A stretch of 64,000 nt of DNA from contig JAXHNB010000006.1 of assembly GCA_034520945.1 (NCBI GenBank), forward strand, positions 320,001 through 384,000. The letters run 5' to 3'. Below, in pieces: positions 1 through 64,000 of the stretch. The notes beneath the pieces are model-generated. The model was not told the origin of the DNA and searched no databases. It saw nothing but the letters and a program-made list of their open reading frames with translations. Made by a program: the position numbers and the translations under genes. The stretch's first letter is position 1. Every line of letters begins with the position of its first letter. Origin of the DNA: Trueperaceae bacterium (GTDB lineage: Bacteria > Deinococcota > Deinococci > Deinococcales > Trueperaceae).

Positions 1-60
1 AGCTCCTCGCGACGTCGGACGACACCCGCACGGACGCATGACGGCGATCGACCGGGTCGT

Positions 61-1032
61 TCAGGGCAGCAGCACCGTCGAGCCGGTCGTGCGCCGCGCT
101 TCCAGCGCACGGTGCGCCTCGGCCGCATCGTTCAGGGAAAAGCGTTGGTCGATCCGCACCGGAATCGTGCCGTTCGCCACCGCGTCGAACACCGCCTGCG
201 CCGCGGCGCGGAGCTGCGTGGTGGTCGCGGTGTAGGTGGCGATGGTGGGCCGGGTGAGGTACAGCGATCCCTTGGCGGCCAGCACCACCAGGTTGGGGAC
301 CGATACCGGTCCCGAGGCGTTGCCGAAGCTGACCATCAGGCCGCGCGGGCGCAGCGCGTCCAACGACCCCTCGAAGGTGGCACGGCCCACCCCGTCGTAC
401 ACGACGTCGACGCCCACGCCGTCCGTGAACGCCCGCGCGCGGTCTTTGAAGTCGTCCTGGCTGTAGTCGACGACGTCGTCGGCGCCCGCCTCCCGTGCCA
501 GCGCGACCTTCTCCGGCGAGCCGGCGGTGCCGATGACGCGTGCCCCCAGCGCCTTTGCCCAGCGCGTCAGGATCGAGCCGACGCCGCCCGCGGCCGCGTG
601 GATCAGGAGGTGCTGGCCCGGCTGGACCGCCCAGGTCTCGAACAGCAGGTAGTACGCCGTGATGCCCTTCAGCGTCACCGCGGCCGCCGCCTCGAAGCTC
701 ACGCCCTCGGGCAGCGGCGCCACGCGGCCGGCGGGAATGTTGCGTTCCTCGGCGTAGGCGCCGACGGGCCCGAAGTAGGCGACGCGGTCGCCCACGGCGA
801 CGTCGCCGACGTCAGCGCCGACGGCCGTCACCTCGCCGGCGCCCTCGTTGCCCGCCACGAACGGCAGCGGTGTGTCGTACAGGCCGGAACGCTGGTAGGT
901 GTCGAGGAAGTTCAGCCCCACGGCGTGGTTGCGGACGCGAATCTCGCCCGGTCCCGGGGGTGCGAGCGACCGGTCCTGGACCTGCAGGACCTCCGGACCG
1001 CCATGGGCGCGTACGAACACCGCTTTGCTCAT
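61..1032 (-). CDS. qor: NADPH:quinone oxidoreductase (zeta-crystallin/MDR family)
   Basis: Begins MSKAVFVRAHGGPEVLQ; contains GLNFLDTYQRSGLY, HAAAGGVG and VYDGVGRATF; ends RRTTGSTVLLP. Start moved to ATG 1032, which follows a GGCGAGAG SD-like site. Confidence 0.92.
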   Translation of the reverse strand: MSKAVFVRAHGGPEVLQVQDRSLAPPGPGEIRVRNHAVGLNFLDTYQRSGLYDTPLPFVAGNEGAGEVTAVGADVGDVAVGDRVAYFGPVGAYAEERNIPAGRVAPLPEGVSFEAAAAVTLKGITAYYLLFETWAVQPGQHLLIHAAAGGVGSILTRWAKALGARVIGTAGSPEKVALAREAGADDVVDYSQDDFKDRARAFTDGVGVDVVYDGVGRATFEGSLDALRPRGLMVSFGNASGPVSVPNLVVLAAKGSLYLTRPTIATYTATTTQLRAAAQAVFDAVANGTIPVRIDQRFSLNDAAEAHRALEARRTTGSTVLLP

Positions 1033-1207
1033 CTCTCGCCTCGCTTCCCGGCGTGGGGCCGCCACGCACGCCTCGCAGGCATCATCGCCCGGCGCGGACC
1101 AGGCCGGCGCGGAATCGGCGCACGGCGCCGGGCGTCGCAGGCACGGGGTACGAAAACGGTCCGGTGCGACGAGGGGGTCGCACCGGACCGCGAACGGTCG
1201 CGGACGC

Positions 1208-2575
1208 TCAGCGGGTGCGCTCGGCCCACCAGTGGTACTCGCTCGCGGTGCCCCGTTGGTAGAAGCGGCCGCTCAGGCGCAGGCGTGCGTCCTCTTCCAC
1301 GAGCCTCCCCTCGTACACCTGGTCCAGCGCGCTGAGAGGCCGAACGAACCGCAACAGGAAGCCGTCGAACTCGATCTCCTCGAGCGCGTCGGCGCGGCCC
1401 AGATCGAGCGTGCCCACCCATCCCTCGTCGCTGCTACGGAACGTCAGCGTGCCGGTGTACCCATTGGCGTTCACCTGCCAGGTCCCGGCCAGCGCGAGAT
1501 CCGTGGGGGTCTCGACCTTCGTGGGTGCCGGGTCGGTCGTGGGCTGGCGGGACACGGCGAAGCTGGCGGGCCAGGAGCCCCAACGGACGGACGCGACGCC
1601 GTTCCGGGTCGAGGCGACGTAGCCGTCCTGCCCCGGGAGCATCGTCAGTGTGAACGTGCCACCCTCCGGCCCGATCACGCCGGCGTGACGCGCCGCAAGG
1701 CAGACGTGCGAGTCGTGGGTGTACACGTCCGTGCCCCACAGGCGACCGGTCGTGGGGCAGCCGGACGGGCAGGTGACGCGCAGGCTGGTGCCTTCCTGCT
1801 GGGCGTCCAACGGTGCGGCGTTCGCGCGCTGATCGCACGTCAGCAACGTCACCGCGCCCCCCGGCGCCGACGGGCTGGGGGCCGCGCGTACCTCGAAGGC
1901 GCCGCTGGCCGCGAGTCGGGTGTACCCGTCGTTCTCGAACAGCCGGAACTCGTACCGTCCAGGTTCGCGGGGCGCGTCGAACACGAGCTCGCCCGTTGCG
2001 CGACCCTCGGTGTACTGCCAGTCCAGATGCTCGCGGTCGGAGGCACCGCTTCGGTACAGGCCCACCCAGTCCTTCGCGAAGCCCGGCGTCCCGCCGAACC
2101 GTGCCGTGATGGGGGCGGCGGGGGCGACGGCTCGCGCACCGACGCTCACGCTCGGCGACGCGGCACGGGGCCCGTCATTGGGCGCAACGTCACCCGCTTC
2201 GGCGCCATAGACGTGCAGTTCGTACGCGAGCGGCTGCCACAGGAGGTTCTTTACGTAAATCTCGTAGCGGCCGGCCTGGGGCGCGCGGAGCGTGAAGCTG
2301 GGGTTGGGGTCGGTGCTGATGTCGTAGAACAGCTCGCGCTCTTCGAAGCCGGCGTAGATCGCGAGGTCCGCGTCGTCGCCGCCCGCGTCGACGCGGATGT
2401 GCACGTCGGGGCCGCCCGCGGGAAGGTTCAGCACGTAGACGTGGTCGATCTGCTCGGTGGGGATGGTGCCGGCCCGGGTGGTGTTCAGCGACATGTCGAA
2501 CGTGGTCTGGGCGTGCACGGCCGTGACCGCCATGCAGGCGATCAGGAGGGCGAACCAACGGGGAACGCCTAGCAT
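1208..2575 (-). CDS. secreted multidomain protein: PPC-like domain, Ig-like DWVGLY domain, LCCL domain
   Basis: Signal peptide ending AVHA-Q; DADLAIY...AGRYEIYV (PPC-like); DWVGLY...YEFRLF; LCCL signature CPSGC...LWGTDVYTHDSHVCLAARHAGVI...GYVASTRNGVAS; SD AAGGAG. Confidence 0.75.
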   Translation of the reverse strand: MLGVPRWFALLIACMAVTAVHAQTTFDMSLNTTRAGTIPTEQIDHVYVLNLPAGGPDVHIRVDAGGDDADLAIYAGFEERELFYDISTDPNPSFTLRAPQAGRYEIYVKNLLWQPLAYELHVYGAEAGDVAPNDGPRAASPSVSVGARAVAPAAPITARFGGTPGFAKDWVGLYRSGASDREHLDWQYTEGRATGELVFDAPREPGRYEFRLFENDGYTRLAASGAFEVRAAPSPSAPGGAVTLLTCDQRANAAPLDAQQEGTSLRVTCPSGCPTTGRLWGTDVYTHDSHVCLAARHAGVIGPEGGTFTLTMLPGQDGYVASTRNGVASVRWGSWPASFAVSRQPTTDPAPTKVETPTDLALAGTWQVNANGYTGTLTFRSSDEGWVGTLDLGRADALEEIEFDGFLLRFVRPLSALDQVYEGRLVEEDARLRLSGRFYQRGTASEYHWWAERTR

Positions 2576-2781
2576 ACGGGACTCCTTGTCCGTAGCGTGC
2601 GCCAGCCGGTGCGCCGGGCTCGGCGCAGGGCTCGCGGGGGGGCCGAGCGCCCACCGGTTCGGCCGAATTCGAGGGGAGGAGGAGGGATCGTCGCTTCAAG
2701 GTGGACGTGTCATCGTCGTGCCTCCGTTCCCAGGACCTGTCATCTCGGGATGCGCGGGGCCCTGGACGCGCCGCCGCGTAG

Positions 2782-2808
2782 CTCGTGCGCGGATTCACGA
2801 GTAGTATA
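2782..2808 (-). promoter_or_regulatory. putative -10 box (TATACT, minus strand 2803-2808) followed by inverted repeat CTCGTG-N8-CACGAG
   Basis: Seen directly in the divergent intergenic region; the function is inferred. Confidence 0.4.
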
Positions 2809-2984
2809 GGCCTCACGCAGGGGCGCCGTATGGACGATTGCCACACCTGTGGTCGGCCAGGCATCCGGGTCGAGCGAGCCGGAGGCGATCGCCTTGGCGA
2901 CGCCGCGTGCGTAGGTGGCCTTCTGGCGGCTGAAGCCGATCGCCCGTGCTATTTTGGTTCGACTGCCTACGCCGGAGGTTCCCC

Positions 2985-5900
2985 ATGCCGATGCTGCACC
3001 GTACACGGTTGTTCGTCGATCGTACGAAGGGGGGCGGCCGGGTGCCGGGACGCCCAAGGCTCGGGCCCCTCCTGGCGCGCCTCTTGGTGCTGGCGTTGGC
3101 GTTCTCGTCGCTCACCGCCTGGGCACAGGACGCGCCGATCCCCGAACGCTTCGCCACCACCCGCAGCGATACCGACTACCCCGGTGGCGACCTGACGCCG
3201 CTGTTCGACATTCGCCTGGAGCAGTGCCACGCCACCTGCTTGCGGCTCGAGGACTGCGCCGGCTTCACCTTCGATGGGCGCAACGCCGCCTGCTTCCCCA
3301 AGGGCAGCCTGGGCGCGCCGGTCCCGTTCGAGGGCGCGCTGTCCGGTGTGATCACGCGGCAGAGCGCGGCGGCGCTGGAGCGTGCGCGCGCGGCCGCCGC
3401 CACGATGGACTTCCTGGAGTCGTCCGACCTGGACGCCGCACGTCAGCAGGCGACGGCGATGGCCGAGCGATACCAGGCTGGCGGCAGGACGGAAGCCGAG
3501 CTGTTGGACATGGCGCGCGGGCAGCCCCCGGCCCAGGCCGTCGCGTCGACCGGCGCGGCCGTGACCGTCGCCGACGGGGGTGAGGCCTGGCTGGCGCACG
3601 CGCGGGCCCTGGCCGCCGAGGCCGCGCGCGACGCGAACCGCCGCTACGAGGCGAACCAGCAGGCCGCCTCGGCGGCGCTCAACGCAGCCCTGCGCCTTCC
3701 GGAGCCGGAGCGCGCCGCGGCGCTGGTGGTCCAGGCGCGCGCGCTCGAAGCGACCTACCGCGGCGAGACCGCGCTCGGCGCCCTGCGTCTGGCCGATCTG
3801 CTCCGTCCCGGGATCGCCCCCGCGGACATGGCGCGCTTGCGCGAGCGGTTCGGCTTTCGCGTGCTGGCCCACGACGTCGACGCCGCAACGGCGACGCCCC
3901 GCATCTGCGTGACCTTCTCGGAGGACCTCTCGCCCAGGCGCGACTACGCGCCCTTCGTGCAACACCGGGCGCGGGGACTCGCGCTCGAGGTCGAAGGGCC
4001 GCAACTGTGCGCGACGGGCGTCGCCTATGGAGAGAGCTACCTCCTGACGCTGCGCGCGGGCCTTCCCAGCGTCACGGGCGATGCGCTGATGGACGACGTG
4101 CCGCTCGAGGTCTACGTCCGCGACCGCGCGCCCTTGGTGCGCTTCCCGGGCCGAAGCTACGTGCTGCCCGCCGTCGGCCCACGAGCCCTGCCGGTAGAGA
4201 CCGTCAATGCGGACCGGCTGGCGTTGCGGCTCCTGCGCGTGTCCGACCGCAATCTGGTGAACGCCATCCGCGAGGGCGCCTTCGCGCAGGCCCTCAGCGC
4301 CTGGGAAGGCGAGCGCTTCGAGGAGCTGCTGGCGGAACCGGTGTGGCAGGGCGAAGCGCAGCTCGAAGGGACGTTGAACCAGGCCACCACCTCGCGCCTG
4401 CCGCTGGATGAGGTCGGCGCGCTGGAGCCCGGCGTGTACGTGTTGCGCGCGAGCGTGCCGGACACGGCCCCCCGTGACGTGCCGCCGGCCACCCAGTGGT
4501 TCATGGTCTCCGACCTCGGCGTCACGACGTTGTCCGGCCGCGACGGCGTGCACGTGGTGGTTCAGCGTCTGTCCGACGGCGAGCCCGTGGCGGGCGCGAC
4601 CGTGGCGCTGCTGGCGCGCTCGAACCGCCTCCTCGGCGAGGCGAGCACGGACGCCCGCGGCCACGTCCGCTTCGCGGCCGCACTGGCGCGGGGGGCGGGC
4701 GCCGCGGCGCCGGCGATGGTTCGGGTCGAGGGGCCCGACGACCTGGCGGTGCTGTCGCTCGAGGAGCCCGAGTTCGACCTGTCCGACCGCGGCGTCGAGG
4801 GGCGCGCCGCCGCGGGGCCCGTCGACCTGTTCCTGACGACCGATCGCGGCGCCTACCGTCCCGGCGAGACGATCCACGTCACGGCCCTCGCCCGCGACGC
4901 TCAGGCCCGCGCCTTGACCGGGTTGCCGATCACGGCGCGGCTGCTGCGGCCCGACGGGGTCGAGTACGCCCGCGTCGTCTCCGCGGACGAACGCGCGGGC
5001 GGGCACGTCGTGTCGCTGCCGCTCGGCGTCGACGTGCCGCGTGGCGTCTGGCGGATCGAGGCGTTCGCGGACCCGGACGGCCCGGCGTTGGCCAGCCGCA
5101 CCGTGCTGGTCGAGGACTTCGTGCCGGAACGCATCGACTTCGACCTGTCGCTGAGCGTGGACGGTCCGGTCCACGCGGATGCGCCGCCGAACCTGCGCAT
5201 CGAAGCGCGACACGCGTTCGGACCGCCCGCAGCGGGGCTGCCGCTGACGGGCAGCGTGCGCGTGAGCGCCACCCCCGAGCTCGACGGCTGGCCGGGATTC
5301 CGCTTCGGGCGCCATGATCAGCGCGTCGACGCGCAGCGCCGTACCTTCGACGGCGGGCTGCAGACCGACGCCCAGGGGCGGCTCGAGACGCCCGTGCCGC
5401 TCGGCGGCCTGACCCTCGATCCGCGGCCCTACATGCTGAGCGTGAACGCGACATTGGTCGACGGGGCCGCGCGCCCGGTCGAGCGCACCCTGACGCGTCC
5501 GCTGCGACCCCCGGGGCCGGTGGTCGGCATTCGGCCCGGCTTCGAGGGTACGTTGCCCGAGAACGCGGAGGCGACGTTCCAGCTGGTCCGGGTCGCCCCC
5601 GACGGGGCGGCGCTGGGCGGTGAGCTGCGCTGGCAGGTGGACCGCCTCCACACCCGCTACCAGTGGTTCAGCCAGGGCGGGCGCTGGAACTGGGAGCCCG
5701 TGAGCGAACGGCAGCGCGTGGCCGAGGGCGTCGCCACCGCAGCGGACGGCCCGGCCCGCATCGCGGTCCCCGTGACGTGGGGTCGCCACGAACTGCGCGT
5801 CACGTACGACGGCGAGGCGTTCGCCAGCGCCTCGGTTCCCTTCACGGCGGGCTGGTACGCCGCCGCCACGACGCGAGAGACGCCGGAGATGCTCGCGCTG

Positions 5901-8448
5901 TCGCTCGACGCGCCCGCGTACGCGCCCGGCGACGTGGCGCGGCTCCGTATCGTGCCCGAAGGGTCGGGCATGGCCCTGGTGTCGGTGCTCACCGACCGGG
6001 TGGTCGACATGCGCCTCGTGCCGGTCGAAGGGGAGACGATCGTCGAGCTGCCCGTGACCGACGACTGGGGCGTCGGCGCCTACGTCACCGCCAGCCTGAT
6101 CCGCCCCAGCGACGGCCCGGAGCACGTGCCCGCACGCAGCCTCGGGCTGGCTCACGCAGAGATTACGCCCGGTGACCGGGCGTTGCGGCCGGCGCTGAGC
6201 GCGCCCCGCGAGATGGACGCCCGCGACCGGCTCGAGGTGACGCTCTCCCTGCCGGGCCTCCAGGACGGATCCGCCTACGCCACCGTCGCGGCGGTCGACC
6301 TGGGGGCGTTGACGTTGACCGGGTTCGCGCCGCCCGATCCGATGGGTCACTTCTTCGGCCAGCGGCGCCTGGGCGTGGCGATCCACGACCTGTACGGGCG
6401 CCTGATCGACGCGCGTGAGGGGGCGCTGGGGCAGGTGCGATCCGGCGGCGGGGTCGACGCGGACGAAGCGGTGCGGCCCGGCCCGCTCCCGGCCGAGGAC
6501 GTGCTGGCGTTCTTCCGTGGCCCGGTCGAGCTGGAGAGCGGCCGCGCAGAGGTGGGGTTCGACCTGCCAGCGTTCAACGGCACCGTGCGGGTCATGGCGG
6601 TGGTGTGGACCGACCGTGCCGTCGGGCAGGCGCACGCGGACGTGCTCGTGCGCGACCCGGTGGTGATGCAACCGAGCCTGCCGCGCTTCATGACGCCGGG
6701 GGACGAGAGCCGCCTGCGGCTGGAGCTCACCCACGTCACGGGGCCGGCCGGCGACATGGCGCTGTCGGCCCAGGGCCACGGCCTGGGCGAGGTGCCGGCG
6801 AGCGTCACGCTGAGTGAAGGCGGACGCGCGGTGCTGGACCTGCCGTTGCGGCCCACGGCGGTGGGCGATCACGTCTACCGAATCGTGCTGAGCACGCCCG
6901 AGGGCCGCGAGCTGGTGCGCGAGGTGCGGATGAGCGTCCAGCACACCGACCCCGAGACCGCCCGCTCCTCGCAGCACGTGCTGGCGCCAGGGGAGAGCTT
7001 CCGCGTGGGCCCGGGCGCGCTGGCCGGCTTCAGGCCAGGGACCGCGCGGGCCACGCTGGCCGCCGGGGCGGGTGCCGCCCTGGACCTGCCGGGGCTCGTT
7101 CAGCGCTTGCTCGGCTATCCCTACGGCTGCACCGAGCAGATCGCCTCGGGCCTGCAACCGCTGCTGCTGGCCCCGGACCGGGCCGCGGAGCTCGGCGGGC
7201 TCAGCGCGGCCGAGATGCGCGAACGGGTGCAGGTCGGCGTCGAGCGGATCCTCACCCGGCAGGGGCGCACCGGCCGTTTCGGATCGTGGGGCGCGGACGG
7301 GCAGGACCTGTGGCTGGACGCCTACGTCACCGACGTGCTGCTGCGCGCCGAAGCGTACGGTGCGAGCCTCCCCGAGCACGCGCTGCCCATGGCGCTGCGC
7401 AACCTCCGCAACCAGGTGGCGCAGGCGGGATCCATGCACGACGGCGCGGCGGCCTACGCCTACGCCTTCTACGTGCTGGCGCGCGCGGGCGAGGCCGCGA
7501 TCGGCGATCTGCGTTACTACGCCGACACCCTGGCCGAACGGTTCGACACGCCGTTGGCGGCGGCGCAGCTCGGCGCCGCGTTGGCGGCCTACGGGCAGCG
7601 CTCGCGCGCGGACGCGATGTTCGCCCGGGCGTACGAGCTCGCTTTGGCGAGGTGCCGACCCGAACGATTGGCGCAACGATTACGGCACGGCGTTCCGTGA
7701 CCGGGCCGGGCTGTTGGCGTTGGCGGTCGAGGCAGGCAGCGGCGTGGTGGATCGCCGGCAGCTCGCGAGCCTGCTGACGCGGCGCGCGTCGGTGCACCAG
7801 CTCTCCACCCAGGAGGCCGCCTGGGCCTTGCGGGCGGCCGTCGCGATGGGCGCCGAGGGCCAGGGCCTCGTGGTCGACGGACGGCCCGCAGACGGAGACG
7901 TCGTGCGCCTGTTCGATGGGACGCCGGTGAGCGTCCGCAACGACGGCGACACGGACGTGACGGTGACCCTCACCGCCTTCGGCGTGCCGGAAGAGGCGCC
8001 CGAGGCCGGTGGCGTCGGCTACACGATCCGCCGGCGCCACTACACCCTCACCGGCGAAGAGGCCGACCTGGACGCCGTACGGGTGGGCGACCGTGTGGTC
8101 GTGCTCCTCGAGGTGCGCCCCGATCGGGGCGTGGCCGGCGGGCGGCTGCTGATCGACGACGCGCTGCCGGCGGGGTTCGAGATCGACAACGCCAACCTGC
8201 TGCGCGAGGGCGACGTCCGCGCGCTCGACTGGCTCGCCGTGCAAGGCGAGGCCGAAATGACCGAGGCGCGGGCGGAGCGCTTCCTGGCGGCGGTGGACTG
8301 GACCTCCGGCCTGTCGCTGCGGCTGGCGTACGTCATGCGCGCGGTGTCGCCGGGCACCTTCCACTACCCCGCGGCCAAGGTGGAGGACATGTACCGCCCC
8401 GTGAACCGCGCCATCAGCGCGACGGGCCGCGTGACCATCGGCCCGTGA
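2985..8448 (+). CDS. bacterial alpha-2-macroglobulin with N-terminal PAN/apple domain; one +1 frameshift near 7650
   Basis: SD GGAGG before ATG 2985; PAN-type Cys pattern (DYPGGDL...CHATCLRLEDCAGFTF...CFPK); TDRGAYRPGE; thioester motif YPYGCTEQ. The C-terminus (DWRNDYGTAFRDRAG...DALPAGFEIDN...VEDMYRP) continues in the frame ending at 8448. Confidence 0.9.
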
Positions 8449-10467
8449 GACGAGGGTGGCTCGCCGGGCTGGCCGGCCTGGCGGTCGTGCTGGCCCTATG
8501 GGCCGGCATCGGACGCTGGGTGGCGGTGACGGAGCTGCCGCCACTGGCGGTCGCAACCTCGACCGAGGTGCTGGCCCGCGATGGTCGGCTGTTGCGCGCG
8601 TTCACGGTCGCGGACGGCCGCTGGCGCCTGGCGCTGGCGCCGGAGGACGTGGACCCCGGCTACCTGGCGATGCTGATCGCGTACGAGGACCGGCGCTTCT
8701 ACGATCATCGCGGGGTGGACCCATGGGCGCTGGCGCGCGCCCTTCGGTCAGGCCCTCGTCCACCGGCGGCTGGTGTCGGGCGGCTCGACCCTGACCATGC
8801 AGGTCGCGCGCCTGCTCGAGGACGGCGCAACCGGCTCTTGGCCGGGCAAGCTGCGTCAGATGCGGGTGGCCCTGGCGCTCGAGCGGGCCCTGTCGAAACG
8901 AGAGATCCTGGCGCTCTACCTGCATCACGCACCCATGGGCGGCAACCTGGAGGGGGTCCGGGCGGGCAGCCTGGCGTGGTTCGGCAAGGAACCGGATCGT
9001 CTCACCGAGGCGGAGGCGGCGCTGTTGGTCGCGCTGCCGCAAGCGCCGAGCCTGCGCAGCCCCGACCGGCACCCCCGTGCGGCGCAGGCCGCGCGCGACC
9101 GCGTGCTGGCGCGGGCCCAGGCGGTGGACGTGATCGACGCGGACGCCGCCCGCACCGCCATGCGAGAGGCGCTGCCCGCGGTCCGCCGCCGCTTCCCGGC
9201 CCATGCGCCCCACCTGGCCGACCGCCTGCGGGCGGCCGAGCCGGACCGGGGGGTCCACCGCACGACGTTGGACCTGGACCTGCAGGCCGCGCTGGAGGCG
9301 CTGGCCGAGGACGCGCTGCCCGACCTGCCCGCGCGGGCGACGCTGGCATTGCAGGTCGTCGATACGGACAGCGGAACGGTCCGCGCCAGCGTGGGGTCCG
9401 CCGACTACACCAGCGACGCGCGGCAGGGGTACGTCGACATGACCCAGGCGCTGCGCTCGCCCGGCTCGACGCTGAAGCCGCTCGTCTACGGGCTCGCGTT
9501 CTCGGACGGGATGGCGCACCCGGAGACGCTCCTGAACGACCGGCCCGCCAGCTACGCCGGCTACGCGCCGCAGAACTTCGACGGCACCTTCCGTGGGCCG
9601 ATCAGTGCGCGCGAGGCCCTCCAGGCGTCGCTGAACTTGCCGGTGGTGGAGCTCACGCACGCCCTCGGACCGGCGCGGGTGATGGCGGCGCTGCGCCGGG
9701 CGGGCGTCGAAGCGGCCGTGCCGGGCGACCCGGGGTTGGCGGTCAGCCTGGGTGGCGTCGGGATCAGCCTCGAGGGACTGGTGCAGCTCTACGCCGCCAT
9801 TGCGCGCGGCGGAGAGGCGTTGCCGCTCACCGTTACCGACGCGGCGGCAGCGTCGCGGGCGCGGCTCATGACGCCCCAGGCCGCGTGGCAGGTGGGCGAC
9901 GTTCTGAGCGACGCGCCGCGCCCCGCGCGGCTGCCGGATTGGCCGCTGGCGTTCAAGACCGGCACCTCGCACGGGCATCGCGACGCGCTGGCGCTGGGCT
10001 TCGACGGGACGCACACGGTGGGGGTGTGGGTCGGTCGCGCGGACGGCACGGCCGTGCCGGGCATGTATGGGGCGGAGGTGGCGGCGCCGCTGCTGTTCGA
10101 GGTCTTCGCGCGCCTGGGAGAGACGCCCGAGCCCCTGCCGCCCGCCCCACCCGGCACCTCGGTCGCCACCAACGCCGAGCTGCCCGCCCCGCTGCGGCAG
10201 TTCGGCGCGCGGCTCGCCGGGACCGACGACACGCCGCAGTTGACGTTTCCGCCGGACGGGGCCGCCTTGGTGGACATGCCGGGTGGCATCCTGGCGCGGG
10301 TGGAGCGCGGACGGGCGCCGTTCACCTGGTTCGCCGACGGCGCGCCCGTGCTGCGCGTGAGCTTCGAACGTGAAGCGCGGCTCGCGCTGGACGGGCCCGG
10401 GTTCGTGACGCTCTCGGTGGTGGACGCCGAGGGCCGTGCCTCGCGTGTGCGGTTCGAGCTGCGGTAG
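8445..10467 (+). CDS. pbpC: penicillin-binding protein 1C; one +1 frameshift near 8741
   Basis: GTGA overlap with the alpha-2-macroglobulin stop. Transglycosylase motifs YEDRRFYDHRGVDP and SGGSTLTMQVARLL lie in two frames. Transpeptidase motifs GSTLKP, SLN and KTGT are present. Confidence 0.92.
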
Positions 10468-10526
10468 GCCGTGTTCACACGTTGCGGCGTGACACGCGGC
10501 ACGCGTCTCATCCAGAAACTCAACGA

Positions 10527-12419
10527 CTATTCCTTGTAGACCTCGAAGTTCTGGTACATGTTCAGCACCTCGCTCTTGGACAACGGGTAGTCGAAGACCA
10601 TCAGTTCGTCGATGGAACCGTCGAAAGGAAACCTTCCGCCGCACCTACCGTTACAGGGCACGATCAGTTCACTCGAGCCTACCCGCGTGAGCTGGATGGC
10701 GTCACCTGTGGGTGCATATCTGCTGTTTCCGGTATCGGAGCCTTCCTCTAGTTGACCGTTGACGTAGAGCCGCATGAGATCGATCTCGTTGTCCGCGCTC
10801 CCGTAGACGACGGCGACGTGGGTCCATTCGCCGGCAGGAATCGTGGTCTGTGACTCCACCACTTCTACGTCGTCCGAAGAGCTCGAAGGGCGGTAGAAGA
10901 ACTGCAGGTGTGCCCCGTCGCTCCTTGCCACCGCGCGGAACGCGTAGTCACCGACCGTCGTGGTCGCCCCCAGTTGACTGATGATGGTCTGTACTCCGCT
11001 CTCCGTGCGAGGTCGGATCCAGGCACTGATGCTGAACAGGCTGCCGCGCTCGATGAGTTCGGTGGTGGGCCAGGTGTTCGCGCTCTCGAACGCGCCGTCG
11101 AAACTGAAGCCTTGGTCGAAGCGACCCGCTCCGATGACTTCCTGTTCGCCCACGCCGCCCAAATCGACGTCGCCTTTGCTGTCTGCCAGCGTGCCGTCCC
11201 CCGTCCAGTAGTGCACGGGTTGTGGCAGGGTGCCCCCAATTACGGCTTCGCAGGTTTCGACGTCGTACTCGGTGGTGTTGCTGACCCTGGCCAACGCGTT
11301 GTTCCCGAGGTTGCGCAGATTGAACGAGATGGGTTCGACCTGGTTGAGTTGAATCTCTGCCTCGAAGTAAGACTCCAAGTTGCCTTCACGAATCAAGTTG
11401 GCAACGCCCGTGTTGGGGCCACCGATGGCGAGCACTTCGATGTTGGCGCCTCGCAGCGTTTCTTCTAGTTCTGCCTCTGCATATCCGTCGACGCCGCCGG
11501 CCGGCGCGTTGTAGGAGAACTCCAGCGCCGCCTCGATCCGTTCGCGGGACTCGGACGAGGTGAACGAGTACATGAGGATGCGCCCGTAAGACACGCTCGA
11601 GATGTAGAGCGGCAAATTGTCGGGACTTACACCAAAACTCCGCAAATCCTGCGCACTGGTCTCGTCGGTGAAGAACGCTGCGGGGCTCTCGGGTTGGTCC
11701 ACGCTCATGGTGAACAGCCTCTGGACGAAGTAGGCCGTGTACGTGTACTCGTTGGCTTGTCGCTGATAGTCGAGCGAAGCGCTGGCAGAGGACCCCAGGT
11801 ACCGACCTTCCAAGCCGAGCTCCAAGCTGGCTTGGGTGGCGCTGTAACTCTCGACGGACTCGAACTGGCTGAAGCCTGCCCCCACCGCAACGTCGCTTTC
11901 GACCGCGTTGGCGATGAGCTGGTTGATGCCTTCGCGCACGGTGCTGGCGACAGGCTGCTCGATGATCGTGCTGATGCCCGAGCGTACCCCCAGCACCCCA
12001 CCCCCCTCGACCGAGATGCCCAACGGCGTGCGCCTACTCTTGTCGAGCGCCAGCAGTCGAAGCGAGCCAGCCAAGTGGGAGTTGCCCTGGATGAGTGCGC
12101 CGGGCCAGATAAGACCTGCGTTGGGGTTCGTCATCACGATCTGCTCGGGGTTCTTGGTCAGGCTGTAGTGCTGTGTGCGACAGCTATAGAGTTGATTGTC
12201 CACGAGCTCTTCTTCGGGGTCGCTGGCTTCGCCCACGGGCATACCGCTGTTCTCTTCCTCGAGGGGGGCGACCTCCTCCCAGTCGGGCAAACCGCCGAGA
12301 AACGCATCGACGTCGTTTTCTCCACCACCGCCATTTCCGGTGGTTGGGCTACTGCTACACGCAACGAGGCCTATGAGTAGAGTGCCTGCGACCATAGAGC
12401 GTAACGAGACGGGGTTCAT
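10527..12419 (-). CDS. lipoprotein, thiol-activated-cytolysin (CDC-like) domain plus C-terminal LamG/ConA-like domain
   Basis: Lipobox LVAC after SD GGAGG; CDC-core-like IWPGALIQG, FVQRLFTMSVD, YISSVSYGR, IGG and PISFNLRNL; LamG-like FSISAWIRP, WTHVAVVY, LYVNGQL and FDGSIDELMVFDYPLS. Confidence 0.82.
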   Translation of the reverse strand: MNPVSLRSMVAGTLLIGLVACSSSPTTGNGGGGENDVDAFLGGLPDWEEVAPLEEENSGMPVGEASDPEEELVDNQLYSCRTQHYSLTKNPEQIVMTNPNAGLIWPGALIQGNSHLAGSLRLLALDKSRRTPLGISVEGGGVLGVRSGISTIIEQPVASTVREGINQLIANAVESDVAVGAGFSQFESVESYSATQASLELGLEGRYLGSSASASLDYQRQANEYTYTAYFVQRLFTMSVDQPESPAAFFTDETSAQDLRSFGVSPDNLPLYISSVSYGRILMYSFTSSESRERIEAALEFSYNAPAGGVDGYAEAELEETLRGANIEVLAIGGPNTGVANLIREGNLESYFEAEIQLNQVEPISFNLRNLGNNALARVSNTTEYDVETCEAVIGGTLPQPVHYWTGDGTLADSKGDVDLGGVGEQEVIGAGRFDQGFSFDGAFESANTWPTTELIERGSLFSISAWIRPRTESGVQTIISQLGATTTVGDYAFRAVARSDGAHLQFFYRPSSSSDDVEVVESQTTIPAGEWTHVAVVYGSADNEIDLMRLYVNGQLEEGSDTGNSRYAPTGDAIQLTRVGSSELIVPCNGRCGGRFPFDGSIDELMVFDYPLSKSEVLNMYQNFEVYKE

Positions 12420-12591
12420 GGTCCCTCCTTGGGCACAGTATAGGTGTACGTATGTGGGTTGTCGGTACAAAATACCCTTGTCGATCCACGAGGTGATACG
12501 ACGGCCGGACGGAATGCAATCTCCGATCGTGGCGGGTACACACGATCGCGGGCTCTTTCATGGTGTACATTTGGTACCTAGGAGGAAAAGG

Positions 12592-12861
12592 ATGGCGCTC
12601 AACATCAAGAATGAGGCGGTCGAGCGGCTCGCCAACGCCTTGGCTCGGCAACAGGGTATCAGCAAGACCGAGGCCGTGCGTCGCGCCCTCGAAGCGCAGC
12701 TGGAGCGGTCTGTCGAACCGAGCGGCGCCGATCGCGCGGCGCAGTTGGTCACGTTCCTCGAGCGCGACGTGTGGCCGTTCGTCCCGGCCGACCTGCTGGG
12801 ACGCGCGCCCGACGAGCGAGAGCGCGAGCGCATCCTCGGATACGGACCGGACGGCGTGTGA
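12592..12861 (+). CDS. vapB: type II antitoxin VapB (Rv0623-like)
   Basis: MALNIKNEAVERLANALARQQGISKTEAVRRAL...ILGYGPDGV; SD GGAGG; overlaps a PIN gene by GTGA. Confidence 0.88.
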   Translation: MALNIKNEAVERLANALARQQGISKTEAVRRALEAQLERSVEPSGADRAAQLVTFLERDVWPFVPADLLGRAPDERERERILGYGPDGV

Positions 12862-13244
12862 TCACTGACGCCAGCGCGCTCGTCGCGCTCCTGATCCGCG
12901 AACCCGGCTGGGAGCGCATCGCCGACGCCCTCACGGCCCACGCGTACGTGGCGATCGGGGCACCGACGCTGACCGAGACGGGGATCGTGCTGCACGCCAA
13001 GGGCGTTCCACCGAGCCTGTTGCCGGCCCTGATCCAACGCACGGACATCGAGATCGTGCCCTTCACGGAGCGCCACGCGACGGCGGCGATCGATGCCTAC
13101 GCGACCTACGGACGGGGTCGCCATGCCGCGTCGCTGAATTTCGGCGACTGCATGACCTACGCCGTCGCACGCTTGGCCCAGGCCCCGCTGCTGTACGTGG
13201 GGAACGACTTCGCCCAGACGGATTTGGAGCCGGTCCTAGGGTAG
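12858..13244 (+). CDS. vapC: type II toxin VapC (PIN domain)
   Basis: VITDASALVALL...E...GRGRHAASLNFGDCMTYAVA...LLYVGNDFAQTD. Confidence 0.92.
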   Translation: MITDASALVALLIREPGWERIADALTAHAYVAIGAPTLTETGIVLHAKGVPPSLLPALIQRTDIEIVPFTERHATAAIDAYATYGRGRHAASLNFGDCMTYAVARLAQAPLLYVGNDFAQTDLEPVLG

Positions 13245-13283
13245 TCGAGCGCGAGGTCGGTGGGCGCGACCGGGTTCTCGGTC

Positions 13284-14180
13284 CTACTGCGCGTTCGCGG
13301 AGGTGCGTTCGATGCGGTGGCCCGCGCCGATCAGCGCCGCGACCGCGTCGTCGAGGGCCGCGTCCTTCACCAGGAGCCAGTCGGTGTCGAAGGTGGAGAC
13401 CGCGAACACGGCGACGCCCACCGCCTCGAGGGGCCGGAGCAACGATAGCAACACCCCGGTGAGCGCGAGATCGAGGGGTCCCGACACCTGAAGGGCGCGC
13501 CACCCGGACTCGGCCCGAACCTCCTGCGGCACCACCGCGGCGCGGCACACGACCGAGGTTTCGTGCGGCGTGCGGGTGATGGACGTGAACGGTTCGCCCT
13601 CGAGCCACGGGGGTGCGGCGGTGCCGGCCGGGAGCCGGCACACGGCCAGGATCTCGGGGAGGACGTACAGCGCGAGCGCGTGGTCGTTCGTCGGCGTGCG
13701 GTGCGGAAGGTCGATCGCCATCTCGTGTTCGCGCACGTGCGTTCGTGGCGGCGGCAGCGATCCCGTCGCGCCGGTCGCGACGAAGCCGTGACGCTCGTAG
13801 AGCCGCCGTGCCGGCGCGTTGTGCGTCCCGACGTCCAGGAGCAGGCGCCGCAGGCCACGTCCCCGCGCCCACGCGAGGACGAAGCGCACGAGCGCGGCAC
13901 CGACCCCGCGTCCGCGCGCTTCGGGCGCGACCCACATCGAGATCAGGTACCCCGCGTCGGGATCCAGGTCGTGCGGTGCGCTTCGGATCATGCCGAGGTC
14001 TGCGTCGCCTTCGCGCCATACGAAGGTCGGGAGCGACGCGAGCTGTTCCTCCCAGTCCTCGGGATCGCGCGTTTCCGCCTCGTCCAGCGTGGTCGCGAAC
14101 GCGTCGGGCGCATCGGCGAGGGCACGTAGGCGGATCGCGCGGAGGCGCCGTCCCTCGCCGACACGAAGGCACACGATCAT
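13284..14180 (-). CDS. GNAT acetyltransferase fused to CASTOR/ACT_7-like ACT domain
   Basis: IRLRALADAPDAF, MWVAPEARGRGVG and ARRLYERHGF (GNAT), then SITRTPHETSVVC, GWRAL...GPLDLALTGVL and FAVSTFDTDWLLVK (ACT). Confidence 0.85.
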   Translation of the reverse strand: MIVCLRVGEGRRLRAIRLRALADAPDAFATTLDEAETRDPEDWEEQLASLPTFVWREGDADLGMIRSAPHDLDPDAGYLISMWVAPEARGRGVGAALVRFVLAWARGRGLRRLLLDVGTHNAPARRLYERHGFVATGATGSLPPPRTHVREHEMAIDLPHRTPTNDHALALYVLPEILAVCRLPAGTAAPPWLEGEPFTSITRTPHETSVVCRAAVVPQEVRAESGWRALQVSGPLDLALTGVLLSLLRPLEAVGVAVFAVSTFDTDWLLVKDAALDDAVAALIGAGHRIERTSANAQ

Positions 14181-14220
14181 GCGCCGGTCGGTTGCCTGGC
14201 CGGGCGCAGGTGGACGCCCC

Positions 14221-14766
14221 TCACGGGACTTCGCCCTGCTGCGACTCTGCACGGTCCGCGTCCGGCACGAGGTCCGCTTCGCGCGGCGTTCGCCCTTGCG
14301 CCAGCGTCTCGGCCAGCCTCCGCATCGTCCCGTCCAAGGCGTCCCGGACGCTGCGCCACGCCTCCAGGTCCTGTCCGCTCGGGTCGGGAAACGACACGTG
14401 CAGCCGCGTCGCCGCGGCCGGGTAGGCAGGGCAGCTCTCGTTGGCGTCATCGCAGACGGTGAGCACCACGTCGAAGCTCCACGGGTCCGGCACGTCCCAC
14501 AGCGTCTTGGAGGCGTGCCCGGAGATGTCGAGGCCCAGCTCGGCCATCACCGCGACCGCGTCCGGCTTGACCCGGGTCGCTTCCGTACCGGCCGACCACA
14601 CCTCGGCGTCCAGGTCGAGGCGGTCGGCGTGATGTCGAAGCCACCCTTCGCCCATCTGGCTGCGCGCGCTGTTGTGGGTGCAGAGGACGAGGAGGCGGAG
14701 CGGGCGCCCGGCCGCTCCGCACGCAGGCGTTTCCGCCTCGGCGCCGCCGCTTCCTGTCGCGCTCAC
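14221..14766 (-). CDS. arsC: arsenate reductase ArsC / LMW phosphatase family
   Basis: P-loop LCTHNSARSQMGEG; VLTVCDDANESCP; FPDP. Confidence 0.85.
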   Translation of the reverse strand: MSATGSGGAEAETPACGAAGRPLRLLVLCTHNSARSQMGEGWLRHHADRLDLDAEVWSAGTEATRVKPDAVAVMAELGLDISGHASKTLWDVPDPWSFDVVLTVCDDANESCPAYPAAATRLHVSFPDPSGQDLEAWRSVRDALDGTMRRLAETLAQGRTPREADLVPDADRAESQQGEVP

Positions 14767-14844
14767 GACGGCCGCGTCACGAGCATGAGCTTCGGATCGG
14801 TGCAGGCCTCGCTGGCGGCGTCCCCGACCTCACGCGCCGCCCAG

Positions 14845-15135
14845 CTAGCGCCGAAACGCATCCTTCGCGCCTTCGAACGCTTCGCCCAGCGACGTCATCG
14901 CGTCGTCGACGCCCTTCCGGACCGATTCCCAGGCATCGCCGCTCGCCTGGGACAGCTCGGTGAGCTTCGAACGCCCGTCGTCGATCCGGCTTTTCAACGC
15001 CTCGATCCGCCGGTTCAGCTCCAGCTTCGCGTCGGCGTCGGCCTCGGAGGCCTTGGCCTCGAGCCTGTCGACCTCGGCCTTCATCGAATCGAGTCGTGCC
15101 TGCATCTTCTGTTGGTACAGCGTTCGATCGTCCAT
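14845..15135 (-). CDS. small coiled-coil conserved protein
   Basis: YQQKMQARLDSMKAEVDRLEAKA...GDAWESVRKG; SD GGAGGGAG. Confidence 0.75.
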   Translation of the reverse strand: MDDRTLYQQKMQARLDSMKAEVDRLEAKASEADADAKLELNRRIEALKSRIDDGRSKLTELSQASGDAWESVRKGVDDAMTSLGEAFEGAKDAFRR

Positions 15136-15236
15136 TTCCGCTCCCTCCGGAGGGCGCGTCCGCGCGCACTGTGCGCCTGAGCGGTCCATCCTCGCCTTCG
15201 ATCATGCGCTGTGAGCCCGAGGCGTCACGTCCGCAC

Positions 15237-15284
15237 CGTCACGTGAACCGTCACGTGAAGCGTCACGCGACGCGTCACGCGACG
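15237..15284. repeat. four tandem 12-bp repeats CGTCACG(T/C)GA(A/C)(C/G), with degenerate flanking copies
   Basis: cgtcacgtgaac cgtcacgtgaag cgtcacgcgacg cgtcacgcgacg. Confidence 0.85.
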
Positions 15285-15327
15285 CGTCGCCGCATGAACC
15301 GTGGGCGAGCGGCGGGTCGTGTGCCGT

Positions 15328-16812
15328 TCAACGATCCCCCTCCGGCGCCCACACCGACACGGAGCCGGGCGCGCAGGAGAACGCGCCCCAGCCGTGCTCG
15401 TCGGTGACGACCGGCGTTTCGACGTGGTCGGTGTGGTCGTGGTAGGTGGTGTTCGGCGCGCCGGTCTCCATGTGCTTGACGCCGCCACCTGCGTTGCTGA
15501 GCACGACCGCGAGTCCGCCCGGATGGTGTTCGTCGCCTAGGCGCGTCCAACCCACGCAGTTGGGATCGTCGAAGTAGTCGTACTGGTCCCCGTACGCGTT
15601 GCGACGGCGGATCTCGAGGAAGCGGTCGATCATCCACTTGTGGCTGTGGATGACGACGTCGTGCTCGCTACCGTCCTGACCGACGTCCCGGTACTCGGCA
15701 CCGTAGTAGTCGGCCGCGAACACGCACGGGTAGCCGCCACGCCGCAGCAGGATCAGCGCGTAGGCCAGCGGCTTGAACCACGGCTCGACCACCGACTCGA
15801 GCGCCTGCAGCGGCTGCGTGTCGTGGTTGGCGACGATCGTCACGGCCGCGTACGGGTCGGTCGAGACGAGGCTTCCGTCGAACATCTTGCGGAGGTCGTA
15901 CCCGCTGCCCGTCCGGCTCGCGTGAGCGAACGCGAACTGCAGGCCGGTGTCGAACAGCGAGACCTGCCGTTCGGTCCGCTCGATGAAGTGCGAGAGCGCT
16001 GCGCCCCGGTCCGACCAGTACTCGCCGACCGCGAACAGGTCTCGACCGAGGTGCTCACGGACGTGGTCCAGCCAGGCCCGAAAGAATTCGGCCGGAACGT
16101 GCTTGACGGCGTCGAAGCGGACGCCGTCGACGCCGGTCGTGTCCAGGTACCAGCGACCCCAGTAGAACAACTCCTCGCGCACGTCGGCGTCGGCGATGTC
16201 CAGGTTGCAGCCCATCAGGTAGTCGTAGTTGCCCTTCTCCAGATCGACGTCGTCGGCGAAGCGTTTGCCTGCGAACAGGTACACCGTGTCGGCGTCGCCC
16301 TCGGCCGAGCCGGCGTCGACGGCGTTGAAGTGCCACCAGTGCCACTCCAGCGTCGAATAGCGTCCGGCCCTCGCGGGAAACGCAAAGTGCGTCCACGCAC
16401 GGATCGTGCGCGGCTCGCCGACCGCCGAACGGCGGTTCTCCGCGTCGTACGGCGTTGCGGTGACCGTTTCCTGATGGTCGCCGCCCATCTTGTGGTTGAA
16501 CACGATGTCGGCGTACACCCGGATTCCGGCGTTCTGAGCGGCGCGGATGGCAGCGAGGTACTCGTTGCGCGTGCCGTACTTGGTGCGCGTCGAGCCCTTC
16601 TGGTCGAACTCGCCCAGGTCGAACAGGTCGTACACCCCGTAGCCGCTGTCCAGCCCGCCGGCGGCGCCCTTGTAGGCGGGCGGCAGCCAGACGGAGGTGA
16701 ACCCCGCCTCGGCCAACGCCGGCGCCTCGTTCGCGAGGCGTGTCCACAGCATGCCGTCGGCCGGCGTGTACCAGTGGTAGTACTGCATCATCGCGCCGTT
16801 GTGCTCGTCCAT
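15328..16812 (-). CDS. alpha-amylase (GH13, liquefying/cytoplasmic type)
   Basis: MMQYYHWY, VWLPPAYKG, DIVFNH, GVRFDAVKH, AVGEYW and VANHDTQP; no signal peptide. Confidence 0.93.
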   Translation of the reverse strand: MDEHNGAMMQYYHWYTPADGMLWTRLANEAPALAEAGFTSVWLPPAYKGAAGGLDSGYGVYDLFDLGEFDQKGSTRTKYGTRNEYLAAIRAAQNAGIRVYADIVFNHKMGGDHQETVTATPYDAENRRSAVGEPRTIRAWTHFAFPARAGRYSTLEWHWWHFNAVDAGSAEGDADTVYLFAGKRFADDVDLEKGNYDYLMGCNLDIADADVREELFYWGRWYLDTTGVDGVRFDAVKHVPAEFFRAWLDHVREHLGRDLFAVGEYWSDRGAALSHFIERTERQVSLFDTGLQFAFAHASRTGSGYDLRKMFDGSLVSTDPYAAVTIVANHDTQPLQALESVVEPWFKPLAYALILLRRGGYPCVFAADYYGAEYRDVGQDGSEHDVVIHSHKWMIDRFLEIRRRNAYGDQYDYFDDPNCVGWTRLGDEHHPGGLAVVLSNAGGGVKHMETGAPNTTYHDHTDHVETPVVTDEHGWGAFSCAPGSVSVWAPEGDR

Positions 16813-16950
16813 CGGCTCTCCCCCGTGCGTCCACGCTTCGTGCGCAGTCCACATGAATACGGTACACGAGGAGTTCGCTTCGTCTCGGCTCCACCGGCCC
16901 CTGTCGGCGGCCGAGGCGCCCCCCTCCCGCATCGATGCCACAATCGCGAC

Positions 16951-17985
16951 GTGCCCGCCCCGACCCTGCCGTCCCTGCTCGACGCCGCCTTCGCGGCGCG
17001 TTCCGCGCTCGTCGACGAGGCGCACGACGCCGCCTTCCGCCTGTTCAACGGCCACCTCGAGGGCGATCCTCGCTGGGTCGTGGACCTGTACGGGTCGAGC
17101 GCGGTGATCTACCATCACGCCGCGCCGCTCGCCGACGTCGAGACCGACCACGACACGAACGACGACGCGGAGATCGACGTGGTCGTCGAGCGCCTGCAGG
17201 CGCACCTGCCCTGGCTGCAGGCCGTCGTGCTCAAGGAGCGCGAGGGCACGACCGACCGGGAACGCCACGGCCGGATCGTCTGGCGCCGCTCGGGCGGTGC
17301 CGCGCTGGCGACCGACGTCCGCGAGCACGGCGTGCGCTACGCCGTCGACCTGACCATGAACCAGGACGCCGGCTTCTACCTCGACACGCGGGCGCTGCGC
17401 GGCTGGCTGATCGACGACAGCGACGGCAAGGCGGTCTTGAACGCGTTCGCCTACACCGGCAGCCTGGGCGTCGCGGCACGGGCGGGCGGCGCGGCGCGGG
17501 TGCTGCAGACGGACCTGAACCCGCGCTTCCTGCGGGTCGCCGAGAGATCGTGCGCGCTGAACGGGTTCCCCATCGGGCGCAAGGACCTCCGCGCGCAGGA
17601 CTTCTGGTCGTTCGTGCGGGGCGCGAAGCTGCAGGGAGAGGCGTTCCACACGGTGATCCTCGACCCTCCGTTCTTCTCCGCCACCAGGGGCGGGACGATC
17701 GACATGACGCGCGACGCACCACGCCTGATCAACAAGGTCCGACCGCTGGTGCGCAGCGGCGGCACGCTGGCGATCGTGAACAACGCGCTGTTCCTGAGCG
17801 GCGCGGCGTTCCTGGAGCAGCTAAGGGCGCTGTGCGAAGGCGGTTGGATGACCATCGAGCGGTTCCTGGACGCGCCCGAGGACGTCACCGGCTACCCCGG
17901 GACGAGGCGGCGCCAGCCGGTGGTCGACCCTGCGCCGTTCGCGCATTCGACCAAGATCGCGCTGCTGAGCGTGCGGCACCGCTAG
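16951..17985 (+). CDS. class I SAM-dependent methyltransferase (RlmI/RlmK-like)
   Basis: AFRLFNG, GFYLDTR, VLNAFAYTGSLG and VILDPPFF; GTG start 6 nt after CACAAT. Confidence 0.85.
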   Translation: MPAPTLPSLLDAAFAARSALVDEAHDAAFRLFNGHLEGDPRWVVDLYGSSAVIYHHAAPLADVETDHDTNDDAEIDVVVERLQAHLPWLQAVVLKEREGTTDRERHGRIVWRRSGGAALATDVREHGVRYAVDLTMNQDAGFYLDTRALRGWLIDDSDGKAVLNAFAYTGSLGVAARAGGAARVLQTDLNPRFLRVAERSCALNGFPIGRKDLRAQDFWSFVRGAKLQGEAFHTVILDPPFFSATRGGTIDMTRDAPRLINKVRPLVRSGGTLAIVNNALFLSGAAFLEQLRALCEGGWMTIERFLDAPEDVTGYPGTRRRQPVVDPAPFAHSTKIALLSVRHR

Positions 17986-18076
17986 CGACAGGTGGCGCCG
18001 TGTCGCGACGCGAAGCGAGCAGCGGCGACGTCCCGACGCGCGGGCCGTCGAACCGCTTCGGCGCCGCTGGTTCGGT

Positions 18077-18574
18077 CTACCAACCCTCGGTCCCCGGCCC
18101 GCCTTTGAAAGGTCCCGCCACCCGCGACGTCACCCAGCTGCCGTAGAAGTCGCCACCGACGGGGCGCACGGCCTCGCCGTCGACCGTGATCCGGTCGACG
18201 CGCGATGGGTAGAAGGCGATCCAATGGGCGATCGCGGCGTAGCGCCGCGACGGCGTGGCGTACCACCAGCACGCCTGAACTGCGCGTCGATCGCCGATGA
18301 CCGCGTCGGCGTACGCGGCCGCCCCCTTGAACTCGCAGAACGTCCGGCGGTCGATGGGCACGAGGAGGTCCATCCGAACGTCTTCGGGCGGCAGGTAGTA
18401 GACCGGTGCGTGCGAGGTCTCGAGCACGCGGATGGGTCGCCGGCTCTCGGCGAGCGTCGTCCCGGCGAATGTCACGACCACGAGTTCGGTCGAGGGATCG
18501 AGCGCGGGGGGGCGGGGGTAGTCCCAGACCGACTCCTGGTCGGGACCGACGGGTTCGGGGGTGGGCCGGTGCAT
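18077..18574 (-). CDS. DUF427 domain protein
   Basis: QESVWDYPRPP, VLETSHAPVYYLP, FCEFKGAAAY and GPFKGGPGTEGW. Confidence 0.88.
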   Translation of the reverse strand: MHRPTPEPVGPDQESVWDYPRPPALDPSTELVVVTFAGTTLAESRRPIRVLETSHAPVYYLPPEDVRMDLLVPIDRRTFCEFKGAAAYADAVIGDRRAVQACWWYATPSRRYAAIAHWIAFYPSRVDRITVDGEAVRPVGGDFYGSWVTSRVAGPFKGGPGTEGW

Positions 18575-18630
18575 GCGCGAGGATACCGATGGGCGGCCCC
18601 TCGGTCGCCAACGGGCGCTAACCTGGCGCG

Positions 18631-19422
18631 ATGACCGGCGTCGCCTGGTCCGACCTGTGGGCACAGACCCACTTCGCCGATCCCGCCACGCTGCTGGCGG
18701 GGTGCGTGGCCGTGGCGCTGGTAGGTCTGTCGAAGGGGGGTCTGGGCGGCGCGTTCGGGCTGCTGGGGGTGCCGGTGCTGTCGCTGGTGATGCCGCCGGT
18801 GCAGGCCGCGGCGCTGCTGTTGCCGCTGCTTCTGATGATGGACGCGGTGAGCCTGTGGGCGTGGCGGGGGTACTTCGACCGCGCCACGCTCGCCGCGATG
18901 CTCCCAGCGGCGGTGCTGGGCATCGTGCTGGGCTGGCTCACCGCGGCAGCGACGTCCGAGGCCCTCGTCCGGTTGCTGGTGGGGCTGGTGGCGTTGGCGT
19001 TCGTCGTGCGTTCGGTGCGCCCCAGGCGAACGGTCGTCGCGGCCGAGCCGCGTCGCGTTTCGGCGTGGTTCTGGGGAACGATGGCCGGGTTCACATCGTT
19101 CGTGGCGCACGCCGGCGGCCCGCCCTTTCAGGTGCACGCCCTGCCGCTCCGCCTCGATCCCAAGGTGTTCACCGGCACGAGCGTGATCTTCTTCGCCGTG
19201 GTGAACGCGGTGAAGGTGGCGCCGTACGCGGCGCTGGGTCAGTTCGACGCGCGCACGCTCGCCTCGGCCGTGGTCCTGCTGCCGTTGGCGGTCGTCGCCG
19301 TGCGTGCCGGGGTGGCGGTGGTGCGGCGGATGCGACCCACGGTCTTCTACCCGTTCATGTACGCGATGGTCGCGTTGGTGTCCGTGCGGCTGATCTACGA
19401 CGGGGTACGTGGGTTGGGGTAG
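18631..19422 (+). CDS. sulfite exporter TauE/SafE family membrane protein
   Basis: GLSKGGLGG, AAALLLPLLLMMD and SFVAHAGGPP; multiple hydrophobic segments. Confidence 0.88.
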   Translation: MTGVAWSDLWAQTHFADPATLLAGCVAVALVGLSKGGLGGAFGLLGVPVLSLVMPPVQAAALLLPLLLMMDAVSLWAWRGYFDRATLAAMLPAAVLGIVLGWLTAAATSEALVRLLVGLVALAFVVRSVRPRRTVVAAEPRRVSAWFWGTMAGFTSFVAHAGGPPFQVHALPLRLDPKVFTGTSVIFFAVVNAVKVAPYAALGQFDARTLASAVVLLPLAVVAVRAGVAVVRRMRPTVFYPFMYAMVALVSVRLIYDGVRGLG

Positions 19423-19509
19423 CCCGTTGCGGTGCGGAAGCGACCCGCGTCGTGTGTGCCGGCGCGCCGCCACGACGTCGTTAGCCTCAAGCATGGGATA
19501 CTATCAAGC

Positions 19510-20016
19510 GTGGAAGTAAATCCCAACGAACCCCGCATTCCCTGCATTCACGACCCCGACGACCACCCCCTCCACCGTCTGCTGCAGCACGTGGTGCGCC
19601 GCTCGATCCATGAGCTGCACGCGTTGCTGCAGGAACTTCAGCTGTCGCTGCCGCAGTTGGGCACGCTGCACGTCCTCCGCGCCGAAGGGGCCCAGAGCGT
19701 CTCGGCGATCGCGCAGCACGTGCAGCTGTCGCTCGCAGCCACCAGCCACCTGGTCGATCGCCTGGTGCAGCGCGGCCTCCTCACCCGCAGCGAGGACCCC
19801 TCCGACCGGCGTCAGAAGCGCGTCGACCTGACGAGCGAAGGTCGCGCCGTCGTCGGCGGCGTCCAAGCGAAAGCGAGGGCGTCGCTCGAGGCGCTGCTCG
19901 CAGAGGTCCCACCGGACCTGCGCCGGCGCTTCGATCAGGACCTGCGTGAGGTGCTCGACACCCTCGAACCCCCCTCGGCCCCGGTGGGCCGTGCCCCCCT
20001 TCGGAGCGAACCATGA
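19510..20016 (+). CDS. MarR family regulator
   Basis: SLAATSHLVDRLVQRGLLTRSEDPSDRRQKRVDLTSEG; GTG start 5 nt after TACTAT. Confidence 0.88.
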   Translation: MEVNPNEPRIPCIHDPDDHPLHRLLQHVVRRSIHELHALLQELQLSLPQLGTLHVLRAEGAQSVSAIAQHVQLSLAATSHLVDRLVQRGLLTRSEDPSDRRQKRVDLTSEGRAVVGGVQAKARASLEALLAEVPPDLRRRFDQDLREVLDTLEPPSAPVGRAPLRSEP

Positions 20017-20219
20017 CCCTGACGATCCTCGGTGCGACCGGCAAGACCGTCGTGCGCGTACCGATGCTCACCGACGGTCCCGCCACCGGCACGCTGAGCG
20101 TCGGCATGGTCGGCCAGGGGACCGGGCCGCGCCTGGCGCGCGCCGACCTGGCGGCGTTCCTGCTCGAACAGGTCGATGACGCACGCCACGTCCGGGCCAG
20201 CCCGGCCGTGTCGAACTGA
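20013..20219 (+). pseudogene. NAD(P)-binding (flavin reductase-like atypical SDR) gene with large in-frame internal deletion
   Basis: N-terminal ILGATGKT is joined directly to C-terminal VVRVPMLTDGP...RADLAAFLL...PAVSN; only 68 aa. Confidence 0.75.
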
Positions 20220-20220
20220 C

Positions 20221-21087
20221 GTGGTCGGCACCCCGGGCGTGATCGCCGTGACCGGGCCCACCGGCAACGTCGGTGCGGAGGTCGTGCGCTCGCTTCGCGC
20301 CGCCGGCGCGCCGGTGCGGGCCCTGAGCGTCGACCCCGAGCGCGCCCGCCGCGCTCTTGGCGACGACGTCGAACACGTTCGGCTCGCGTTCGGCGACGAC
20401 GCGAGCTACGCCGGCGCCTTCCAGGGGGTACGTGCGCTGTTCCTGATGCGCCCCCCGCAGATCACCGACGTCGCTCGGCGCATCCACCCGGCGATCGACG
20501 CGGCGCGCGCGGCCGGCGTACGACGCATCGCATTCCTGTCGCTGCAAGGGGTCGAACGCAATCCGGTCGTCCCGCACTACAAGATCGAGCGGCACCTGCG
20601 ACGCTCGGGCGTGCCCACGACCATGCTGCGCCCCTCGTTCTTCATGCAGAACCTCAGCACCACCCACCGCGACGAGATCCGCGACGAGGGACGCATCTTC
20701 GTGCCCGCCGGCCGTGGCCGCACCAGCTTCGTCGACGTGCGCGACGTCGCCGCCGTCGCCGCGAAGGCGCTGCTCGAAGACGGCCACGAAGGTCGCGCGT
20801 ACGAGCTCACCGGCCGTGACGCGCTCGGCTACGCCGAGATCGCCGAGATCCTCACCGAGGTGCTGGGGCGGCCGATCACCTACGCCGACCCGTCACCGCT
20901 CGCCTTCTGGCGTCGCAGCCGCGCGCAGGGGACGCCGACCTCGTTCGTCGTGGTGATGCTCGGCCTGTACACGGTGTCCCGGCTGGGCATGGCGGCGCGC
21001 GTGACGCCCGAACTGGAGGAGCTTCTCGGCCGGCCGCCGATCTCGGTGCGGCAGTTCGTGGAGGATTATACAGCGGTGTGGGCGTGA
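20221..21087 (+). CDS. NmrA-like/SDR family oxidoreductase
   Basis: IAVTGPTGNVG, LRPSFFMQN, SFVDVRDVA and AYELTG. Confidence 0.88.
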   Translation: MVGTPGVIAVTGPTGNVGAEVVRSLRAAGAPVRALSVDPERARRALGDDVEHVRLAFGDDASYAGAFQGVRALFLMRPPQITDVARRIHPAIDAARAAGVRRIAFLSLQGVERNPVVPHYKIERHLRRSGVPTTMLRPSFFMQNLSTTHRDEIRDEGRIFVPAGRGRTSFVDVRDVAAVAAKALLEDGHEGRAYELTGRDALGYAEIAEILTEVLGRPITYADPSPLAFWRRSRAQGTPTSFVVVMLGLYTVSRLGMAARVTPELEELLGRPPISVRQFVEDYTAVWA

Positions 21088-21365
21088 GGTCCGCGCGCCA
21101 GCGTGATGTGGCCGTCGTGGGGCTGGCTCTCAGCGGTCCTCGCGCAACTGGGGAATACGGGCGAGAGGCCCGTTGCCTAACATGGCTCCATCATCCGTCA
21201 ACGACACATTTGAGACCGCTGGATCCCGTCGCACGAGGTCGATCAGACGCCCACGAAGTGCGGGTCGAGGTCGACGCGCAAGACGTTGCGTTTCGCGAAC
21301 CGTTCCTGAACGCGCTACGCGTGGGCGGACGCGTCCGCGGCACCGCTGGTATCGCGGCGGACGGC

Positions 21366-22475
21366 TCATTCCGCCGTGTCGGTCGTGGCGGCCTCGGAGA
21401 CCACCGTGCGACCACTGCCATCGGCCTTGGCGCGGTAGAGGGCGGCGTCGGACTGGCGGAGGAACGTCTGCGGGTCCGGCGGCGAGGTCGCGGTGCCGAC
21501 GAAGACCCCCGCGCTAAGGCCGATCCGGCACGACTCGCCGCCCTCCGCGGAGAGGTCGATCCGCTCGCTGCACACCGTGGTGCGGATGCGCTCCGCGGCC
21601 TCGTGGGCGTTCGCCGTGTCGCACGGGTACATGACGATCAGGAACTCGTCGCCACCAAAGCGTCCCACCGTGTCACTGGCACGACTCGCCCGCAACAGTC
21701 GCTCGGCGATCTCACGCAGCACCACGTCGCCGGCCAAGTGCCCCACCGAGTCGTTGATCTGCTTGAACTCGTCGATGTCGACGATCATCACCGCCAGCGG
21801 GCATCCCTCCCGCACGGAGCGGGCGCAGAGCGTGTCAAGGACGTCGAAGAGGGTGTCGTGGTTGGCCAGGCCGGTGAGGCCGTCGCGACTGGCGCGCGCT
21901 TCGAGCTCGCTATGGGCGCTGCGCAGCTCGTCGTGCGCTTGCTTCAGCGCCGCATTCAGGTCGTCCACCGCCCGCGCTGACAGCCGAAGCTCCATTTCGT
22001 CCATCACGACGGCGGCGAGGTCCTGCAGGATCCGGAGCTCCCGTGGCGACAGCGTACGCGGTTCCACGTCGATCGCCGCGAGCATGCCGAGGTTGTGCCC
22101 GTCACGCGTGCGCAGCGGCACTCCGGCGTAAAAGCGTAAGCCGAACTCGCCGGCGACCAGCGGATTCGTCAGCGCGCGTGGGTCGACGACCGCATCTTCC
22201 ACGACGTAGGGGACGTCCTGCAGCACCGCGGAGGCGCACAGGCCGGGATCGCGCCCGGTATCCTCGACGTCCAGCCCGTGGCTCGACTTGAACCAGATGC
22301 GATCCGTGTCCACAAGACTCACGATGCTGATCGGCACGTCGAGCAGATTCGCGACCAGCGCCGTCACGCGGTCGAACGCACCGTCGGGCGGCGTGTCGAG
22401 GATCCGGTACCGCTGCAGGGCATCGATCCGCGACCGTTCGCGCTCGCTCGACTCATGATGACCCAACGTGTCCAC
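21366..22475 (-). CDS. GAF-sensor diguanylate cyclase
   Basis: YRILDTPPDGAFDR, RFYAGVPL, DGLTGLAN and RFGGDEF; GTG start 6 nt after TACAAT. Confidence 0.92.
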   Translation of the reverse strand: MDTLGHHESSERERSRIDALQRYRILDTPPDGAFDRVTALVANLLDVPISIVSLVDTDRIWFKSSHGLDVEDTGRDPGLCASAVLQDVPYVVEDAVVDPRALTNPLVAGEFGLRFYAGVPLRTRDGHNLGMLAAIDVEPRTLSPRELRILQDLAAVVMDEMELRLSARAVDDLNAALKQAHDELRSAHSELEARASRDGLTGLANHDTLFDVLDTLCARSVREGCPLAVMIVDIDEFKQINDSVGHLAGDVVLREIAERLLRASRASDTVGRFGGDEFLIVMYPCDTANAHEAAERIRTTVCSERIDLSAEGGESCRIGLSAGVFVGTATSPPDPQTFLRQSDAALYRAKADGSGRTVVSEAATTDTAE

Positions 22476-22614
22476 GGGAGGATTGTACGCCTGGGGTCGA
22501 TCCGGTTCGGTTCGTGGTGTGGCGGGGACCCGACGTCCAAGAAGCCTCGCTTCTAGCTGTCGAGCATCACGATCCCGTTGACGAGAGCGTCGCCACGGGT
22601 GCGCCCGGCGTCGC

Positions 22615-23955
22615 TCATGTCGAACGCCTTCCCTCGGCACCGAACGGAGCGTCGATGCCCGCCGCGCTGGCGCCCGCGTCCGCTGCCACCGCCGACAGGC
22701 TCCTCAGGTCGGTCCCGCTCGGCTTCTGGTAGAGGCGCAAGCCGAACTCTGGCGCGATCGCGATGAGGTGGTCGAAGACGTCGGACTGGATCGCCTCGTA
22801 CGCGGTCCAGCGCGTGTCGGCCACGAACATGTACACCTGAAGCGGGAGCCCTTCGGGGGTCGGCTCGAGCTGCCGGACCATGAACGTGGCGTCGATCTGG
22901 ATCTCCGGGTGTGCGCGAAGCAGTCCTTCGATGTAGGCGCGGAAGGTGCCGAGGTTGGTGAGGCGCCGGGCGTTCACCTGGTGCTCCCGTGCCTCCGGGT
23001 GCTGCTCGGTCCATTCGGCGATCTCGGCGCGCTTGCGCGCGAAGTAGGGGCGAAGGACCGTGAAGCGGCGCAGGTCCTCGACTTCCGCCTCGGAGAGGAA
23101 CCGGACGGTCGCCAGGTCGATCGTCAGGCTCCGCATGATGCGGCGTCCGCCCGACGCCTGCATTCCACGCCAGTTCTTGAACGAGACGTCGAGGAAACGG
23201 TGGGCCGGGATGACGGTGAAGGTGCGGTCCCAGTTCTGGACCTTGACCGTGTTCAGCGCGATGTCGACCACCGGGCCGTCGGCGTGGAACTCCGGCATCT
23301 CGATCCAGTCGCCCACTCGGATCAGGTCGTAGCCGGTCAGCTGGATGCCGGCCACCAGGCTGAGGAGCGTGTCCCGGAACACGAGCAGCAGCACCGCCGA
23401 CACCGCGCCCAGGCCGCCGACGATCAGGAGCGGGTCGCGGCCGAGCAGGGTTGCGATCGCCACCATGATGATCAGCAGGTACGCCACCAAAACCATCGCC
23501 TGCAGGTAGCCCTTGATCGGCCGCTGGCGCGCGTCCATCCGCTGCTCGTAGACGTCGCCGATCGCCGCCAGGAACGCACCGATGGCGGAGGCGAGCACCG
23601 CCAGCATGCCGACCGCGACGCCCCGTTGCGCGGCGGTGGCGACCGCGCCGGGGAGGACCGGCAGCAGCGGCAGGCCCGCGCGCACGATCAGGAGCGGCAC
23701 CGCCCAGGCGAGGCGGCGGTAGAAGCTCCGCTCCTGCAGTGCCTCGTCCCAACGGAAGAGGGTGCGCTTGCCGAGGCGGCCCAGATACACCACCAGGTAG
23801 CGGCGCGTGAGGGCGAACGAGGCCCAGGCGGCCAAGGCCAGCGCCGCGCCGATCACGAGCGACGCCCAGCCGGGGTGGGCTTGGATCCAGGCGTCGACGG
23901 TGGTGAACCAGAGGGCGGCGTCGGGCACGATGCGGTAAGGGTATCGCGACGCCAC
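22615..23955 (-). CDS. small-conductance mechanosensitive channel (MscS/YbdG-like)
   Basis: LVFRDTLLSLVAGIQL, GDWIEMP, VKVQNWD, FKNWRGM and YEAIQSDVFDH. Confidence 0.9.
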   Translation of the reverse strand: MASRYPYRIVPDAALWFTTVDAWIQAHPGWASLVIGAALALAAWASFALTRRYLVVYLGRLGKRTLFRWDEALQERSFYRRLAWAVPLLIVRAGLPLLPVLPGAVATAAQRGVAVGMLAVLASAIGAFLAAIGDVYEQRMDARQRPIKGYLQAMVLVAYLLIIMVAIATLLGRDPLLIVGGLGAVSAVLLLVFRDTLLSLVAGIQLTGYDLIRVGDWIEMPEFHADGPVVDIALNTVKVQNWDRTFTVIPAHRFLDVSFKNWRGMQASGGRRIMRSLTIDLATVRFLSEAEVEDLRRFTVLRPYFARKRAEIAEWTEQHPEAREHQVNARRLTNLGTFRAYIEGLLRAHPEIQIDATFMVRQLEPTPEGLPLQVYMFVADTRWTAYEAIQSDVFDHLIAIAPEFGLRLYQKPSGTDLRSLSAVAADAGASAAGIDAPFGAEGRRST

Positions 23956-24086
23956 TCACGAGGGGCCGGTACGCTCGCGAGCGTCCGCACGTCGCACCCT
24001 CGTCAAGAGGGCGTCCGAAACGCAGGACGCACGCGAAGAACGAATCGGCCGAAGCGACGGTCGCCCACCCACGGAAGCGAGACGCC

Positions 24087-25265
24087 ATGAATTTCGACGA
24101 ACCGATCGATCGCAACGACGTCCCGACGATGAAGTGGAGTCGGGCGTTCCTCTCCGAATGGTTCGGAAACGAGCAAGCGATCCCGATGTCGGTCGCCGAT
24201 ATGGATTTGAAGGCACCCCCGGCGGTCATCGAGCGGCTGGAGAAGCGGGTTTCGCACGGGATCTACGGCTACGGAACGAAACCCGACAGCTTCTTCCTGG
24301 CGCTCGAGAACTGGTACCGCACCCGGCACGGCTGGGATCTGAGTCGGCGCGACCTCACAGCAAGCCCATCGATCCTGAGCGCCATTTCGATCTTGATCGA
24401 CCAGCATTCGAACGAAGGGGACGGCGTCATCGTTCAGCCCCCGGTGTTCTTCGAATTCAGATCGGCCATCCGAGGGACCAGGCGAGCGATCGTCAAGAAT
24501 CCGCTGAGGCTCGTGGACGGGCGCTACGAGATGGATTTCGACGACCTCGAAGCGAAGGCGTCGGATCCGAACACCAAGGTCATGATCCTCTGCAATCCGC
24601 ACAATCCGGTCGGTAGGGTGTGGTCGAACACGGAGCTCGCCGGCGTAGCGGAGACCTGTGCGCGCCACGACGTCTTCGTCATCGCCGATGAGATCCATGG
24701 CGACTTCGCGTTTTCGCCTCACCGGTACGTTCCCTACCTGACGGTCTCCGAAGAGGCCGCCCGCCATGGGGCCGCGTGCGTTTCAGCGGCGAAGACGTTC
24801 AACATCGCCGGCGTGGTCGACGCCATGGTGATGATCCCGAACGACCGGCACCGCGAGGCGTTCCAGGGGTTCGCTCGGCGGTTCCACATCAACAAGGGGA
24901 ACGTGTTCGCGACGGCGGCGATCGAAGCGGCGTACCGTGACGGCGCGGACTGGCTCGACGCGTTGCTGGACCATATACGAGGGAACGTCGATCTCGTCCG
25001 CGATCACGTGCAGAACCACGACATCGGCGTCGCGATGATCGAACCGGAAGGGACGTTCCTCCTCTGGTTGGATTTCAGGGGCCTCGGCTTGGACGCGAAG
25101 CAGCTCGAAACGTTCCTGGCTCGTCGAGCCGGCCTCGCGCTCGCCCCCGGGTACTGGTTCGGACGAGAAGGGGCGGGGTTCGCTCGGATGACGATCGGCT
25201 GTCCACGCCAGACCGTTCAGGACGCCCTCGACAATTTGACCGCGGCGGTCGCGGCTTCCTCCTGA
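24087..25265 (+). CDS. MalY/PatB family PLP-dependent C-S lyase
   Basis: PMSVADMDL, HGIYGY, LCNPHNPVGRVW, DEIHGD and SAAKTFNIAG. Confidence 0.9.
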   Translation: MNFDEPIDRNDVPTMKWSRAFLSEWFGNEQAIPMSVADMDLKAPPAVIERLEKRVSHGIYGYGTKPDSFFLALENWYRTRHGWDLSRRDLTASPSILSAISILIDQHSNEGDGVIVQPPVFFEFRSAIRGTRRAIVKNPLRLVDGRYEMDFDDLEAKASDPNTKVMILCNPHNPVGRVWSNTELAGVAETCARHDVFVIADEIHGDFAFSPHRYVPYLTVSEEAARHGAACVSAAKTFNIAGVVDAMVMIPNDRHREAFQGFARRFHINKGNVFATAAIEAAYRDGADWLDALLDHIRGNVDLVRDHVQNHDIGVAMIEPEGTFLLWLDFRGLGLDAKQLETFLARRAGLALAPGYWFGREGAGFARMTIGCPRQTVQDALDNLTAAVAASS

Positions 25266-25302
25266 GGGTGGGGCCGGCGCCGCTTTCGCGCATCCACGCA
25301 GC

Positions 25303-25341
25303 TTGACGCGACCGCCGCAACGTCGTACGCTTTCTCGTACG
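25303..25341 (+). promoter_or_regulatory. yefM-yoeB promoter (TTGACG-N17-TACGCT) overlapped by two CGTACG palindromes 12 bp apart (operator)
   Basis: Palindromes at 25324-25329 and 25336-25341; same layout as known yefM-yoeB operators. Confidence 0.7.
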
Positions 25342-25371
25342 CCTGCCGACGCGGCGGCGAGGAGGAGAGCC

Positions 25372-25614
25372 ATGGCCACGATCACCGCGACCGAGGCGCG
25401 CCGGCGCCTCTATCAGTTGCTCGATGAGGTGGCGGCGTCGCACGAGCCCGTGCAGATCACGGGCCGCCGTGGGAACGCGGTCCTCGTGTCAGAGGACGAC
25501 TGGCGCGCTGTGCAGGAGACGCTGTATCTGCTGTCGGTCCCCGGGATGCGGGAGTCGATACGGGATGGCATGGCCACGCCCGCAGGCGACCTCGAAGACG
25601 AACCCGGCTGGTGA
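25372..25614 (+). CDS. yefM: Phd/YefM antitoxin
   Basis: ATEARRRLYQLLDEV...AVLVSEDDWRAVQETLYLLSVPGM; strong SD. Confidence 0.92.
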   Translation: MATITATEARRRLYQLLDEVAASHEPVQITGRRGNAVLVSEDDWRAVQETLYLLSVPGMRESIRDGMATPAGDLEDEPGW

Positions 25615-25874
25615 GTTGGCGCCTGCGGTTCACCAAGCAGGCGCAGAAGGACGCTGCCAAGCTCACGGAGGCCGGCTTGCGCCCCAAGGCGGAGGCGCTT
25701 CTCGACGTGCTGCGCGAGGATCCGTTCCGGCGGCCGCCTCCGTTCGAGAAGCTCGTGGGCGACCTTCGCGGCGCGTACTCGCGCCGTATCAACCTCCAGC
25801 ATCGGCTCGTGTACGAGGTCGTCGCCGAGGAGCGCGTGGTGAAGGTCCTGAGGATGTGGACGCACTACGGGTAG
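25611..25874 (+). CDS. yoeB: Txe/YoeB toxin
   Basis: FEKLVGDLRGAYSRRINLQHRLVY...MWTHY; GTGA overlap with the antitoxin. Confidence 0.92.
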   Translation: MSWRLRFTKQAQKDAAKLTEAGLRPKAEALLDVLREDPFRRPPPFEKLVGDLRGAYSRRINLQHRLVYEVVAEERVVKVLRMWTHYG

Positions 25875-25992
25875 GCGCCATCGTGACCAAGCCCGACATG
25901 CGATCCCATGCACGATCAGCGTCCACCGGCCGACGAGAAGTCTGCCCCCGCCGCCAGATACGCGACCGCCTGGTCGAGGGTGGTTGCCCTGA

Positions 25993-26950
25993 TCAGGACA
26001 TGTGCATGGCATCGGGCACGGCATCCACGGGCCGACGCCCTCGGACCCGCGTCTGCATGAGCCGCATCATGAAGCGCACCGCCTTGCGTTCGTAGTTCGC
26101 CTCGTTGAAGGTGCCGATCAGGTACGCACCCGTGTGCGGGTGGAAGAACGCGCCGGTCACCCCCGGGTGTCCCCAGCAGTTTAGCGATTTCGGCATCAGC
26201 ATGGGCACGGTCTTGAACTGCATGAAGCCGCAGCCGTAGTCCATGCCGAAGCCGTACATCGCGCGGTCGCGCAGCATGCGGCCGAGCGTCTTCTCGCCCA
26301 CCAGCCGGTACGACGTCAGCGCCTGCATGAACGTGAGGAGGTCGCGGGCCGTCGCCACGATGCCGCCCCCGGCATGATCCAAGGCGCCATAGTTGGCATG
26401 CTCGTTCATGCGGCGGCCGCGAATCGTGAACTCCGCGATCGGGTGGCGGTAGGGCTCGAGGGGTTCGGACAGGTGCAGCATCGAGCTCTGCTTCAGGTCC
26501 GGGGGCTCGAACACGAGCGTGCGTAGGGCGTCGGGGAAGGCGGCACCCGTCACCTGCTCCACGATCATCGCCAGCAGGTGGTAGTTCGTGTCCGCGTACT
26601 GAAAGCCGTGCCCGGGTGGAAACGCGGGTCGGGTCTACTTCTTGACCCAGCGCACGACGTCTTCTGGGGCGAGGTGGCGGCCTGGATCTTCGAGCAGCAG
26701 GTCGAACAGCGGCCAGAAGCTGTCGGCGAGCCCCGAGGTGTGGCCGGGGAGGTGCGAGATCCGGAGCTCCTCGGTGTGGTCCGTACTGTCCAGCACGTGA
26801 AGGCCGCGAAGGACCGATCCGTCCAGGTGTCGCGCGATCGCTGCCGCCCTCGACCATGTGAAGGTCCATGTCGAGGTGGGCCGCATGCACCCTCAGGAAC
26901 GCGTTGCGGACCTTGGGGTCGCATCCGACCCCAAGGCGGAACTGTGAGGT
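25993..26950 (-). pseudogene. serine hydrolase (beta-lactamase family) pseudogene
   Basis: Fragments DPKVRNAFLRVH, ISHLPGHTSGLAD, PPGHGFQYADTNYHLL and WGHPGVTG; in-frame stop at 26635-26637; SxxK segment absent; 5' boundary approximate. Confidence 0.8.
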
Positions 26951-26995
26951 GATCGCAGCCTCGGCCTTCTCGCGCTACGCTTCGGGGGATCGGTG

Positions 26996-27308
26996 ACCGG
27001 TTCGAGGCATGCTCGTTCGACGTGTTCCTTCCGGTTCGCTCGCTACGGCCCGGAGGGCCACGCGTTCGTAATGGCGCTTGCACCTGGACCAAGCTGGGCC
27101 CTCTGCCAGAGGTGTTGTGACGTTCGTCACTGAAACCTAAGGTTCACGCTTCTCACGCTCATGTGAAGGATAGTCCATGAAGGGCACACACGTGCCTCGA
27201 ACGCGTTGACGTTCGTCCCGTATTTGGGCGCCTGGGGCGAACCGAGCGAGTGGCGCAACCGGTTCGAGGCCGCTCGAGCTACCGGCCCCTTCTATGCCTC
27301 GAATCGGT
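26996..27308. repeat. four copies of a 13-15-bp motif ACCGGTTCGAGGCAT in alternating orientation
   Basis: Plus 26996-27010, minus 27192-27206 (12/15), plus 27258-27270 (13 bp), minus 27294-27308 (14/15). Confidence 0.65.
27116..27131. promoter_or_regulatory. CRP/FNR-family-like box TGTGA-N6-TCACT
   Basis: tgtgacgttcgtcact; one mismatch to TGTGA-N6-TCACA; lies upstream of the GH114 gene. Confidence 0.45.
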
Positions 27309-27350
27309 ACAGGCTGCACGCAGCGCGTGCGTCTGGGTCCGGTGAGAGGT

Positions 27351-28727
<1,377 letters not shown>

Positions 28728-28770
28728 GCGCGGACGCCGCCTTCTCCGTCCAGCAGGCGCGTAGGTCGAA

Positions 28771-29682
28771 CTAGCGCGAGCTCGTGCTGGCGCTTCGCGT
28801 TGGTCGCTTCAAGACGGCGTAGGTGGTCAGCGCGATGTCGCCTTCGACGATCCGTGCCGCGACGCGCGAATCCGTGAGCACGCCGAGCTCCGCCTCGCGG
28901 TAGGCGTAGGCGTCGCGTTCGTCGCCCCGGTAGCCCGGGTGGCACACGAGCTCGGTGACGCCCTCGGGCAACGCCCCAAGAATGCGGAGCAGGCGGCGGG
29001 TCGTGGCCCGCCGCCCGTAGAAGCTGAGTTCCAGCACGTCCGGCGAGCGAGGACGGCCGTCGGCCTCTCGCACGTGCCTGCTGGCGCGGAGACGCCGCGA
29101 CAGTACCGGCGACAGCATCATCTGCCACGCGCCGCGGTGGGCCAGCGACCGCTCCAGCCCGCCGAGGGTCGAGCGGCCGCCCGCCCGGACGGGAAGGTCG
29201 TGCGTGAGGGCCAGGTCCATCATCGCGTCGCGGCAGGCGGTGCTGAACGTGCCGACCAGCTGGTGCGAGTCGAGGTGGTCGGGCAGGCGGCCGGCGAGCG
29301 CGACGAAGCGGTCGAACTGGGCGTGGACTTCGGCACGGACCTCGTGCCGGTCCCAGTGCTGCGGCACCGCCAAACCGCGGGTGACGTCGACGAACGTGCC
29401 GTCCTCCCGCACCAGGCTCGGCACCTGACGGGGCGGCAGGACGGGGCGGCCGTAGCTCAGGTCGACGTGGAGGCCGAGCCCCAGGCGGGGCGCGACCCGG
29501 AGGGCGCGCGCGATGCCGCGCTCCGACGTCGGCGCCGTCGTGATCGCCGTGGCCGAGGTGACGATGCCTCGCGCGTGCGCCTCCAGGATCCCGCGGTCGA
29601 CCGCCTCGGACATGCCGAGATCGTCGGCGTTGACGATCAGGTGGCGGGACACGTCGCGTCGTTCGCGGTCGTCATGTGGCAC
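28771..29682 (-). CDS. ChbG/HpnK (YdjC) carbohydrate deacetylase
   Basis: LIVNADDLG, GLGLHVDL, PDHLDSHQ and ELVCHPG. Confidence 0.9.
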   Translation of the reverse strand: MPHDDRERRDVSRHLIVNADDLGMSEAVDRGILEAHARGIVTSATAITTAPTSERGIARALRVAPRLGLGLHVDLSYGRPVLPPRQVPSLVREDGTFVDVTRGLAVPQHWDRHEVRAEVHAQFDRFVALAGRLPDHLDSHQLVGTFSTACRDAMMDLALTHDLPVRAGGRSTLGGLERSLAHRGAWQMMLSPVLSRRLRASRHVREADGRPRSPDVLELSFYGRRATTRRLLRILGALPEGVTELVCHPGYRGDERDAYAYREAELGVLTDSRVAARIVEGDIALTTYAVLKRPTRSASTSSR

Positions 29683-30418
29683 GCATGCGCCGGGAGAAGT
29701 CGGGATCGTCGGCGGCGGCGTTGGCGGCGTCGCGAACGGCGTGCCGTTCTCGGAGCTGATCCTCGGGAACGTCCGTGTCGATCCAGCCCTTGCGGTAGAG
29801 GACCCGGTCGGAGCGGCCGGGCATCACGTCCGCCAGGATGAACGGCGGAAAGCTGCCAGGCCGGACCTGGTTCGCGTGCTGCCGCAAGATGCTGGTGCAG
29901 TTGTGCCGCACGCTGTGGTAGCGCCGCGGTCGCTCCAAGAGGGCGTTGGCGCTGGCCAACATGTTCAGGAACAGCGCGCGGACCTCCAGCGGCGGTGTGA
30001 CCATGGGGTAGAGGTACAGTTCGTGCCCCTGGTAGCGGGTTCGGCGCAGGAAGAAGTCCCGCTCGTCCCCGAAACTGTAGGTGAGCCCGTACCGCCCCAG
30101 CAGCCCCTGGAGGATCGAGTACCGCTGGTCCTGCCGCAGGCGCGCCTCGACCGACAGGGCCAAGAAGTCGTCACTGAACTCGAAGCTGAGGAAGGTGTGC
30201 GCGATCACCGGGATCCGTGGATGGAACGGCTCGACCAGGAACCACAAGCGCTGGAGGCGCGTCAGGTCGAACCGTCGCGTCTCCCACCGCACCTGGTACG
30301 GCTGGCCGGGGGCCGGGTAGCGCGTGGCGCGTACGTTGTCGATCGTGACGCGACTGCCGTCCAGGGTGGCGCTGGGCAGCCGCGCCACGTCCGGCTTCCA
30401 GGGGGCAGCGGGGGTCAC
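29672..30418 (-). CDS. DUF4105 domain protein
   Basis: IAHTFLSFEF, LSVEAR, GDERD and YHSVRHNCTS; start approximate. Confidence 0.8.
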   Translation of the reverse strand: MTPAAPWKPDVARLPSATLDGSRVTIDNVRATRYPAPGQPYQVRWETRRFDLTRLQRLWFLVEPFHPRIPVIAHTFLSFEFSDDFLALSVEARLRQDQRYSILQGLLGRYGLTYSFGDERDFFLRRTRYQGHELYLYPMVTPPLEVRALFLNMLASANALLERPRRYHSVRHNCTSILRQHANQVRPGSFPPFILADVMPGRSDRVLYRKGWIDTDVPEDQLRERHAVRDAANAAADDPDFSRRMRAT

Positions 30419-30462
30419 GGTACGGGGCGGGTCCGACGGACGGGGCGCAGGGACGACGTCGG

Positions 30463-31314
30463 TCAGTCCTTCGGAATGATGTTCATCTCGTCGGGGTGCA
30501 TGCCGATGCGTCCCTCCTCGCCCCGGTCGAGCCCGTCCAAGGCGCGCATGGAGGCGTCGTCCAGCTCGAAGTCGAACAGCGCGAAGTTCTCGGCCATGCG
30601 CTCGGGCGACACCGACTTGGGGAAGACCACGTCGCCGCGCTGAACGTGCCAGCGCAGCACGACCTGGGCCGGCGTGCGCCCGACCGCCCGTGCCACCTCG
30701 ACGATGGCCGCCTCGTCCAGGACGCGGGCCTTGGCGATGGGCGCCCACGCTTCGGTAAGGATGCCGTGTTCCCGGTCGTAGGCGCGCACCCGCGCGTTCT
30801 GGAAGTAGGGGTGCGCCTCGACCTGGTTCACGGCCGGGGTGGTGCCGGTCTCGGCCGCCAAGCGATCCAGGTGCTCGGGCTCGAAGTTGGACACCCCGAT
30901 CGAGCGGGCGCGGCCGCTGTCGCGGAACGCCTCCATCACCCTCCAGGTGCTGATGAAATCGCCGTCGTACAGCGTGGGCAGGGGCCAGTGGATCAGGAAC
31001 AGGTCGACGTAGTCCAGGCCGAGGCGCTCCAGCGTGGCATCGAACGAGGCGCGCGCGTCGTCGGGAAGGTGGTTGCCGTTGTTCAGCTTGCTGGTGACGA
31101 ACACGTCCTCGCGCTTCACGCCGGAGGCGCGGACGGCCTCGCCCACGCCACGTTCATTCCCGTACATCTGTGCGGTGTCGATGTGGCGGTAGCCGACGTC
31201 CAGGGCGGCACCGACGGCGCGGGCGGTGTCCTCCGGGGGGATCTGGTAGGTGCCGAAGCCGAGTTGGGGGATGGTGTGGCCGTCGTTCATCGTCAGGGAA
31301 GGCACTTGGCTCAT
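30463..31314 (-). CDS. aldo/keto reductase (2,5-DKG reductase-like)
   Basis: IPQLGFGTYQ, GYRHIDTAQMYGNE, DLFLIHWP, IGVSNF and FPKS. Confidence 0.93.
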   Translation of the reverse strand: MSQVPSLTMNDGHTIPQLGFGTYQIPPEDTARAVGAALDVGYRHIDTAQMYGNERGVGEAVRASGVKREDVFVTSKLNNGNHLPDDARASFDATLERLGLDYVDLFLIHWPLPTLYDGDFISTWRVMEAFRDSGRARSIGVSNFEPEHLDRLAAETGTTPAVNQVEAHPYFQNARVRAYDREHGILTEAWAPIAKARVLDEAAIVEVARAVGRTPAQVVLRWHVQRGDVVFPKSVSPERMAENFALFDFELDDASMRALDGLDRGEEGRIGMHPDEMNIIPKD

Positions 31315-31459
31315 GGTGCTCCATTATGCGCCGTTCAGGCGGGTCGTGGGTGTCGCGCGGTGGCCACGCGGCCCGCAGGCTGGCCTGGCAAACGATGTGC
31401 CCCTCCCCGTCGTGGTTGACCACGAGGAACGTCCTTTCCGTCAAGGGCGTGCGTTGCGC

Positions 31460-33934
31460 TCAGGTCGTCTCGTCGCGCACCATCGATCCCGCCTCGAGCG
31501 AGGGACGCAGTTCGCGCGCGGGCAACGGTCGGCTGAACAGGTAGCCTTGGCCTTCGTCGCAGCCGAGCCGCCTGAGCACCTCGAGTTGCGCCTCCCGCTC
31601 GATGCCTTCCGCGACGACGGTCAGCCCGAGCGCCTGACCCAAGCGGAGGATGGCCCTCATGATGGCGGCGCCGTCCGCGCCGGAGGTCGGCGTGGTGTTG
31701 TCGACGCCGAGGCGCGCCACGAAGGTCCGGTCCAACTTGAGCACGTCGACCGGGAGGGTCTGCAGCCAACCGAGGCTGGAATGCCCCGTCCCGAAGTCGT
31801 CCAGCGAGATGTGCACGCCCAGCGCCCGCAAGCGTGCGAGGGTGCGGGCGCTTTCGGTGACGTCGGTCATGGCGCTGGTCTCGAGGATCTCGAGCTCCAG
31901 GCGGTCGGCGGGCAGGCCGCTGGCCGCCAGCACCTCCTTCACCTCGTCCACGATGTCGGCACGCTGCAACTGATGGCGGCTGACGTTCACCGACACGTGC
32001 GGAGGTGGTGCGCCATCCGCGCTGGGCCAGCCCGCGGCCTCGGCACACGCCAGTTCCAGGACTCGCCGGCCGAGCGGATGGATCAGGTTGGTCGCCTCGG
32101 CCAACGACACGAACCGGGCGGGTTCGATCAGGCCCCACTCCGGGTGCTTCCAGCGCACCAGCGCCTCCGCCGCGACGATGCGGCCGGTGCCGAGCGAGAC
32201 CCGCGGCTGGTAGTGCACCTCGAACTCGTCTTTGTGAAGCGCGTCGCGCAGGGCGCCTTCCAGCATCATGCGCTGTTGCGCGCCGGCCTCCATCTCGTCG
32301 GCGAAGAAGCGGTACGTGCCCTTACCGGCCTTCTTCGCGTGGTACATGGCGATGTCGGCGTGCCGCAGCAGGTCTCCGAGGGTGTGCCCGTCGTGCGGGC
32401 ACAGGCTGATGCCGATGCTGGCACCGACGCGAACGTCGTACGACTCCACGTCGATCGGCTTTTGCAGCGCGTCGATGATCCGTTGGGCCGTCGCGACCGC
32501 GTCGTCGCCGACGCCCGGACCGGAGAGGAGCACCGTGAACTCGTCCCCTCCGAGTCGCGCAACGAAGCCGTCGTCGTGCTTGACGCTTCGTTGGATACGC
32601 CGGGCCACCTCGCGCAGCACCGTGTCGCCCGCGGGATGCCCCAGCGAATCGTTGATCGGCTTCAGGTTGTCCAGATCGACGAACAACACCGCGTGCGCGG
32701 GGTAGGTGCGGCCCGCGTCCAAGCGCTGCTGGAGCTGGTCCTTGAAGGCGGCACGGTTGGGGAGGCCGGTGAGGGGATCCTCGTACGCCTGGACGTACAG
32801 CGAGCGTTCCAGATCGAAGCGCCGCATCAGCGACGCGACCTGCCCACCGAAGATGCGGGCCATCTCGAGCTCGTCCTCGCCGAACGCGTCGGGATCCTCG
32901 TAGTTGTCGAGCGTCAGGTAGGCGGTCATCTCGTCCCCCACCAAGATCGGGACGTTCAGCACGGCCCTGAGCTCCTCGAAGCGGCCTTCGTCGGCGAGGG
33001 CGGCGGCGTCCGGGGGATCGAGGGCCTCGTGGAGTCGTGGGTGACGCACCACGAACGGACGCCCGTCCTGGCTGGACTGTCCGAACGAGACCGCTTCGGG
33101 TGGGATCCGCACGGTCCGGAGCCGCTCCAGGTCGAAGCCGACCACCGCGGAGAACCGGAATGCGCCGTCGTGGGCGCGCTTGAGGATGGCGGCGGTGGAC
33201 GCGCCGGGGATGACCCGGACGGCCTCCTCCAGCAGGCGCTGGTCGAACGAACCTGGGTCGCTCTCGTCCAGCCCCAGCTCCACCAGGCTCATCACACTGC
33301 GGCGGAACTCCGCCATCGTCCGGGCGTAGCGTTCGCTCTGACGGAGCACGGCGGTCTCATTGTCGTGGCCCAGCGCCAACTCGGCCAGGCTGGCCGCGGC
33401 GCGCACGACCTCGAGCTCCTCACCAGTGGGCGCGCGGGGTGCATCGTGGTGTACTGCCAAAACGCCTTCGATGCCCCCGCCCGGAAGGCGCAACGGCAGC
33501 AACCAGCAGGCCTGGATGCCCGCGGCGACCGCCACGCTGCTGAAGGCGCCGTCGCCCGATCGGTCGGCGACGTCGTCGACCACCACGAGGTCGTCCTGGC
33601 GGACCGCCTCGGCGTAGGCGCATGTGTCCTCGGCCACGGCCAAGCCGTTCACGGCGTGGACGTAGCTTTCCGGCAAACGGGGTGCAGCCTCCACGTTCAG
33701 GGTCCCGGCGGAGGGATCGAGGCGCAGGACGGCGCAGCGCGCGCCCGGCAACTGCGTGTCCACCATGGTGCAGATCATGGTCAGGCGCGCATCGGACCCG
33801 GCATCGTGCGGCGCGTGCGCGCGTGGTGCGTCCGAACGGCTCGGCGGGGACGATGGTGCGCCGGACGCGCCGGCGGGCCCCCGCCGCGCCGCGTCCGTGT
33901 CCACCGTTGGCCGAGATTCCGATCCGTCGCTCAC
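31460..33934 (-). CDS. GAF-GAF-GGDEF-EAL c-di-GMP enzyme
   Basis: DPLTGLPNR, RLGGDEF, AEALVRW and LDDFGTGHSSL; two GAF-like N-terminal regions. Confidence 0.92.
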   Translation of the reverse strand: MSDGSESRPTVDTDAARRGPAGASGAPSSPPSRSDAPRAHAPHDAGSDARLTMICTMVDTQLPGARCAVLRLDPSAGTLNVEAAPRLPESYVHAVNGLAVAEDTCAYAEAVRQDDLVVVDDVADRSGDGAFSSVAVAAGIQACWLLPLRLPGGGIEGVLAVHHDAPRAPTGEELEVVRAAASLAELALGHDNETAVLRQSERYARTMAEFRRSVMSLVELGLDESDPGSFDQRLLEEAVRVIPGASTAAILKRAHDGAFRFSAVVGFDLERLRTVRIPPEAVSFGQSSQDGRPFVVRHPRLHEALDPPDAAALADEGRFEELRAVLNVPILVGDEMTAYLTLDNYEDPDAFGEDELEMARIFGGQVASLMRRFDLERSLYVQAYEDPLTGLPNRAAFKDQLQQRLDAGRTYPAHAVLFVDLDNLKPINDSLGHPAGDTVLREVARRIQRSVKHDDGFVARLGGDEFTVLLSGPGVGDDAVATAQRIIDALQKPIDVESYDVRVGASIGISLCPHDGHTLGDLLRHADIAMYHAKKAGKGTYRFFADEMEAGAQQRMMLEGALRDALHKDEFEVHYQPRVSLGTGRIVAAEALVRWKHPEWGLIEPARFVSLAEATNLIHPLGRRVLELACAEAAGWPSADGAPPPHVSVNVSRHQLQRADIVDEVKEVLAASGLPADRLELEILETSAMTDVTESARTLARLRALGVHISLDDFGTGHSSLGWLQTLPVDVLKLDRTFVARLGVDNTTPTSGADGAAIMRAILRLGQALGLTVVAEGIEREAQLEVLRRLGCDEGQGYLFSRPLPARELRPSLEAGSMVRDETT

Positions 33935-34033
33935 GCCCTCCACCCGTTTCCGCAGGCTCGTCGCAGGCAAGCCTAGCCGATCACGGCAGGGAGGACGAGG
34001 GCGAGTGGCGAATGCAACGCGGCCGGGAGTGGG

Positions 34034-34621
34034 TCAGGGCATCTCGTTGCTGTCGGGGTTTCGGGACCGCGCCGTAGGTATCTCAGCACGCATTCGGTCG
34101 ATCAGCCACAGGTGCCGGTCGGTGTGCGCGACCACGGCCTCGAACGCCTGGATGGCGCGCAGGCGTGGCAGCGGCGTGACCGGCGAGGGAACGATCGCCC
34201 GACCCAGGTCGACGCCGCCGGCGCGCTCCAAGGTCGCGAGAAGCGCGTCCTGCGCCTCGTGGAAGGTGCCGGACGCGGCGTCCCGTCCCGCGACGGGCGG
34301 AGGTTGGACCTTCTTGGGCGAGGACATGCGCCGCCGGACGGGGGGCGCGATGGAGCGTACGACCAGGCGACCGATCGGCCCGCGCCGGTAGGGCCCCTCG
34401 CCCTTGGGGCCGCGTTCTCGGGCGCGCGCGATCACGCGCCTCAGTTCGCTGACGTACAGGTCGGTGAAGATCGCGACGTGCGCCAGGTGCTCTGCGATCG
34501 ACCATCGCGCGGGATCGGGGCGTCGTTGGAGCTGGTCGTCGGGTAGCTCGCCGAGGAGTGCGGCGACACGCGCATTCTGCGCCTCGACGTCCATGCGAAT
34601 GCGGTCGCGCTCGGAATCCAA
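34034..34621 (-). CDS. DinB family protein
   Basis: RPDPARWSIAEHLAHV...VAHTDRHLWLI; TTG start after SD GAGGAG. Confidence 0.8.
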   Translation of the reverse strand: MDSERDRIRMDVEAQNARVAALLGELPDDQLQRRPDPARWSIAEHLAHVAIFTDLYVSELRRVIARARERGPKGEGPYRRGPIGRLVVRSIAPPVRRRMSSPKKVQPPPVAGRDAASGTFHEAQDALLATLERAGGVDLGRAIVPSPVTPLPRLRAIQAFEAVVAHTDRHLWLIDRMRAEIPTARSRNPDSNEMP

Positions 34622-34689
34622 CGCGGGCTCCTCTCGAAGGGCGTTGGCACGAAGCATAGGACTGCGCTTGCCGGGGATGCAAGGCGCGC

Positions 34690-36021
34690 CTACGCCTCCG
34701 CGATGTCCGTGAACGCGAACTCCAGCCCCTTGAGCACCTGCTCGTAGTTCCACAACAGGCTGGACGCGCTGTTGGCGCCCAACCAGAGGTGGGCGATCGC
34801 GAAGCTGTAGCTGTCCTGTTCAGGAAGGTCGCTGAGGCGCATGCCTTCGCGTACCTGCAGGGCGATGCGGGTGCCGGGCACGCGCGCTTCGGCGGCGGCG
34901 ACCTCCTCGGGCGTGGGGCAGCGCGCCACCGTGGCGTCACGGAAGAACACGCGGTAGAAGAAGTTGGCCGACACCTTGAAGGCACCCTCTCGGCGCGGCA
35001 TCTCCGGGCGGCGGCCGAGGCCCAGGTCGACGCTGACCTGTTGGTGGCTCAGCCCGTCGACCTGCTCGAACAGGTCGCAGTGCCCCTGGGCGACGCGGGT
35101 GTTGATCTCGAGCAGCCAGATGCGGTCCTGCACCTCGTCCCAGAAGAACTCGATGTTGAACGCGCCGTGGTCGTAGCCGACGTGCTCCATCACACTTCGG
35201 GCCAGGTCGTGCATCCTGCGCTGCACCCGTTCGGGGAGGCGCGAGGGGTAGAGGTAGTAGGCGAAGCTGAGCACCTGCGGGTAGCGGATCGAGTCGATGA
35301 TGGCGTAGGAGGTCACCTCGCCGTCGTGCGCGTACCCCTCCAGGGTGCACTGCCGGCCGCCGATCATCTGTTCGGCCATACAGCAGTGTCCCTCGACCGC
35401 GCGGACGTGCTCCGGCAGGTCCGCTTGTCCCAGCACGTGGTTGAACGGCTCGGCAATGACGAGGATCTCGGCGCGGATCCGGGCCAACGCGTCGGCGAAA
35501 TCCTCGGGGCTGTCGATACGGAACCCCAACCGCGAGCCGGAGGATTTGATCGGCTTCACGAAGAAGGGGAACGAAAGCCCCGCTTGGCCGATCTTCTGTA
35601 GCGCGTCGTCGTCGAAGGGATCGAACCAGGTGAAGGTGGGGACGTGCTCCGGGATGACCTCGCGCTGGACGGTGCGACTCCAGTACTTGTGCTCGCACTT
35701 CAGCAGCGCCTCCAGCGACACCGAGCGCGTACCGAACGTACGGCACAGGATCGGCAGCATGGTGGAAACGGGGAAGTCCATGTAGCCGATGATGGCGTCG
35801 ATGGGCCCGTCGAAGGCCCGAAGCTGCCGCTCGGCGGTCTCCAGCATCGCCGCGATGTTCCAGTCGTCGGTGTCGTACACCGCGGCGGGGTCGATGACGC
35901 CGTGGAACGTGACGTCCTCCACGCCGCGGAGGCGCTGCAGGCGCGCGTGGTTCAGGTCGTTCAGGCCGATCACGAACACGTTCTTGGTCGCTGGTTCTTG
36001 GTTCGCTGCGTCCTTGCTCAC
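34690..36021 (-). CDS. ATP-grasp domain protein of unknown specificity
   Basis: KCEHKYWSR, PFFVKPIKS, AEQMIGG, FNIEFF and LLEINTR; SD GAGGAGG; 66 bp downstream of cphA. Confidence 0.85.
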   Translation of the reverse strand: MSKDAANQEPATKNVFVIGLNDLNHARLQRLRGVEDVTFHGVIDPAAVYDTDDWNIAAMLETAERQLRAFDGPIDAIIGYMDFPVSTMLPILCRTFGTRSVSLEALLKCEHKYWSRTVQREVIPEHVPTFTWFDPFDDDALQKIGQAGLSFPFFVKPIKSSGSRLGFRIDSPEDFADALARIRAEILVIAEPFNHVLGQADLPEHVRAVEGHCCMAEQMIGGRQCTLEGYAHDGEVTSYAIIDSIRYPQVLSFAYYLYPSRLPERVQRRMHDLARSVMEHVGYDHGAFNIEFFWDEVQDRIWLLEINTRVAQGHCDLFEQVDGLSHQQVSVDLGLGRRPEMPRREGAFKVSANFFYRVFFRDATVARCPTPEEVAAAEARVPGTRIALQVREGMRLSDLPEQDSYSFAIAHLWLGANSASSLLWNYEQVLKGLEFAFTDIAEA

Positions 36022-36087
36022 TGATGCCTCCTCGAAGGCGTTCCTTCCGTGTGGCCGTGCACGTCACGATGCATCACCGCGGGCCCC

Positions 36088-38709
36088 TTACCCCACGGCC
36101 GGGGCTTGCCCGCGGAAGCTGCGCCCCTTGAGCCGCTGAATCGTGCCGGCGATGTCGTCGATGAGGAGGAGCAGCAGGTCGCCCTCGCTCGCCGCGTCCA
36201 TCGCCCGGCCGATCGCTTCGTGCTCGTCCATGACGATCTCGACCCGGGCCGTGCCGGGGTCCGCCGCGCCGCGCCGCATGAGCTCCGCGGCCTCACCGGC
36301 GGGCCGTCCGCGCGGGTCGGTCTCGCAGATGAACAGCTTCTGACACATCGCCGCCAGGTGCGTCCCCAACGCCGCGAGGTCCTCGTCGCGGCGGTTGCCC
36401 GGGGCACTGGCGACGCCGATGCAGCGCCCGGTCGTCAGTCCACGCACGAGGGGCGCAAGGGCCCTCATGGCGGGCACGTTGTGGCCGTAGTCGATCAGGC
36501 AGCGGATGCCGTCGGCTTCGATCAGGTTGGTGCGGCCCGGCAGTTGGGCCGGGGTGGGGTGGAAGGTCTGGAGCCCCATGGTGACGTCCCCCAGGGTGAG
36601 GCCCAGCGCGTACCCGGCGGCCGCCGCGGCCATGGCGTTTTGCACGTTGAAGGGCGCGTGCCCCTCGAAGGCGATGGGGACGTCCTCGACCTCGATCACC
36701 TCGGCCTCGACCTGACCCTGGCGCATGACGATCCGTCCGCCGGCGACGGTGAACACCGTGCCGTGGTCGGCGACGTGGGCATGCAGCGCCTCGGCGTCGG
36801 GGTTCATCGAGAAGTAGACGATCTTGCCGCGTGACCATTCGGTGCCCCACGCCATCACGCGCGGGTCGTCGGCGTTCAGAACGCAGGTGCCGCCGGGCTT
36901 GACCGCGTCCACGACGACCGTCTTGCAGCGGGCCAGTTCGTCGAGGGTGCGGATGTCGTGCTCGCCCAGGTGGTCGCTGTCGATGTTCAACAGGACGCCG
37001 ACGTCGCAGGCGTCGAAGCCCAGCCCGCGCCGCATGATGCCGCCCCGCGCGACCTCCAGCACCGCGTGGTCCACCGTCGGTTCCTTCAGCACCACCCCGG
37101 CCGCCATCGGGCCGGAGTAATCGCCGCGCATGATGACGTGGTTGTCGATCTCGATGGTGCCGGTGCAGGCCATGCCGACCTTGCGCCCCGCCTGGCGCAG
37201 CAGGTGCGCGATCAGGCGCGTGGTGGTCGTCTTGCCGTTGGTGCCGGTGATCGCGACGATCGGGATGCGCCCATCGTCCGCCGGGTCGGGGAACAACATG
37301 TCGACGACGGCCTCGCCGACGGGACGGCCGGTGCCGTGCGTGGGCGACATGTGCATGCGGAAGCCGGGACCGGCGTTGACCTCCACCACCCCGGCGGCCT
37401 GTTCCTCCAAGGGGCGGCTCAGCGTCTCGGCCAGCAGGTCGATGCCGATCACGTCCAGCCCGATCAGCCGTGCGATCCGTTCGGCGGCGTAGCGGACCTC
37501 GGGATGGACGTCGTCCGTGAGGTCCGTCGCGGTGCCGCCGGTGGAGATGTTGGCGGTGGACTTCAGCCACACGTACTGATCGTCCGGGATCACGTCGTCG
37601 AAGGTGAGGCCGGCCTGGGCGACCAAACGTTCCGTCTGCTCGTCCACGCCGATCTGGGTCAGCAGGTTCTCGTGCCCGACGCCCCGCCGCGGGTCGGCGT
37701 TGGTGGCCGTGATCAGCTCCCGCAACGTCGACCGGCCGTCCCCCACCACGTGGGCGGGGCGGCGGCGCGCGGCGGCGATCAGCGTGCCGTCGATGACCAA
37801 CAGCCGGTGGTCCTCGCCGTGCACGTAGCGTTCCACCACCACGGCGTCGTTGCGGCGCAAGGCGGCCTCGAAGCCGTCCCGAAGCTCCTCGGGCGTGGTG
37901 ATCCCGGTGGTCACGCCGCGCCCGTGATTGCCGGACAGCGGCTTGGTGACCACGGGGTAGCCGAGGTCCTCCGCGGCCGCCAGCACCTCCTCCCACGCGT
38001 AGCAGACATGCCCGCGGGGGACCGGGACGCCGGCCTCCCCGAGGATCTGCTTGGTCCATTCCTTGTCGTCGGCGATGGCGTGCCCGAGGATGTGGGTCTT
38101 GCACGTCACCGTGGCCTGGAAGCGCTGCTGCTTGGCGCCGTGCCCCAACTGGATGTAGCTGGTGTCGGTGGTGAGGCGGAAGTGGGGGATGCCACGCCGC
38201 GCGGCCGCCGCCACGATGGCGCCGGTCGAGGGCCCCAGCATGTTGGCGTCCCGTACCGCCTTGAGCCGGTCCACGGCGGCGTCGATGTCGAACTCGGCAC
38301 CGTCGAACATGGCCTGGACCAGCGCGACGGCCTCGGTGCCGGCGGCAAGCCCGCACGCCTCGTCGCGGTAGCGGTAGACGACGTGGTAGATGCCTTCGTC
38401 GTAACTGTCGACCGTCTTGCCGTAGCCGACCGAGAAGCCGATCGCATTCTGCAGCTCGATCGCGACGTGCTCGACCACGTGACCGGCGTACGTGCCGCGC
38501 TCCAGGCGCTGCAGAAACCCGCCCGGCACGCCGACGGAACAGCGGTGCTCGCCCAGGCCGGGCAGTAGCGCGGTCAGGCGTTCGCCCATGGCGGGCACCG
38601 TGTCGCTGGGGCGCTGGTCGAGGTCGCCGATGTCGAGCCGCATGTAGATGGCCTGGTAGCGGCTGTAGAAGTTGGGGCCCCGCAGGGCCCGATGCTCGAG
38701 GATGTTCAT
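36088..38709 (-). CDS. cphA: cyanophycin synthetase CphA1
   Basis: RALRGPN, Cx19HxxEH N-domain motif, LGPST, KPLSGNHGRG, EVNAGPGFRMH, ITGTNGKTTT and DYGHN. Confidence 0.96.
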   Translation of the reverse strand: MNILEHRALRGPNFYSRYQAIYMRLDIGDLDQRPSDTVPAMGERLTALLPGLGEHRCSVGVPGGFLQRLERGTYAGHVVEHVAIELQNAIGFSVGYGKTVDSYDEGIYHVVYRYRDEACGLAAGTEAVALVQAMFDGAEFDIDAAVDRLKAVRDANMLGPSTGAIVAAAARRGIPHFRLTTDTSYIQLGHGAKQQRFQATVTCKTHILGHAIADDKEWTKQILGEAGVPVPRGHVCYAWEEVLAAAEDLGYPVVTKPLSGNHGRGVTTGITTPEELRDGFEAALRRNDAVVVERYVHGEDHRLLVIDGTLIAAARRRPAHVVGDGRSTLRELITATNADPRRGVGHENLLTQIGVDEQTERLVAQAGLTFDDVIPDDQYVWLKSTANISTGGTATDLTDDVHPEVRYAAERIARLIGLDVIGIDLLAETLSRPLEEQAAGVVEVNAGPGFRMHMSPTHGTGRPVGEAVVDMLFPDPADDGRIPIVAITGTNGKTTTTRLIAHLLRQAGRKVGMACTGTIEIDNHVIMRGDYSGPMAAGVVLKEPTVDHAVLEVARGGIMRRGLGFDACDVGVLLNIDSDHLGEHDIRTLDELARCKTVVVDAVKPGGTCVLNADDPRVMAWGTEWSRGKIVYFSMNPDAEALHAHVADHGTVFTVAGGRIVMRQGQVEAEVIEVEDVPIAFEGHAPFNVQNAMAAAAAGYALGLTLGDVTMGLQTFHPTPAQLPGRTNLIEADGIRCLIDYGHNVPAMRALAPLVRGLTTGRCIGVASAPGNRRDEDLAALGTHLAAMCQKLFICETDPRGRPAGEAAELMRRGAADPGTARVEIVMDEHEAIGRAMDAASEGDLLLLLIDDIAGTIQRLKGRSFRGQAPAVG

Positions 38710-38722
38710 GTCGTCGGGGTCG

Positions 38723-39589
38723 TCATGCGGAATCTGCCTCCGAGGGCTGGGCGTAGGACGTGCCGGGATTCAGGAACGCGCGTGGATTCACGTCGTAGCC
38801 GTACCCGTGGGTGAGGGCGTGAACGATCACGTGTTCCACCGCCACCGGCTCCCCGACCTCCAGCTCAGCGATGTTGGAGTGTCGCAGGTCGCTGCTGTCG
38901 ACGATGATCACGATGCCTTCCCCGATGGCTTCGAGCACCGGGCCGGGGTGGATGATCACGCCGGCGTCTTCTCCCAGGCCCACCCCGACGTACTCGGGGT
39001 TGGTGGCGCCGACCTCCATCAGCCTCGTGAACCGCCCACGCCGCAGGAAGTGGCTGTCGATCACGAGCCCCCGCACGAAGCCGAGCCCGCCGCTCATCTT
39101 TACCGCGCCCTTGCGCAGGGCGTCCGCGGCGGCCCCGTCGTAGATCATGGTGGCCGACATGGCGGCCGCGCCGGCACTGGTGCCGGCTACCACCGCCCCA
39201 TCGGCGCGGCGGGCCCGGATGGCGTCCAGCATGGCCGAGCCGCCCAGAACGTTCGTCAGCCGCAACTGGTCGCCGCCGCTGATGAAGATCACGCCGCACG
39301 CTTGGAGCGTCGCCAGCTTCGTCTCGTCCTGCGCGTCGGTGCGGGACCGGACGTCGAGGAAGTGCACGCGGCTGGCCCCGAGATCCTGAAAGGTCTGGCG
39401 GTACCCGGCGAACACCTTGTCGGGGACGGTGCTGGCGGTGGTGATCACGCCGACCTCGACGGCGTCGGTCGAAGCGAGGCTCATCACGCGCTGCAGGACG
39501 GCCGAGCGCGAGGTCTTGTCCTCCGCGCCGCCGATGGCGATCAGGGCGCCCGGTTGGGGCGCGGCGTCGGGATTCACGGGACGCGGCAT
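38723..39589 (-). CDS. cphB: cyanophycinase CphB
   Basis: IAIGGAEDK, GGDQLRL, GTSAGAA, DSHF and GLGEDA; alternative start GTG 39577. Confidence 0.93.
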   Translation of the reverse strand: MPRPVNPDAAPQPGALIAIGGAEDKTSRSAVLQRVMSLASTDAVEVGVITTASTVPDKVFAGYRQTFQDLGASRVHFLDVRSRTDAQDETKLATLQACGVIFISGGDQLRLTNVLGGSAMLDAIRARRADGAVVAGTSAGAAAMSATMIYDGAAADALRKGAVKMSGGLGFVRGLVIDSHFLRRGRFTRLMEVGATNPEYVGVGLGEDAGVIIHPGPVLEAIGEGIVIIVDSSDLRHSNIAELEVGEPVAVEHVIVHALTHGYGYDVNPRAFLNPGTSYAQPSEADSA

Positions 39590-39693
39590 TCGCGGCGGCG
39601 ACGCTCCCCGGCGAACAGGAACCGACGCCCGGGCTCACGCGGTCCCGACCAGGGCGGCCGCGGAGGAGACGAGACGAACGAAGGTCGAATCAT
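39574..39693 (-). CDS. candidate 39-aa Arg-rich leader ORF coupled to cphB
   Basis: GGAGG-N5-ATG; MIRPSFVSSPPRPPWSGPREPGRRFLFAGERRRRECRVP; its TGA overlaps an in-frame cphB GTG (GTGA). Confidence 0.3.
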   Translation of the reverse strand: MIRPSFVSSPPRPPWSGPREPGRRFLFAGERRRRECRVP

Positions 39694-39891
39694 GCGTACC
39701 TCCGGCCGGAAACGCTGCGCTCGGGCACGCCCGATCGCATCCCCCCGGCCCATGCCTCGTCCTCCGCCTGGCTGTCGTGCGTGGACGACGCGTACGTGTC
39801 ATGCTACCGCGTCCAAGGCCGAATGGTTCGCATGGCGGTCGCAGCAGGTCCCTACTTGTGACGCGCAAGGAAGCGGCGCCGTCGTGGTCCG

Positions 39892-41853
39892 TTAGGCCGG
39901 CGGGGCGTGCTCCGAGACGATCGCACGCACGCGCGCCCCGTCCAGCTCCTCCTCCTGCTGCAACGCCTCCGCCACCTGGTCGAGGGCGGCCCGATGCGCC
40001 TCGAGCGTGGTGCGGGCCCGGTCCATCGCCTCGCTGAGCAGTCGGTGGATCTCCTCGTCGATCTCGCGCTCGGTCCGTTCGCTGGTGTCGCGCCGCGCGG
40101 CCAGCTCCTCGCCCAGGAACACCTGGCCCTCCTGCCGCTTGAACGACACCGGGCCCAGGCGCTCGCTCATCCCGAACTCGCGCACCATGCGGCGCGCCAG
40201 GCGCGTGGCGTCCTGGAAGTCGGCGGCCGCGCCGGACGTCTCGGTCTCCAGGGCCAGCGTCTCCGCGGCGCGTCCGCCCATCACCACGGCGAGGCGGTCG
40301 ATGAGGTAGGAGCGTTCGTAGACGTACTTCTCGCGCTGCGGCAATTGTTGCGTGACACCCATCGATTGGCCGCGCGGCACGATCGAGACCTTCTCGACCG
40401 GCTCGGCGTGCGGCAACGTCGCGGCCAGCACGGCGTGGCCGGCCTCGTGGTAGGCGATCAGCGCCCGCTCCTCGTCGGTGAACGTCACCCCTTCGCGCTG
40501 GCGGCCCAGGAGCACCTTGTCCCTTGCGGCGGCGACGTCCGCCGCGCCGATGGTGTCCTTGCCCTGCCGGGCCGCTTCCAGGGCGGCCTCGTTGAGGACG
40601 TTCTCGAGGTCGGCGCCGGCGAGCCCCGGCGTGCCGCGCGCCAGCGCTTCGAGGTCGACGTCGTCCTCCAGCGGCTTGTCGCGCGCGTGGATCCGCAGGA
40701 TCGCCAGGCGGGCCTCCTTGTTGGGCAGGTCGATGGTGATCCGCCGGTCGAAGCGGCCGGGGCGCAGCAGGGCGGGGTCGAGCACGTCGGGCCGGTTGGT
40801 GGCCGCCATGACGACGACCTTCTCGTGCGGCTCGAAGCCGTCCATCTCCTTGAGCAGCTGGTTCAGGGTCTGTTCGCGCTCGTCGTGCCCCCCGCCGAGG
40901 CCGGCGCCGCGTTGGCGGCCGATCGAGTCGAGCTCGTCGATGAAGATGATCGCCGGCGCGCGCTCCTTGGCGTCACGGAACATGTCGCGCACGCGCGAGG
41001 CGCCCACGCCGACGAACATCTCCATGAAGTCCGATCCCGAAGTCGAGAAGAACGGCACGCCCGCCTCGCCGGCCACGGCGCGGGCCAGCATCGTCTTGCC
41101 CGTGCCGGGCGGCCCCAACAGCAGCAAGCCCGACGGCGTGCGGCCCCCCAGGCCCAGGAAGTGGTCCGGATCCCGCAGGAACGAGATCGTGTCCTGCAGT
41201 TCGTCTTTGGCGCCTTCGGTGCCCGCCACCTCGTCGAAGGTGACGTCGACGTCCTCGGTGTCGTACAGCTTCGCCTGGCTCTGACCGACCTGGAACATCC
41301 CGCCGCCGGGCCCGCCCTGCGCCTGCATGCGGCGCAGGAACCACGCGCCGATCCCCAGAAGCAGCAGAAGCGGCAACAGCCCGATCAGCAGCGGCGCCAG
41401 GAAGCCGTCGCGCGCCGGCTGCGTGTCGACCCGCACGTCGTGCTCGTTCATGAGGCGCAGCAGCTCGGGGTCGCCCCCGGCCGGCACGTACGTCAGGAAC
41501 GCGTCCACCGTGCGGCCTTCTGCGTCCGCCGCCCCATCCTGCGCACCCGCGCTCCCCTCCTCGCCCTCCAGCCCGTCGGCGGCGCTGCCGGCAGGACCGG
41601 CGCGGCCGTCCGGCGACAGCGTGACGGGGTCCGTGAACGTGCCCTCCAGGCGCTGACCTCGCCAGGTGACCGCGCCGACGTTGCCGTCACGAAGCTGCTG
41701 CCGGAACGTGCTGTACGGCACTTCGTCGACCTGCCGGCCGAACGGGTCGACGAGCAGCACCACGAGGGCGACCAGGAACAGGTAGAACCACCAGCGGCCG
41801 GGCCGGGGCGACGGTGAGCGGGGTGCTCGCGAACGCGGGTCGTCTTGGCTCAT
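39892..41853 (-). CDS. ftsH: ATP-dependent zinc metalloprotease FtsH
   Basis: Two TM segments, [33 protein letters not shown] and HEAGH. Confidence 0.95.
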
Positions 41854-41904
41854 GGTGGCTCCTGCGCCTCGTGCCGGTTCGTACGGGCGCGTCGATGGGG
41901 GCGC

Positions 41905-42529
41905 TCAGTCCGACAGCGGCATCACGCGCTCGTTGCGCGTGAACACGCAGGTCCACGGGCTTCGCCTCGCCTTCGACCACGAGCGTCAAGTACAGGCGAA
42001 ATGTCGTGCCGGTGCGCGCGTCCTCCCGCACGAACGGCCGCACCGTCCAGCCGCCCTCGCCGGACACGTTCACGGCCGGAACCACGAAGTCGTCCAGATG
42101 CGCCGAAGGCGGCACCACCGTGGGTGGGCTGGGGCGATGCGCCTCCTCCGCACGGACGCCGCGATGCGCGACGCGCGAGGTGGCGCCACCCGGCAGCACC
42201 ATGCTGCTCTGGTCCCAAAGGACCTCGATGGCGCGGCCCGACTCGTTGTGCAACGTGAACTGGATGCGCGCCGGCCCGTAGTCGCCGCGGGTGCTCACCA
42301 GCGGCGTACGGGGCCCGAGGCCGAGGCGCAGCCGGAAGGCGTCGGTCTGGTAGGCCCACCCGTCCTCGGTCCTAAGGACGCGATGGCCGTCCACGCTCAA
42401 CTCGTAGTAGGGTTCGTACTTCTCCACGCGAGGCTCGGCGGAGGCGTCCGGCTCGGTCGCGGGCGCGCAGCTGACGGCCACGAGCATGAGCGCGAGGATC
42501 GGAATGGTGTGTGCGATCAACCTCGTCAT
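41905..42529 (-). CDS. hypothetical lipoprotein, probable +1 frameshift near 41950
   Basis: Lipobox AVSC and an SD. As written the ORF runs 167 bp into ftsH; removing one base gives ...DLVFTRNERVMPLSD* ending at 41905. Confidence 0.65.
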
Positions 42530-42650
42530 GGCGTCCCCTCTCGTCGATGCGTCGGGCGTTGCTGGGGCGAATGGTACACGACGCCCGGGTGAGGAACGAC
42601 GAGCGTGGGCGGCCGTGCGATTCGGTGCATGCCACTCCTCGCGGTGCCCT

Positions 42651-42875
42651 TCACTCGTGCCCATCAACTCCCGTGAAGTACGCCTGGACGCGCGCCGCTG
42701 CATCGTCCGGCGTCAGCGCATCCAGGCGCTCTAGGCATGACTCCCGATCGGCCGGCCACAGCTGCTCGCACTCGGCGAAGGCCTCGAGCCACTGCGCGGC
42801 CTGTGCGTCTCCCGCGTCGTGCCGCGCCTCCATGTCTTCCTTCAGCCAGGCGTAGAAGTTCAGGTCGTGCATCAT
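42651..42875 (-). CDS. small acidic hypothetical protein (74 aa)
   Basis: MMHDLNFYAWLKEDME...; ATG 6 nt after TATCGT; high-GC3 codon usage. Confidence 0.6.
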   Translation of the reverse strand: MMHDLNFYAWLKEDMEARHDAGDAQAAQWLEAFAECEQLWPADRESCLERLDALTPDDAAARVQAYFTGVDGHE

Positions 42876-43048
42876 CCACCGACGATAGGGGTTGCGGCCC
42901 CGACTCGGCAACGTGTCTCGTCGGCGTCGACCATATGGCAGGGTCGACTCCTCCTGAAGGGTCGGCACGGCCGTCACGGCGGTCTCGCCGAACCGCGGCC
43001 AAGGTCGGCCGACCGCGGCGTGCGAGACGAGCGGATGCGCGTCGCGCC

Positions 43049-43815
43049 CTACCCGACCGGCGCATCCTCGACGAGCGGGTCGGACGCCATGGGATCGACC
43101 TCGCGTCGCGACCGACCGTCCACCAGGGCCGGTACGCCGCGGGACGTGGCGTGGGCGGCGTCGCGTACGGCGAAATCGAAGACGTCGGGCCGGCCGTAGT
43201 GCCCCGCGACGTCGAGCTGGTAGCGGGATCCGCGCAACATGGCCATGTCGAGGTCCGCATACAGGATCTCTTCCGTTCTCGACGACCGGTTCGACCAGGT
43301 AGCGCCCGTCGGGATCGACGATCGCGCTACCCCCCGGGTTGATCCATGCCGACGCGGGCACGTGGTCGTTCACGAATCGCCAATGGGCGGGCACGTCGTC
43401 CGGCCGAACGGGTGAGCAACAGCCGATCACGAAGGCGCGCCCTTCCTTCGCGATGTGGCGCAGCGTGGCGTTCCACGGTTCCCCGCGGTCCCAGGTCGGG
43501 GCGGCCAGGATCTGGACGCCCCGTGTGTACAGCGCCCACCGCGCCAAGCGGCATGTAGTTCTCCCAGCAGATCAGACCGGCCAGGCGGCCGATGTCGAGA
43601 TCGTAGACGTTCAGGGTGCTGCCGTCGCCGCGCCCGTGGACCAGCCGCTCGGCGACGGTCGGCACGAAGCCTTCGGGGAAGACGGCGAGCTCCGCACCGT
43701 TCCGTCCTGCCTCGGCGATGAGGTCGCAGGCCTTGTCGATCGTGGCGTCTCGGTCGAGGAACACCGGGGTGGCCTGGACGGCGGCGACACGTACGCTCGA
43801 GGACGGTTCGTTCAC
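43049..43815 (-). pseudogene. nitrilase / carbon-nitrogen hydrolase, internally deleted and twice frameshifted
   Basis: [12 protein letters not shown] and FPEGFVPT joined to VAERLVHG (catalytic-Lys segment missing); [21 protein letters not shown]; frameshifts near 43546 and 43277. Confidence 0.85.
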
Positions 43816-43859
43816 GATGTCGCTCCGTTCGTCTTCCTTCGGCTTCGTGCCATGGTTGC

Positions 43860-45257
43860 TCAAAGCCGAGGTTGGATGTTCTGGTTCACGCGGAAGAGGT
43901 TCTCCGGGTCGTAGCGCGCTTTGATCCGCGCGAGGCGCGGGTAGTTGTCGCCGTACGCGGCCCGCACCCGCTCCTGCCCCTCGTCCATCAGCATGTTCAC
44001 GTAGGCCCCGCCGGCGGAGTGCGGGTGCAGCGCCTGCCAGTAGCGCTTCGTCCACTCGGCCAGCAGGCTCGCCTTCGACGGGTCCGGGTCGACGCCGACG
44101 ATGACCTGGGCCCAGTTCGCCTGCCGGTAGCTCCACGGCGTCGCCTCGTTCGCCACGTCGTGGGCGGCGCCGTCGATGGGGTAGAGGTGCATCGTCGATT
44201 GCATCGTCGGCATGGTGGCCGCGTGTTCGACATGGGCCGCGATCGCTTCGTCTCTCAGTTCGTCGAAGAAGTCCGCCCGCCAGTACCACTGCTGCCCCGG
44301 CGGGTAGAGCCCATCGAACGCGCTTTGGAGGGCCGGGAACGGCATCGCGTGCACACCGTGCAGGAGGGGCTCGCCGAAGGCGGCGACCGGCGCGAAGACC
44401 TCGTCGGCACGTTCGGGCGGGCCGGTATAGCACCACACGACGCCACAGACCTTCCGTCCGTGCAGGTGCTCCGGGAACGGGGGGACCGAGGGGACCGTCA
44501 GGAAGGCGAAGAACCCGTTCAGGTCGCGTGGCGCGTCGAGGATGAAGTCGCGGTACCAGCGCAACACCTCGGGCGCGTCATCCAAGCTCCACAGGGTGGG
44601 CCCCCCGACGATGGCGTCCACGGGGTGAGCCCGGAACAGGAACGAGGTGACGACGCCGAAGTTGCCGCCGCCGCCGCGCACCGCCCAGAACAGGTCCTGG
44701 TGTTCGTCCGCGTTGGCGGTCAACATGGAGCCGTCGGCCAGGACGACGTCGACCTCCAGCAGGTTGTCGATCGTGAGGCCGTGCCGCCTGGTGAGGTGGC
44801 CCAGCCCGCCGCCAAGCGTCAAGCCGCCCACGCCGGTGGTGGAGATGACCCCGCTCGGCACGGCCAAGCCGAAGGCGTGCGCGGCGTGGTCGACCTTGCC
44901 CCACGTCGCGCCCCCCTCGACGCGCACGGTCCGGGTCTCGGCGTGCACGCGAACGCCGTTCATGGCCGACAGGTCGATCACCAGGCCGTCGTCGACACTG
45001 CCGAGCCCACCGCCGTTGTGGCCCCCTCCTCGAATCGCCAGGGGAATCTCCTCCTCGCGAGCGAACGTCACCGCCTTCATCACGTCGGCGACGTCGTGGC
45101 ACCGCGCAATGAGCAGGGGGTGCTTGTCGATCATGGCGTTGTACAGCGCGCGCGTTTCGTCGTACGCGTCGTCGCCCACCTGCACGATGTCGCCTCGCAG
45201 GTCGGCGGCGAAGGCGTCGATCGCTTCGGGGGTGATGCGGGGTCGGGTCAGGGTCAT
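43860..45257 (-). CDS. FAD-binding oxidoreductase (FAD_binding_4 + BBE)
   Basis: [35 protein letters not shown] and [16 protein letters not shown]. Confidence 0.93.
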
Positions 45258-45459
45258 GAGGGTCCTTTCGTATCTTGCGGGCTTCGTGAGGGTCGGGGCG
45301 TGGACGGCGGGGCGGTGCGCTCCTTCCAGGACGAGGGGGTATGGGACGAGCTCGACCTGTGCCGCGAGGGTAGGGCCACGCCCGTTCCCGGCCCGTTGCC
45401 GTCAAGGGAACGCCCCGGCGTTGGGCCGGGGCGTGCAGCGGTGGGGTGGCGCCGGGGGC

Positions 45460-45723
45460 TCAGCGGAACATGGTCGGGTCGAGCTCTCTTACCAACGAGG
45501 CACCGTCGAAGGGAAGGTGGGCACTGCGAGCGTGCTCCATGAGGAGGTCGAGGTTGAGCGCTTCGTACTCGCAGTAGATCTTGCCCTCTTCGACCGAGTA
45601 GTACGAGCGGATCCAACGGATCCCGCTCATGCCTGCCAAAACGTCGTTGCTCCTGTGACCTGCGGCTTGGATCTCCGCTTCGGAGAGTCGACCGACCGTT
45701 CGATGAACGAGGAACTTCGGCAT
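45460..45723 (-). CDS. DUF4242 domain small protein
   Basis: MPKFLVHR...IRWIRSY...KIYCEYEA...EHARSAHLP; SD AAGGAGG. Confidence 0.8.
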   Translation of the reverse strand: MPKFLVHRTVGRLSEAEIQAAGHRSNDVLAGMSGIRWIRSYYSVEEGKIYCEYEALNLDLLMEHARSAHLPFDGASLVRELDPTMFR

Positions 45724-45823
45724 TGCGTCGTGCCTCCTTGCGCGAGGGCGTGGGCGCCTCGGCGGGACGTCGTCGGCGTCGGCGTGGGCGGGGGCGATCG
45801 GGGGTTCGCGGGGGTGCCGTGGT

Positions 45824-48800
45824 TCAGGCGGGCCTCGCCTCTGCGGAGGAAGAGGGCGTGAGCGCCGCAAGGGCCTCGCCCATCGCCGCCTCCCCGTCCG
45901 TATCGCCGCAGTCACGTCGCAACGCGAGCGAGCGCTCGAGACAGTCGCGCGCTTCGTCGATCCGGCCGGCACGCCGGTAGCTCGAGGCCAAGCTGGTGAG
46001 CAGGAACGCTTCGCCCAGACGATCGTCTCGGCCCTGCGCGTCCAGGACCGCATCGCGGCCCGCCTCGATGCTTTCCTCCAGTCGACCGAGGTCGCGGTAG
46101 ACGACGCCGAGGCTCGCTCGGGCGGAGATCGCGCGCTCCGTCGATCCGGCGCGCGCCGCCGTGTCGCAGGCGCCGAGGTACGCCGCGACGGCCTGGTCGA
46201 GGTCGCCCGCCGCCCAATGGAGCGTGCCGAGCTCCATCTGAACCAGGCCCAGCCGGTGCATGTCCGCCGACCGGCGGAAGATCGCTTCGGCGGCCATGAG
46301 GCTGCGACGGGCGTCCTTCCAGCGCCCCAGTCGGCGCCGGGCCACGCCGCCATGGAGGGTGAGCGCGTCGCCCTGGCCGGTCTCGTCCGCGGCCGTGCCG
46401 GTCAACGCGTACGAGGTCTCCAGGAGCCTCGCGGCCTCGAGGTAGTTCCGGGCCGCGTCTTCGTACGCGCCCAGTGCTTCCTGCGCCACGCCGGCGCTGA
46501 TGAGCGGGTAGCCCTCGTGGCGCAGATCGCCCGTGCCGGCGCCCAGACGGTTGGCCGCCTCGAAGCTGCCGAGTGCGTTTCGGTACCGCCTGCTTCCGAG
46601 GTAAAGCTTGCCGAGGGTCATGTGCTTCTCGACCACGAGGTGCCTGTCGTTCAACCGCAGGCAGATGGGGAGGAGGCGCTCCAGCACCGAGGTGGCTGCC
46701 GCGTTCTCTCCGCGCTGCATGTGCGCCCACGCCAGATCGTCGAGGCGCACGTACTCGCCGAGCACGTCACCGAGCTGCCGGTAGGTTTCGGCCGCTTCCT
46801 GGGCCCACCGCGTGGCCTGCTCGGCGTCGCCCAGCCACCGGTAGGCGTGCGAGATGTTCTCGGCGGTAGCCGCGACCGCCCGGCGATGCCCGAGCTGGCG
46901 GTCGATGCCGATCGCCGCGGTGCTTGCTTTGAGAACCTCGTGGTAGTCGCCGCGCATCCATGCGAGGTAGGCCACGTCGCGGTAGGCGCGCGCGCTGGCG
47001 CCGGCGTCGCCGAGGTCCGCGAACAGGGCGTTCGCGTGCGCGAACGCGTCGGAGGCGCCCTCCGGGTCGCCCAGGACCGAGCGCATCGCCATGCGCTTCA
47101 GGGCCGCCTCCGCCATCATCCTCGGCGCGCCGATGCGCGCGGCCAGCGCCGTGAGCCGCTCGATCGTGTCGATCCACTCCGGTCTGCGTTCCATGAACTC
47201 GAGCAGGCGCTCGGTCCCGAGCAGGGCGTCGAAGCGCTTTCGATCGGGATCTTCGAGGTGAGGCGCGATCATCAGCATGCGGGCGTACGCCTTGCGTGCG
47301 ACCTCCCAGGCGCCGTCGGCCTCGGCGGCCTCGGCGGCCCCCCGGAGGTGCTGGTACGCCCGGGGCCACATCTCCGCCCGCAAGAAGTGGTGCGCCAGGT
47401 CCGCATCGTCCGCATGGACGGCTTCCAACGCCGCGCCGGCACGCGCGTGCAGATTTCGGCGTGTCGGGAGACCGAGGCTCTCGTAGATCGTCTGGCGCAG
47501 CTTGTCGTGCGAGAACGCGTACGACCCGCCAGGCATCGCGACGATCGAGCCAGCGGCGATGAGGGGTTCCAGCGCCGACCACAACGACGCGTCGCTTTGG
47601 CCGGTCACGTGCCGGAGCAGGTCGAAGCCGAAGCTGCGCCCGATCACGGCCGCCGCGTCCAGAACGGTGCGCGCCTCGTCTGCGAATCCGCGATACCGGG
47701 TCCAGATCAGCGAGCGGATCGAGTCCGGAATCTCGACCTCCGCGATTCGTTCCCAACTCGCGGCCGCGACCCTCCTGTCGGGCGCCAGCTCGAGGGCATC
47801 GGCGTCGTGAAGCCAGCGGAGGTACTCCAACGCGTAGAACGGGTTGCCTTCCGACTCGCTGTGCACGAAGTCGGCGAACCGGGTCAGTTCGTCCGCCTCG
47901 CCGCCGAAGATCTCCGCCACGAGGCTGCGCGTCTGCCCGGTTTCGAAGCGATCCAGGCGCACGGTGCGCATCGCGCGACGCTCGGACAGCCCCGAACGCC
48001 ACGCTTCGAGCAGGTGGCGGTCCTCCCGGCGGTGACTGACCACGACGAGGACCCGCTCGTCCCGGATCCGGTGGGCGAGGTACGACAGGAACGCCAGCGT
48101 CTCCGCGTCGGCCCACTGAAGATCGTCGATGAACAGCACGGCGCCGTGCTTCGGCCTTGCCGCAATGATCATTCGTGCGGTCAACGCCTGGTGGGTGGTT
48201 CCGTGGTCCCGCGCCTCGGTCGCCACCAGGCGAAGCCCCTCTTCGGGGCGCGGTCCACCTGGGGCATCCCAGGCGCCGAGGGCCGACCGGACGGGCTCCA
48301 ACGGCATGCTCAGATCACGCTCGTAGCACCGGCCAGAAAACACCCGGACGCCGGCCGGGACGCTCCCCAGGAACGCCTCGATCAGGCGGGTCTTGCCGAC
48401 GCCCGCTTCGCCCTCCACGTCGATCACGCCTCCGGTTCCAGCCAGGGCGGAGGCGAGGGCTTCGCGCAGTCGCATCATTTCGGCGTCACGCCCAACGAAC
48501 GAGGTGGTCCCCCAGGGCACGGGCGCGCTGCGCAGCAACGCGGTTTCCGAGGATTGCCTCGTGACTGGGAGGTCGGCGCGTTCGTGCGCGTCGGGATCGT
48601 GCGACGCGGCGGCGAGGCGCAGGTAGAGCGCGCGTGTCGCCTCGTCGGGCTCGACCCCGATATCCGCGTCGAGATCGCGCACGTACGCCCGGTAGACGTC
48701 GCCCAGGGCTTCGGCCCGGCCGGCGTGGGCCAAGCTCCGCAAGCAGCACCGAACCGCCCGCTCGTCCAGCGGGTCGCGTTTCAGCAGTTCCAGCGACAGT

Positions 48801-49291
48801 GCAGCGGCCGCCTCGGGGTCGAGGCGCTCGAGCTCGCGGCAGCGTTCCACGACGGCGGCTACCAACCGGACGCGGACCTCGTCGCGCTCACGCGCCAACC
48901 AAGAGGTGAACTCCGCCGGTGCACCCGTGTCGAGCCCTTCCAACAAAGGGCCATGCATCGACGCGAGCGCGCCCTCGGCGTTTCCGAGCCGCAGCGCCTC
49001 ACGCCATGCCAGAACGTCCGTGCCGACGAGCCAGCGGAGCCCGTTACCTTGGGTTTCGATCCCGGCGATCTCGCGATGCGCGCGGTGCAGCAGCTTGCGC
49101 AGGTTCCGGCGGCCGACCGCGTCGATGCGATCCGGCCAGAACAGGAAGATCACCTCGTCGCGTGGGACCCACGCCGCACGGAACGCCAGGTAGGCGACGA
49201 AGCGGTCCACGTGGTTCGCGCCCAAGTACCTGCGTCGCGTCTCGACATGCAGTTCCGGACGACCGAACAACTGCACCTCGTGGGGGGCCAT
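45824..49291 (-). CDS. SARP/BTAD - AAA ATPase - TPR transcriptional regulator
   Basis: VQLFGRPEL, AYLA, DPLDE, FVGRDAE, GEAGVGKTRL, IDDLQWAD, GNPFY and FSHDKLR; TPR-like C-terminus. Confidence 0.9.
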   Translation of the reverse strand: MAPHEVQLFGRPELHVETRRRYLGANHVDRFVAYLAFRAAWVPRDEVIFLFWPDRIDAVGRRNLRKLLHRAHREIAGIETQGNGLRWLVGTDVLAWREALRLGNAEGALASMHGPLLEGLDTGAPAEFTSWLARERDEVRVRLVAAVVERCRELERLDPEAAAALSLELLKRDPLDERAVRCCLRSLAHAGRAEALGDVYRAYVRDLDADIGVEPDEATRALYLRLAAASHDPDAHERADLPVTRQSSETALLRSAPVPWGTTSFVGRDAEMMRLREALASALAGTGGVIDVEGEAGVGKTRLIEAFLGSVPAGVRVFSGRCYERDLSMPLEPVRSALGAWDAPGGPRPEEGLRLVATEARDHGTTHQALTARMIIAARPKHGAVLFIDDLQWADAETLAFLSYLAHRIRDERVLVVVSHRREDRHLLEAWRSGLSERRAMRTVRLDRFETGQTRSLVAEIFGGEADELTRFADFVHSESEGNPFYALEYLRWLHDADALELAPDRRVAAASWERIAEVEIPDSIRSLIWTRYRGFADEARTVLDAAAVIGRSFGFDLLRHVTGQSDASLWSALEPLIAAGSIVAMPGGSYAFSHDKLRQTIYESLGLPTRRNLHARAGAALEAVHADDADLAHHFLRAEMWPRAYQHLRGAAEAAEADGAWEVARKAYARMLMIAPHLEDPDRKRFDALLGTERLLEFMERRPEWIDTIERLTALAARIGAPRMMAEAALKRMAMRSVLGDPEGASDAFAHANALFADLGDAGASARAYRDVAYLAWMRGDYHEVLKASTAAIGIDRQLGHRRAVAATAENISHAYRWLGDAEQATRWAQEAAETYRQLGDVLGEYVRLDDLAWAHMQRGENAAATSVLERLLPICLRLNDRHLVVEKHMTLGKLYLGSRRYRNALGSFEAANRLGAGTGDLRHEGYPLISAGVAQEALGAYEDAARNYLEAARLLETSYALTGTAADETGQGDALTLHGGVARRRLGRWKDARRSLMAAEAIFRRSADMHRLGLVQMELGTLHWAAGDLDQAVAAYLGACDTAARAGSTERAISARASLGVVYRDLGRLEESIEAGRDAVLDAQGRDDRLGEAFLLTSLASSYRRAGRIDEARDCLERSLALRRDCGDTDGEAAMGEALAALTPSSSAEARPA

Positions 49292-49456
49292 GGATCAGTG
49301 TAGGCCCTGGGGAGCCTCGGTGGGGTCCCTGCGAGCACAGCGGTTCGCGCCCAGGGGAGACGCGGGGCGCCGGCGCACACCTGGAATCGTGGGCACGAAG
49401 ACCCATTCACGGGCGATTGACGGCCGTGTGCTATCCCCGAATTCGGGAGGTGCGCC

Positions 49457-52138
49457 ATGGCATCGAGGCCCCGTTCTTCGCACGATCCGAAGCATCCACG
49501 ACACGGAGGGTGGCTGGCGGTCCTCGTGGCCGTAGCCCTCACGGCCTGCAACGGCGGGGGGACCTCCACGCCCGATGACGGCTGGACGCCGTTGGCGCCG
49601 GGAGGCTCGGTCGAGGGGCCGGGCGGGAGCCGGCTGATCGCACCGGCCGGCACGATCGAAGAGACGCAACACGTTCGCGTGAGCACGGGCATGGTGCCGG
49701 CCGGCGAGCTTCAGGCCGAGGCGCTGAGCGGGGTCGGTCAGGCCGTCGCGGTGCAGGCGCAAAACCGCGCTGCGGCGCTCGGGCAGGCGCGTTTCATCGT
49801 CGAGCTGCCCCTCCCCGTGGGCGTGGACCCGGCCGCGGCAGGGGTGGCGGTCTTTCTAGACGGCTCGGAGACGGCCGGCCACGTCGACCTGGGCCAGCCG
49901 CTGGAGGCGCCGCTGCTGGAGGTGGTCGAGGCCGACGTCGACCCCGCCGCAGGTGTCGTCCGCGTCGATCTCTCGCTCCTGGGCGAGGCACCGTCCGTGA
50001 TCCAGGTGGTGGACGGCGCCGCCTTCGTCGAGGTCGCCCCGCTCACGGCGCAGTCGCACGGCGACGGCTTCGTGTACATGTGCCGCCGCAAGGACAGCGA
50101 TATCTGCGACGACCACGCGCTCGACGTGCACGCCGACATCGCCGAAGCGCACCAGCGTTTCGCGGGCATGGGCTTCGCCCAGCCGCGCCTGCGGACGAAC
50201 AGCGAAGGGCGCTACAAGATCCACCTGAAGCCGTTCGTGCTCAGCGACAACCGCAAGACCTGCCACGTCGACGAGGACGGCGACGGGCGCTTCACGGCCC
50301 GCTACAACTTCCTGCTCAGCAAGATCACCCTGTGCGTGGGGGGCGGCGAGATCGACGACGATGGCTGGACCGTCGCCCGCGGCGACAACGCTGCGCACGA
50401 GATGTTCCATGCCGTGCAGTACGGCTACGGTCGCGTCCGCGCGCGGCCGATGCAGATGTGGAGCGTGGAGAGCACCGCCAACCTGAGTGAAACCTCGACG
50501 GATACGGACCTGATTCGCACCAACTCGGCCATGCGGCCGGTCGACGTCCCGCTCGACCTGAACTTCATCGGCAACCCGCGCCAGTCCGACTCGAACCAGT
50601 ACCGCGCCCAGGACTTCTTCGCCTTCCTGGGCGAGGTCCTCGCCCCCGGCCAGGGCCTGGCGTATCTCACCGAGGTGTTCGAGGAGGGTGTCACGCCGCC
50701 CCGCGTGTCGAACGCGATCGGGACCTTCGGGAACGTCGCCATCCAGGACCTGTCGGACGCCTACTGGGCCTGGGCCCGCAACCAGACCTTCGAGAAGACG
50801 GTCCGCACCCGCACCAACGGGGCCGACCCGCATCCCGACGGCAACGCCTGCGAGCTTCTGGCGGACGTCGCCGACCCGGAGCTGATCTTCATGACCGACG
50901 GCAGCACGCCGATCAGCCAGCAGGCGACCCTGCCGCCGCTCACCACGGCGGTGATCGAGTTGAACGTGAACGCCGGCGCGGCGTTCGCCGAGGAAATCCT
51001 GTTCCAGACCTTCCTGCACGGCAGCGGCCTGCGGGCGGCCCTCTACGATCCGGCCGATTGCCTGAATCCCGATCTCGATCCCGTGGCGGGGTCGTTCACC
51101 GTACCTGCGGGCACCACCGGCACGCGCTACGTGCTGGTGTCGAACACCGAGTTCCGGCAGGGCCGCAGCCGCAGCTTCACCTTCGAGGCGTCGTACGGTG
51201 CGATCGAGCCCGGCGTGCGCATCACCGAGCCCGCACCCGGCACCACCATCGACGAGACGGAGCGGACGCCCCTTCGCGCGGAGGGCGTCGACGGCGTGCT
51301 GCCCGGCGATGCGCTGCTGCGCTGGTCGTACCTGCGGGCGGACGGCGTCTTGTTCATCATCGGCGACGCCCGCGCCGACCAAGCCATCGGGACGCCGCGG
51401 TTGTGCGACGGCACCTACCCGGTCACGGTCGAGGTCCTCGACGGTCCGGCCCCCTTCGTAGACGCCACGGACACCGTGGACCTCACCGTCGTCGACGGTG
51501 AGCCGCCGCCGGAGCGATGCGAACCGACCGTCGCGATCGTCACCCCGGACGACGGCGCGACGTTCCCGTCCGGCGAGTCCATCGCCTTCGAGGCGGCCAT
51601 CGACGACGCCGACCTCAGCACCGACGACCCCGTCCATCCGATCGTTTGGCGCCGGGACGGCCCGGGCTCGCCCGTGTTGGCTCAGGACACGCTGAGCTTC
51701 GAGACCGACGCGTTGCTCCCCGGTGTCTACGACATCTTCGTGACCTACGGGAGCGCCAAGGATTCGATCAGCGTCGAGGTGCTGGATACCGACCGGGAGG
51801 CGCCCCGCGTGCTCATTGCGCAGCCCGAGGACGGCGCGTCGTTCGTGTACTCGGACTTCGAGTACGGAGGTAGGTACATCGACCTGCCGGCCGCGGGGCT
51901 GGGGTTGGATGCCAACGAGGATCCCCCGCAGGCGTTTTCGGACGCCGCGCACGAATGGAGCTTCCGGCGTGCCGGCACGACCGCCTGGAGCGAAGGTCCG
52001 ACCGGCACCGAAGTGACGTTGCAGCTGGACTTCGACGGGCCCAAGGACACGTGGGAGATCCGGTTGCAGGTCACCGACGGGTTCGGCCTGACGGGTGAGG
52101 ACAGGCACACGATCACAATGACGAACCCGGCGCAGTAG
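49457..52138 (+). CDS. large lipoprotein with zincin HExxH motif and C-terminal Ig/PKD-like repeats
   Basis: Lipobox LTAC; AAHEMFHAVQYGY...WSVES; three VxIxxPxxG-type repeats; LQVTDGFG. Confidence 0.8.
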   Translation: MASRPRSSHDPKHPRHGGWLAVLVAVALTACNGGGTSTPDDGWTPLAPGGSVEGPGGSRLIAPAGTIEETQHVRVSTGMVPAGELQAEALSGVGQAVAVQAQNRAAALGQARFIVELPLPVGVDPAAAGVAVFLDGSETAGHVDLGQPLEAPLLEVVEADVDPAAGVVRVDLSLLGEAPSVIQVVDGAAFVEVAPLTAQSHGDGFVYMCRRKDSDICDDHALDVHADIAEAHQRFAGMGFAQPRLRTNSEGRYKIHLKPFVLSDNRKTCHVDEDGDGRFTARYNFLLSKITLCVGGGEIDDDGWTVARGDNAAHEMFHAVQYGYGRVRARPMQMWSVESTANLSETSTDTDLIRTNSAMRPVDVPLDLNFIGNPRQSDSNQYRAQDFFAFLGEVLAPGQGLAYLTEVFEEGVTPPRVSNAIGTFGNVAIQDLSDAYWAWARNQTFEKTVRTRTNGADPHPDGNACELLADVADPELIFMTDGSTPISQQATLPPLTTAVIELNVNAGAAFAEEILFQTFLHGSGLRAALYDPADCLNPDLDPVAGSFTVPAGTTGTRYVLVSNTEFRQGRSRSFTFEASYGAIEPGVRITEPAPGTTIDETERTPLRAEGVDGVLPGDALLRWSYLRADGVLFIIGDARADQAIGTPRLCDGTYPVTVEVLDGPAPFVDATDTVDLTVVDGEPPPERCEPTVAIVTPDDGATFPSGESIAFEAAIDDADLSTDDPVHPIVWRRDGPGSPVLAQDTLSFETDALLPGVYDIFVTYGSAKDSISVEVLDTDREAPRVLIAQPEDGASFVYSDFEYGGRYIDLPAAGLGLDANEDPPQAFSDAAHEWSFRRAGTTAWSEGPTGTEVTLQLDFDGPKDTWEIRLQVTDGFGLTGEDRHTITMTNPAQ

Positions 52139-52297
52139 CGAGCGAAGCAGGGTGCGGCGCGGGCGTTCGGGGACCTGAGGGGGCGCGGGCATCCGTGACG
52201 GCGGCTGGCCGGCCGAACCGAGGCTTCGGTGATCGCCTGGCGGCACGGAACGGCGCTGCCCCGGTCGAGCCCGGGTATCCTTGCCCCCAGGACAACG

Positions 52298-52545
52298 ATG
52301 GAGAAGGGTGCCGAACGTTTCCTCAGGAAGGAGCCCCTCATCGAAGCGTCCAGGGACTACCGCGAACGCCTACGACGCCTGCTCGGCGACCGTGATCCGC
52401 GCCAGGTGCTGGCCAACGAGGAGCATCTGGTGGAGCCGGTGGACCAGGATGCCTGGGCGCGCCCCGGTTCGGGGACATGGTGCGCCACGTCGCCGCGCAC
52501 GACCTGAACCACCTGGAGCAGCTGGAACGGATCGCGGAGGGGTAG
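52298..52545 (+). pseudogene. DinB-family remnant with internal deletions
   Basis: RLLGDRDPRQVLA / VDQDAWA / MVRHVAAHDLNHLEQLERI packed into about 80 codons across two frames. Confidence 0.65.
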
Positions 52546-52558
52546 GGAAGGGAACCGT

Positions 52559-52879
52559 ATGGCCACCACCGACGTCCACACGGAACGCCCCGAGGATCTG
52601 TTCGTGTTCAAGCTGCACATCCTCCACCCCACCGAACGGCCGTACATGAACTGGGACATCTGGAAGCACCGTGCCAACCTCGACGAGAAGGTCGCACTGC
52701 ACCTTCGCCAGGCGCTCGGCGTGGGGGAGCCGGAGAGCCTGAGGCTGACGGCGCGCCTGCTGAACGGTGAGACCCTGGTGTTCCCCTATGCGACGAACGT
52801 CTTCTCCGCGCCGGGAGCGGTCCTGGTCCCCGACGCACGTGCCATCGTGGTCGGAGCTGGAGAGGCCGGACGCATGTAA
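52559..52879 (+). CDS. hypothetical protein (106 aa)
   Basis: Clean ORF with high-GC3 codons and a purine-rich SD; no family recognised. Confidence 0.65.
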   Translation: MATTDVHTERPEDLFVFKLHILHPTERPYMNWDIWKHRANLDEKVALHLRQALGVGEPESLRLTARLLNGETLVFPYATNVFSAPGAVLVPDARAIVVGAGEAGRM

Positions 52880-52916
52880 GCGACCGCGCGCGCGGTCCGC
52901 GGTAGCCTCGAACGCC

Positions 52917-53738
52917 ATGAGCACGCCCCGCATCGTCGACCTTCACACCCATCACGCCCGCTGCGGCCACGCCGAGGGCACCCTCGAGGAGGTCGCCCGC
53001 CACGCCCATGCGCGCGGCGTGGGCGTCCTCGGCTGGAGCGATCACGCGCCGCTGTTCGCGCACCCCGACGATCACCCCTATCCCGCCATCCAGATGGCGC
53101 GTTCGCAGTGGCCGGACTACCTGGACGAGGCGGAGGCGGTGCGCGCCCGCTTGGCGGAGGAGGGCCTGGACATCGACCTGCGCATCGGCATCGAAGCCGA
53201 CTACCTGCCCGGCACGGAGGACGCGTACCGCGAGGCGTTGCGCGATCCGCGCCTGGATTACGTCCTCGGCTCGGTGCACGAGGCGAACGGTTGGCACGTG
53301 TACAAGCCCGCCACGTGGGGGGACCTGCACGACCCGGACGAATTCCATGTCGCCTACTGGCGCGCCCTGCGCCAGGCGGCGGGGTCGGGCCTGTTCGACG
53401 TGTTGTCGCACCTCGACGCCATCAAGGCGATGGCGCCGGCGCCGCGCCGCGACCACGCGGCGGAGCGCGAGGCGACCTTGGACGCCATCGCCGACGCGGG
53501 CGTGGCGGTGGAGATCAACGCGTCCGGCGTTCGCAAGGCCGGCGAGTTCTTCCCCGCGCCCGATCTGCTAGAGGGGCTGGTGCGGCGGGGCGTGCCGATC
53601 ACCTTCGGGTCGGACGCGCACCGCTTCGAGGAGCTGGGCACGGGCTTCGCCGACGCCGCGCAGCTGTTGCGGTCGCTGGGGCGCAGCGAACTGGTGACGT
53701 TTCGCGGTCGTCGGCGTGTGTGGGAGCCGCTGCCCTAA
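52917..53738 (+). CDS. hisJ: PHP-family histidinol-phosphatase
   Basis: DLHTHHARCGHAEG, SDHAP, GIEADY, DYVLGSVH, HLD, EINASG and GSDAH. Confidence 0.82.
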   Translation: MSTPRIVDLHTHHARCGHAEGTLEEVARHAHARGVGVLGWSDHAPLFAHPDDHPYPAIQMARSQWPDYLDEAEAVRARLAEEGLDIDLRIGIEADYLPGTEDAYREALRDPRLDYVLGSVHEANGWHVYKPATWGDLHDPDEFHVAYWRALRQAAGSGLFDVLSHLDAIKAMAPAPRRDHAAEREATLDAIADAGVAVEINASGVRKAGEFFPAPDLLEGLVRRGVPITFGSDAHRFEELGTGFADAAQLLRSLGRSELVTFRGRRRVWEPLP

Positions 53739-53889
53739 TCGGAGTCGCGGGCGTCGCGAGAGGCCGTGGGTGCGCCCGTGACGGTGCGCGCCGCAAGGAA
53801 CCACGCCGATCCTGGCGCCACGTCCGGGAGTGCTATCGTCGCTGTACCACGCACGCTTCTTCGTCTGGACCCGAAGGGAGTGGTTCTTC

Positions 53890-54460
53890 ATGGGCAAAGG
53901 TACGTGGCGTTGGCTTCTCGGTGTGGTGCTCGCGGCTCTGATGTCCGTCGGACAGGCGACGGGTGACGGTCCCATGCTGATGCTGGACACGGGCACGCTC
54001 GAGGCCGATCTCGGCGGGACGACCCTTCACGCGAGCGAAGTGACGGGCGCGCACGTCGGTCAGATCGACGAGGAGCTGTTCGTGGCAATCGTGGTCGACG
54101 AGGCGACAAGATCGGACGAGGCGCGCTCGGTCCGCGGCTACGTCTGCAACCGTGAGGTCGGCGTGTGGCTGGACGGCGAGGTGAACGGTAACGAGGTGAC
54201 GCTGTCGTCGGACGACGGCGTCATCCAGCTCGAAGCGCGGATCGGCACGCGACGACGGGTTCGGCGGTCGCGTCCACCTCGGAGAGGCCGGGTCGCACCC
54301 GTTCACGGTGACGTCCGCGACGGGCGACGCGGGCCTGTGCCGCGCCGAGGTGCAGGTCGAGGGCGAGGACCGGATGGCGGGGTGGGGTGGCGTGCCTGGA
54401 GGACGGCCGGCAGCGCGGAGGCCTGGACGGCGAAGGGCGACGACCCGCTGTAGGGGTGGG
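53890..54460 (+). pseudogene. secreted hypothetical protein interrupted by frameshifts
   Basis: Signal peptide; VRGYVCN...WLDG, then DDGFGG...AGLCRA...AGW and LEDGRQRGG in successive frames; 3' end uncertain. Confidence 0.5.
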
Positions 54461-54628
54461 CGGGGTCGAAAGGTGTTCCGACGTGGTGGTTCGCGTTCGT
54501 GCAGTACCCGTGCGCACCCTTGCCGAGAACGACATGGAGGCGTGGAACGAGTGGTGGATCGCCCCGTCGAGGTACGGGCCCGCACCGCGTGGTGCCCGCA
54601 TCGTGCTCCGTTCATCCTCATGGTCACC

Positions 54629-54660
54629 AAAAAACCCGGCGCGCACGCGCTTGCGCCGGG
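54629..54660 (-). terminator. intrinsic terminator
   Basis: Minus strand reads CCCGGCGC-loop-GCGCCGGG followed by TTTTTT. Confidence 0.7.
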
Positions 54661-54679
54661 CTCGCGGTGTGCGGGGCTG

Positions 54680-54955
54680 CTTCTGGCTGGACGACCTTTC
54701 TGTCGGCGCGCGTCCCAGAACTGCCGGTACTCCGTAGCCAGCGCTCGACCTCTTGCAGTGGCCAGGCCTCCAAGCTGACGTGATGATGTCGGCCCGAGCG
54801 GCGGCGTCGGATCAGCCCGCGAGCCTCGAGCATCTTGAGGTGCTTGCTGATGGCGGGTGCGCTCACGTCGAAGGGGGCGGCCAACTCCTGGACGGTGGCG
54901 GGCCCCCGGCGGAGGCGAGCCAACATGGCGCGGCGGTTGCGTTCGGCGATCGGAG
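54680..54955 (-). pseudogene. ArsR/SmtB regulator remnant
   Basis: NRRAMLARLRRGPATVQELAAPFDVSAPAISKHLKMLE...; EYRQFW in another frame; no proper N-terminus. Confidence 0.7.
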
Positions 54956-55107
54956 GGGCGCCTCGCGTCGACCCTCGCGACCGTAGTGCTGGCGCTTCGC
55001 GACCCTGTCACGAGCCCTTGCGTCGGAGGATTCGCTATGGTCTACTTTGATTTGGCCCATCGTGGCCACCCCGCGACCCTCACCACAGGTCGCGACCCCC
55101 ACCATCA

Positions 55108-55144
55108 GGAAGCCCCAGCCGGCCCCCCACTGGCTGGGGCTTCC
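55108..55144. terminator. 13-bp perfect-stem hairpin, possible terminator
   Basis: GGAAGCCCCAGCC-N11-GGCTGGGGCTTCC. Confidence 0.55.
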
Positions 55145-55147
55145 CTA

Positions 55148-55275
55148 TGGACTGGACCGAGAGGCCGCCGAACGAGGGCGTGCCTACCACCGGCGTTCCG
55201 TCCAAGGGTTCCTCGAAGGGTTCCGCGGCGTGCTACGCTACTCGCACGAGTTTCAAGCTCGATGCCGTGCGCGGA
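55148..55275 (+). mobile_element. possible IS3-family left-end remnant
   Basis: Starts TGGACTGGACC; RYSHEF/KLDAVR (one-base shift) resembles an IS3 OrfA N-terminus; no DDE domain follows. Confidence 0.3.
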
Positions 55276-55692
55276 CGCCGCCGACAGGGACGACGCCTCC
55301 ACGAAGCATTTCCACGGTGCGGCGCTGGCAATTCGCGTGAAGGCGGACGAGGAGAGGTGTCCGTGTCATGGATTGCGGTCGCTCGCATGCGTCGTGCGCG
55401 GGTCGGAGCCCGTGCCGGATCTTGCATGGCGGCCGGTGCCCCACGTTCGGCACCTACGTCGGCGACGCGATCGGCCTCCTCCAAGACATACGCCTCGCTC
55501 TCGATGGGCTCGGGGCGTGGATCGAGGAACTGCGGGCCGAGGGCACCACCCTGGACCACGCCGAGGATGGTCGCTCGAGGAGAGACGCGTCTCGGTAGGG
55601 CCAGGAGGTAGGCACATGCGACGACCCCACGCACCCATCGTTCCCAACCTCGGTCGGGTGGCGACCGCATTCATTGCTGGCGCCGCGACACC

Positions 55693-56217
55693 ATGAACCA
55701 CCGGGCTTGCTGGGCCGTGGCCGGCAGCTCGTACGCTCGACGCGATGCGATGACAGCCGTCTGCGCCTGGACGGCAGCGCTGGCCTTGTCCGGCCTGCTG
55801 GTCGCCTGCGGCGGGCCGCCGCCTGGGCCGGGCGGGGGCGGCGGGGACACGACGCCACCCACGGTGCTTGCGACCCGACCCGAAGACGGCGCCAGCGACG
55901 TGCCCCTCGAGGCCACGTTGGCCGTCACCTTCTCGGAAGCCATGGATGCGGCCGCGACCGCAGAAGCTTTGGCCCTGACGCCGGCCGTCGCGTGCGACGT
56001 CGCATGGGGCGTGGGGGGAACCGTGTTGTCCTGCGATCCCCAGGAAGCCCTGCGTGCGAACCGCGCCTACGCCGTGACGATCGGAACGGGCGCACGCGAT
56101 ACGGCGGGCAACGCGTTGACGGCCCCCTTCCGGTACGGCTTCACGACCGGAACGGATGCGCGTCCGGTGTGCGCATTCGACATCTCCGCCTTCGACAGCT
56201 GCGTGTTCGGCCTTTAG
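55693..56217 (+). CDS. lipoprotein with SbsA/Big_5-type Ig-like domain
   Basis: Lipobox LVAC; DTTPPTV...P.DGA.DV...VTFSEAMD...ARDTAGNAL...FTTG; tail CAFDISAFDSCVFGL; alternative start 55750. Confidence 0.8.
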   Translation: MNHRACWAVAGSSYARRDAMTAVCAWTAALALSGLLVACGGPPPGPGGGGGDTTPPTVLATRPEDGASDVPLEATLAVTFSEAMDAAATAEALALTPAVACDVAWGVGGTVLSCDPQEALRANRAYAVTIGTGARDTAGNALTAPFRYGFTTGTDARPVCAFDISAFDSCVFGL

Positions 56218-56249
56218 GTGCCGGCAGCGAGCCTACAAGGAGTCGCACC

Positions 56250-57002
56250 ATGAAAAGGCCGTTCAGAAGCTTGATCGTCACCGTCTCCCTCGCCTTTGGC
56301 GTATGGACCTTCGCCGTCGTCGACCTGAGCCAAGTCGCCACCTCCTTCAAGGGCGGCGACGTGCTGTCCGCCACGACCTTCAACGAACTGTTCGCTGCGA
56401 TCGACGCCAACTTCCAAGCGGTCGTCGCCGCGATCGAGGGCAACGAGACGGCCGTGGAAGCGCTCGAGGGCTTCGACGCCGCCCTCGCGTCCAGTTCCTG
56501 CCCCCCGGGCCAAGCGCTGCAGGCCGTCGCACCCGGCGGGACCGCTACCTGCGTGGCCACCGGTGGGGCGGATCCCGCCGTGGTGCCGGCGGTGAGCGCC
56601 ACGCTGGGCGCAAGCCTCGTCGTGGCGTCGGGAAGCCTCGTAACCGTGCCCTACGAGGCCGAGTTCTTCGACACGGCAGAGCTGCACGACCCCATCGGCG
56701 ACGCACCCCTCCTCATCGCGTCCGAGGCGGGCATCTACCAAGTGTCGGCCACGGTGACGTGGCCCAACGATCCCGACGGCATCCGCCAGATTTTGGTTCG
56801 GCCGCCCGGCGGCTTCGGGCGCTTGAGCGACACGCGCCAGGCGGTGAGCGGCGTCTTGAGCCAGTCCCTGTCGGGCCTGCTGCGGCTCGACGCGGGCGAC
56901 GCGCTCGAGGTGGTCGCGTTTCAGACGAGCGGAGCCGACTTGACGTTGTCCGCGACCTCGCCGCAGCAGTTCGCCATGGTGAAGGTGGCGACCGCCCCGT
57001 AG
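56250..57002 (+). CDS. secreted protein: fibre-like N-terminal motif, short coiled coil, C1q/TNF-like head
   Basis: SD AAGGAG; signal peptide; FKGGDVLSATTFNELF; VPYEAEFFD, AGIYQVSATV and LRLDAGDALEV. Confidence 0.7.
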   Translation: MKRPFRSLIVTVSLAFGVWTFAVVDLSQVATSFKGGDVLSATTFNELFAAIDANFQAVVAAIEGNETAVEALEGFDAALASSSCPPGQALQAVAPGGTATCVATGGADPAVVPAVSATLGASLVVASGSLVTVPYEAEFFDTAELHDPIGDAPLLIASEAGIYQVSATVTWPNDPDGIRQILVRPPGGFGRLSDTRQAVSGVLSQSLSGLLRLDAGDALEVVAFQTSGADLTLSATSPQQFAMVKVATAP

Positions 57003-57259
57003 GCCGGGGCCCAATGTTCACGACGGCGGACGCGGCCTGACGTGCAGCCCGAATCCGGCCGAAGCATGGCGCACGCAATGCTGGACGCGCCACCGTACGT
57101 CGAACGCCACCACGCGTTTCCTCGCGGGCCTCGCCGACCGCGCGGTACCTGCTCCACACGCCCGATCGCAGCGAGGGACGCGAGCACCGGCTACGCTGGG
57201 CGCCGCAGTGTGCGCCGTCCCTTTAGACGGGTCGCCGATCATTGGATACGTGGAGCGCC

Positions 57260-58165
57260 ATGGATAGCGATCACACCACACGTCTTGCGAGTTGGATCGT
57301 GGCCGGGACCGGCGCGCTGTGGGGCCTGTACTGGCTGCCGGTGCGCCGCCTGGCCGAGATCGCCCTCCCAGGCGCCTGGGGGGCTCTGGCGATCGTCGCC
57401 GCTGCGGCGGTTGTCCTGGCACCCGTGGCGCTGAGGCGACGCCAGGAGCTGGCAGGCGTGGACCCTTCGGGTCTCGCCTCGCTCGCCCTTGGTGGCGCCG
57501 CCTTCCTGCTCTACTCCGTCGGATTCGTGTACGGACGGGTCGCGATCATCATCCTGCTGTTCTACTTGACGCCGGTCTGGAGCACGCTGATCGGACGATT
57601 CGTGATGGGGTGGCGCGCGCCGCGCCTACGCATCGTCGCCATCGCGATCGGCCTCGCCGGCCTGATGGTGATGCTCGCGGGGGATGGCACACTCCCGGTC
57701 CCGCGCGGCCCGGGCGAGTGGCTGGCCCTGCTCTCCGGCCTGCTGTGGTCGGTCTCGACCACCGGCATTCGCACCAAGTCCATGCCCGGACCGGTCGTGG
57801 CCGCCTTCGTCTTCGTCCTCGGCGCTCTTGCGGGGGCGTTGCTGCTGGCGCCGCTTCTGGAGCCCCTTCCGGCGAGCATTCCGCGCGCGAGCGTGCTTCC
57901 GGCGATCGGCTGGACGTTGGCTGCGGGGGGTCTCTGGTGGGGCGTGTCCATGGTGGGCCTGATGTGGTCGACGGTGCGTCTGGAGCCCGCGCGTGTGGGT
58001 CTGCTGTTGATGCCGGAGGTTCTCGTCGGCGCCGTGTCGGCGGCGCTTCTCGCCAGGGAACACTTGGCATCGTTGGAAGTCGTTGGAGGAGCGCTGGTCC
58101 TGTGCGCCAGTCTGTTGGAGCTCTGGCCCATGCAGGGGCGACGCAGCCTTCGTGCGCGGCCATGA
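57260..58165 (+). CDS. DMT/EamA family transporter
   Basis: GALWGLYWLP, LFYLTPVWSTL and LLMPEVLVG; about ten hydrophobic segments. Confidence 0.88.
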   Translation: MDSDHTTRLASWIVAGTGALWGLYWLPVRRLAEIALPGAWGALAIVAAAAVVLAPVALRRRQELAGVDPSGLASLALGGAAFLLYSVGFVYGRVAIIILLFYLTPVWSTLIGRFVMGWRAPRLRIVAIAIGLAGLMVMLAGDGTLPVPRGPGEWLALLSGLLWSVSTTGIRTKSMPGPVVAAFVFVLGALAGALLLAPLLEPLPASIPRASVLPAIGWTLAAGGLWWGVSMVGLMWSTVRLEPARVGLLLMPEVLVGAVSAALLAREHLASLEVVGGALVLCASLLELWPMQGRRSLRARP

Positions 58166-58252
58166 TCCACAGCGCGTTCCGACCCCTTCCTGCTCATTGG
58201 GCCGGGCGGTTCGGACGCGCCTTGCGAGGTCGGAAGACGCACCCACGCGGTC

Positions 58253-58513
58253 TCAGTTGCGATAGACGCGACGTCGATGTGCAACCTTCACGACGTAGAT
58301 GAGGAGTTCCTGGTCGATGATCTCGTAGACGATGCGGTACACGCCCTGGCGAACGCGATATCGCGGTTGACCGCTGAGCTTCTCGCAATCCTGGGGACGC
58401 GGATCTTCGGCCAGTTCCTGGATGCGGTGCAGGATGCGCGCCACGTCCTTCGCGGGAATGGGGCGCAGGTCCTTCCGGACGCTCGCCTTGAATCTGAGCC
58501 TATAGCGTGCCAT
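58253..58513 (-). CDS. relE: RelE/ParE family toxin
   Basis: SVRKDLRPI...LAEDPRP...KLSG...YRVRQGVYRIVYEI...KVAHRRRVYR. Confidence 0.9.
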   Translation of the reverse strand: MARYRLRFKASVRKDLRPIPAKDVARILHRIQELAEDPRPQDCEKLSGQPRYRVRQGVYRIVYEIIDQELLIYVVKVAHRRRVYRN

Positions 58514-58733
58514 CCGCCTCGAGGGCGCGCAGCAGGTCCTCGTAGCTCATGGTGGGCTCCCCAGCGCGGTCGTCGAAGGCGGCGAGATCCTCCCGGTCCT
58601 CGGCGAACGCGGTGCGAAGCGCCTCGTTGACCAGGTCGGACACGGACCGGCCCGAGTGGGCGGCTTTCACGCGCAATGCTTCGTGCAAGCGGGGTTCGAA
58701 GTAGACCGTGGAGCGCTTGGACCGCTCAGCCAT
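58500..58733 (-). CDS. CopG/RHH antitoxin
   Basis: KRSTVYFEPRLHEALRVKAA...SVSDLVNEALR...EDREDLAAF; overlaps the toxin start. Confidence 0.85.
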   Translation of the reverse strand: MAERSKRSTVYFEPRLHEALRVKAAHSGRSVSDLVNEALRTAFAEDREDLAAFDDRAGEPTMSYEDLLRALEADGTL

Positions 58734-60807
58734 GGCAACCCCCTTCCGGCGACATTATAGCGTCATGATGTTGTGGCGCCTCGGCCAGCTCGGTCCAGGC
58801 ACGCAGCGTCTCGGCCACCGACCAGGCCTGCGCGGGGCAGCCGCGCGGCCCATGGGGAGCGTCACCGTCGAAGATCTCGGCGATCGACCCGACGCCGTGC
58901 GCCCGTAGGTGGTCGCGGAACGGCTCGAGAAACGAGCGCGCCACCCGGGCGTCGCCGTGCACCCGCTCGTGCGCCAACGCGAATGGGCCCAGCAGCCAGC
59001 CCCAGGCCGTGCCCTGGTGGTAGGCGCCGTCCCGGGCGGAGGCGTCGCCGCCGTAGTGGCCATGGTAGTCGGGATGCTCGGGGGCCAGGCTGCGCAGGCC
59101 GTGCGAGGTGAGCAACGACCGTTCGCAGGCGTCCACGATGGCGCGTTGGCGCCCTACGCCGAAGGCGCTGGCCGGCAGCGACACCGCCAAGATCTGGTTC
59201 GGCCGCAGGGAGGGATCATTACCGGTGGGCCCATCGAGGACGTCCATGAGGTGGGCGCGCTCCCGGTCCCAGAATCGCTGCATGCCGGCGCGCACCCGTT
59301 CGGCGCGGGCGGTCCACGGGGCGGGGTCGAGGCCCAGCCGCTCGGCCAGGCCGGCCAGCGCCACCAGGCCGTTGAACCAGAGCGCGTTGACCTCCACGCA
59401 CTTCCCCTGGCGGGGGGTGACGACCCAGTCGCCGACCTTCGCGTCCATCCAGGTCAGCTGGACGCCCAGTTCGCCGGCGCGCAGCAGACCGTCCGCCGGG
59501 TCGACACCGATGCCGTAGCGGGTACCGCGTTCGTGTGCGTCGACGATCGCCTCGAGCACCGGCCACAACTCGCGGGCCAGGTCCAGGTCGTCGCTGGCCT
59601 GCACGTAGGCGCGCACCGCTTCGAGGAACCACAGGGTGGCGTCCACCGTGTTGTACGCGGGGTCCCCGTCCTCATCGGGGAAGCGGTTGGGCAACATGCC
59701 GCCATCCACGAAGTGCGCGTAGGTGGTGAGCAGCTCGCGGGCCACGTCGGGCCGGCCGGTGCACAGCGTCAGGCCGGGCAGGGCGACCATCGTGTCGCGC
59801 CCCCAGTCGCCGAACCAGGGGTAGCCGGCGATGACGGAGGTGCCCGGCCGCCCGTCCACCGGCCGCTCGACCAGGAACTGGTCCGCGGCCAGCGCCAGCC
59901 GCGCGCCGAACGAATCGGCGCTGCGCCCCTGGTGCGCCTCGAAGCGCGCCACGACCGCCGCGTCGGCCGCGGCGGCCTGCTGGAACGCCTCGGCCGGGTC
60001 GACGGGGTCCGCGTCGGCCGACAGCACCAGGTGCGCCGCGTCGCCCGGCGCCAGGTCGACCGTGGCGGTGGCGGCGTGCAGGGCATCGTCGAAGTGATCC
60101 AGCCCCCGCTCGCGTTCCCGGGCCAGGAGGAACCCTTCGTACCAGGCGTCGGCCGGCGTCAGCGTCATGGCGTCGCTGGCGATGCGCAGCGCGGCGTCAT
60201 GTGCGGGCGCCGCGACCACGACCGCGCCGCCCTCGGCCGTGGCGGTTAGGTCCGTGTCGGTCGCCCGCGTGGTGGCGTGGAAGTCGCGGTGCGTCGCCAG
60301 CACCTTCGCCGTCAGGCGGACCGGCGAGGGGGCCCGCACGAGTCGGGATTGGAGCACGGTGACGTTGCGTCCCGGCATCATCGTCAGACGCTGCTCGACG
60401 CAGATCGCACCGACGCAGAACCGCCAGACCGGCGTGCGTCCCTCGAGCCAGAACGCTTCGAGGTGATCGAAGCCGCGCGGATCGACCACGTCGCCGCGCC
60501 AGTGCGAGGCGTGCAGGCCGATCTCGCGACCGGCGAGCTGCAGCGAGGTGTGCACATCGGTGGCCATCACCGTGCGCTGGGCCGGGGGCGCCAACGCGGC
60601 CACCAACAGGCCGTGGTAGCGACGCGTCCGGATGCCTGGCACCGTGCCCGACGCGAACCCGCCGATCCCGTTCGTGACCAGCCACTCGAGCCCGTCGCGG
60701 GTCGCCGCGCCGGCGGTCGCCGCGGCGCCGGACGGTGCGGCGCCGGACGGCGGGGCGCCGCAGGCGGCACGGCCAAAGCGGACGGGATGCGGCGCGAGGG
60801 GGCTCAC
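58726..60807 (-). CDS. amylo-alpha-1,6-glucosidase (glycogen debranching enzyme)
   Basis: [44 protein letters not shown] and AQAWSVAE. Confidence 0.92.
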
Positions 60808-62396
60808 GTCCCGCTCGGCGGCTGGTAGCGAGCCTCCGTCGGATCCTCGCCGGGCGTGCGGCGAACGCGCCCGTTGGCGGCCAGGTGCTCGAGCAGTTGC
60901 TGTACCGTCTCGGTCCGCTCGGGGTGGCCCGCCTCCTGGGCCAGGTCGACCGCGGTCCGCGGCGTGTCCGGCGCGGTCCGCAGGGCGGCCAGGACCGCTT
61001 TGTGCAGCGCGATCACGTCACCCGCGGCGCGCTTGCCGGCCTCGACGCCGGGCTGGTGGTAGGCGTTGACGCCGATCAGGTGGGCGTAGAGGCCGACCGC
61101 CCGCTCGAACAGCGCGATCAGCGCGCCCAGGCTGCGCGCGTCCACGTTCGGGAGGGTGATCGTGAGCGACTCGCGCGCGTTCTGCGACAACGCCTCGCGG
61201 GTGCCGAGGAGGAAGCCCAGCAGGTAGTCGCCGGTGGTGACGTCGGGCTCGACCTCCAGCGCTGGGCCGTCCTGGTCCCGCAGCACCTGCACGAAGGTGA
61301 CGAAGAAGTCGTTCGTGCCGTCGCGAAGCTGCTGCACGTAGGCGTGCTGGTCGGTGGACCCCTTGTTGCCGTACACCGTCAGACCCTGCTCGACGCGCCT
61401 TCCGTTCAGATCTTCGGCCTTGCCCAGCGACTCCATCACGAGCTGTTGCAAGTAGCGCGAGAACAGCAGCAGGCGGTCCTTGTACGGCAGCACCACCATG
61501 GCCTTGTTTCCGTGTCCGTCTCCGGCGTGATGCCACATCAGCGCCAGAAGGGCGGCCGGGTTCGCGGTCGGCTCACGCACGCGGGTGGCCTCGTCCATGG
61601 CGGCAGCCCCCGCCAGCAGGGCGTCGATGTCGACGCCCTGCAGCGCGGCCGGCAGCAGCCCGACGGCCGAGAACACGGAGGTTCGGCCGCCCACCCAGTC
61701 CCACATCGGGAAGCGGGCCGACCAGCCGGCCTCCTGCGCCAGGCGGTCCAGTCGACTGCCGGCGCCGGTGACCGCTACGGCGTGCGCGGCGAAGTCCAGG
61801 CCGGCGTCGCGGTAGGCGCGCTGCGCGGTGAGCATGCCGTTGTGGGTTTCCTGGGTTCCTCCCGACTTCGACACCACCAGCGTGAGCGTGCGCGCCAGGT
61901 CGTCGCCAAGTCGGGCCAGGACGCGCTCCATGCCGTCTGGATCGGTGTTGTCGAAGAAGTGCACCGCGAGCGGGTCGTCTTCGCCGCCCAGCGCGCCGGC
62001 GACGAGCTGCGGGCCGAGGGCCGACCCGCCGATGCCCACGACGAGGACGTGCTCGAACCGCTCGGCGCGCTGGGGGCGTCGCCTGCCGGTGTGGACGTCG
62101 CGGGCGAAGTCGCGGATCGCTTCGCGGGTCGCGACGATGGCGTCCGTCATCTCGCGGTCGGGCGCGAGCTCCGGGGCGCGCAGCCAGTAGTGGCCCACCC
62201 TCCGGTCCTCGTCGGGGTTGGCGATGGCGCCCCCTTCCAGGGCGGCCATGGCTTCGAGCGCGTCGGCCATGGGGGCTTCCATCCGCGCCAGAAAGTCGTC
62301 GCTGAATCGCATGCGTGAGATGTCCAGCGTCACGTCCAGCGCCTCGACCTTGCACAGGTGGGCTCGGTAGCGTGCCCACGTCCCGGTATCGCTCAT
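60804..62396 (-). CDS. pgi: glucose-6-phosphate isomerase
   Basis: [36 protein letters not shown] and QPGVEAGK. Confidence 0.95.
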
Positions 62397-62977
62397 CGCT
62401 CGTCCTCCAGGTGACAGATCTCGTTCCAGTGCCGCAATACGGGGCGTTCCCGTTCGGTCCCTAGGACGCAGACCGAGGCCGTGTCCAGCGCCAGCGCGCC
62501 GCCGGCGTTCGGCGGCCAGCCCAGCCAGCGGGCGGCCAGTACGCGCAACAGGTGACCGTGCGCGAATAGGGCGGCCGCGCCGTTTTGCGCGCGGACCCGC
62601 TCGATTACGCGGTCGGCGCGTGCACCTACGTCGCGGGCCGACTCGCCGTTCGGTGCGCCGTCGTCCCAGATCGTCCAGCCCGGCCACTCGGTGCGGATGT
62701 CGGCGGTGGTGCGCCCATCGTACGCGCCGTAGTCCCACTCTTGCAGGTCGGGATCCAGCTGGGCGACGTCGCCGTAGCCGGCCAAGCGGCAGGTCTCCAG
62801 GGCACGTGTCAACGGGCTGGTCAAAACCAGCTCGAACGACCTGTCGGCGATGCGGCTGCCAAGCGCCCCTGCCTGCTTGCGGCCGCGCTCGGTCAGCGGG
62901 ATGTCGCTCCGGCCGGTGTGCCGTCCCGACACCGTCCAGGGTGTCTCACCGTGCCGCAACAGCCATAGCTCGCTCAT
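62393..62977 (-). CDS. histidine phosphatase (phosphoglycerate mutase family)
   Basis: LLRHGET, SPLTRA, EWDYG and FAHGH. Confidence 0.9.
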
Positions 62978-64000
62978 GTCGTCTCCCTCCTCTCGCCCGG
63001 CTCGCTCCAGCCTTCGGGCACCAGGCGCGCCGCTTCGGCGGGCCCCCAGGAGCCGGGCTCGTACACGGTGGGCGGTTCGGTCCGACGTAGCGCCGGCTCG
63101 ACGATGCGCCACGCCTCTTCGACGTAGTCCTGGCGGGCGAAGCGGAACGTCTCGCCCCGCATCGCGTCGCTCAGCAGCTCCGCGTACGGTTCGCGGTCGG
63201 CGCCCTCGTGGGCGTGTGTCGCGAATAGCTCCAGCACGTGGCCGTGCGCCCGGTCCGGCTCGTGCACGCTGGCGCCCAGGGCGATCTGGAGGTCGGGGTC
63301 CAGTTGGAAGCGCACGTGGTTGGGATCCAGTGGTACGCCCACGACGCTGGGGGGCCGGCGCAGCTCGACGATCACGCCGGTGCGCAGGACCGGGAGGCGC
63401 TTGCCGGTCCGGATGTAGAACGGCACGCCCTGCCAGCGCCACGAGTCCACGGCCAGTTCCAGCGCGGCGAACGTCTCGGTACGGGAGTCCGCGGCGACGC
63501 CGGGCTCGTCCAGGTAGCCGCGGAACTGTCCGCGAAGCAGCCGACTCGGATCGAGCGGCGCGATCGCCTTAAGCACCTTCACCTTCTCGTCGCGCAGCGT
63601 CTCGGCGTCGTCGCTACGGGGCGGGGGTTCCATCGCCACGTTGGACAGCACTTGCAGCAGGTGGTTCTGGATCACGTCGCGTACCGCGCCGGTGGCGTCG
63701 TAGAACGCGCCACGCCCCTCGACGCCGAACGGCTCGGCCATGGTGATCTGTACGTTCGCGACGTAGTGGCGGTTCCAGATCGGCTCCAGGAAGGCGTTGG
63801 CGAAGCGGAAGAACACCAGGTTCTGGACGGCTTCCTTGCCCAGGAAGTGGTCGATACGGAAGATGGCGCTCTCGTCGACCTGCTCGTGAAGCACCGCGTT
63901 CAACCGGCGCGCAGAGTTCAGGTCGGTCCCGAACGGTTTTTCGAGCACCAGGCGTGCGTTGCGCGCGCAGCCGCTGCGCACCAGCTGATCGATCACCAGC
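62974..64000 (-). CDS. zwf: glucose-6-phosphate dehydrogenase (5' part outside window)
   Basis: [39 protein letters not shown] and YEPGSWGP. Confidence 0.95.

Follow-up and report, generated by a model that had tools for sequence, protein, structure and literature searches.

A lipoprotein of a Trueperaceae bacterium related to cholesterol-dependent cytolysins, with a LamG domain at the position of domain 4

Known CDC-type toxins and their relation to P0002

Toxins of the cholesterol-dependent cytolysin (CDC) family are a model for giant beta-barrel pores. The classical members (suilysin, intermedilysin (ILY), pneumolysin (PLY), perfringolysin O (PFO) and listeriolysin O (LLO)) come from Gram-positive pathogens, carry a plain secretion signal and join domains D1 to D3, in which two helical bundles convert to beta-hairpins, to a domain 4 with the undecapeptide and a Thr-Leu pair. 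The role of this pair in cholesterol recognition is given in PMC7527733. The CDC-like proteins (CDCLs) described by Evans et al. (2020; PMC7527733) have an F/Y-F/Y-Xn-YGR motif and a Gly-Gly pair, often with an SPII signal, and their domain 4 is not related to its counterpart in the CDCs; the definition of the YGR motif and the role of the Gly-Gly pair follow that source. The CDCLs of Elizabethkingia and Bacteroides (PMC11169675, PMC11952106; structures 6xd4, 8g32 and 8g33) are two-component systems. In laboratory chimeras the long subunit, CDCL-L, is given domain 4 of PFO, which retargets the CDCL (PMC11952106). In lectinolysin and discoidinolysin of Streptococcus mitis (PMC3500998, PMC9351568) an additional carbohydrate-binding or adhesion module, a lectin or discoidin domain added at the N terminus of a CDC that keeps its domain 4, modulates targeting. 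The questions raised by non-cholesterol relatives of the CDCs concern their ligand, their need for a partner and the way in which the toxin is kept off the producer's own membrane.

Here we compare with these systems a gene within a stretch of 64,000 nucleotides (the window) from a draft Trueperaceae genome (3.47 Mb, 97% complete, 5% contamination). Judged from its sequence and predicted fold, the product, P0002, is probably a lipid-anchored, self-sufficient, non-sterol-targeted CDC-like pore-former in which a LamG domain replaces domain 4, encoded by a recently acquired single-gene accessory locus. P0002 resembles the classical CDCs in the fold and order of elements of D1 to D3, in two helical bundles predicted to become beta-hairpins and in its YGR and Gly-Gly motifs, and these toxins are its best matches in both sequence (E 5e-27 to 1e-15) and structure (E about 1e-23). 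It differs from them in having LamG instead of a CDC-type domain 4 with undecapeptide and Thr-Leu cholesterol motif, in its lipoprotein signal, in two cysteines (C80 and C390) that are invariant in its family, and in the hosts of that family, which are environmental Deinococcota, Chloroflexota and others.

With the CDCLs P0002 shares the YGR and Gly-Gly elements, the lipoprotein type of signal and a C-terminal domain unrelated to CDC domain 4. By eye, its core is most like the Basidiobolus, Deinococcus deserti and Streptomyces sequences in Fig. S2 of PMC7527733, including the Cys pair and LPxW; a LamG-type tail occurs in none of the 17 CDCL sequences of that figure. Unlike the two-component CDCLs, P0002 has no short partner gene matched by PF01289 in its genome; no conserved basic site was seen in the segment aligned by eye with the activation site, and no conserved neighbour that might be an immunity lipoprotein was seen at six other loci. 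The solved Bacteroidota CDCLs lie much farther from the classical CDCs than P0002 does. The likeness to lectinolysin and discoidinolysin lies in a CDC engine combined with an adhesion-type module, but in P0002 the lectin-like domain stands in for domain 4 rather than being added to it. A further parallel is the domain-4 swap chimera, where the C-terminal domain is a portable targeting module. The P0002 clade looks like a natural counterpart, although the chimeras were engineered and tested on liposomes (PMC11952106) whereas the swaps in the P0002 clade are deduced from trees and domain scans.

The gene and the encoded protein

The P0002 gene is intact (Table 1). Its enclosing open reading frame spans 10527-12470 of the window on the minus strand, and translation probably begins with the ATG at 12419, which has AAGGAGG just upstream. 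The stop codon occupies 10527-10529, so the coordinates 10527-12419 of the first-pass annotation are exact. The promoter-like site upstream is weak because one such site was found where 0.5 was expected, and Rfam gave no match between positions 9000 and 14500.

Table 1. Features of the P0002 locus (positions in the window)
Feature	Position	Strand	Evidence
CDC-like lipoprotein CDS, P0002, 630 aa	10530..12419	-	ORF and translation; end-to-end alignment with 52 relatives
Signal peptide and lipobox, residues 1-21, LIGLVAC, Cys21	12357..12419	-	Sequence
Short Ser/Thr/Gly-rich tether, residues 22-34, predicted disordered	12318..12356	-	pLDDT <50 at residues 1-33
CDC domains 1-3 core, residues 35-395, with N-terminal DAFxxLPxW motif (W47 invariant) and invariant Cys80 and Cys390	11235..12317	-	PF01289, suilysin match, Foldseek, invariant columns
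Putative transmembrane hairpin 1 region, residues 191-224	11748..11849	-	Model helix 194-200; alternation at 197-218
YGR motif, Y278 G279 R280	11580..11588	-	Invariant in 53/53 family members
Putative transmembrane hairpin 2 region, residues 289-325	11445..11555	-	Model helices 292-303 and 315-324; alternation at 295-318
Gly-Gly pair, G333 G334, start of alpha-beta loop	11418..11423	-	Invariant in 53/53 family members
C-terminal LamG/ConA-like domain, residues 396-630, at the position of CDC domain 4	10530..11234	-	PF13385, model, Foldseek
Promoter-like site, CCGACA-17-TATACT, 18 bases upstream of ATG	12437..12465	-	1 found, 0.5 expected
Neighbours: bacterial alpha-2-macroglobulin, A2M (2946-8448), and PBP1C, pbpC (8445-10467), each split over two reading frames	2946..10467	+	Pfam; frames; synteny with congeners as far as the pbpC stop
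Neighbours: vapB (12592-12861) and PIN-domain vapC (about 12858-13244), divergently transcribed	12592..13244	+	PF07704 E 1e-17; PIN E 3e-16

The lipobox noted earlier is borne out by LIGLVAC with Cys21. The strict lipobox pattern is present in 38 of the 53 family members; of the other 15, one is truncated at the N terminus and 14 have, by eye, a Cys right behind the hydrophobic stretch. LspA and Lgt are both encoded in the host genome. In Elizabethkingia, CDCLs that carry a signal of this type occur in the spent medium (PMC7527733). The region that follows had been described as flexible and acidic. It is acidic, with 15 D/E and no K/R in residues 22-79, but only partly flexible: in the AF2 model pLDDT values below 50 in the N-terminal part are restricted to residues 1-33, residues 35-90 are confidently modelled (10-residue block means 72-93) and residues 36-52 form a conserved motif in the 53-member alignment, with W47 invariant.

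The CDC core with its YGR and Gly-Gly motifs, which the first-pass annotation had recognised by eye, is matched by PF01289 (Thiol_cytolysin) over residues 80-391 (E 6.3e-34; score 117.8 bits, cut-off 25). Suilysin is the best sequence match (E 5.3e-27), followed by intermedilysin, pneumolysin and PFO. The AF2 monomer (pLDDT 80.2) has the D1-D3 fold of classical CDCs, and its top Foldseek matches are their monomers (ILY, PLY, PFO and LLO, E 1.3e-23 to 1e-21), with the Elizabethkingia CDCLs ranking lower. P0002 also has the CDCL motif F/Y-F/Y-Xn-YGR with the Gly-Gly pair downstream; L235-F236 lies at the position of the aromatic pair (by eye, suilysin alignment), the first position of which is aromatic in just 62% of CDCLs (PMC7527733). 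The helices expected of the transmembrane hairpins are modelled, hairpin 1 with low confidence (pLDDT <50 at residues 205-217), and in both regions hydrophobic and polar columns alternate across the family. A two-copy complex prediction with core residues 35-395, using its own alignment, gave a score of 0.00 (mark 0.42) and counts neither for nor against oligomerisation.

The LamG/ConA-like domain that had been proposed for the C terminus is also found, exactly at the position of domain 4. PF13385 (Laminin_G_3) matches residues 450-618 with E 1.6e-22 (80.7 bits, curated cut-off 27.6), and LamG-like sequence starts at about residue 397, directly behind the end of the core. This part of the model is a strand-rich jelly roll with block pLDDT values of 69-97 over residues 396-630 and 85-98 over residues 431-560. 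By Foldseek it resembles a pentraxin, lectin domains of trans-sialidases and a carbohydrate-binding domain of the arabinanase AbnA (domain 4; 5hon, target TM-score 0.70). The sequence match to 5hon is weak (E 0.043) and is the sole link at sequence level to a carbohydrate-binding domain; a TafC match in NCBIfam is far below threshold (26 bits, cut-off 410). Proteins, too, are bound within the broad PF13385 superfamily; a surface glycan would be the likeliest candidate for the ligand.

The absence of the undecapeptide ECTGLAWEWWR was upheld. The best match in P0002 is 4 of 11 residues, which is chance level (of 500 shuffles 284 peak at 4 and 29 higher), all 53 members of the family peak at 3 or 4 of 11, and Pfam gave no match to the CDC domain-4 model up to E = 1. 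Residues 396-630 are Laminin_G_3 and not a domain 4 with the Thr-Leu pair. A non-sterol target forms part of the explanation that we hold to be probable, and is suggested by the model and the domain matches.

Family, putatively exchangeable tails and probable acquisition

The P0002 family is widespread in environmental bacteria. The host had been called unexpected, but the same two-domain architecture is present in 93 of 113 related clusters (our own included), whose source names comprise Trueperaceae, Chloroflexota, Actinomycetota, Acidobacteriota, Alphaproteobacteria and Myxococcota, and a match to P0002 exists in 10 of the 36 genomes of Trueperaceae, the family of the host. Within the genus the distribution is patchy (2 of 10 congeners).

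The tails of these proteins are less conserved than the cores (mean pairwise identity 46% and 66%, respectively). Compared with P0002, the proteins P0006, P0009 and P0066 have cores that are 69-82% identical and tails that are just 28-32% identical. In a tree of the core only, P0064, which has a Laminin_B tail, forms a sister pair with P0006, which has a LamG tail (SH-aLRT 97), both inside an eight-row clade that holds P0002 (SH-aLRT 99), and an FG-GAP protein (P0100) and a protein with an unassigned tail (P0080) are also nested among the LamG rows. This nesting of Laminin_B and FG-GAP tails among LamG tails suggests that the C-terminal module can be swapped. Other adhesion or lectin-type modules are present in 24 of 70 further representatives. 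We infer that the module is an exchangeable targeting cassette, the same core being found with LamG, Laminin_B, FG-GAP or unassigned tails. A search of the open-access literature gave no paper that pairs a CDC with Laminin_G_3 or LamG.

The gene had been described as more A/T-rich than its surroundings and as horizontally acquired, and both statements are supported. Its GC content is 0.608 (GC3 0.77), as compared with 0.753 for pbpC (GC3 0.93) and an average of 0.748 for the 6 kb to the left, a drop of 14 points. In six other hosts the homologue is within about 5 GC points of its flanks. Synteny with the congeners stops at the pbpC stop codon. Taken together, the foreign composition and the end of synteny at this point make a recent horizontal acquisition by this genome likely. 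The congener G005 has, at another site, a 215-base 3' relic of the gene with 88% DNA identity; this relic and the patchy distribution in the genus suggest that the gene has been gained and lost.

No tRNA, flanking repeat or mobility gene bounding an island was seen: positions 1-30000 of the window contain no tRNA, and the repeats around the gene are short, imperfect and of chance quality only. When the sequence that follows pbpC in the congeners G008 and G005 was compared with the window by tblastx, the high GC content gave too much noise for an insertion site to be defined. The low GC content could in principle be the mark of a mis-binned segment, but the gene lies inside a 987-kb contig with high-GC DNA on both sides.

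Proposed mechanism and alternatives

In the mechanism that we propose, each step of which is conjectural, a classical-type D1-D3 pore engine is joined right after the invariant C390 to a LamG/ConA-like beta-sandwich. The precursor would be exported, lipidated at Cys21 and either shown on the outer surface or shed from it, possibly in vesicles. The LamG domain would bind a non-sterol receptor on the target cell, most probably a surface glycan, and monomers would oligomerise via the edges of the D3 sheet. The helical bundles (about 191-224 and 289-325) would then unfurl into amphipathic beta-hairpins and form a large beta-barrel pore, with the YGR/GG sensor controlling the prepore-to-pore switch as in perfringolysin O. 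P0002 would do this without a second CDC-type subunit.

The last step would be wrong if P0002 worked like the two-component CDCLs of Bacteroidota, in which a receptor-binding long subunit is cut by a surface protease and recruits a short pore-forming subunit while an immunity lipoprotein shields the producer. We judge this unlikely. P0002 does have the SPII-type signal, YGR/GG and non-CDC domain 4 of the CDCLs, and CDC-family genes are clustered in the host family (three on one contig in G025, two within 19 kb in G034). Additionally, the full-length Elizabethkingia CDCL, CDCL-L, is not lytic alone although it has its own binding domain (PMC7527733), so that a lone gene is no proof of self-sufficiency. 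However, PF01289 matches only once in the whole 3.47-Mb, 97%-complete genome. This agrees with the earlier remark that no second CDC-like gene lies nearby, and extends it to the genome for partners of this Pfam family. At six other loci with a homologue there is no short subunit beside it and no conserved neighbour of any kind that might be a co-encoded immunity lipoprotein. Solitary genes had been thought unusual, but most CDCL-bearing Bacteroidota genomes (821 of 1578) have a single CDCL gene (PMC11169675). The proposed activation by a protease found no support: the segment W47-C80, matched by eye to the TK66 site of Elizabethkingia (Fig. S2), is acidic (mean of 7.9 acidic residues), 33 of the 53 members have neither K nor R in it, and the 53-member alignment showed no conserved basic activation site. 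The core is also matched better by the classical CDCs, which are self-sufficient, than by the solved CDCLs, both in sequence (E 5e-27 against 3e-4) and in fold (1e-23 against 1e-14). Cleavage at non-basic residues may nevertheless activate P0002, and a gene elsewhere may code for a partner or immunity protein from outside PF01289. It is quite improbable, in our view, that the protein forms no pores at all and is an adhesin or lectin using the CDC fold as a scaffold. P0002 is indeed predicted to be lipid-anchored and has a lectin-like domain, lytic activity has been demonstrated for no family member and an immunity gene is not evident in the comparison of neighbours at the six loci. Yet YGR and GG, which serve solely the prepore-to-pore switch, are invariant in the family, and the amphipathic alternation in both hairpin regions is kept across about 45-95% sequence divergence; these features are hard to explain without membrane insertion.

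A different kind of doubt concerns the gene rather than the protein. It might be a recently arrived passenger, silent or decaying and with no current function in the host, as its strongly foreign composition, its patchy occurrence, the relic in G005 and the weak promoter evidence would allow. We think this quite unlikely, since the frame is intact over 630 codons behind a good ribosome-binding site and all family-invariant residues are kept. P0003, the closest relative, shares 87% of its residues with P0002 over the full length and 95% in the core, and this conservation speaks for purifying selection. A functional coupling of the toxin to its neighbours, with A2M trapping proteases against self-activation and vapBC stabilising an acquired island, seems to us highly improbable. 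The neighbours themselves were correctly named in the first-pass annotation, and physical adjacency is what favours such a coupling, together with the GC content of vapBC (0.69, somewhat under the left flank). However, the A2M-pbpC pair is conserved at 75-80% DNA identity in three congeners, of which G008 has no match to the P0002 gene, G005 has only the relic, elsewhere, and G004 has its copy (56% identical) on another contig; in the present genome both A2M (at about 7443-7700) and pbpC (at about 8677-8775) have a frame break. vapBC is transcribed divergently from the toxin gene (vapC gave no match in NCBIfam), and in the congeners vapBC-like DNA is on other contigs. The comparison of neighbours covered six distinct homologue-bearing loci and the relic locus (L002 and L023 are apparently the same contig), and A2M, pbpC or vapBC was beside a homologue at none of the six. 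An all-against-all BLASTP of the ORFs of the window and eight loci showed only the P0002 gene, its antisense shadows and the G005 relic to be shared. With no island borders seen either, A2M-pbpC and vapBC appear to be bystanders, and the roles of brake and stabiliser that had been suggested for them are not supported.

Returning to the self-sufficient pore-former, we tentatively suggest a wider reading, which has less in its favour. The family may be a natural single-component branch of the CDC superfamily that has kept a pore engine of the classical type, in which sterol recognition has been replaced by plug-in LamG, Laminin_B or FG-GAP cassettes at one fixed junction, and in which the N-terminal lipid anchor holds the toxin head-down, with the targeting tip and insertion face away from the producer membrane. 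If so, head-down anchoring would be a topological self-protection and would fit the killing of nearby microbes or grazers by contact or through vesicles. The family would also form a link between complement-like CDCLs and cholesterol-dependent cytolysins, and giant pores that can be retargeted would be available in it as a natural toolkit. The system as such is of a known kind, and the high diversity of CDCL binding domains has already been stated in the literature. The family is tractable, having a core near the classical CDCs, a single gene, a defined lectin-like domain in the receptor position and near-identical cores with naturally swapped tails, from which the evolution of targeting might be learnt. 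In environmental Deinococcota, Chloroflexota and Actinomycetota, toxins of this type are common as accessory genes, with bacterial antagonism or defence against grazers as candidate roles.

Relatives of the core at 22-33% identity are encoded in 50 plasmid records, including some from Deinococcus and Microvirga; none of these reaches 80% coverage of the query, and the plasmids therefore yielded no copy of the LamG type. A scan of genome contigs with P0002 as the single query returned five loci.

Domains and predicted fold of P0002

The region contains a single long open reading frame (10527 to 12470, minus strand). Its probable start is the ATG at 12419, with AAGGAGG 8 bases upstream, which gives the 630-residue P0002 and bears out the gene described at 10527 to 12419 in the first-pass annotation. 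The lipoprotein-processing enzymes signal peptidase II (1.6e-35) and Lgt (2e-50) are encoded in the same genome. Features of the protein and its neighbourhood are collected in the table.

Features of P0002 and its neighbourhood (window at G000:C6:320001-384000; residues where stated)
Feature	Position	Strand	Remarks
Bacterial alpha-2-macroglobulin (A2M)	2946-8448	+	Upstream on plus strand
PBP1C (pbpC)	8445-10467	+	Upstream on plus strand
P0002 C390	11250-11252	-	
P0002 C80	12180-12182	-	
P0002 signal peptide	residues 1-21	-	Ends in lipobox LIGLVAC
P0002 putative transmembrane hairpin regions	residues 191-224, 289-325		Helical or low-confidence in monomer model
vapB	12592-12861	+	PF07704, E 1e-17; divergent from P0002 gene, 172-base spacer
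vapC	after vapB, other side from A2M-pbpC	+	PIN domain

Both expected Pfam domains score above their cut-offs: Thiol_cytolysin (PF01289) at residues 80-391 (E 6.3e-34; 117.8 bits, cut-off 25) and Laminin_G_3 (PF13385) at residues 450-618 (E 1.6e-22; 80.7 bits, cut-off 27.6). There is no Pfam match to the domain 4 model of cholesterol-dependent cytolysins (CDCs) up to E = 1. The undecapeptide is absent, as had been noted; its best match is 4/11, and 284 of 500 shuffled sequences had the same best score. The closest sequences of solved structure are suilysin (5.3e-27), then intermedilysin, vaginolysin, pneumolysin and perfringolysin O (PFO, about 3e-15), and the CDC-like proteins (CDCLs) of Elizabethkingia reach only 3e-4 to 1e-3.

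P0002 was folded with AlphaFold2 using an alignment of 53 family members (mean pLDDT 80.2, pTM 0.60). The pLDDT falls below 50 only at residues 1-33 and in a few loops, notably 205-217 in the first hairpin region; block means in the C-terminal domain are 85-98 for residues 431-560 and 69-97 for the entire tail (396-630). In a Foldseek search of the PDB the top matches are classical CDC monomers (1s3r, 5imy, 5aoe, 1pfo, 4cdb and 3hvn; E 1.3e-23 to 1.2e-22, target TM-scores 0.57-0.62), PFO among them, in support of the CDC fold. The CDCL entries 8g33, 8g32 and 6xd4 come next (7e-15 to 5e-14). Further down are ConA-like domains matching the tail alone: domain 4 of the arabinanase AbnA (5hon; target TM-score 0.70, with a weak sequence match, E 0.043), trans-sialidase lectin domains, a pentraxin and neurotoxin binding domains. 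The LamG-like sequence runs from about residue 397, directly after the invariant C390, which is where the start of PFO domain 4 is marked in the published alignment (Evans et al., PMC7527733). Because the two starts coincide, the earlier reading that LamG replaces domain 4 is correct in topology.

Y278-G279-R280, G333-G334, L235, W47, C80 and C390 are invariant in all 53 aligned members. CDCLs are defined by an F/Y-F/Y-Xn-YGR motif and a GG pair, both of which act in the prepore-to-pore switch (PMC7527733). The putative hairpin regions are amphipathic: at 197-218 and 295-318 hydrophobic columns of the family alignment alternate with polar ones. C80 and C390 may form a disulfide between the first strand of the core and its end. 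Equivalents of both, judged by eye, also occur in several of the CDCLs aligned in PMC7527733.

P0002 is not a classical CDC, as it has neither the undecapeptide nor CDC domain 4, whereas it shares the tested defining features of the CDCLs of Evans et al. (PMC7527733). It differs from the two-component, protease-activated systems of Bacteroidota in having no second CDC-type gene in its genome and, apparently, in lacking a conserved basic activation site. The diversity of CDCL binding domains has already been stressed (PMC7527733) and single CDCL genes are common (PMC11169675). We found no open-access paper that describes a LamG tail on a CDC or CDCL, and none of the 17 sequences of Fig. S2 of PMC7527733 has such a tail; LamG-type members may be present without comment in the data set of that study (Fig. 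S4).

Extent of the family and variation of its tails

A word-indexed search with P0002 (8000 candidates scored; clusters at 90% identity, E up to 1e-3) found 113 related clusters. PF01289 and PF13385 are both present in 93 of these, P0002's own included (precomputed Pfam). The closest relatives are P0003 (87% identity), followed by P0004 (65%) and P0005 (68%). The few source names are Trueperaceae, Promineifilaceae, Anaerolineaceae, Actinomycetota, Bryobacterales, Alphaproteobacteria and Sandaracinaceae, all of them metagenome-assembled genomes, and the most specific product name is 'thiol-activated cytolysin family protein'. A signal peptide with a Cys after it opens nearly every member. The strict lipobox pattern is found in 38/53; among the other 15, 14 have a Cys right after the hydrophobic stretch (by eye) and one is N-terminally truncated.

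The core alone (residues 35-395), used in a HMMER scan of 1.84 billion representatives, matched 2312 proteins at E up to 1e-3, of which 307 score 1e-30 or lower; they are 284 to 1122 residues long and the position of the core varies. A Pfam scan covered 70 of the 150 listed representatives, excluding the nine best matches (domains already scanned), three short fragments and P0188-P0255. PF01289 is common to all 70. It is accompanied by C-terminal FG-GAP in 13, by Laminin_G_3, SLH with PKD or cadherin-like domains, N-terminal fn3 and N-terminal Big_2 in two each, and by Laminin_B, Tectonin and PD40 in one each; 46 have no further domain at E up to 1e-5. Architectures on the same core that differ from that of P0002, seen in P0114, P0185, P0119 and P0131, include an N-terminal fungal fucose-lectin-like region (sub-threshold), N-terminal Tectonin, and SLH anchors with PKD or cadherin-like domains.

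A maximum-likelihood tree of 64 rows was computed from the core columns alone (IQ-TREE in quick-search mode under LG+G4, with SH-aLRT support), and in it the LamG-bearing rows form a 57-row clade (support 100). P0064, which has a Laminin_B tail, is sister to the LamG protein P0006 (97), and both lie within an eight-row clade containing P0002 (99). P0100 (FG-GAP) groups with P0088, P0089 and P0094 (98). P0080, with no recognisable tail domain, adjoins P0027 on a very short branch (0.007), their cores being near-identical. The 250-residue tail of P0080 gives no LamG match, and could be a recent replacement or a frameshifted gene call.

Median identity to P0002 is 63% in the core and 42% in the tail, and mean pairwise identity is 66% and 46%, respectively. 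P0006, P0009 and P0066 have cores 69-82% identical to that of P0002 but tails only 28-32% identical, less P0002-like than the tails of relatives with more distant cores. The tree and these identities indicate that the tail is a swappable module, the pattern being that expected where a receptor-binding cassette is exchanged or evolves rapidly. Swaps of domain 4 made in the laboratory are reported to retarget a CDCL (PMC11952106). P0002 is of interest mainly as a clean model, encoded by a single gene, of targeting to non-sterol receptors and of domain swapping in nature.

The N-terminus and a possible mode of action

The N-terminus had been described as flexible and acidic. It is acidic, but only a Ser/Thr/Gly-rich stretch (residues 22-34) looks like a flexible tether; residues 36-52 form a conserved, confidently modelled motif (consensus DAFVxxLPxWxxVSP, W47 invariant). 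By eye, its counterparts in Fig. S2 of PMC7527733 are the helix region at the PFO N-terminus and the 'LPDW' of the Basidiobolus CDCL. P0002 as a whole is very acidic (87 D/E against 35 K/R), which is consistent with secretion and adaptation to salt, and the acidity of the N-terminus may then need no special role to explain it.

Between W47 and C80, P0002 has 11 D/E and no K/R (family means 7.9 acidic and 0.8 basic). In Bacteroidota and Elizabethkingia CDCLs the activating cleavage follows T-K or T-R (PMC11169675), and TK66 of Elizabethkingia, counted by hand in Fig. S2 of PMC7527733, falls in the matching segment. As this segment is acidic, and free of K/R in 33/53 members, a trypsin-like activation site does not seem to be conserved in the family. 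Activation by proteases of another type could still occur.

No CDC-type partner was found in the G000 genome (3.47 Mb, 10 contigs, 97.4% complete, 5.1% contamination), in agreement with the earlier view of a solo protein. P0002 would be exported and lipidated, its LamG tail would bind a receptor, probably a glycan, and the protein would oligomerise and insert a beta-barrel without a partner. In CDCs the N-terminus sits on top of domain 1, well away from the tip that binds the membrane. If this holds for P0002, an N-terminal lipid anchor would point its binding tip and insertion face away from the producer's membrane, an orientation that could both shield the producer and expose the toxin to neighbouring cells.

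Neighbouring genes and probable acquisition

A2M and PBP1C are a well-known conserved gene pair in Gram-negative bacteria. In the window each is read in two frames (breaks at about 7443-7700 and 8677-8775); the copies are in single frames in the related genome G008 and also broken in G005. The breaks may be assembly indels or decay and, since G000 and G005 are both 10-contig assemblies, indel errors are as likely as pseudogenes. On one G005 contig the A2M-pbpC segment is matched twice, 7.6 kb apart (G005:C12:19856-24383 and 27464-31994), reflecting either tandem duplication or an assembly artefact. It had been proposed that A2M restrains the toxin and that vapBC stabilises it. A2M, PBP1C and vapBC recur beside P0002 homologues at none of six other distinct loci, so we treat them as bystanders and do not retain these functional ties.

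P0002 as query has a match in 17 of 61 related genomes, G000 included (family 10/36, genus 2/10). Full-length LamG-type copies are present in G004 (56% identity), G018 (54%), G019 (45%) and G033 (44%), and the Laminin_B form in G031. G005, of the same genus, keeps only the last 60 codons and 34 bases downstream. This 215-base relic (L022 9880-10094; G005:C13:1504279-1504493) is 88% identical to window 10493-10707 and adjoins a TetR regulator and a zinc-dependent alcohol dehydrogenase, not pbpC. The DNA synteny of A2M-pbpC with G005, G004 and G008 (75-80% identity) ends at window 10459-10467, the pbpC stop codon (query position 4460-4468).

The P0002 gene is more A/T-rich than its flanks, as first remarked: its GC content is 0.608 (GC3 0.77), against 0.753 (GC3 0.93) for the adjoining pbpC and a mean of 0.748 for the 6 kb on the left. 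It is thus 14 points below its left flank, whereas homologues in six other hosts are within about 5 points of theirs. No tRNA, flanking repeat or mobility gene was found at the gene borders. More distant core relatives are located on Deinococcus and Microvirga plasmids. Taken together, the patchy distribution, the relic, the end of synteny and the foreign GC content indicate that the P0002 gene is an accessory gene that arrived recently and that comes and goes within the genus, in line with the horizontal origin first suggested. A relative of lower GC content is a plausible donor.

Additionally, more distant CDC-family genes (26-32% identity) are clustered in two other genomes of the host family, three at G025:C48 (1980-14632) and two at G034:C2 (130699-150273), and may represent CDCL systems of several components in Trueperaceae.
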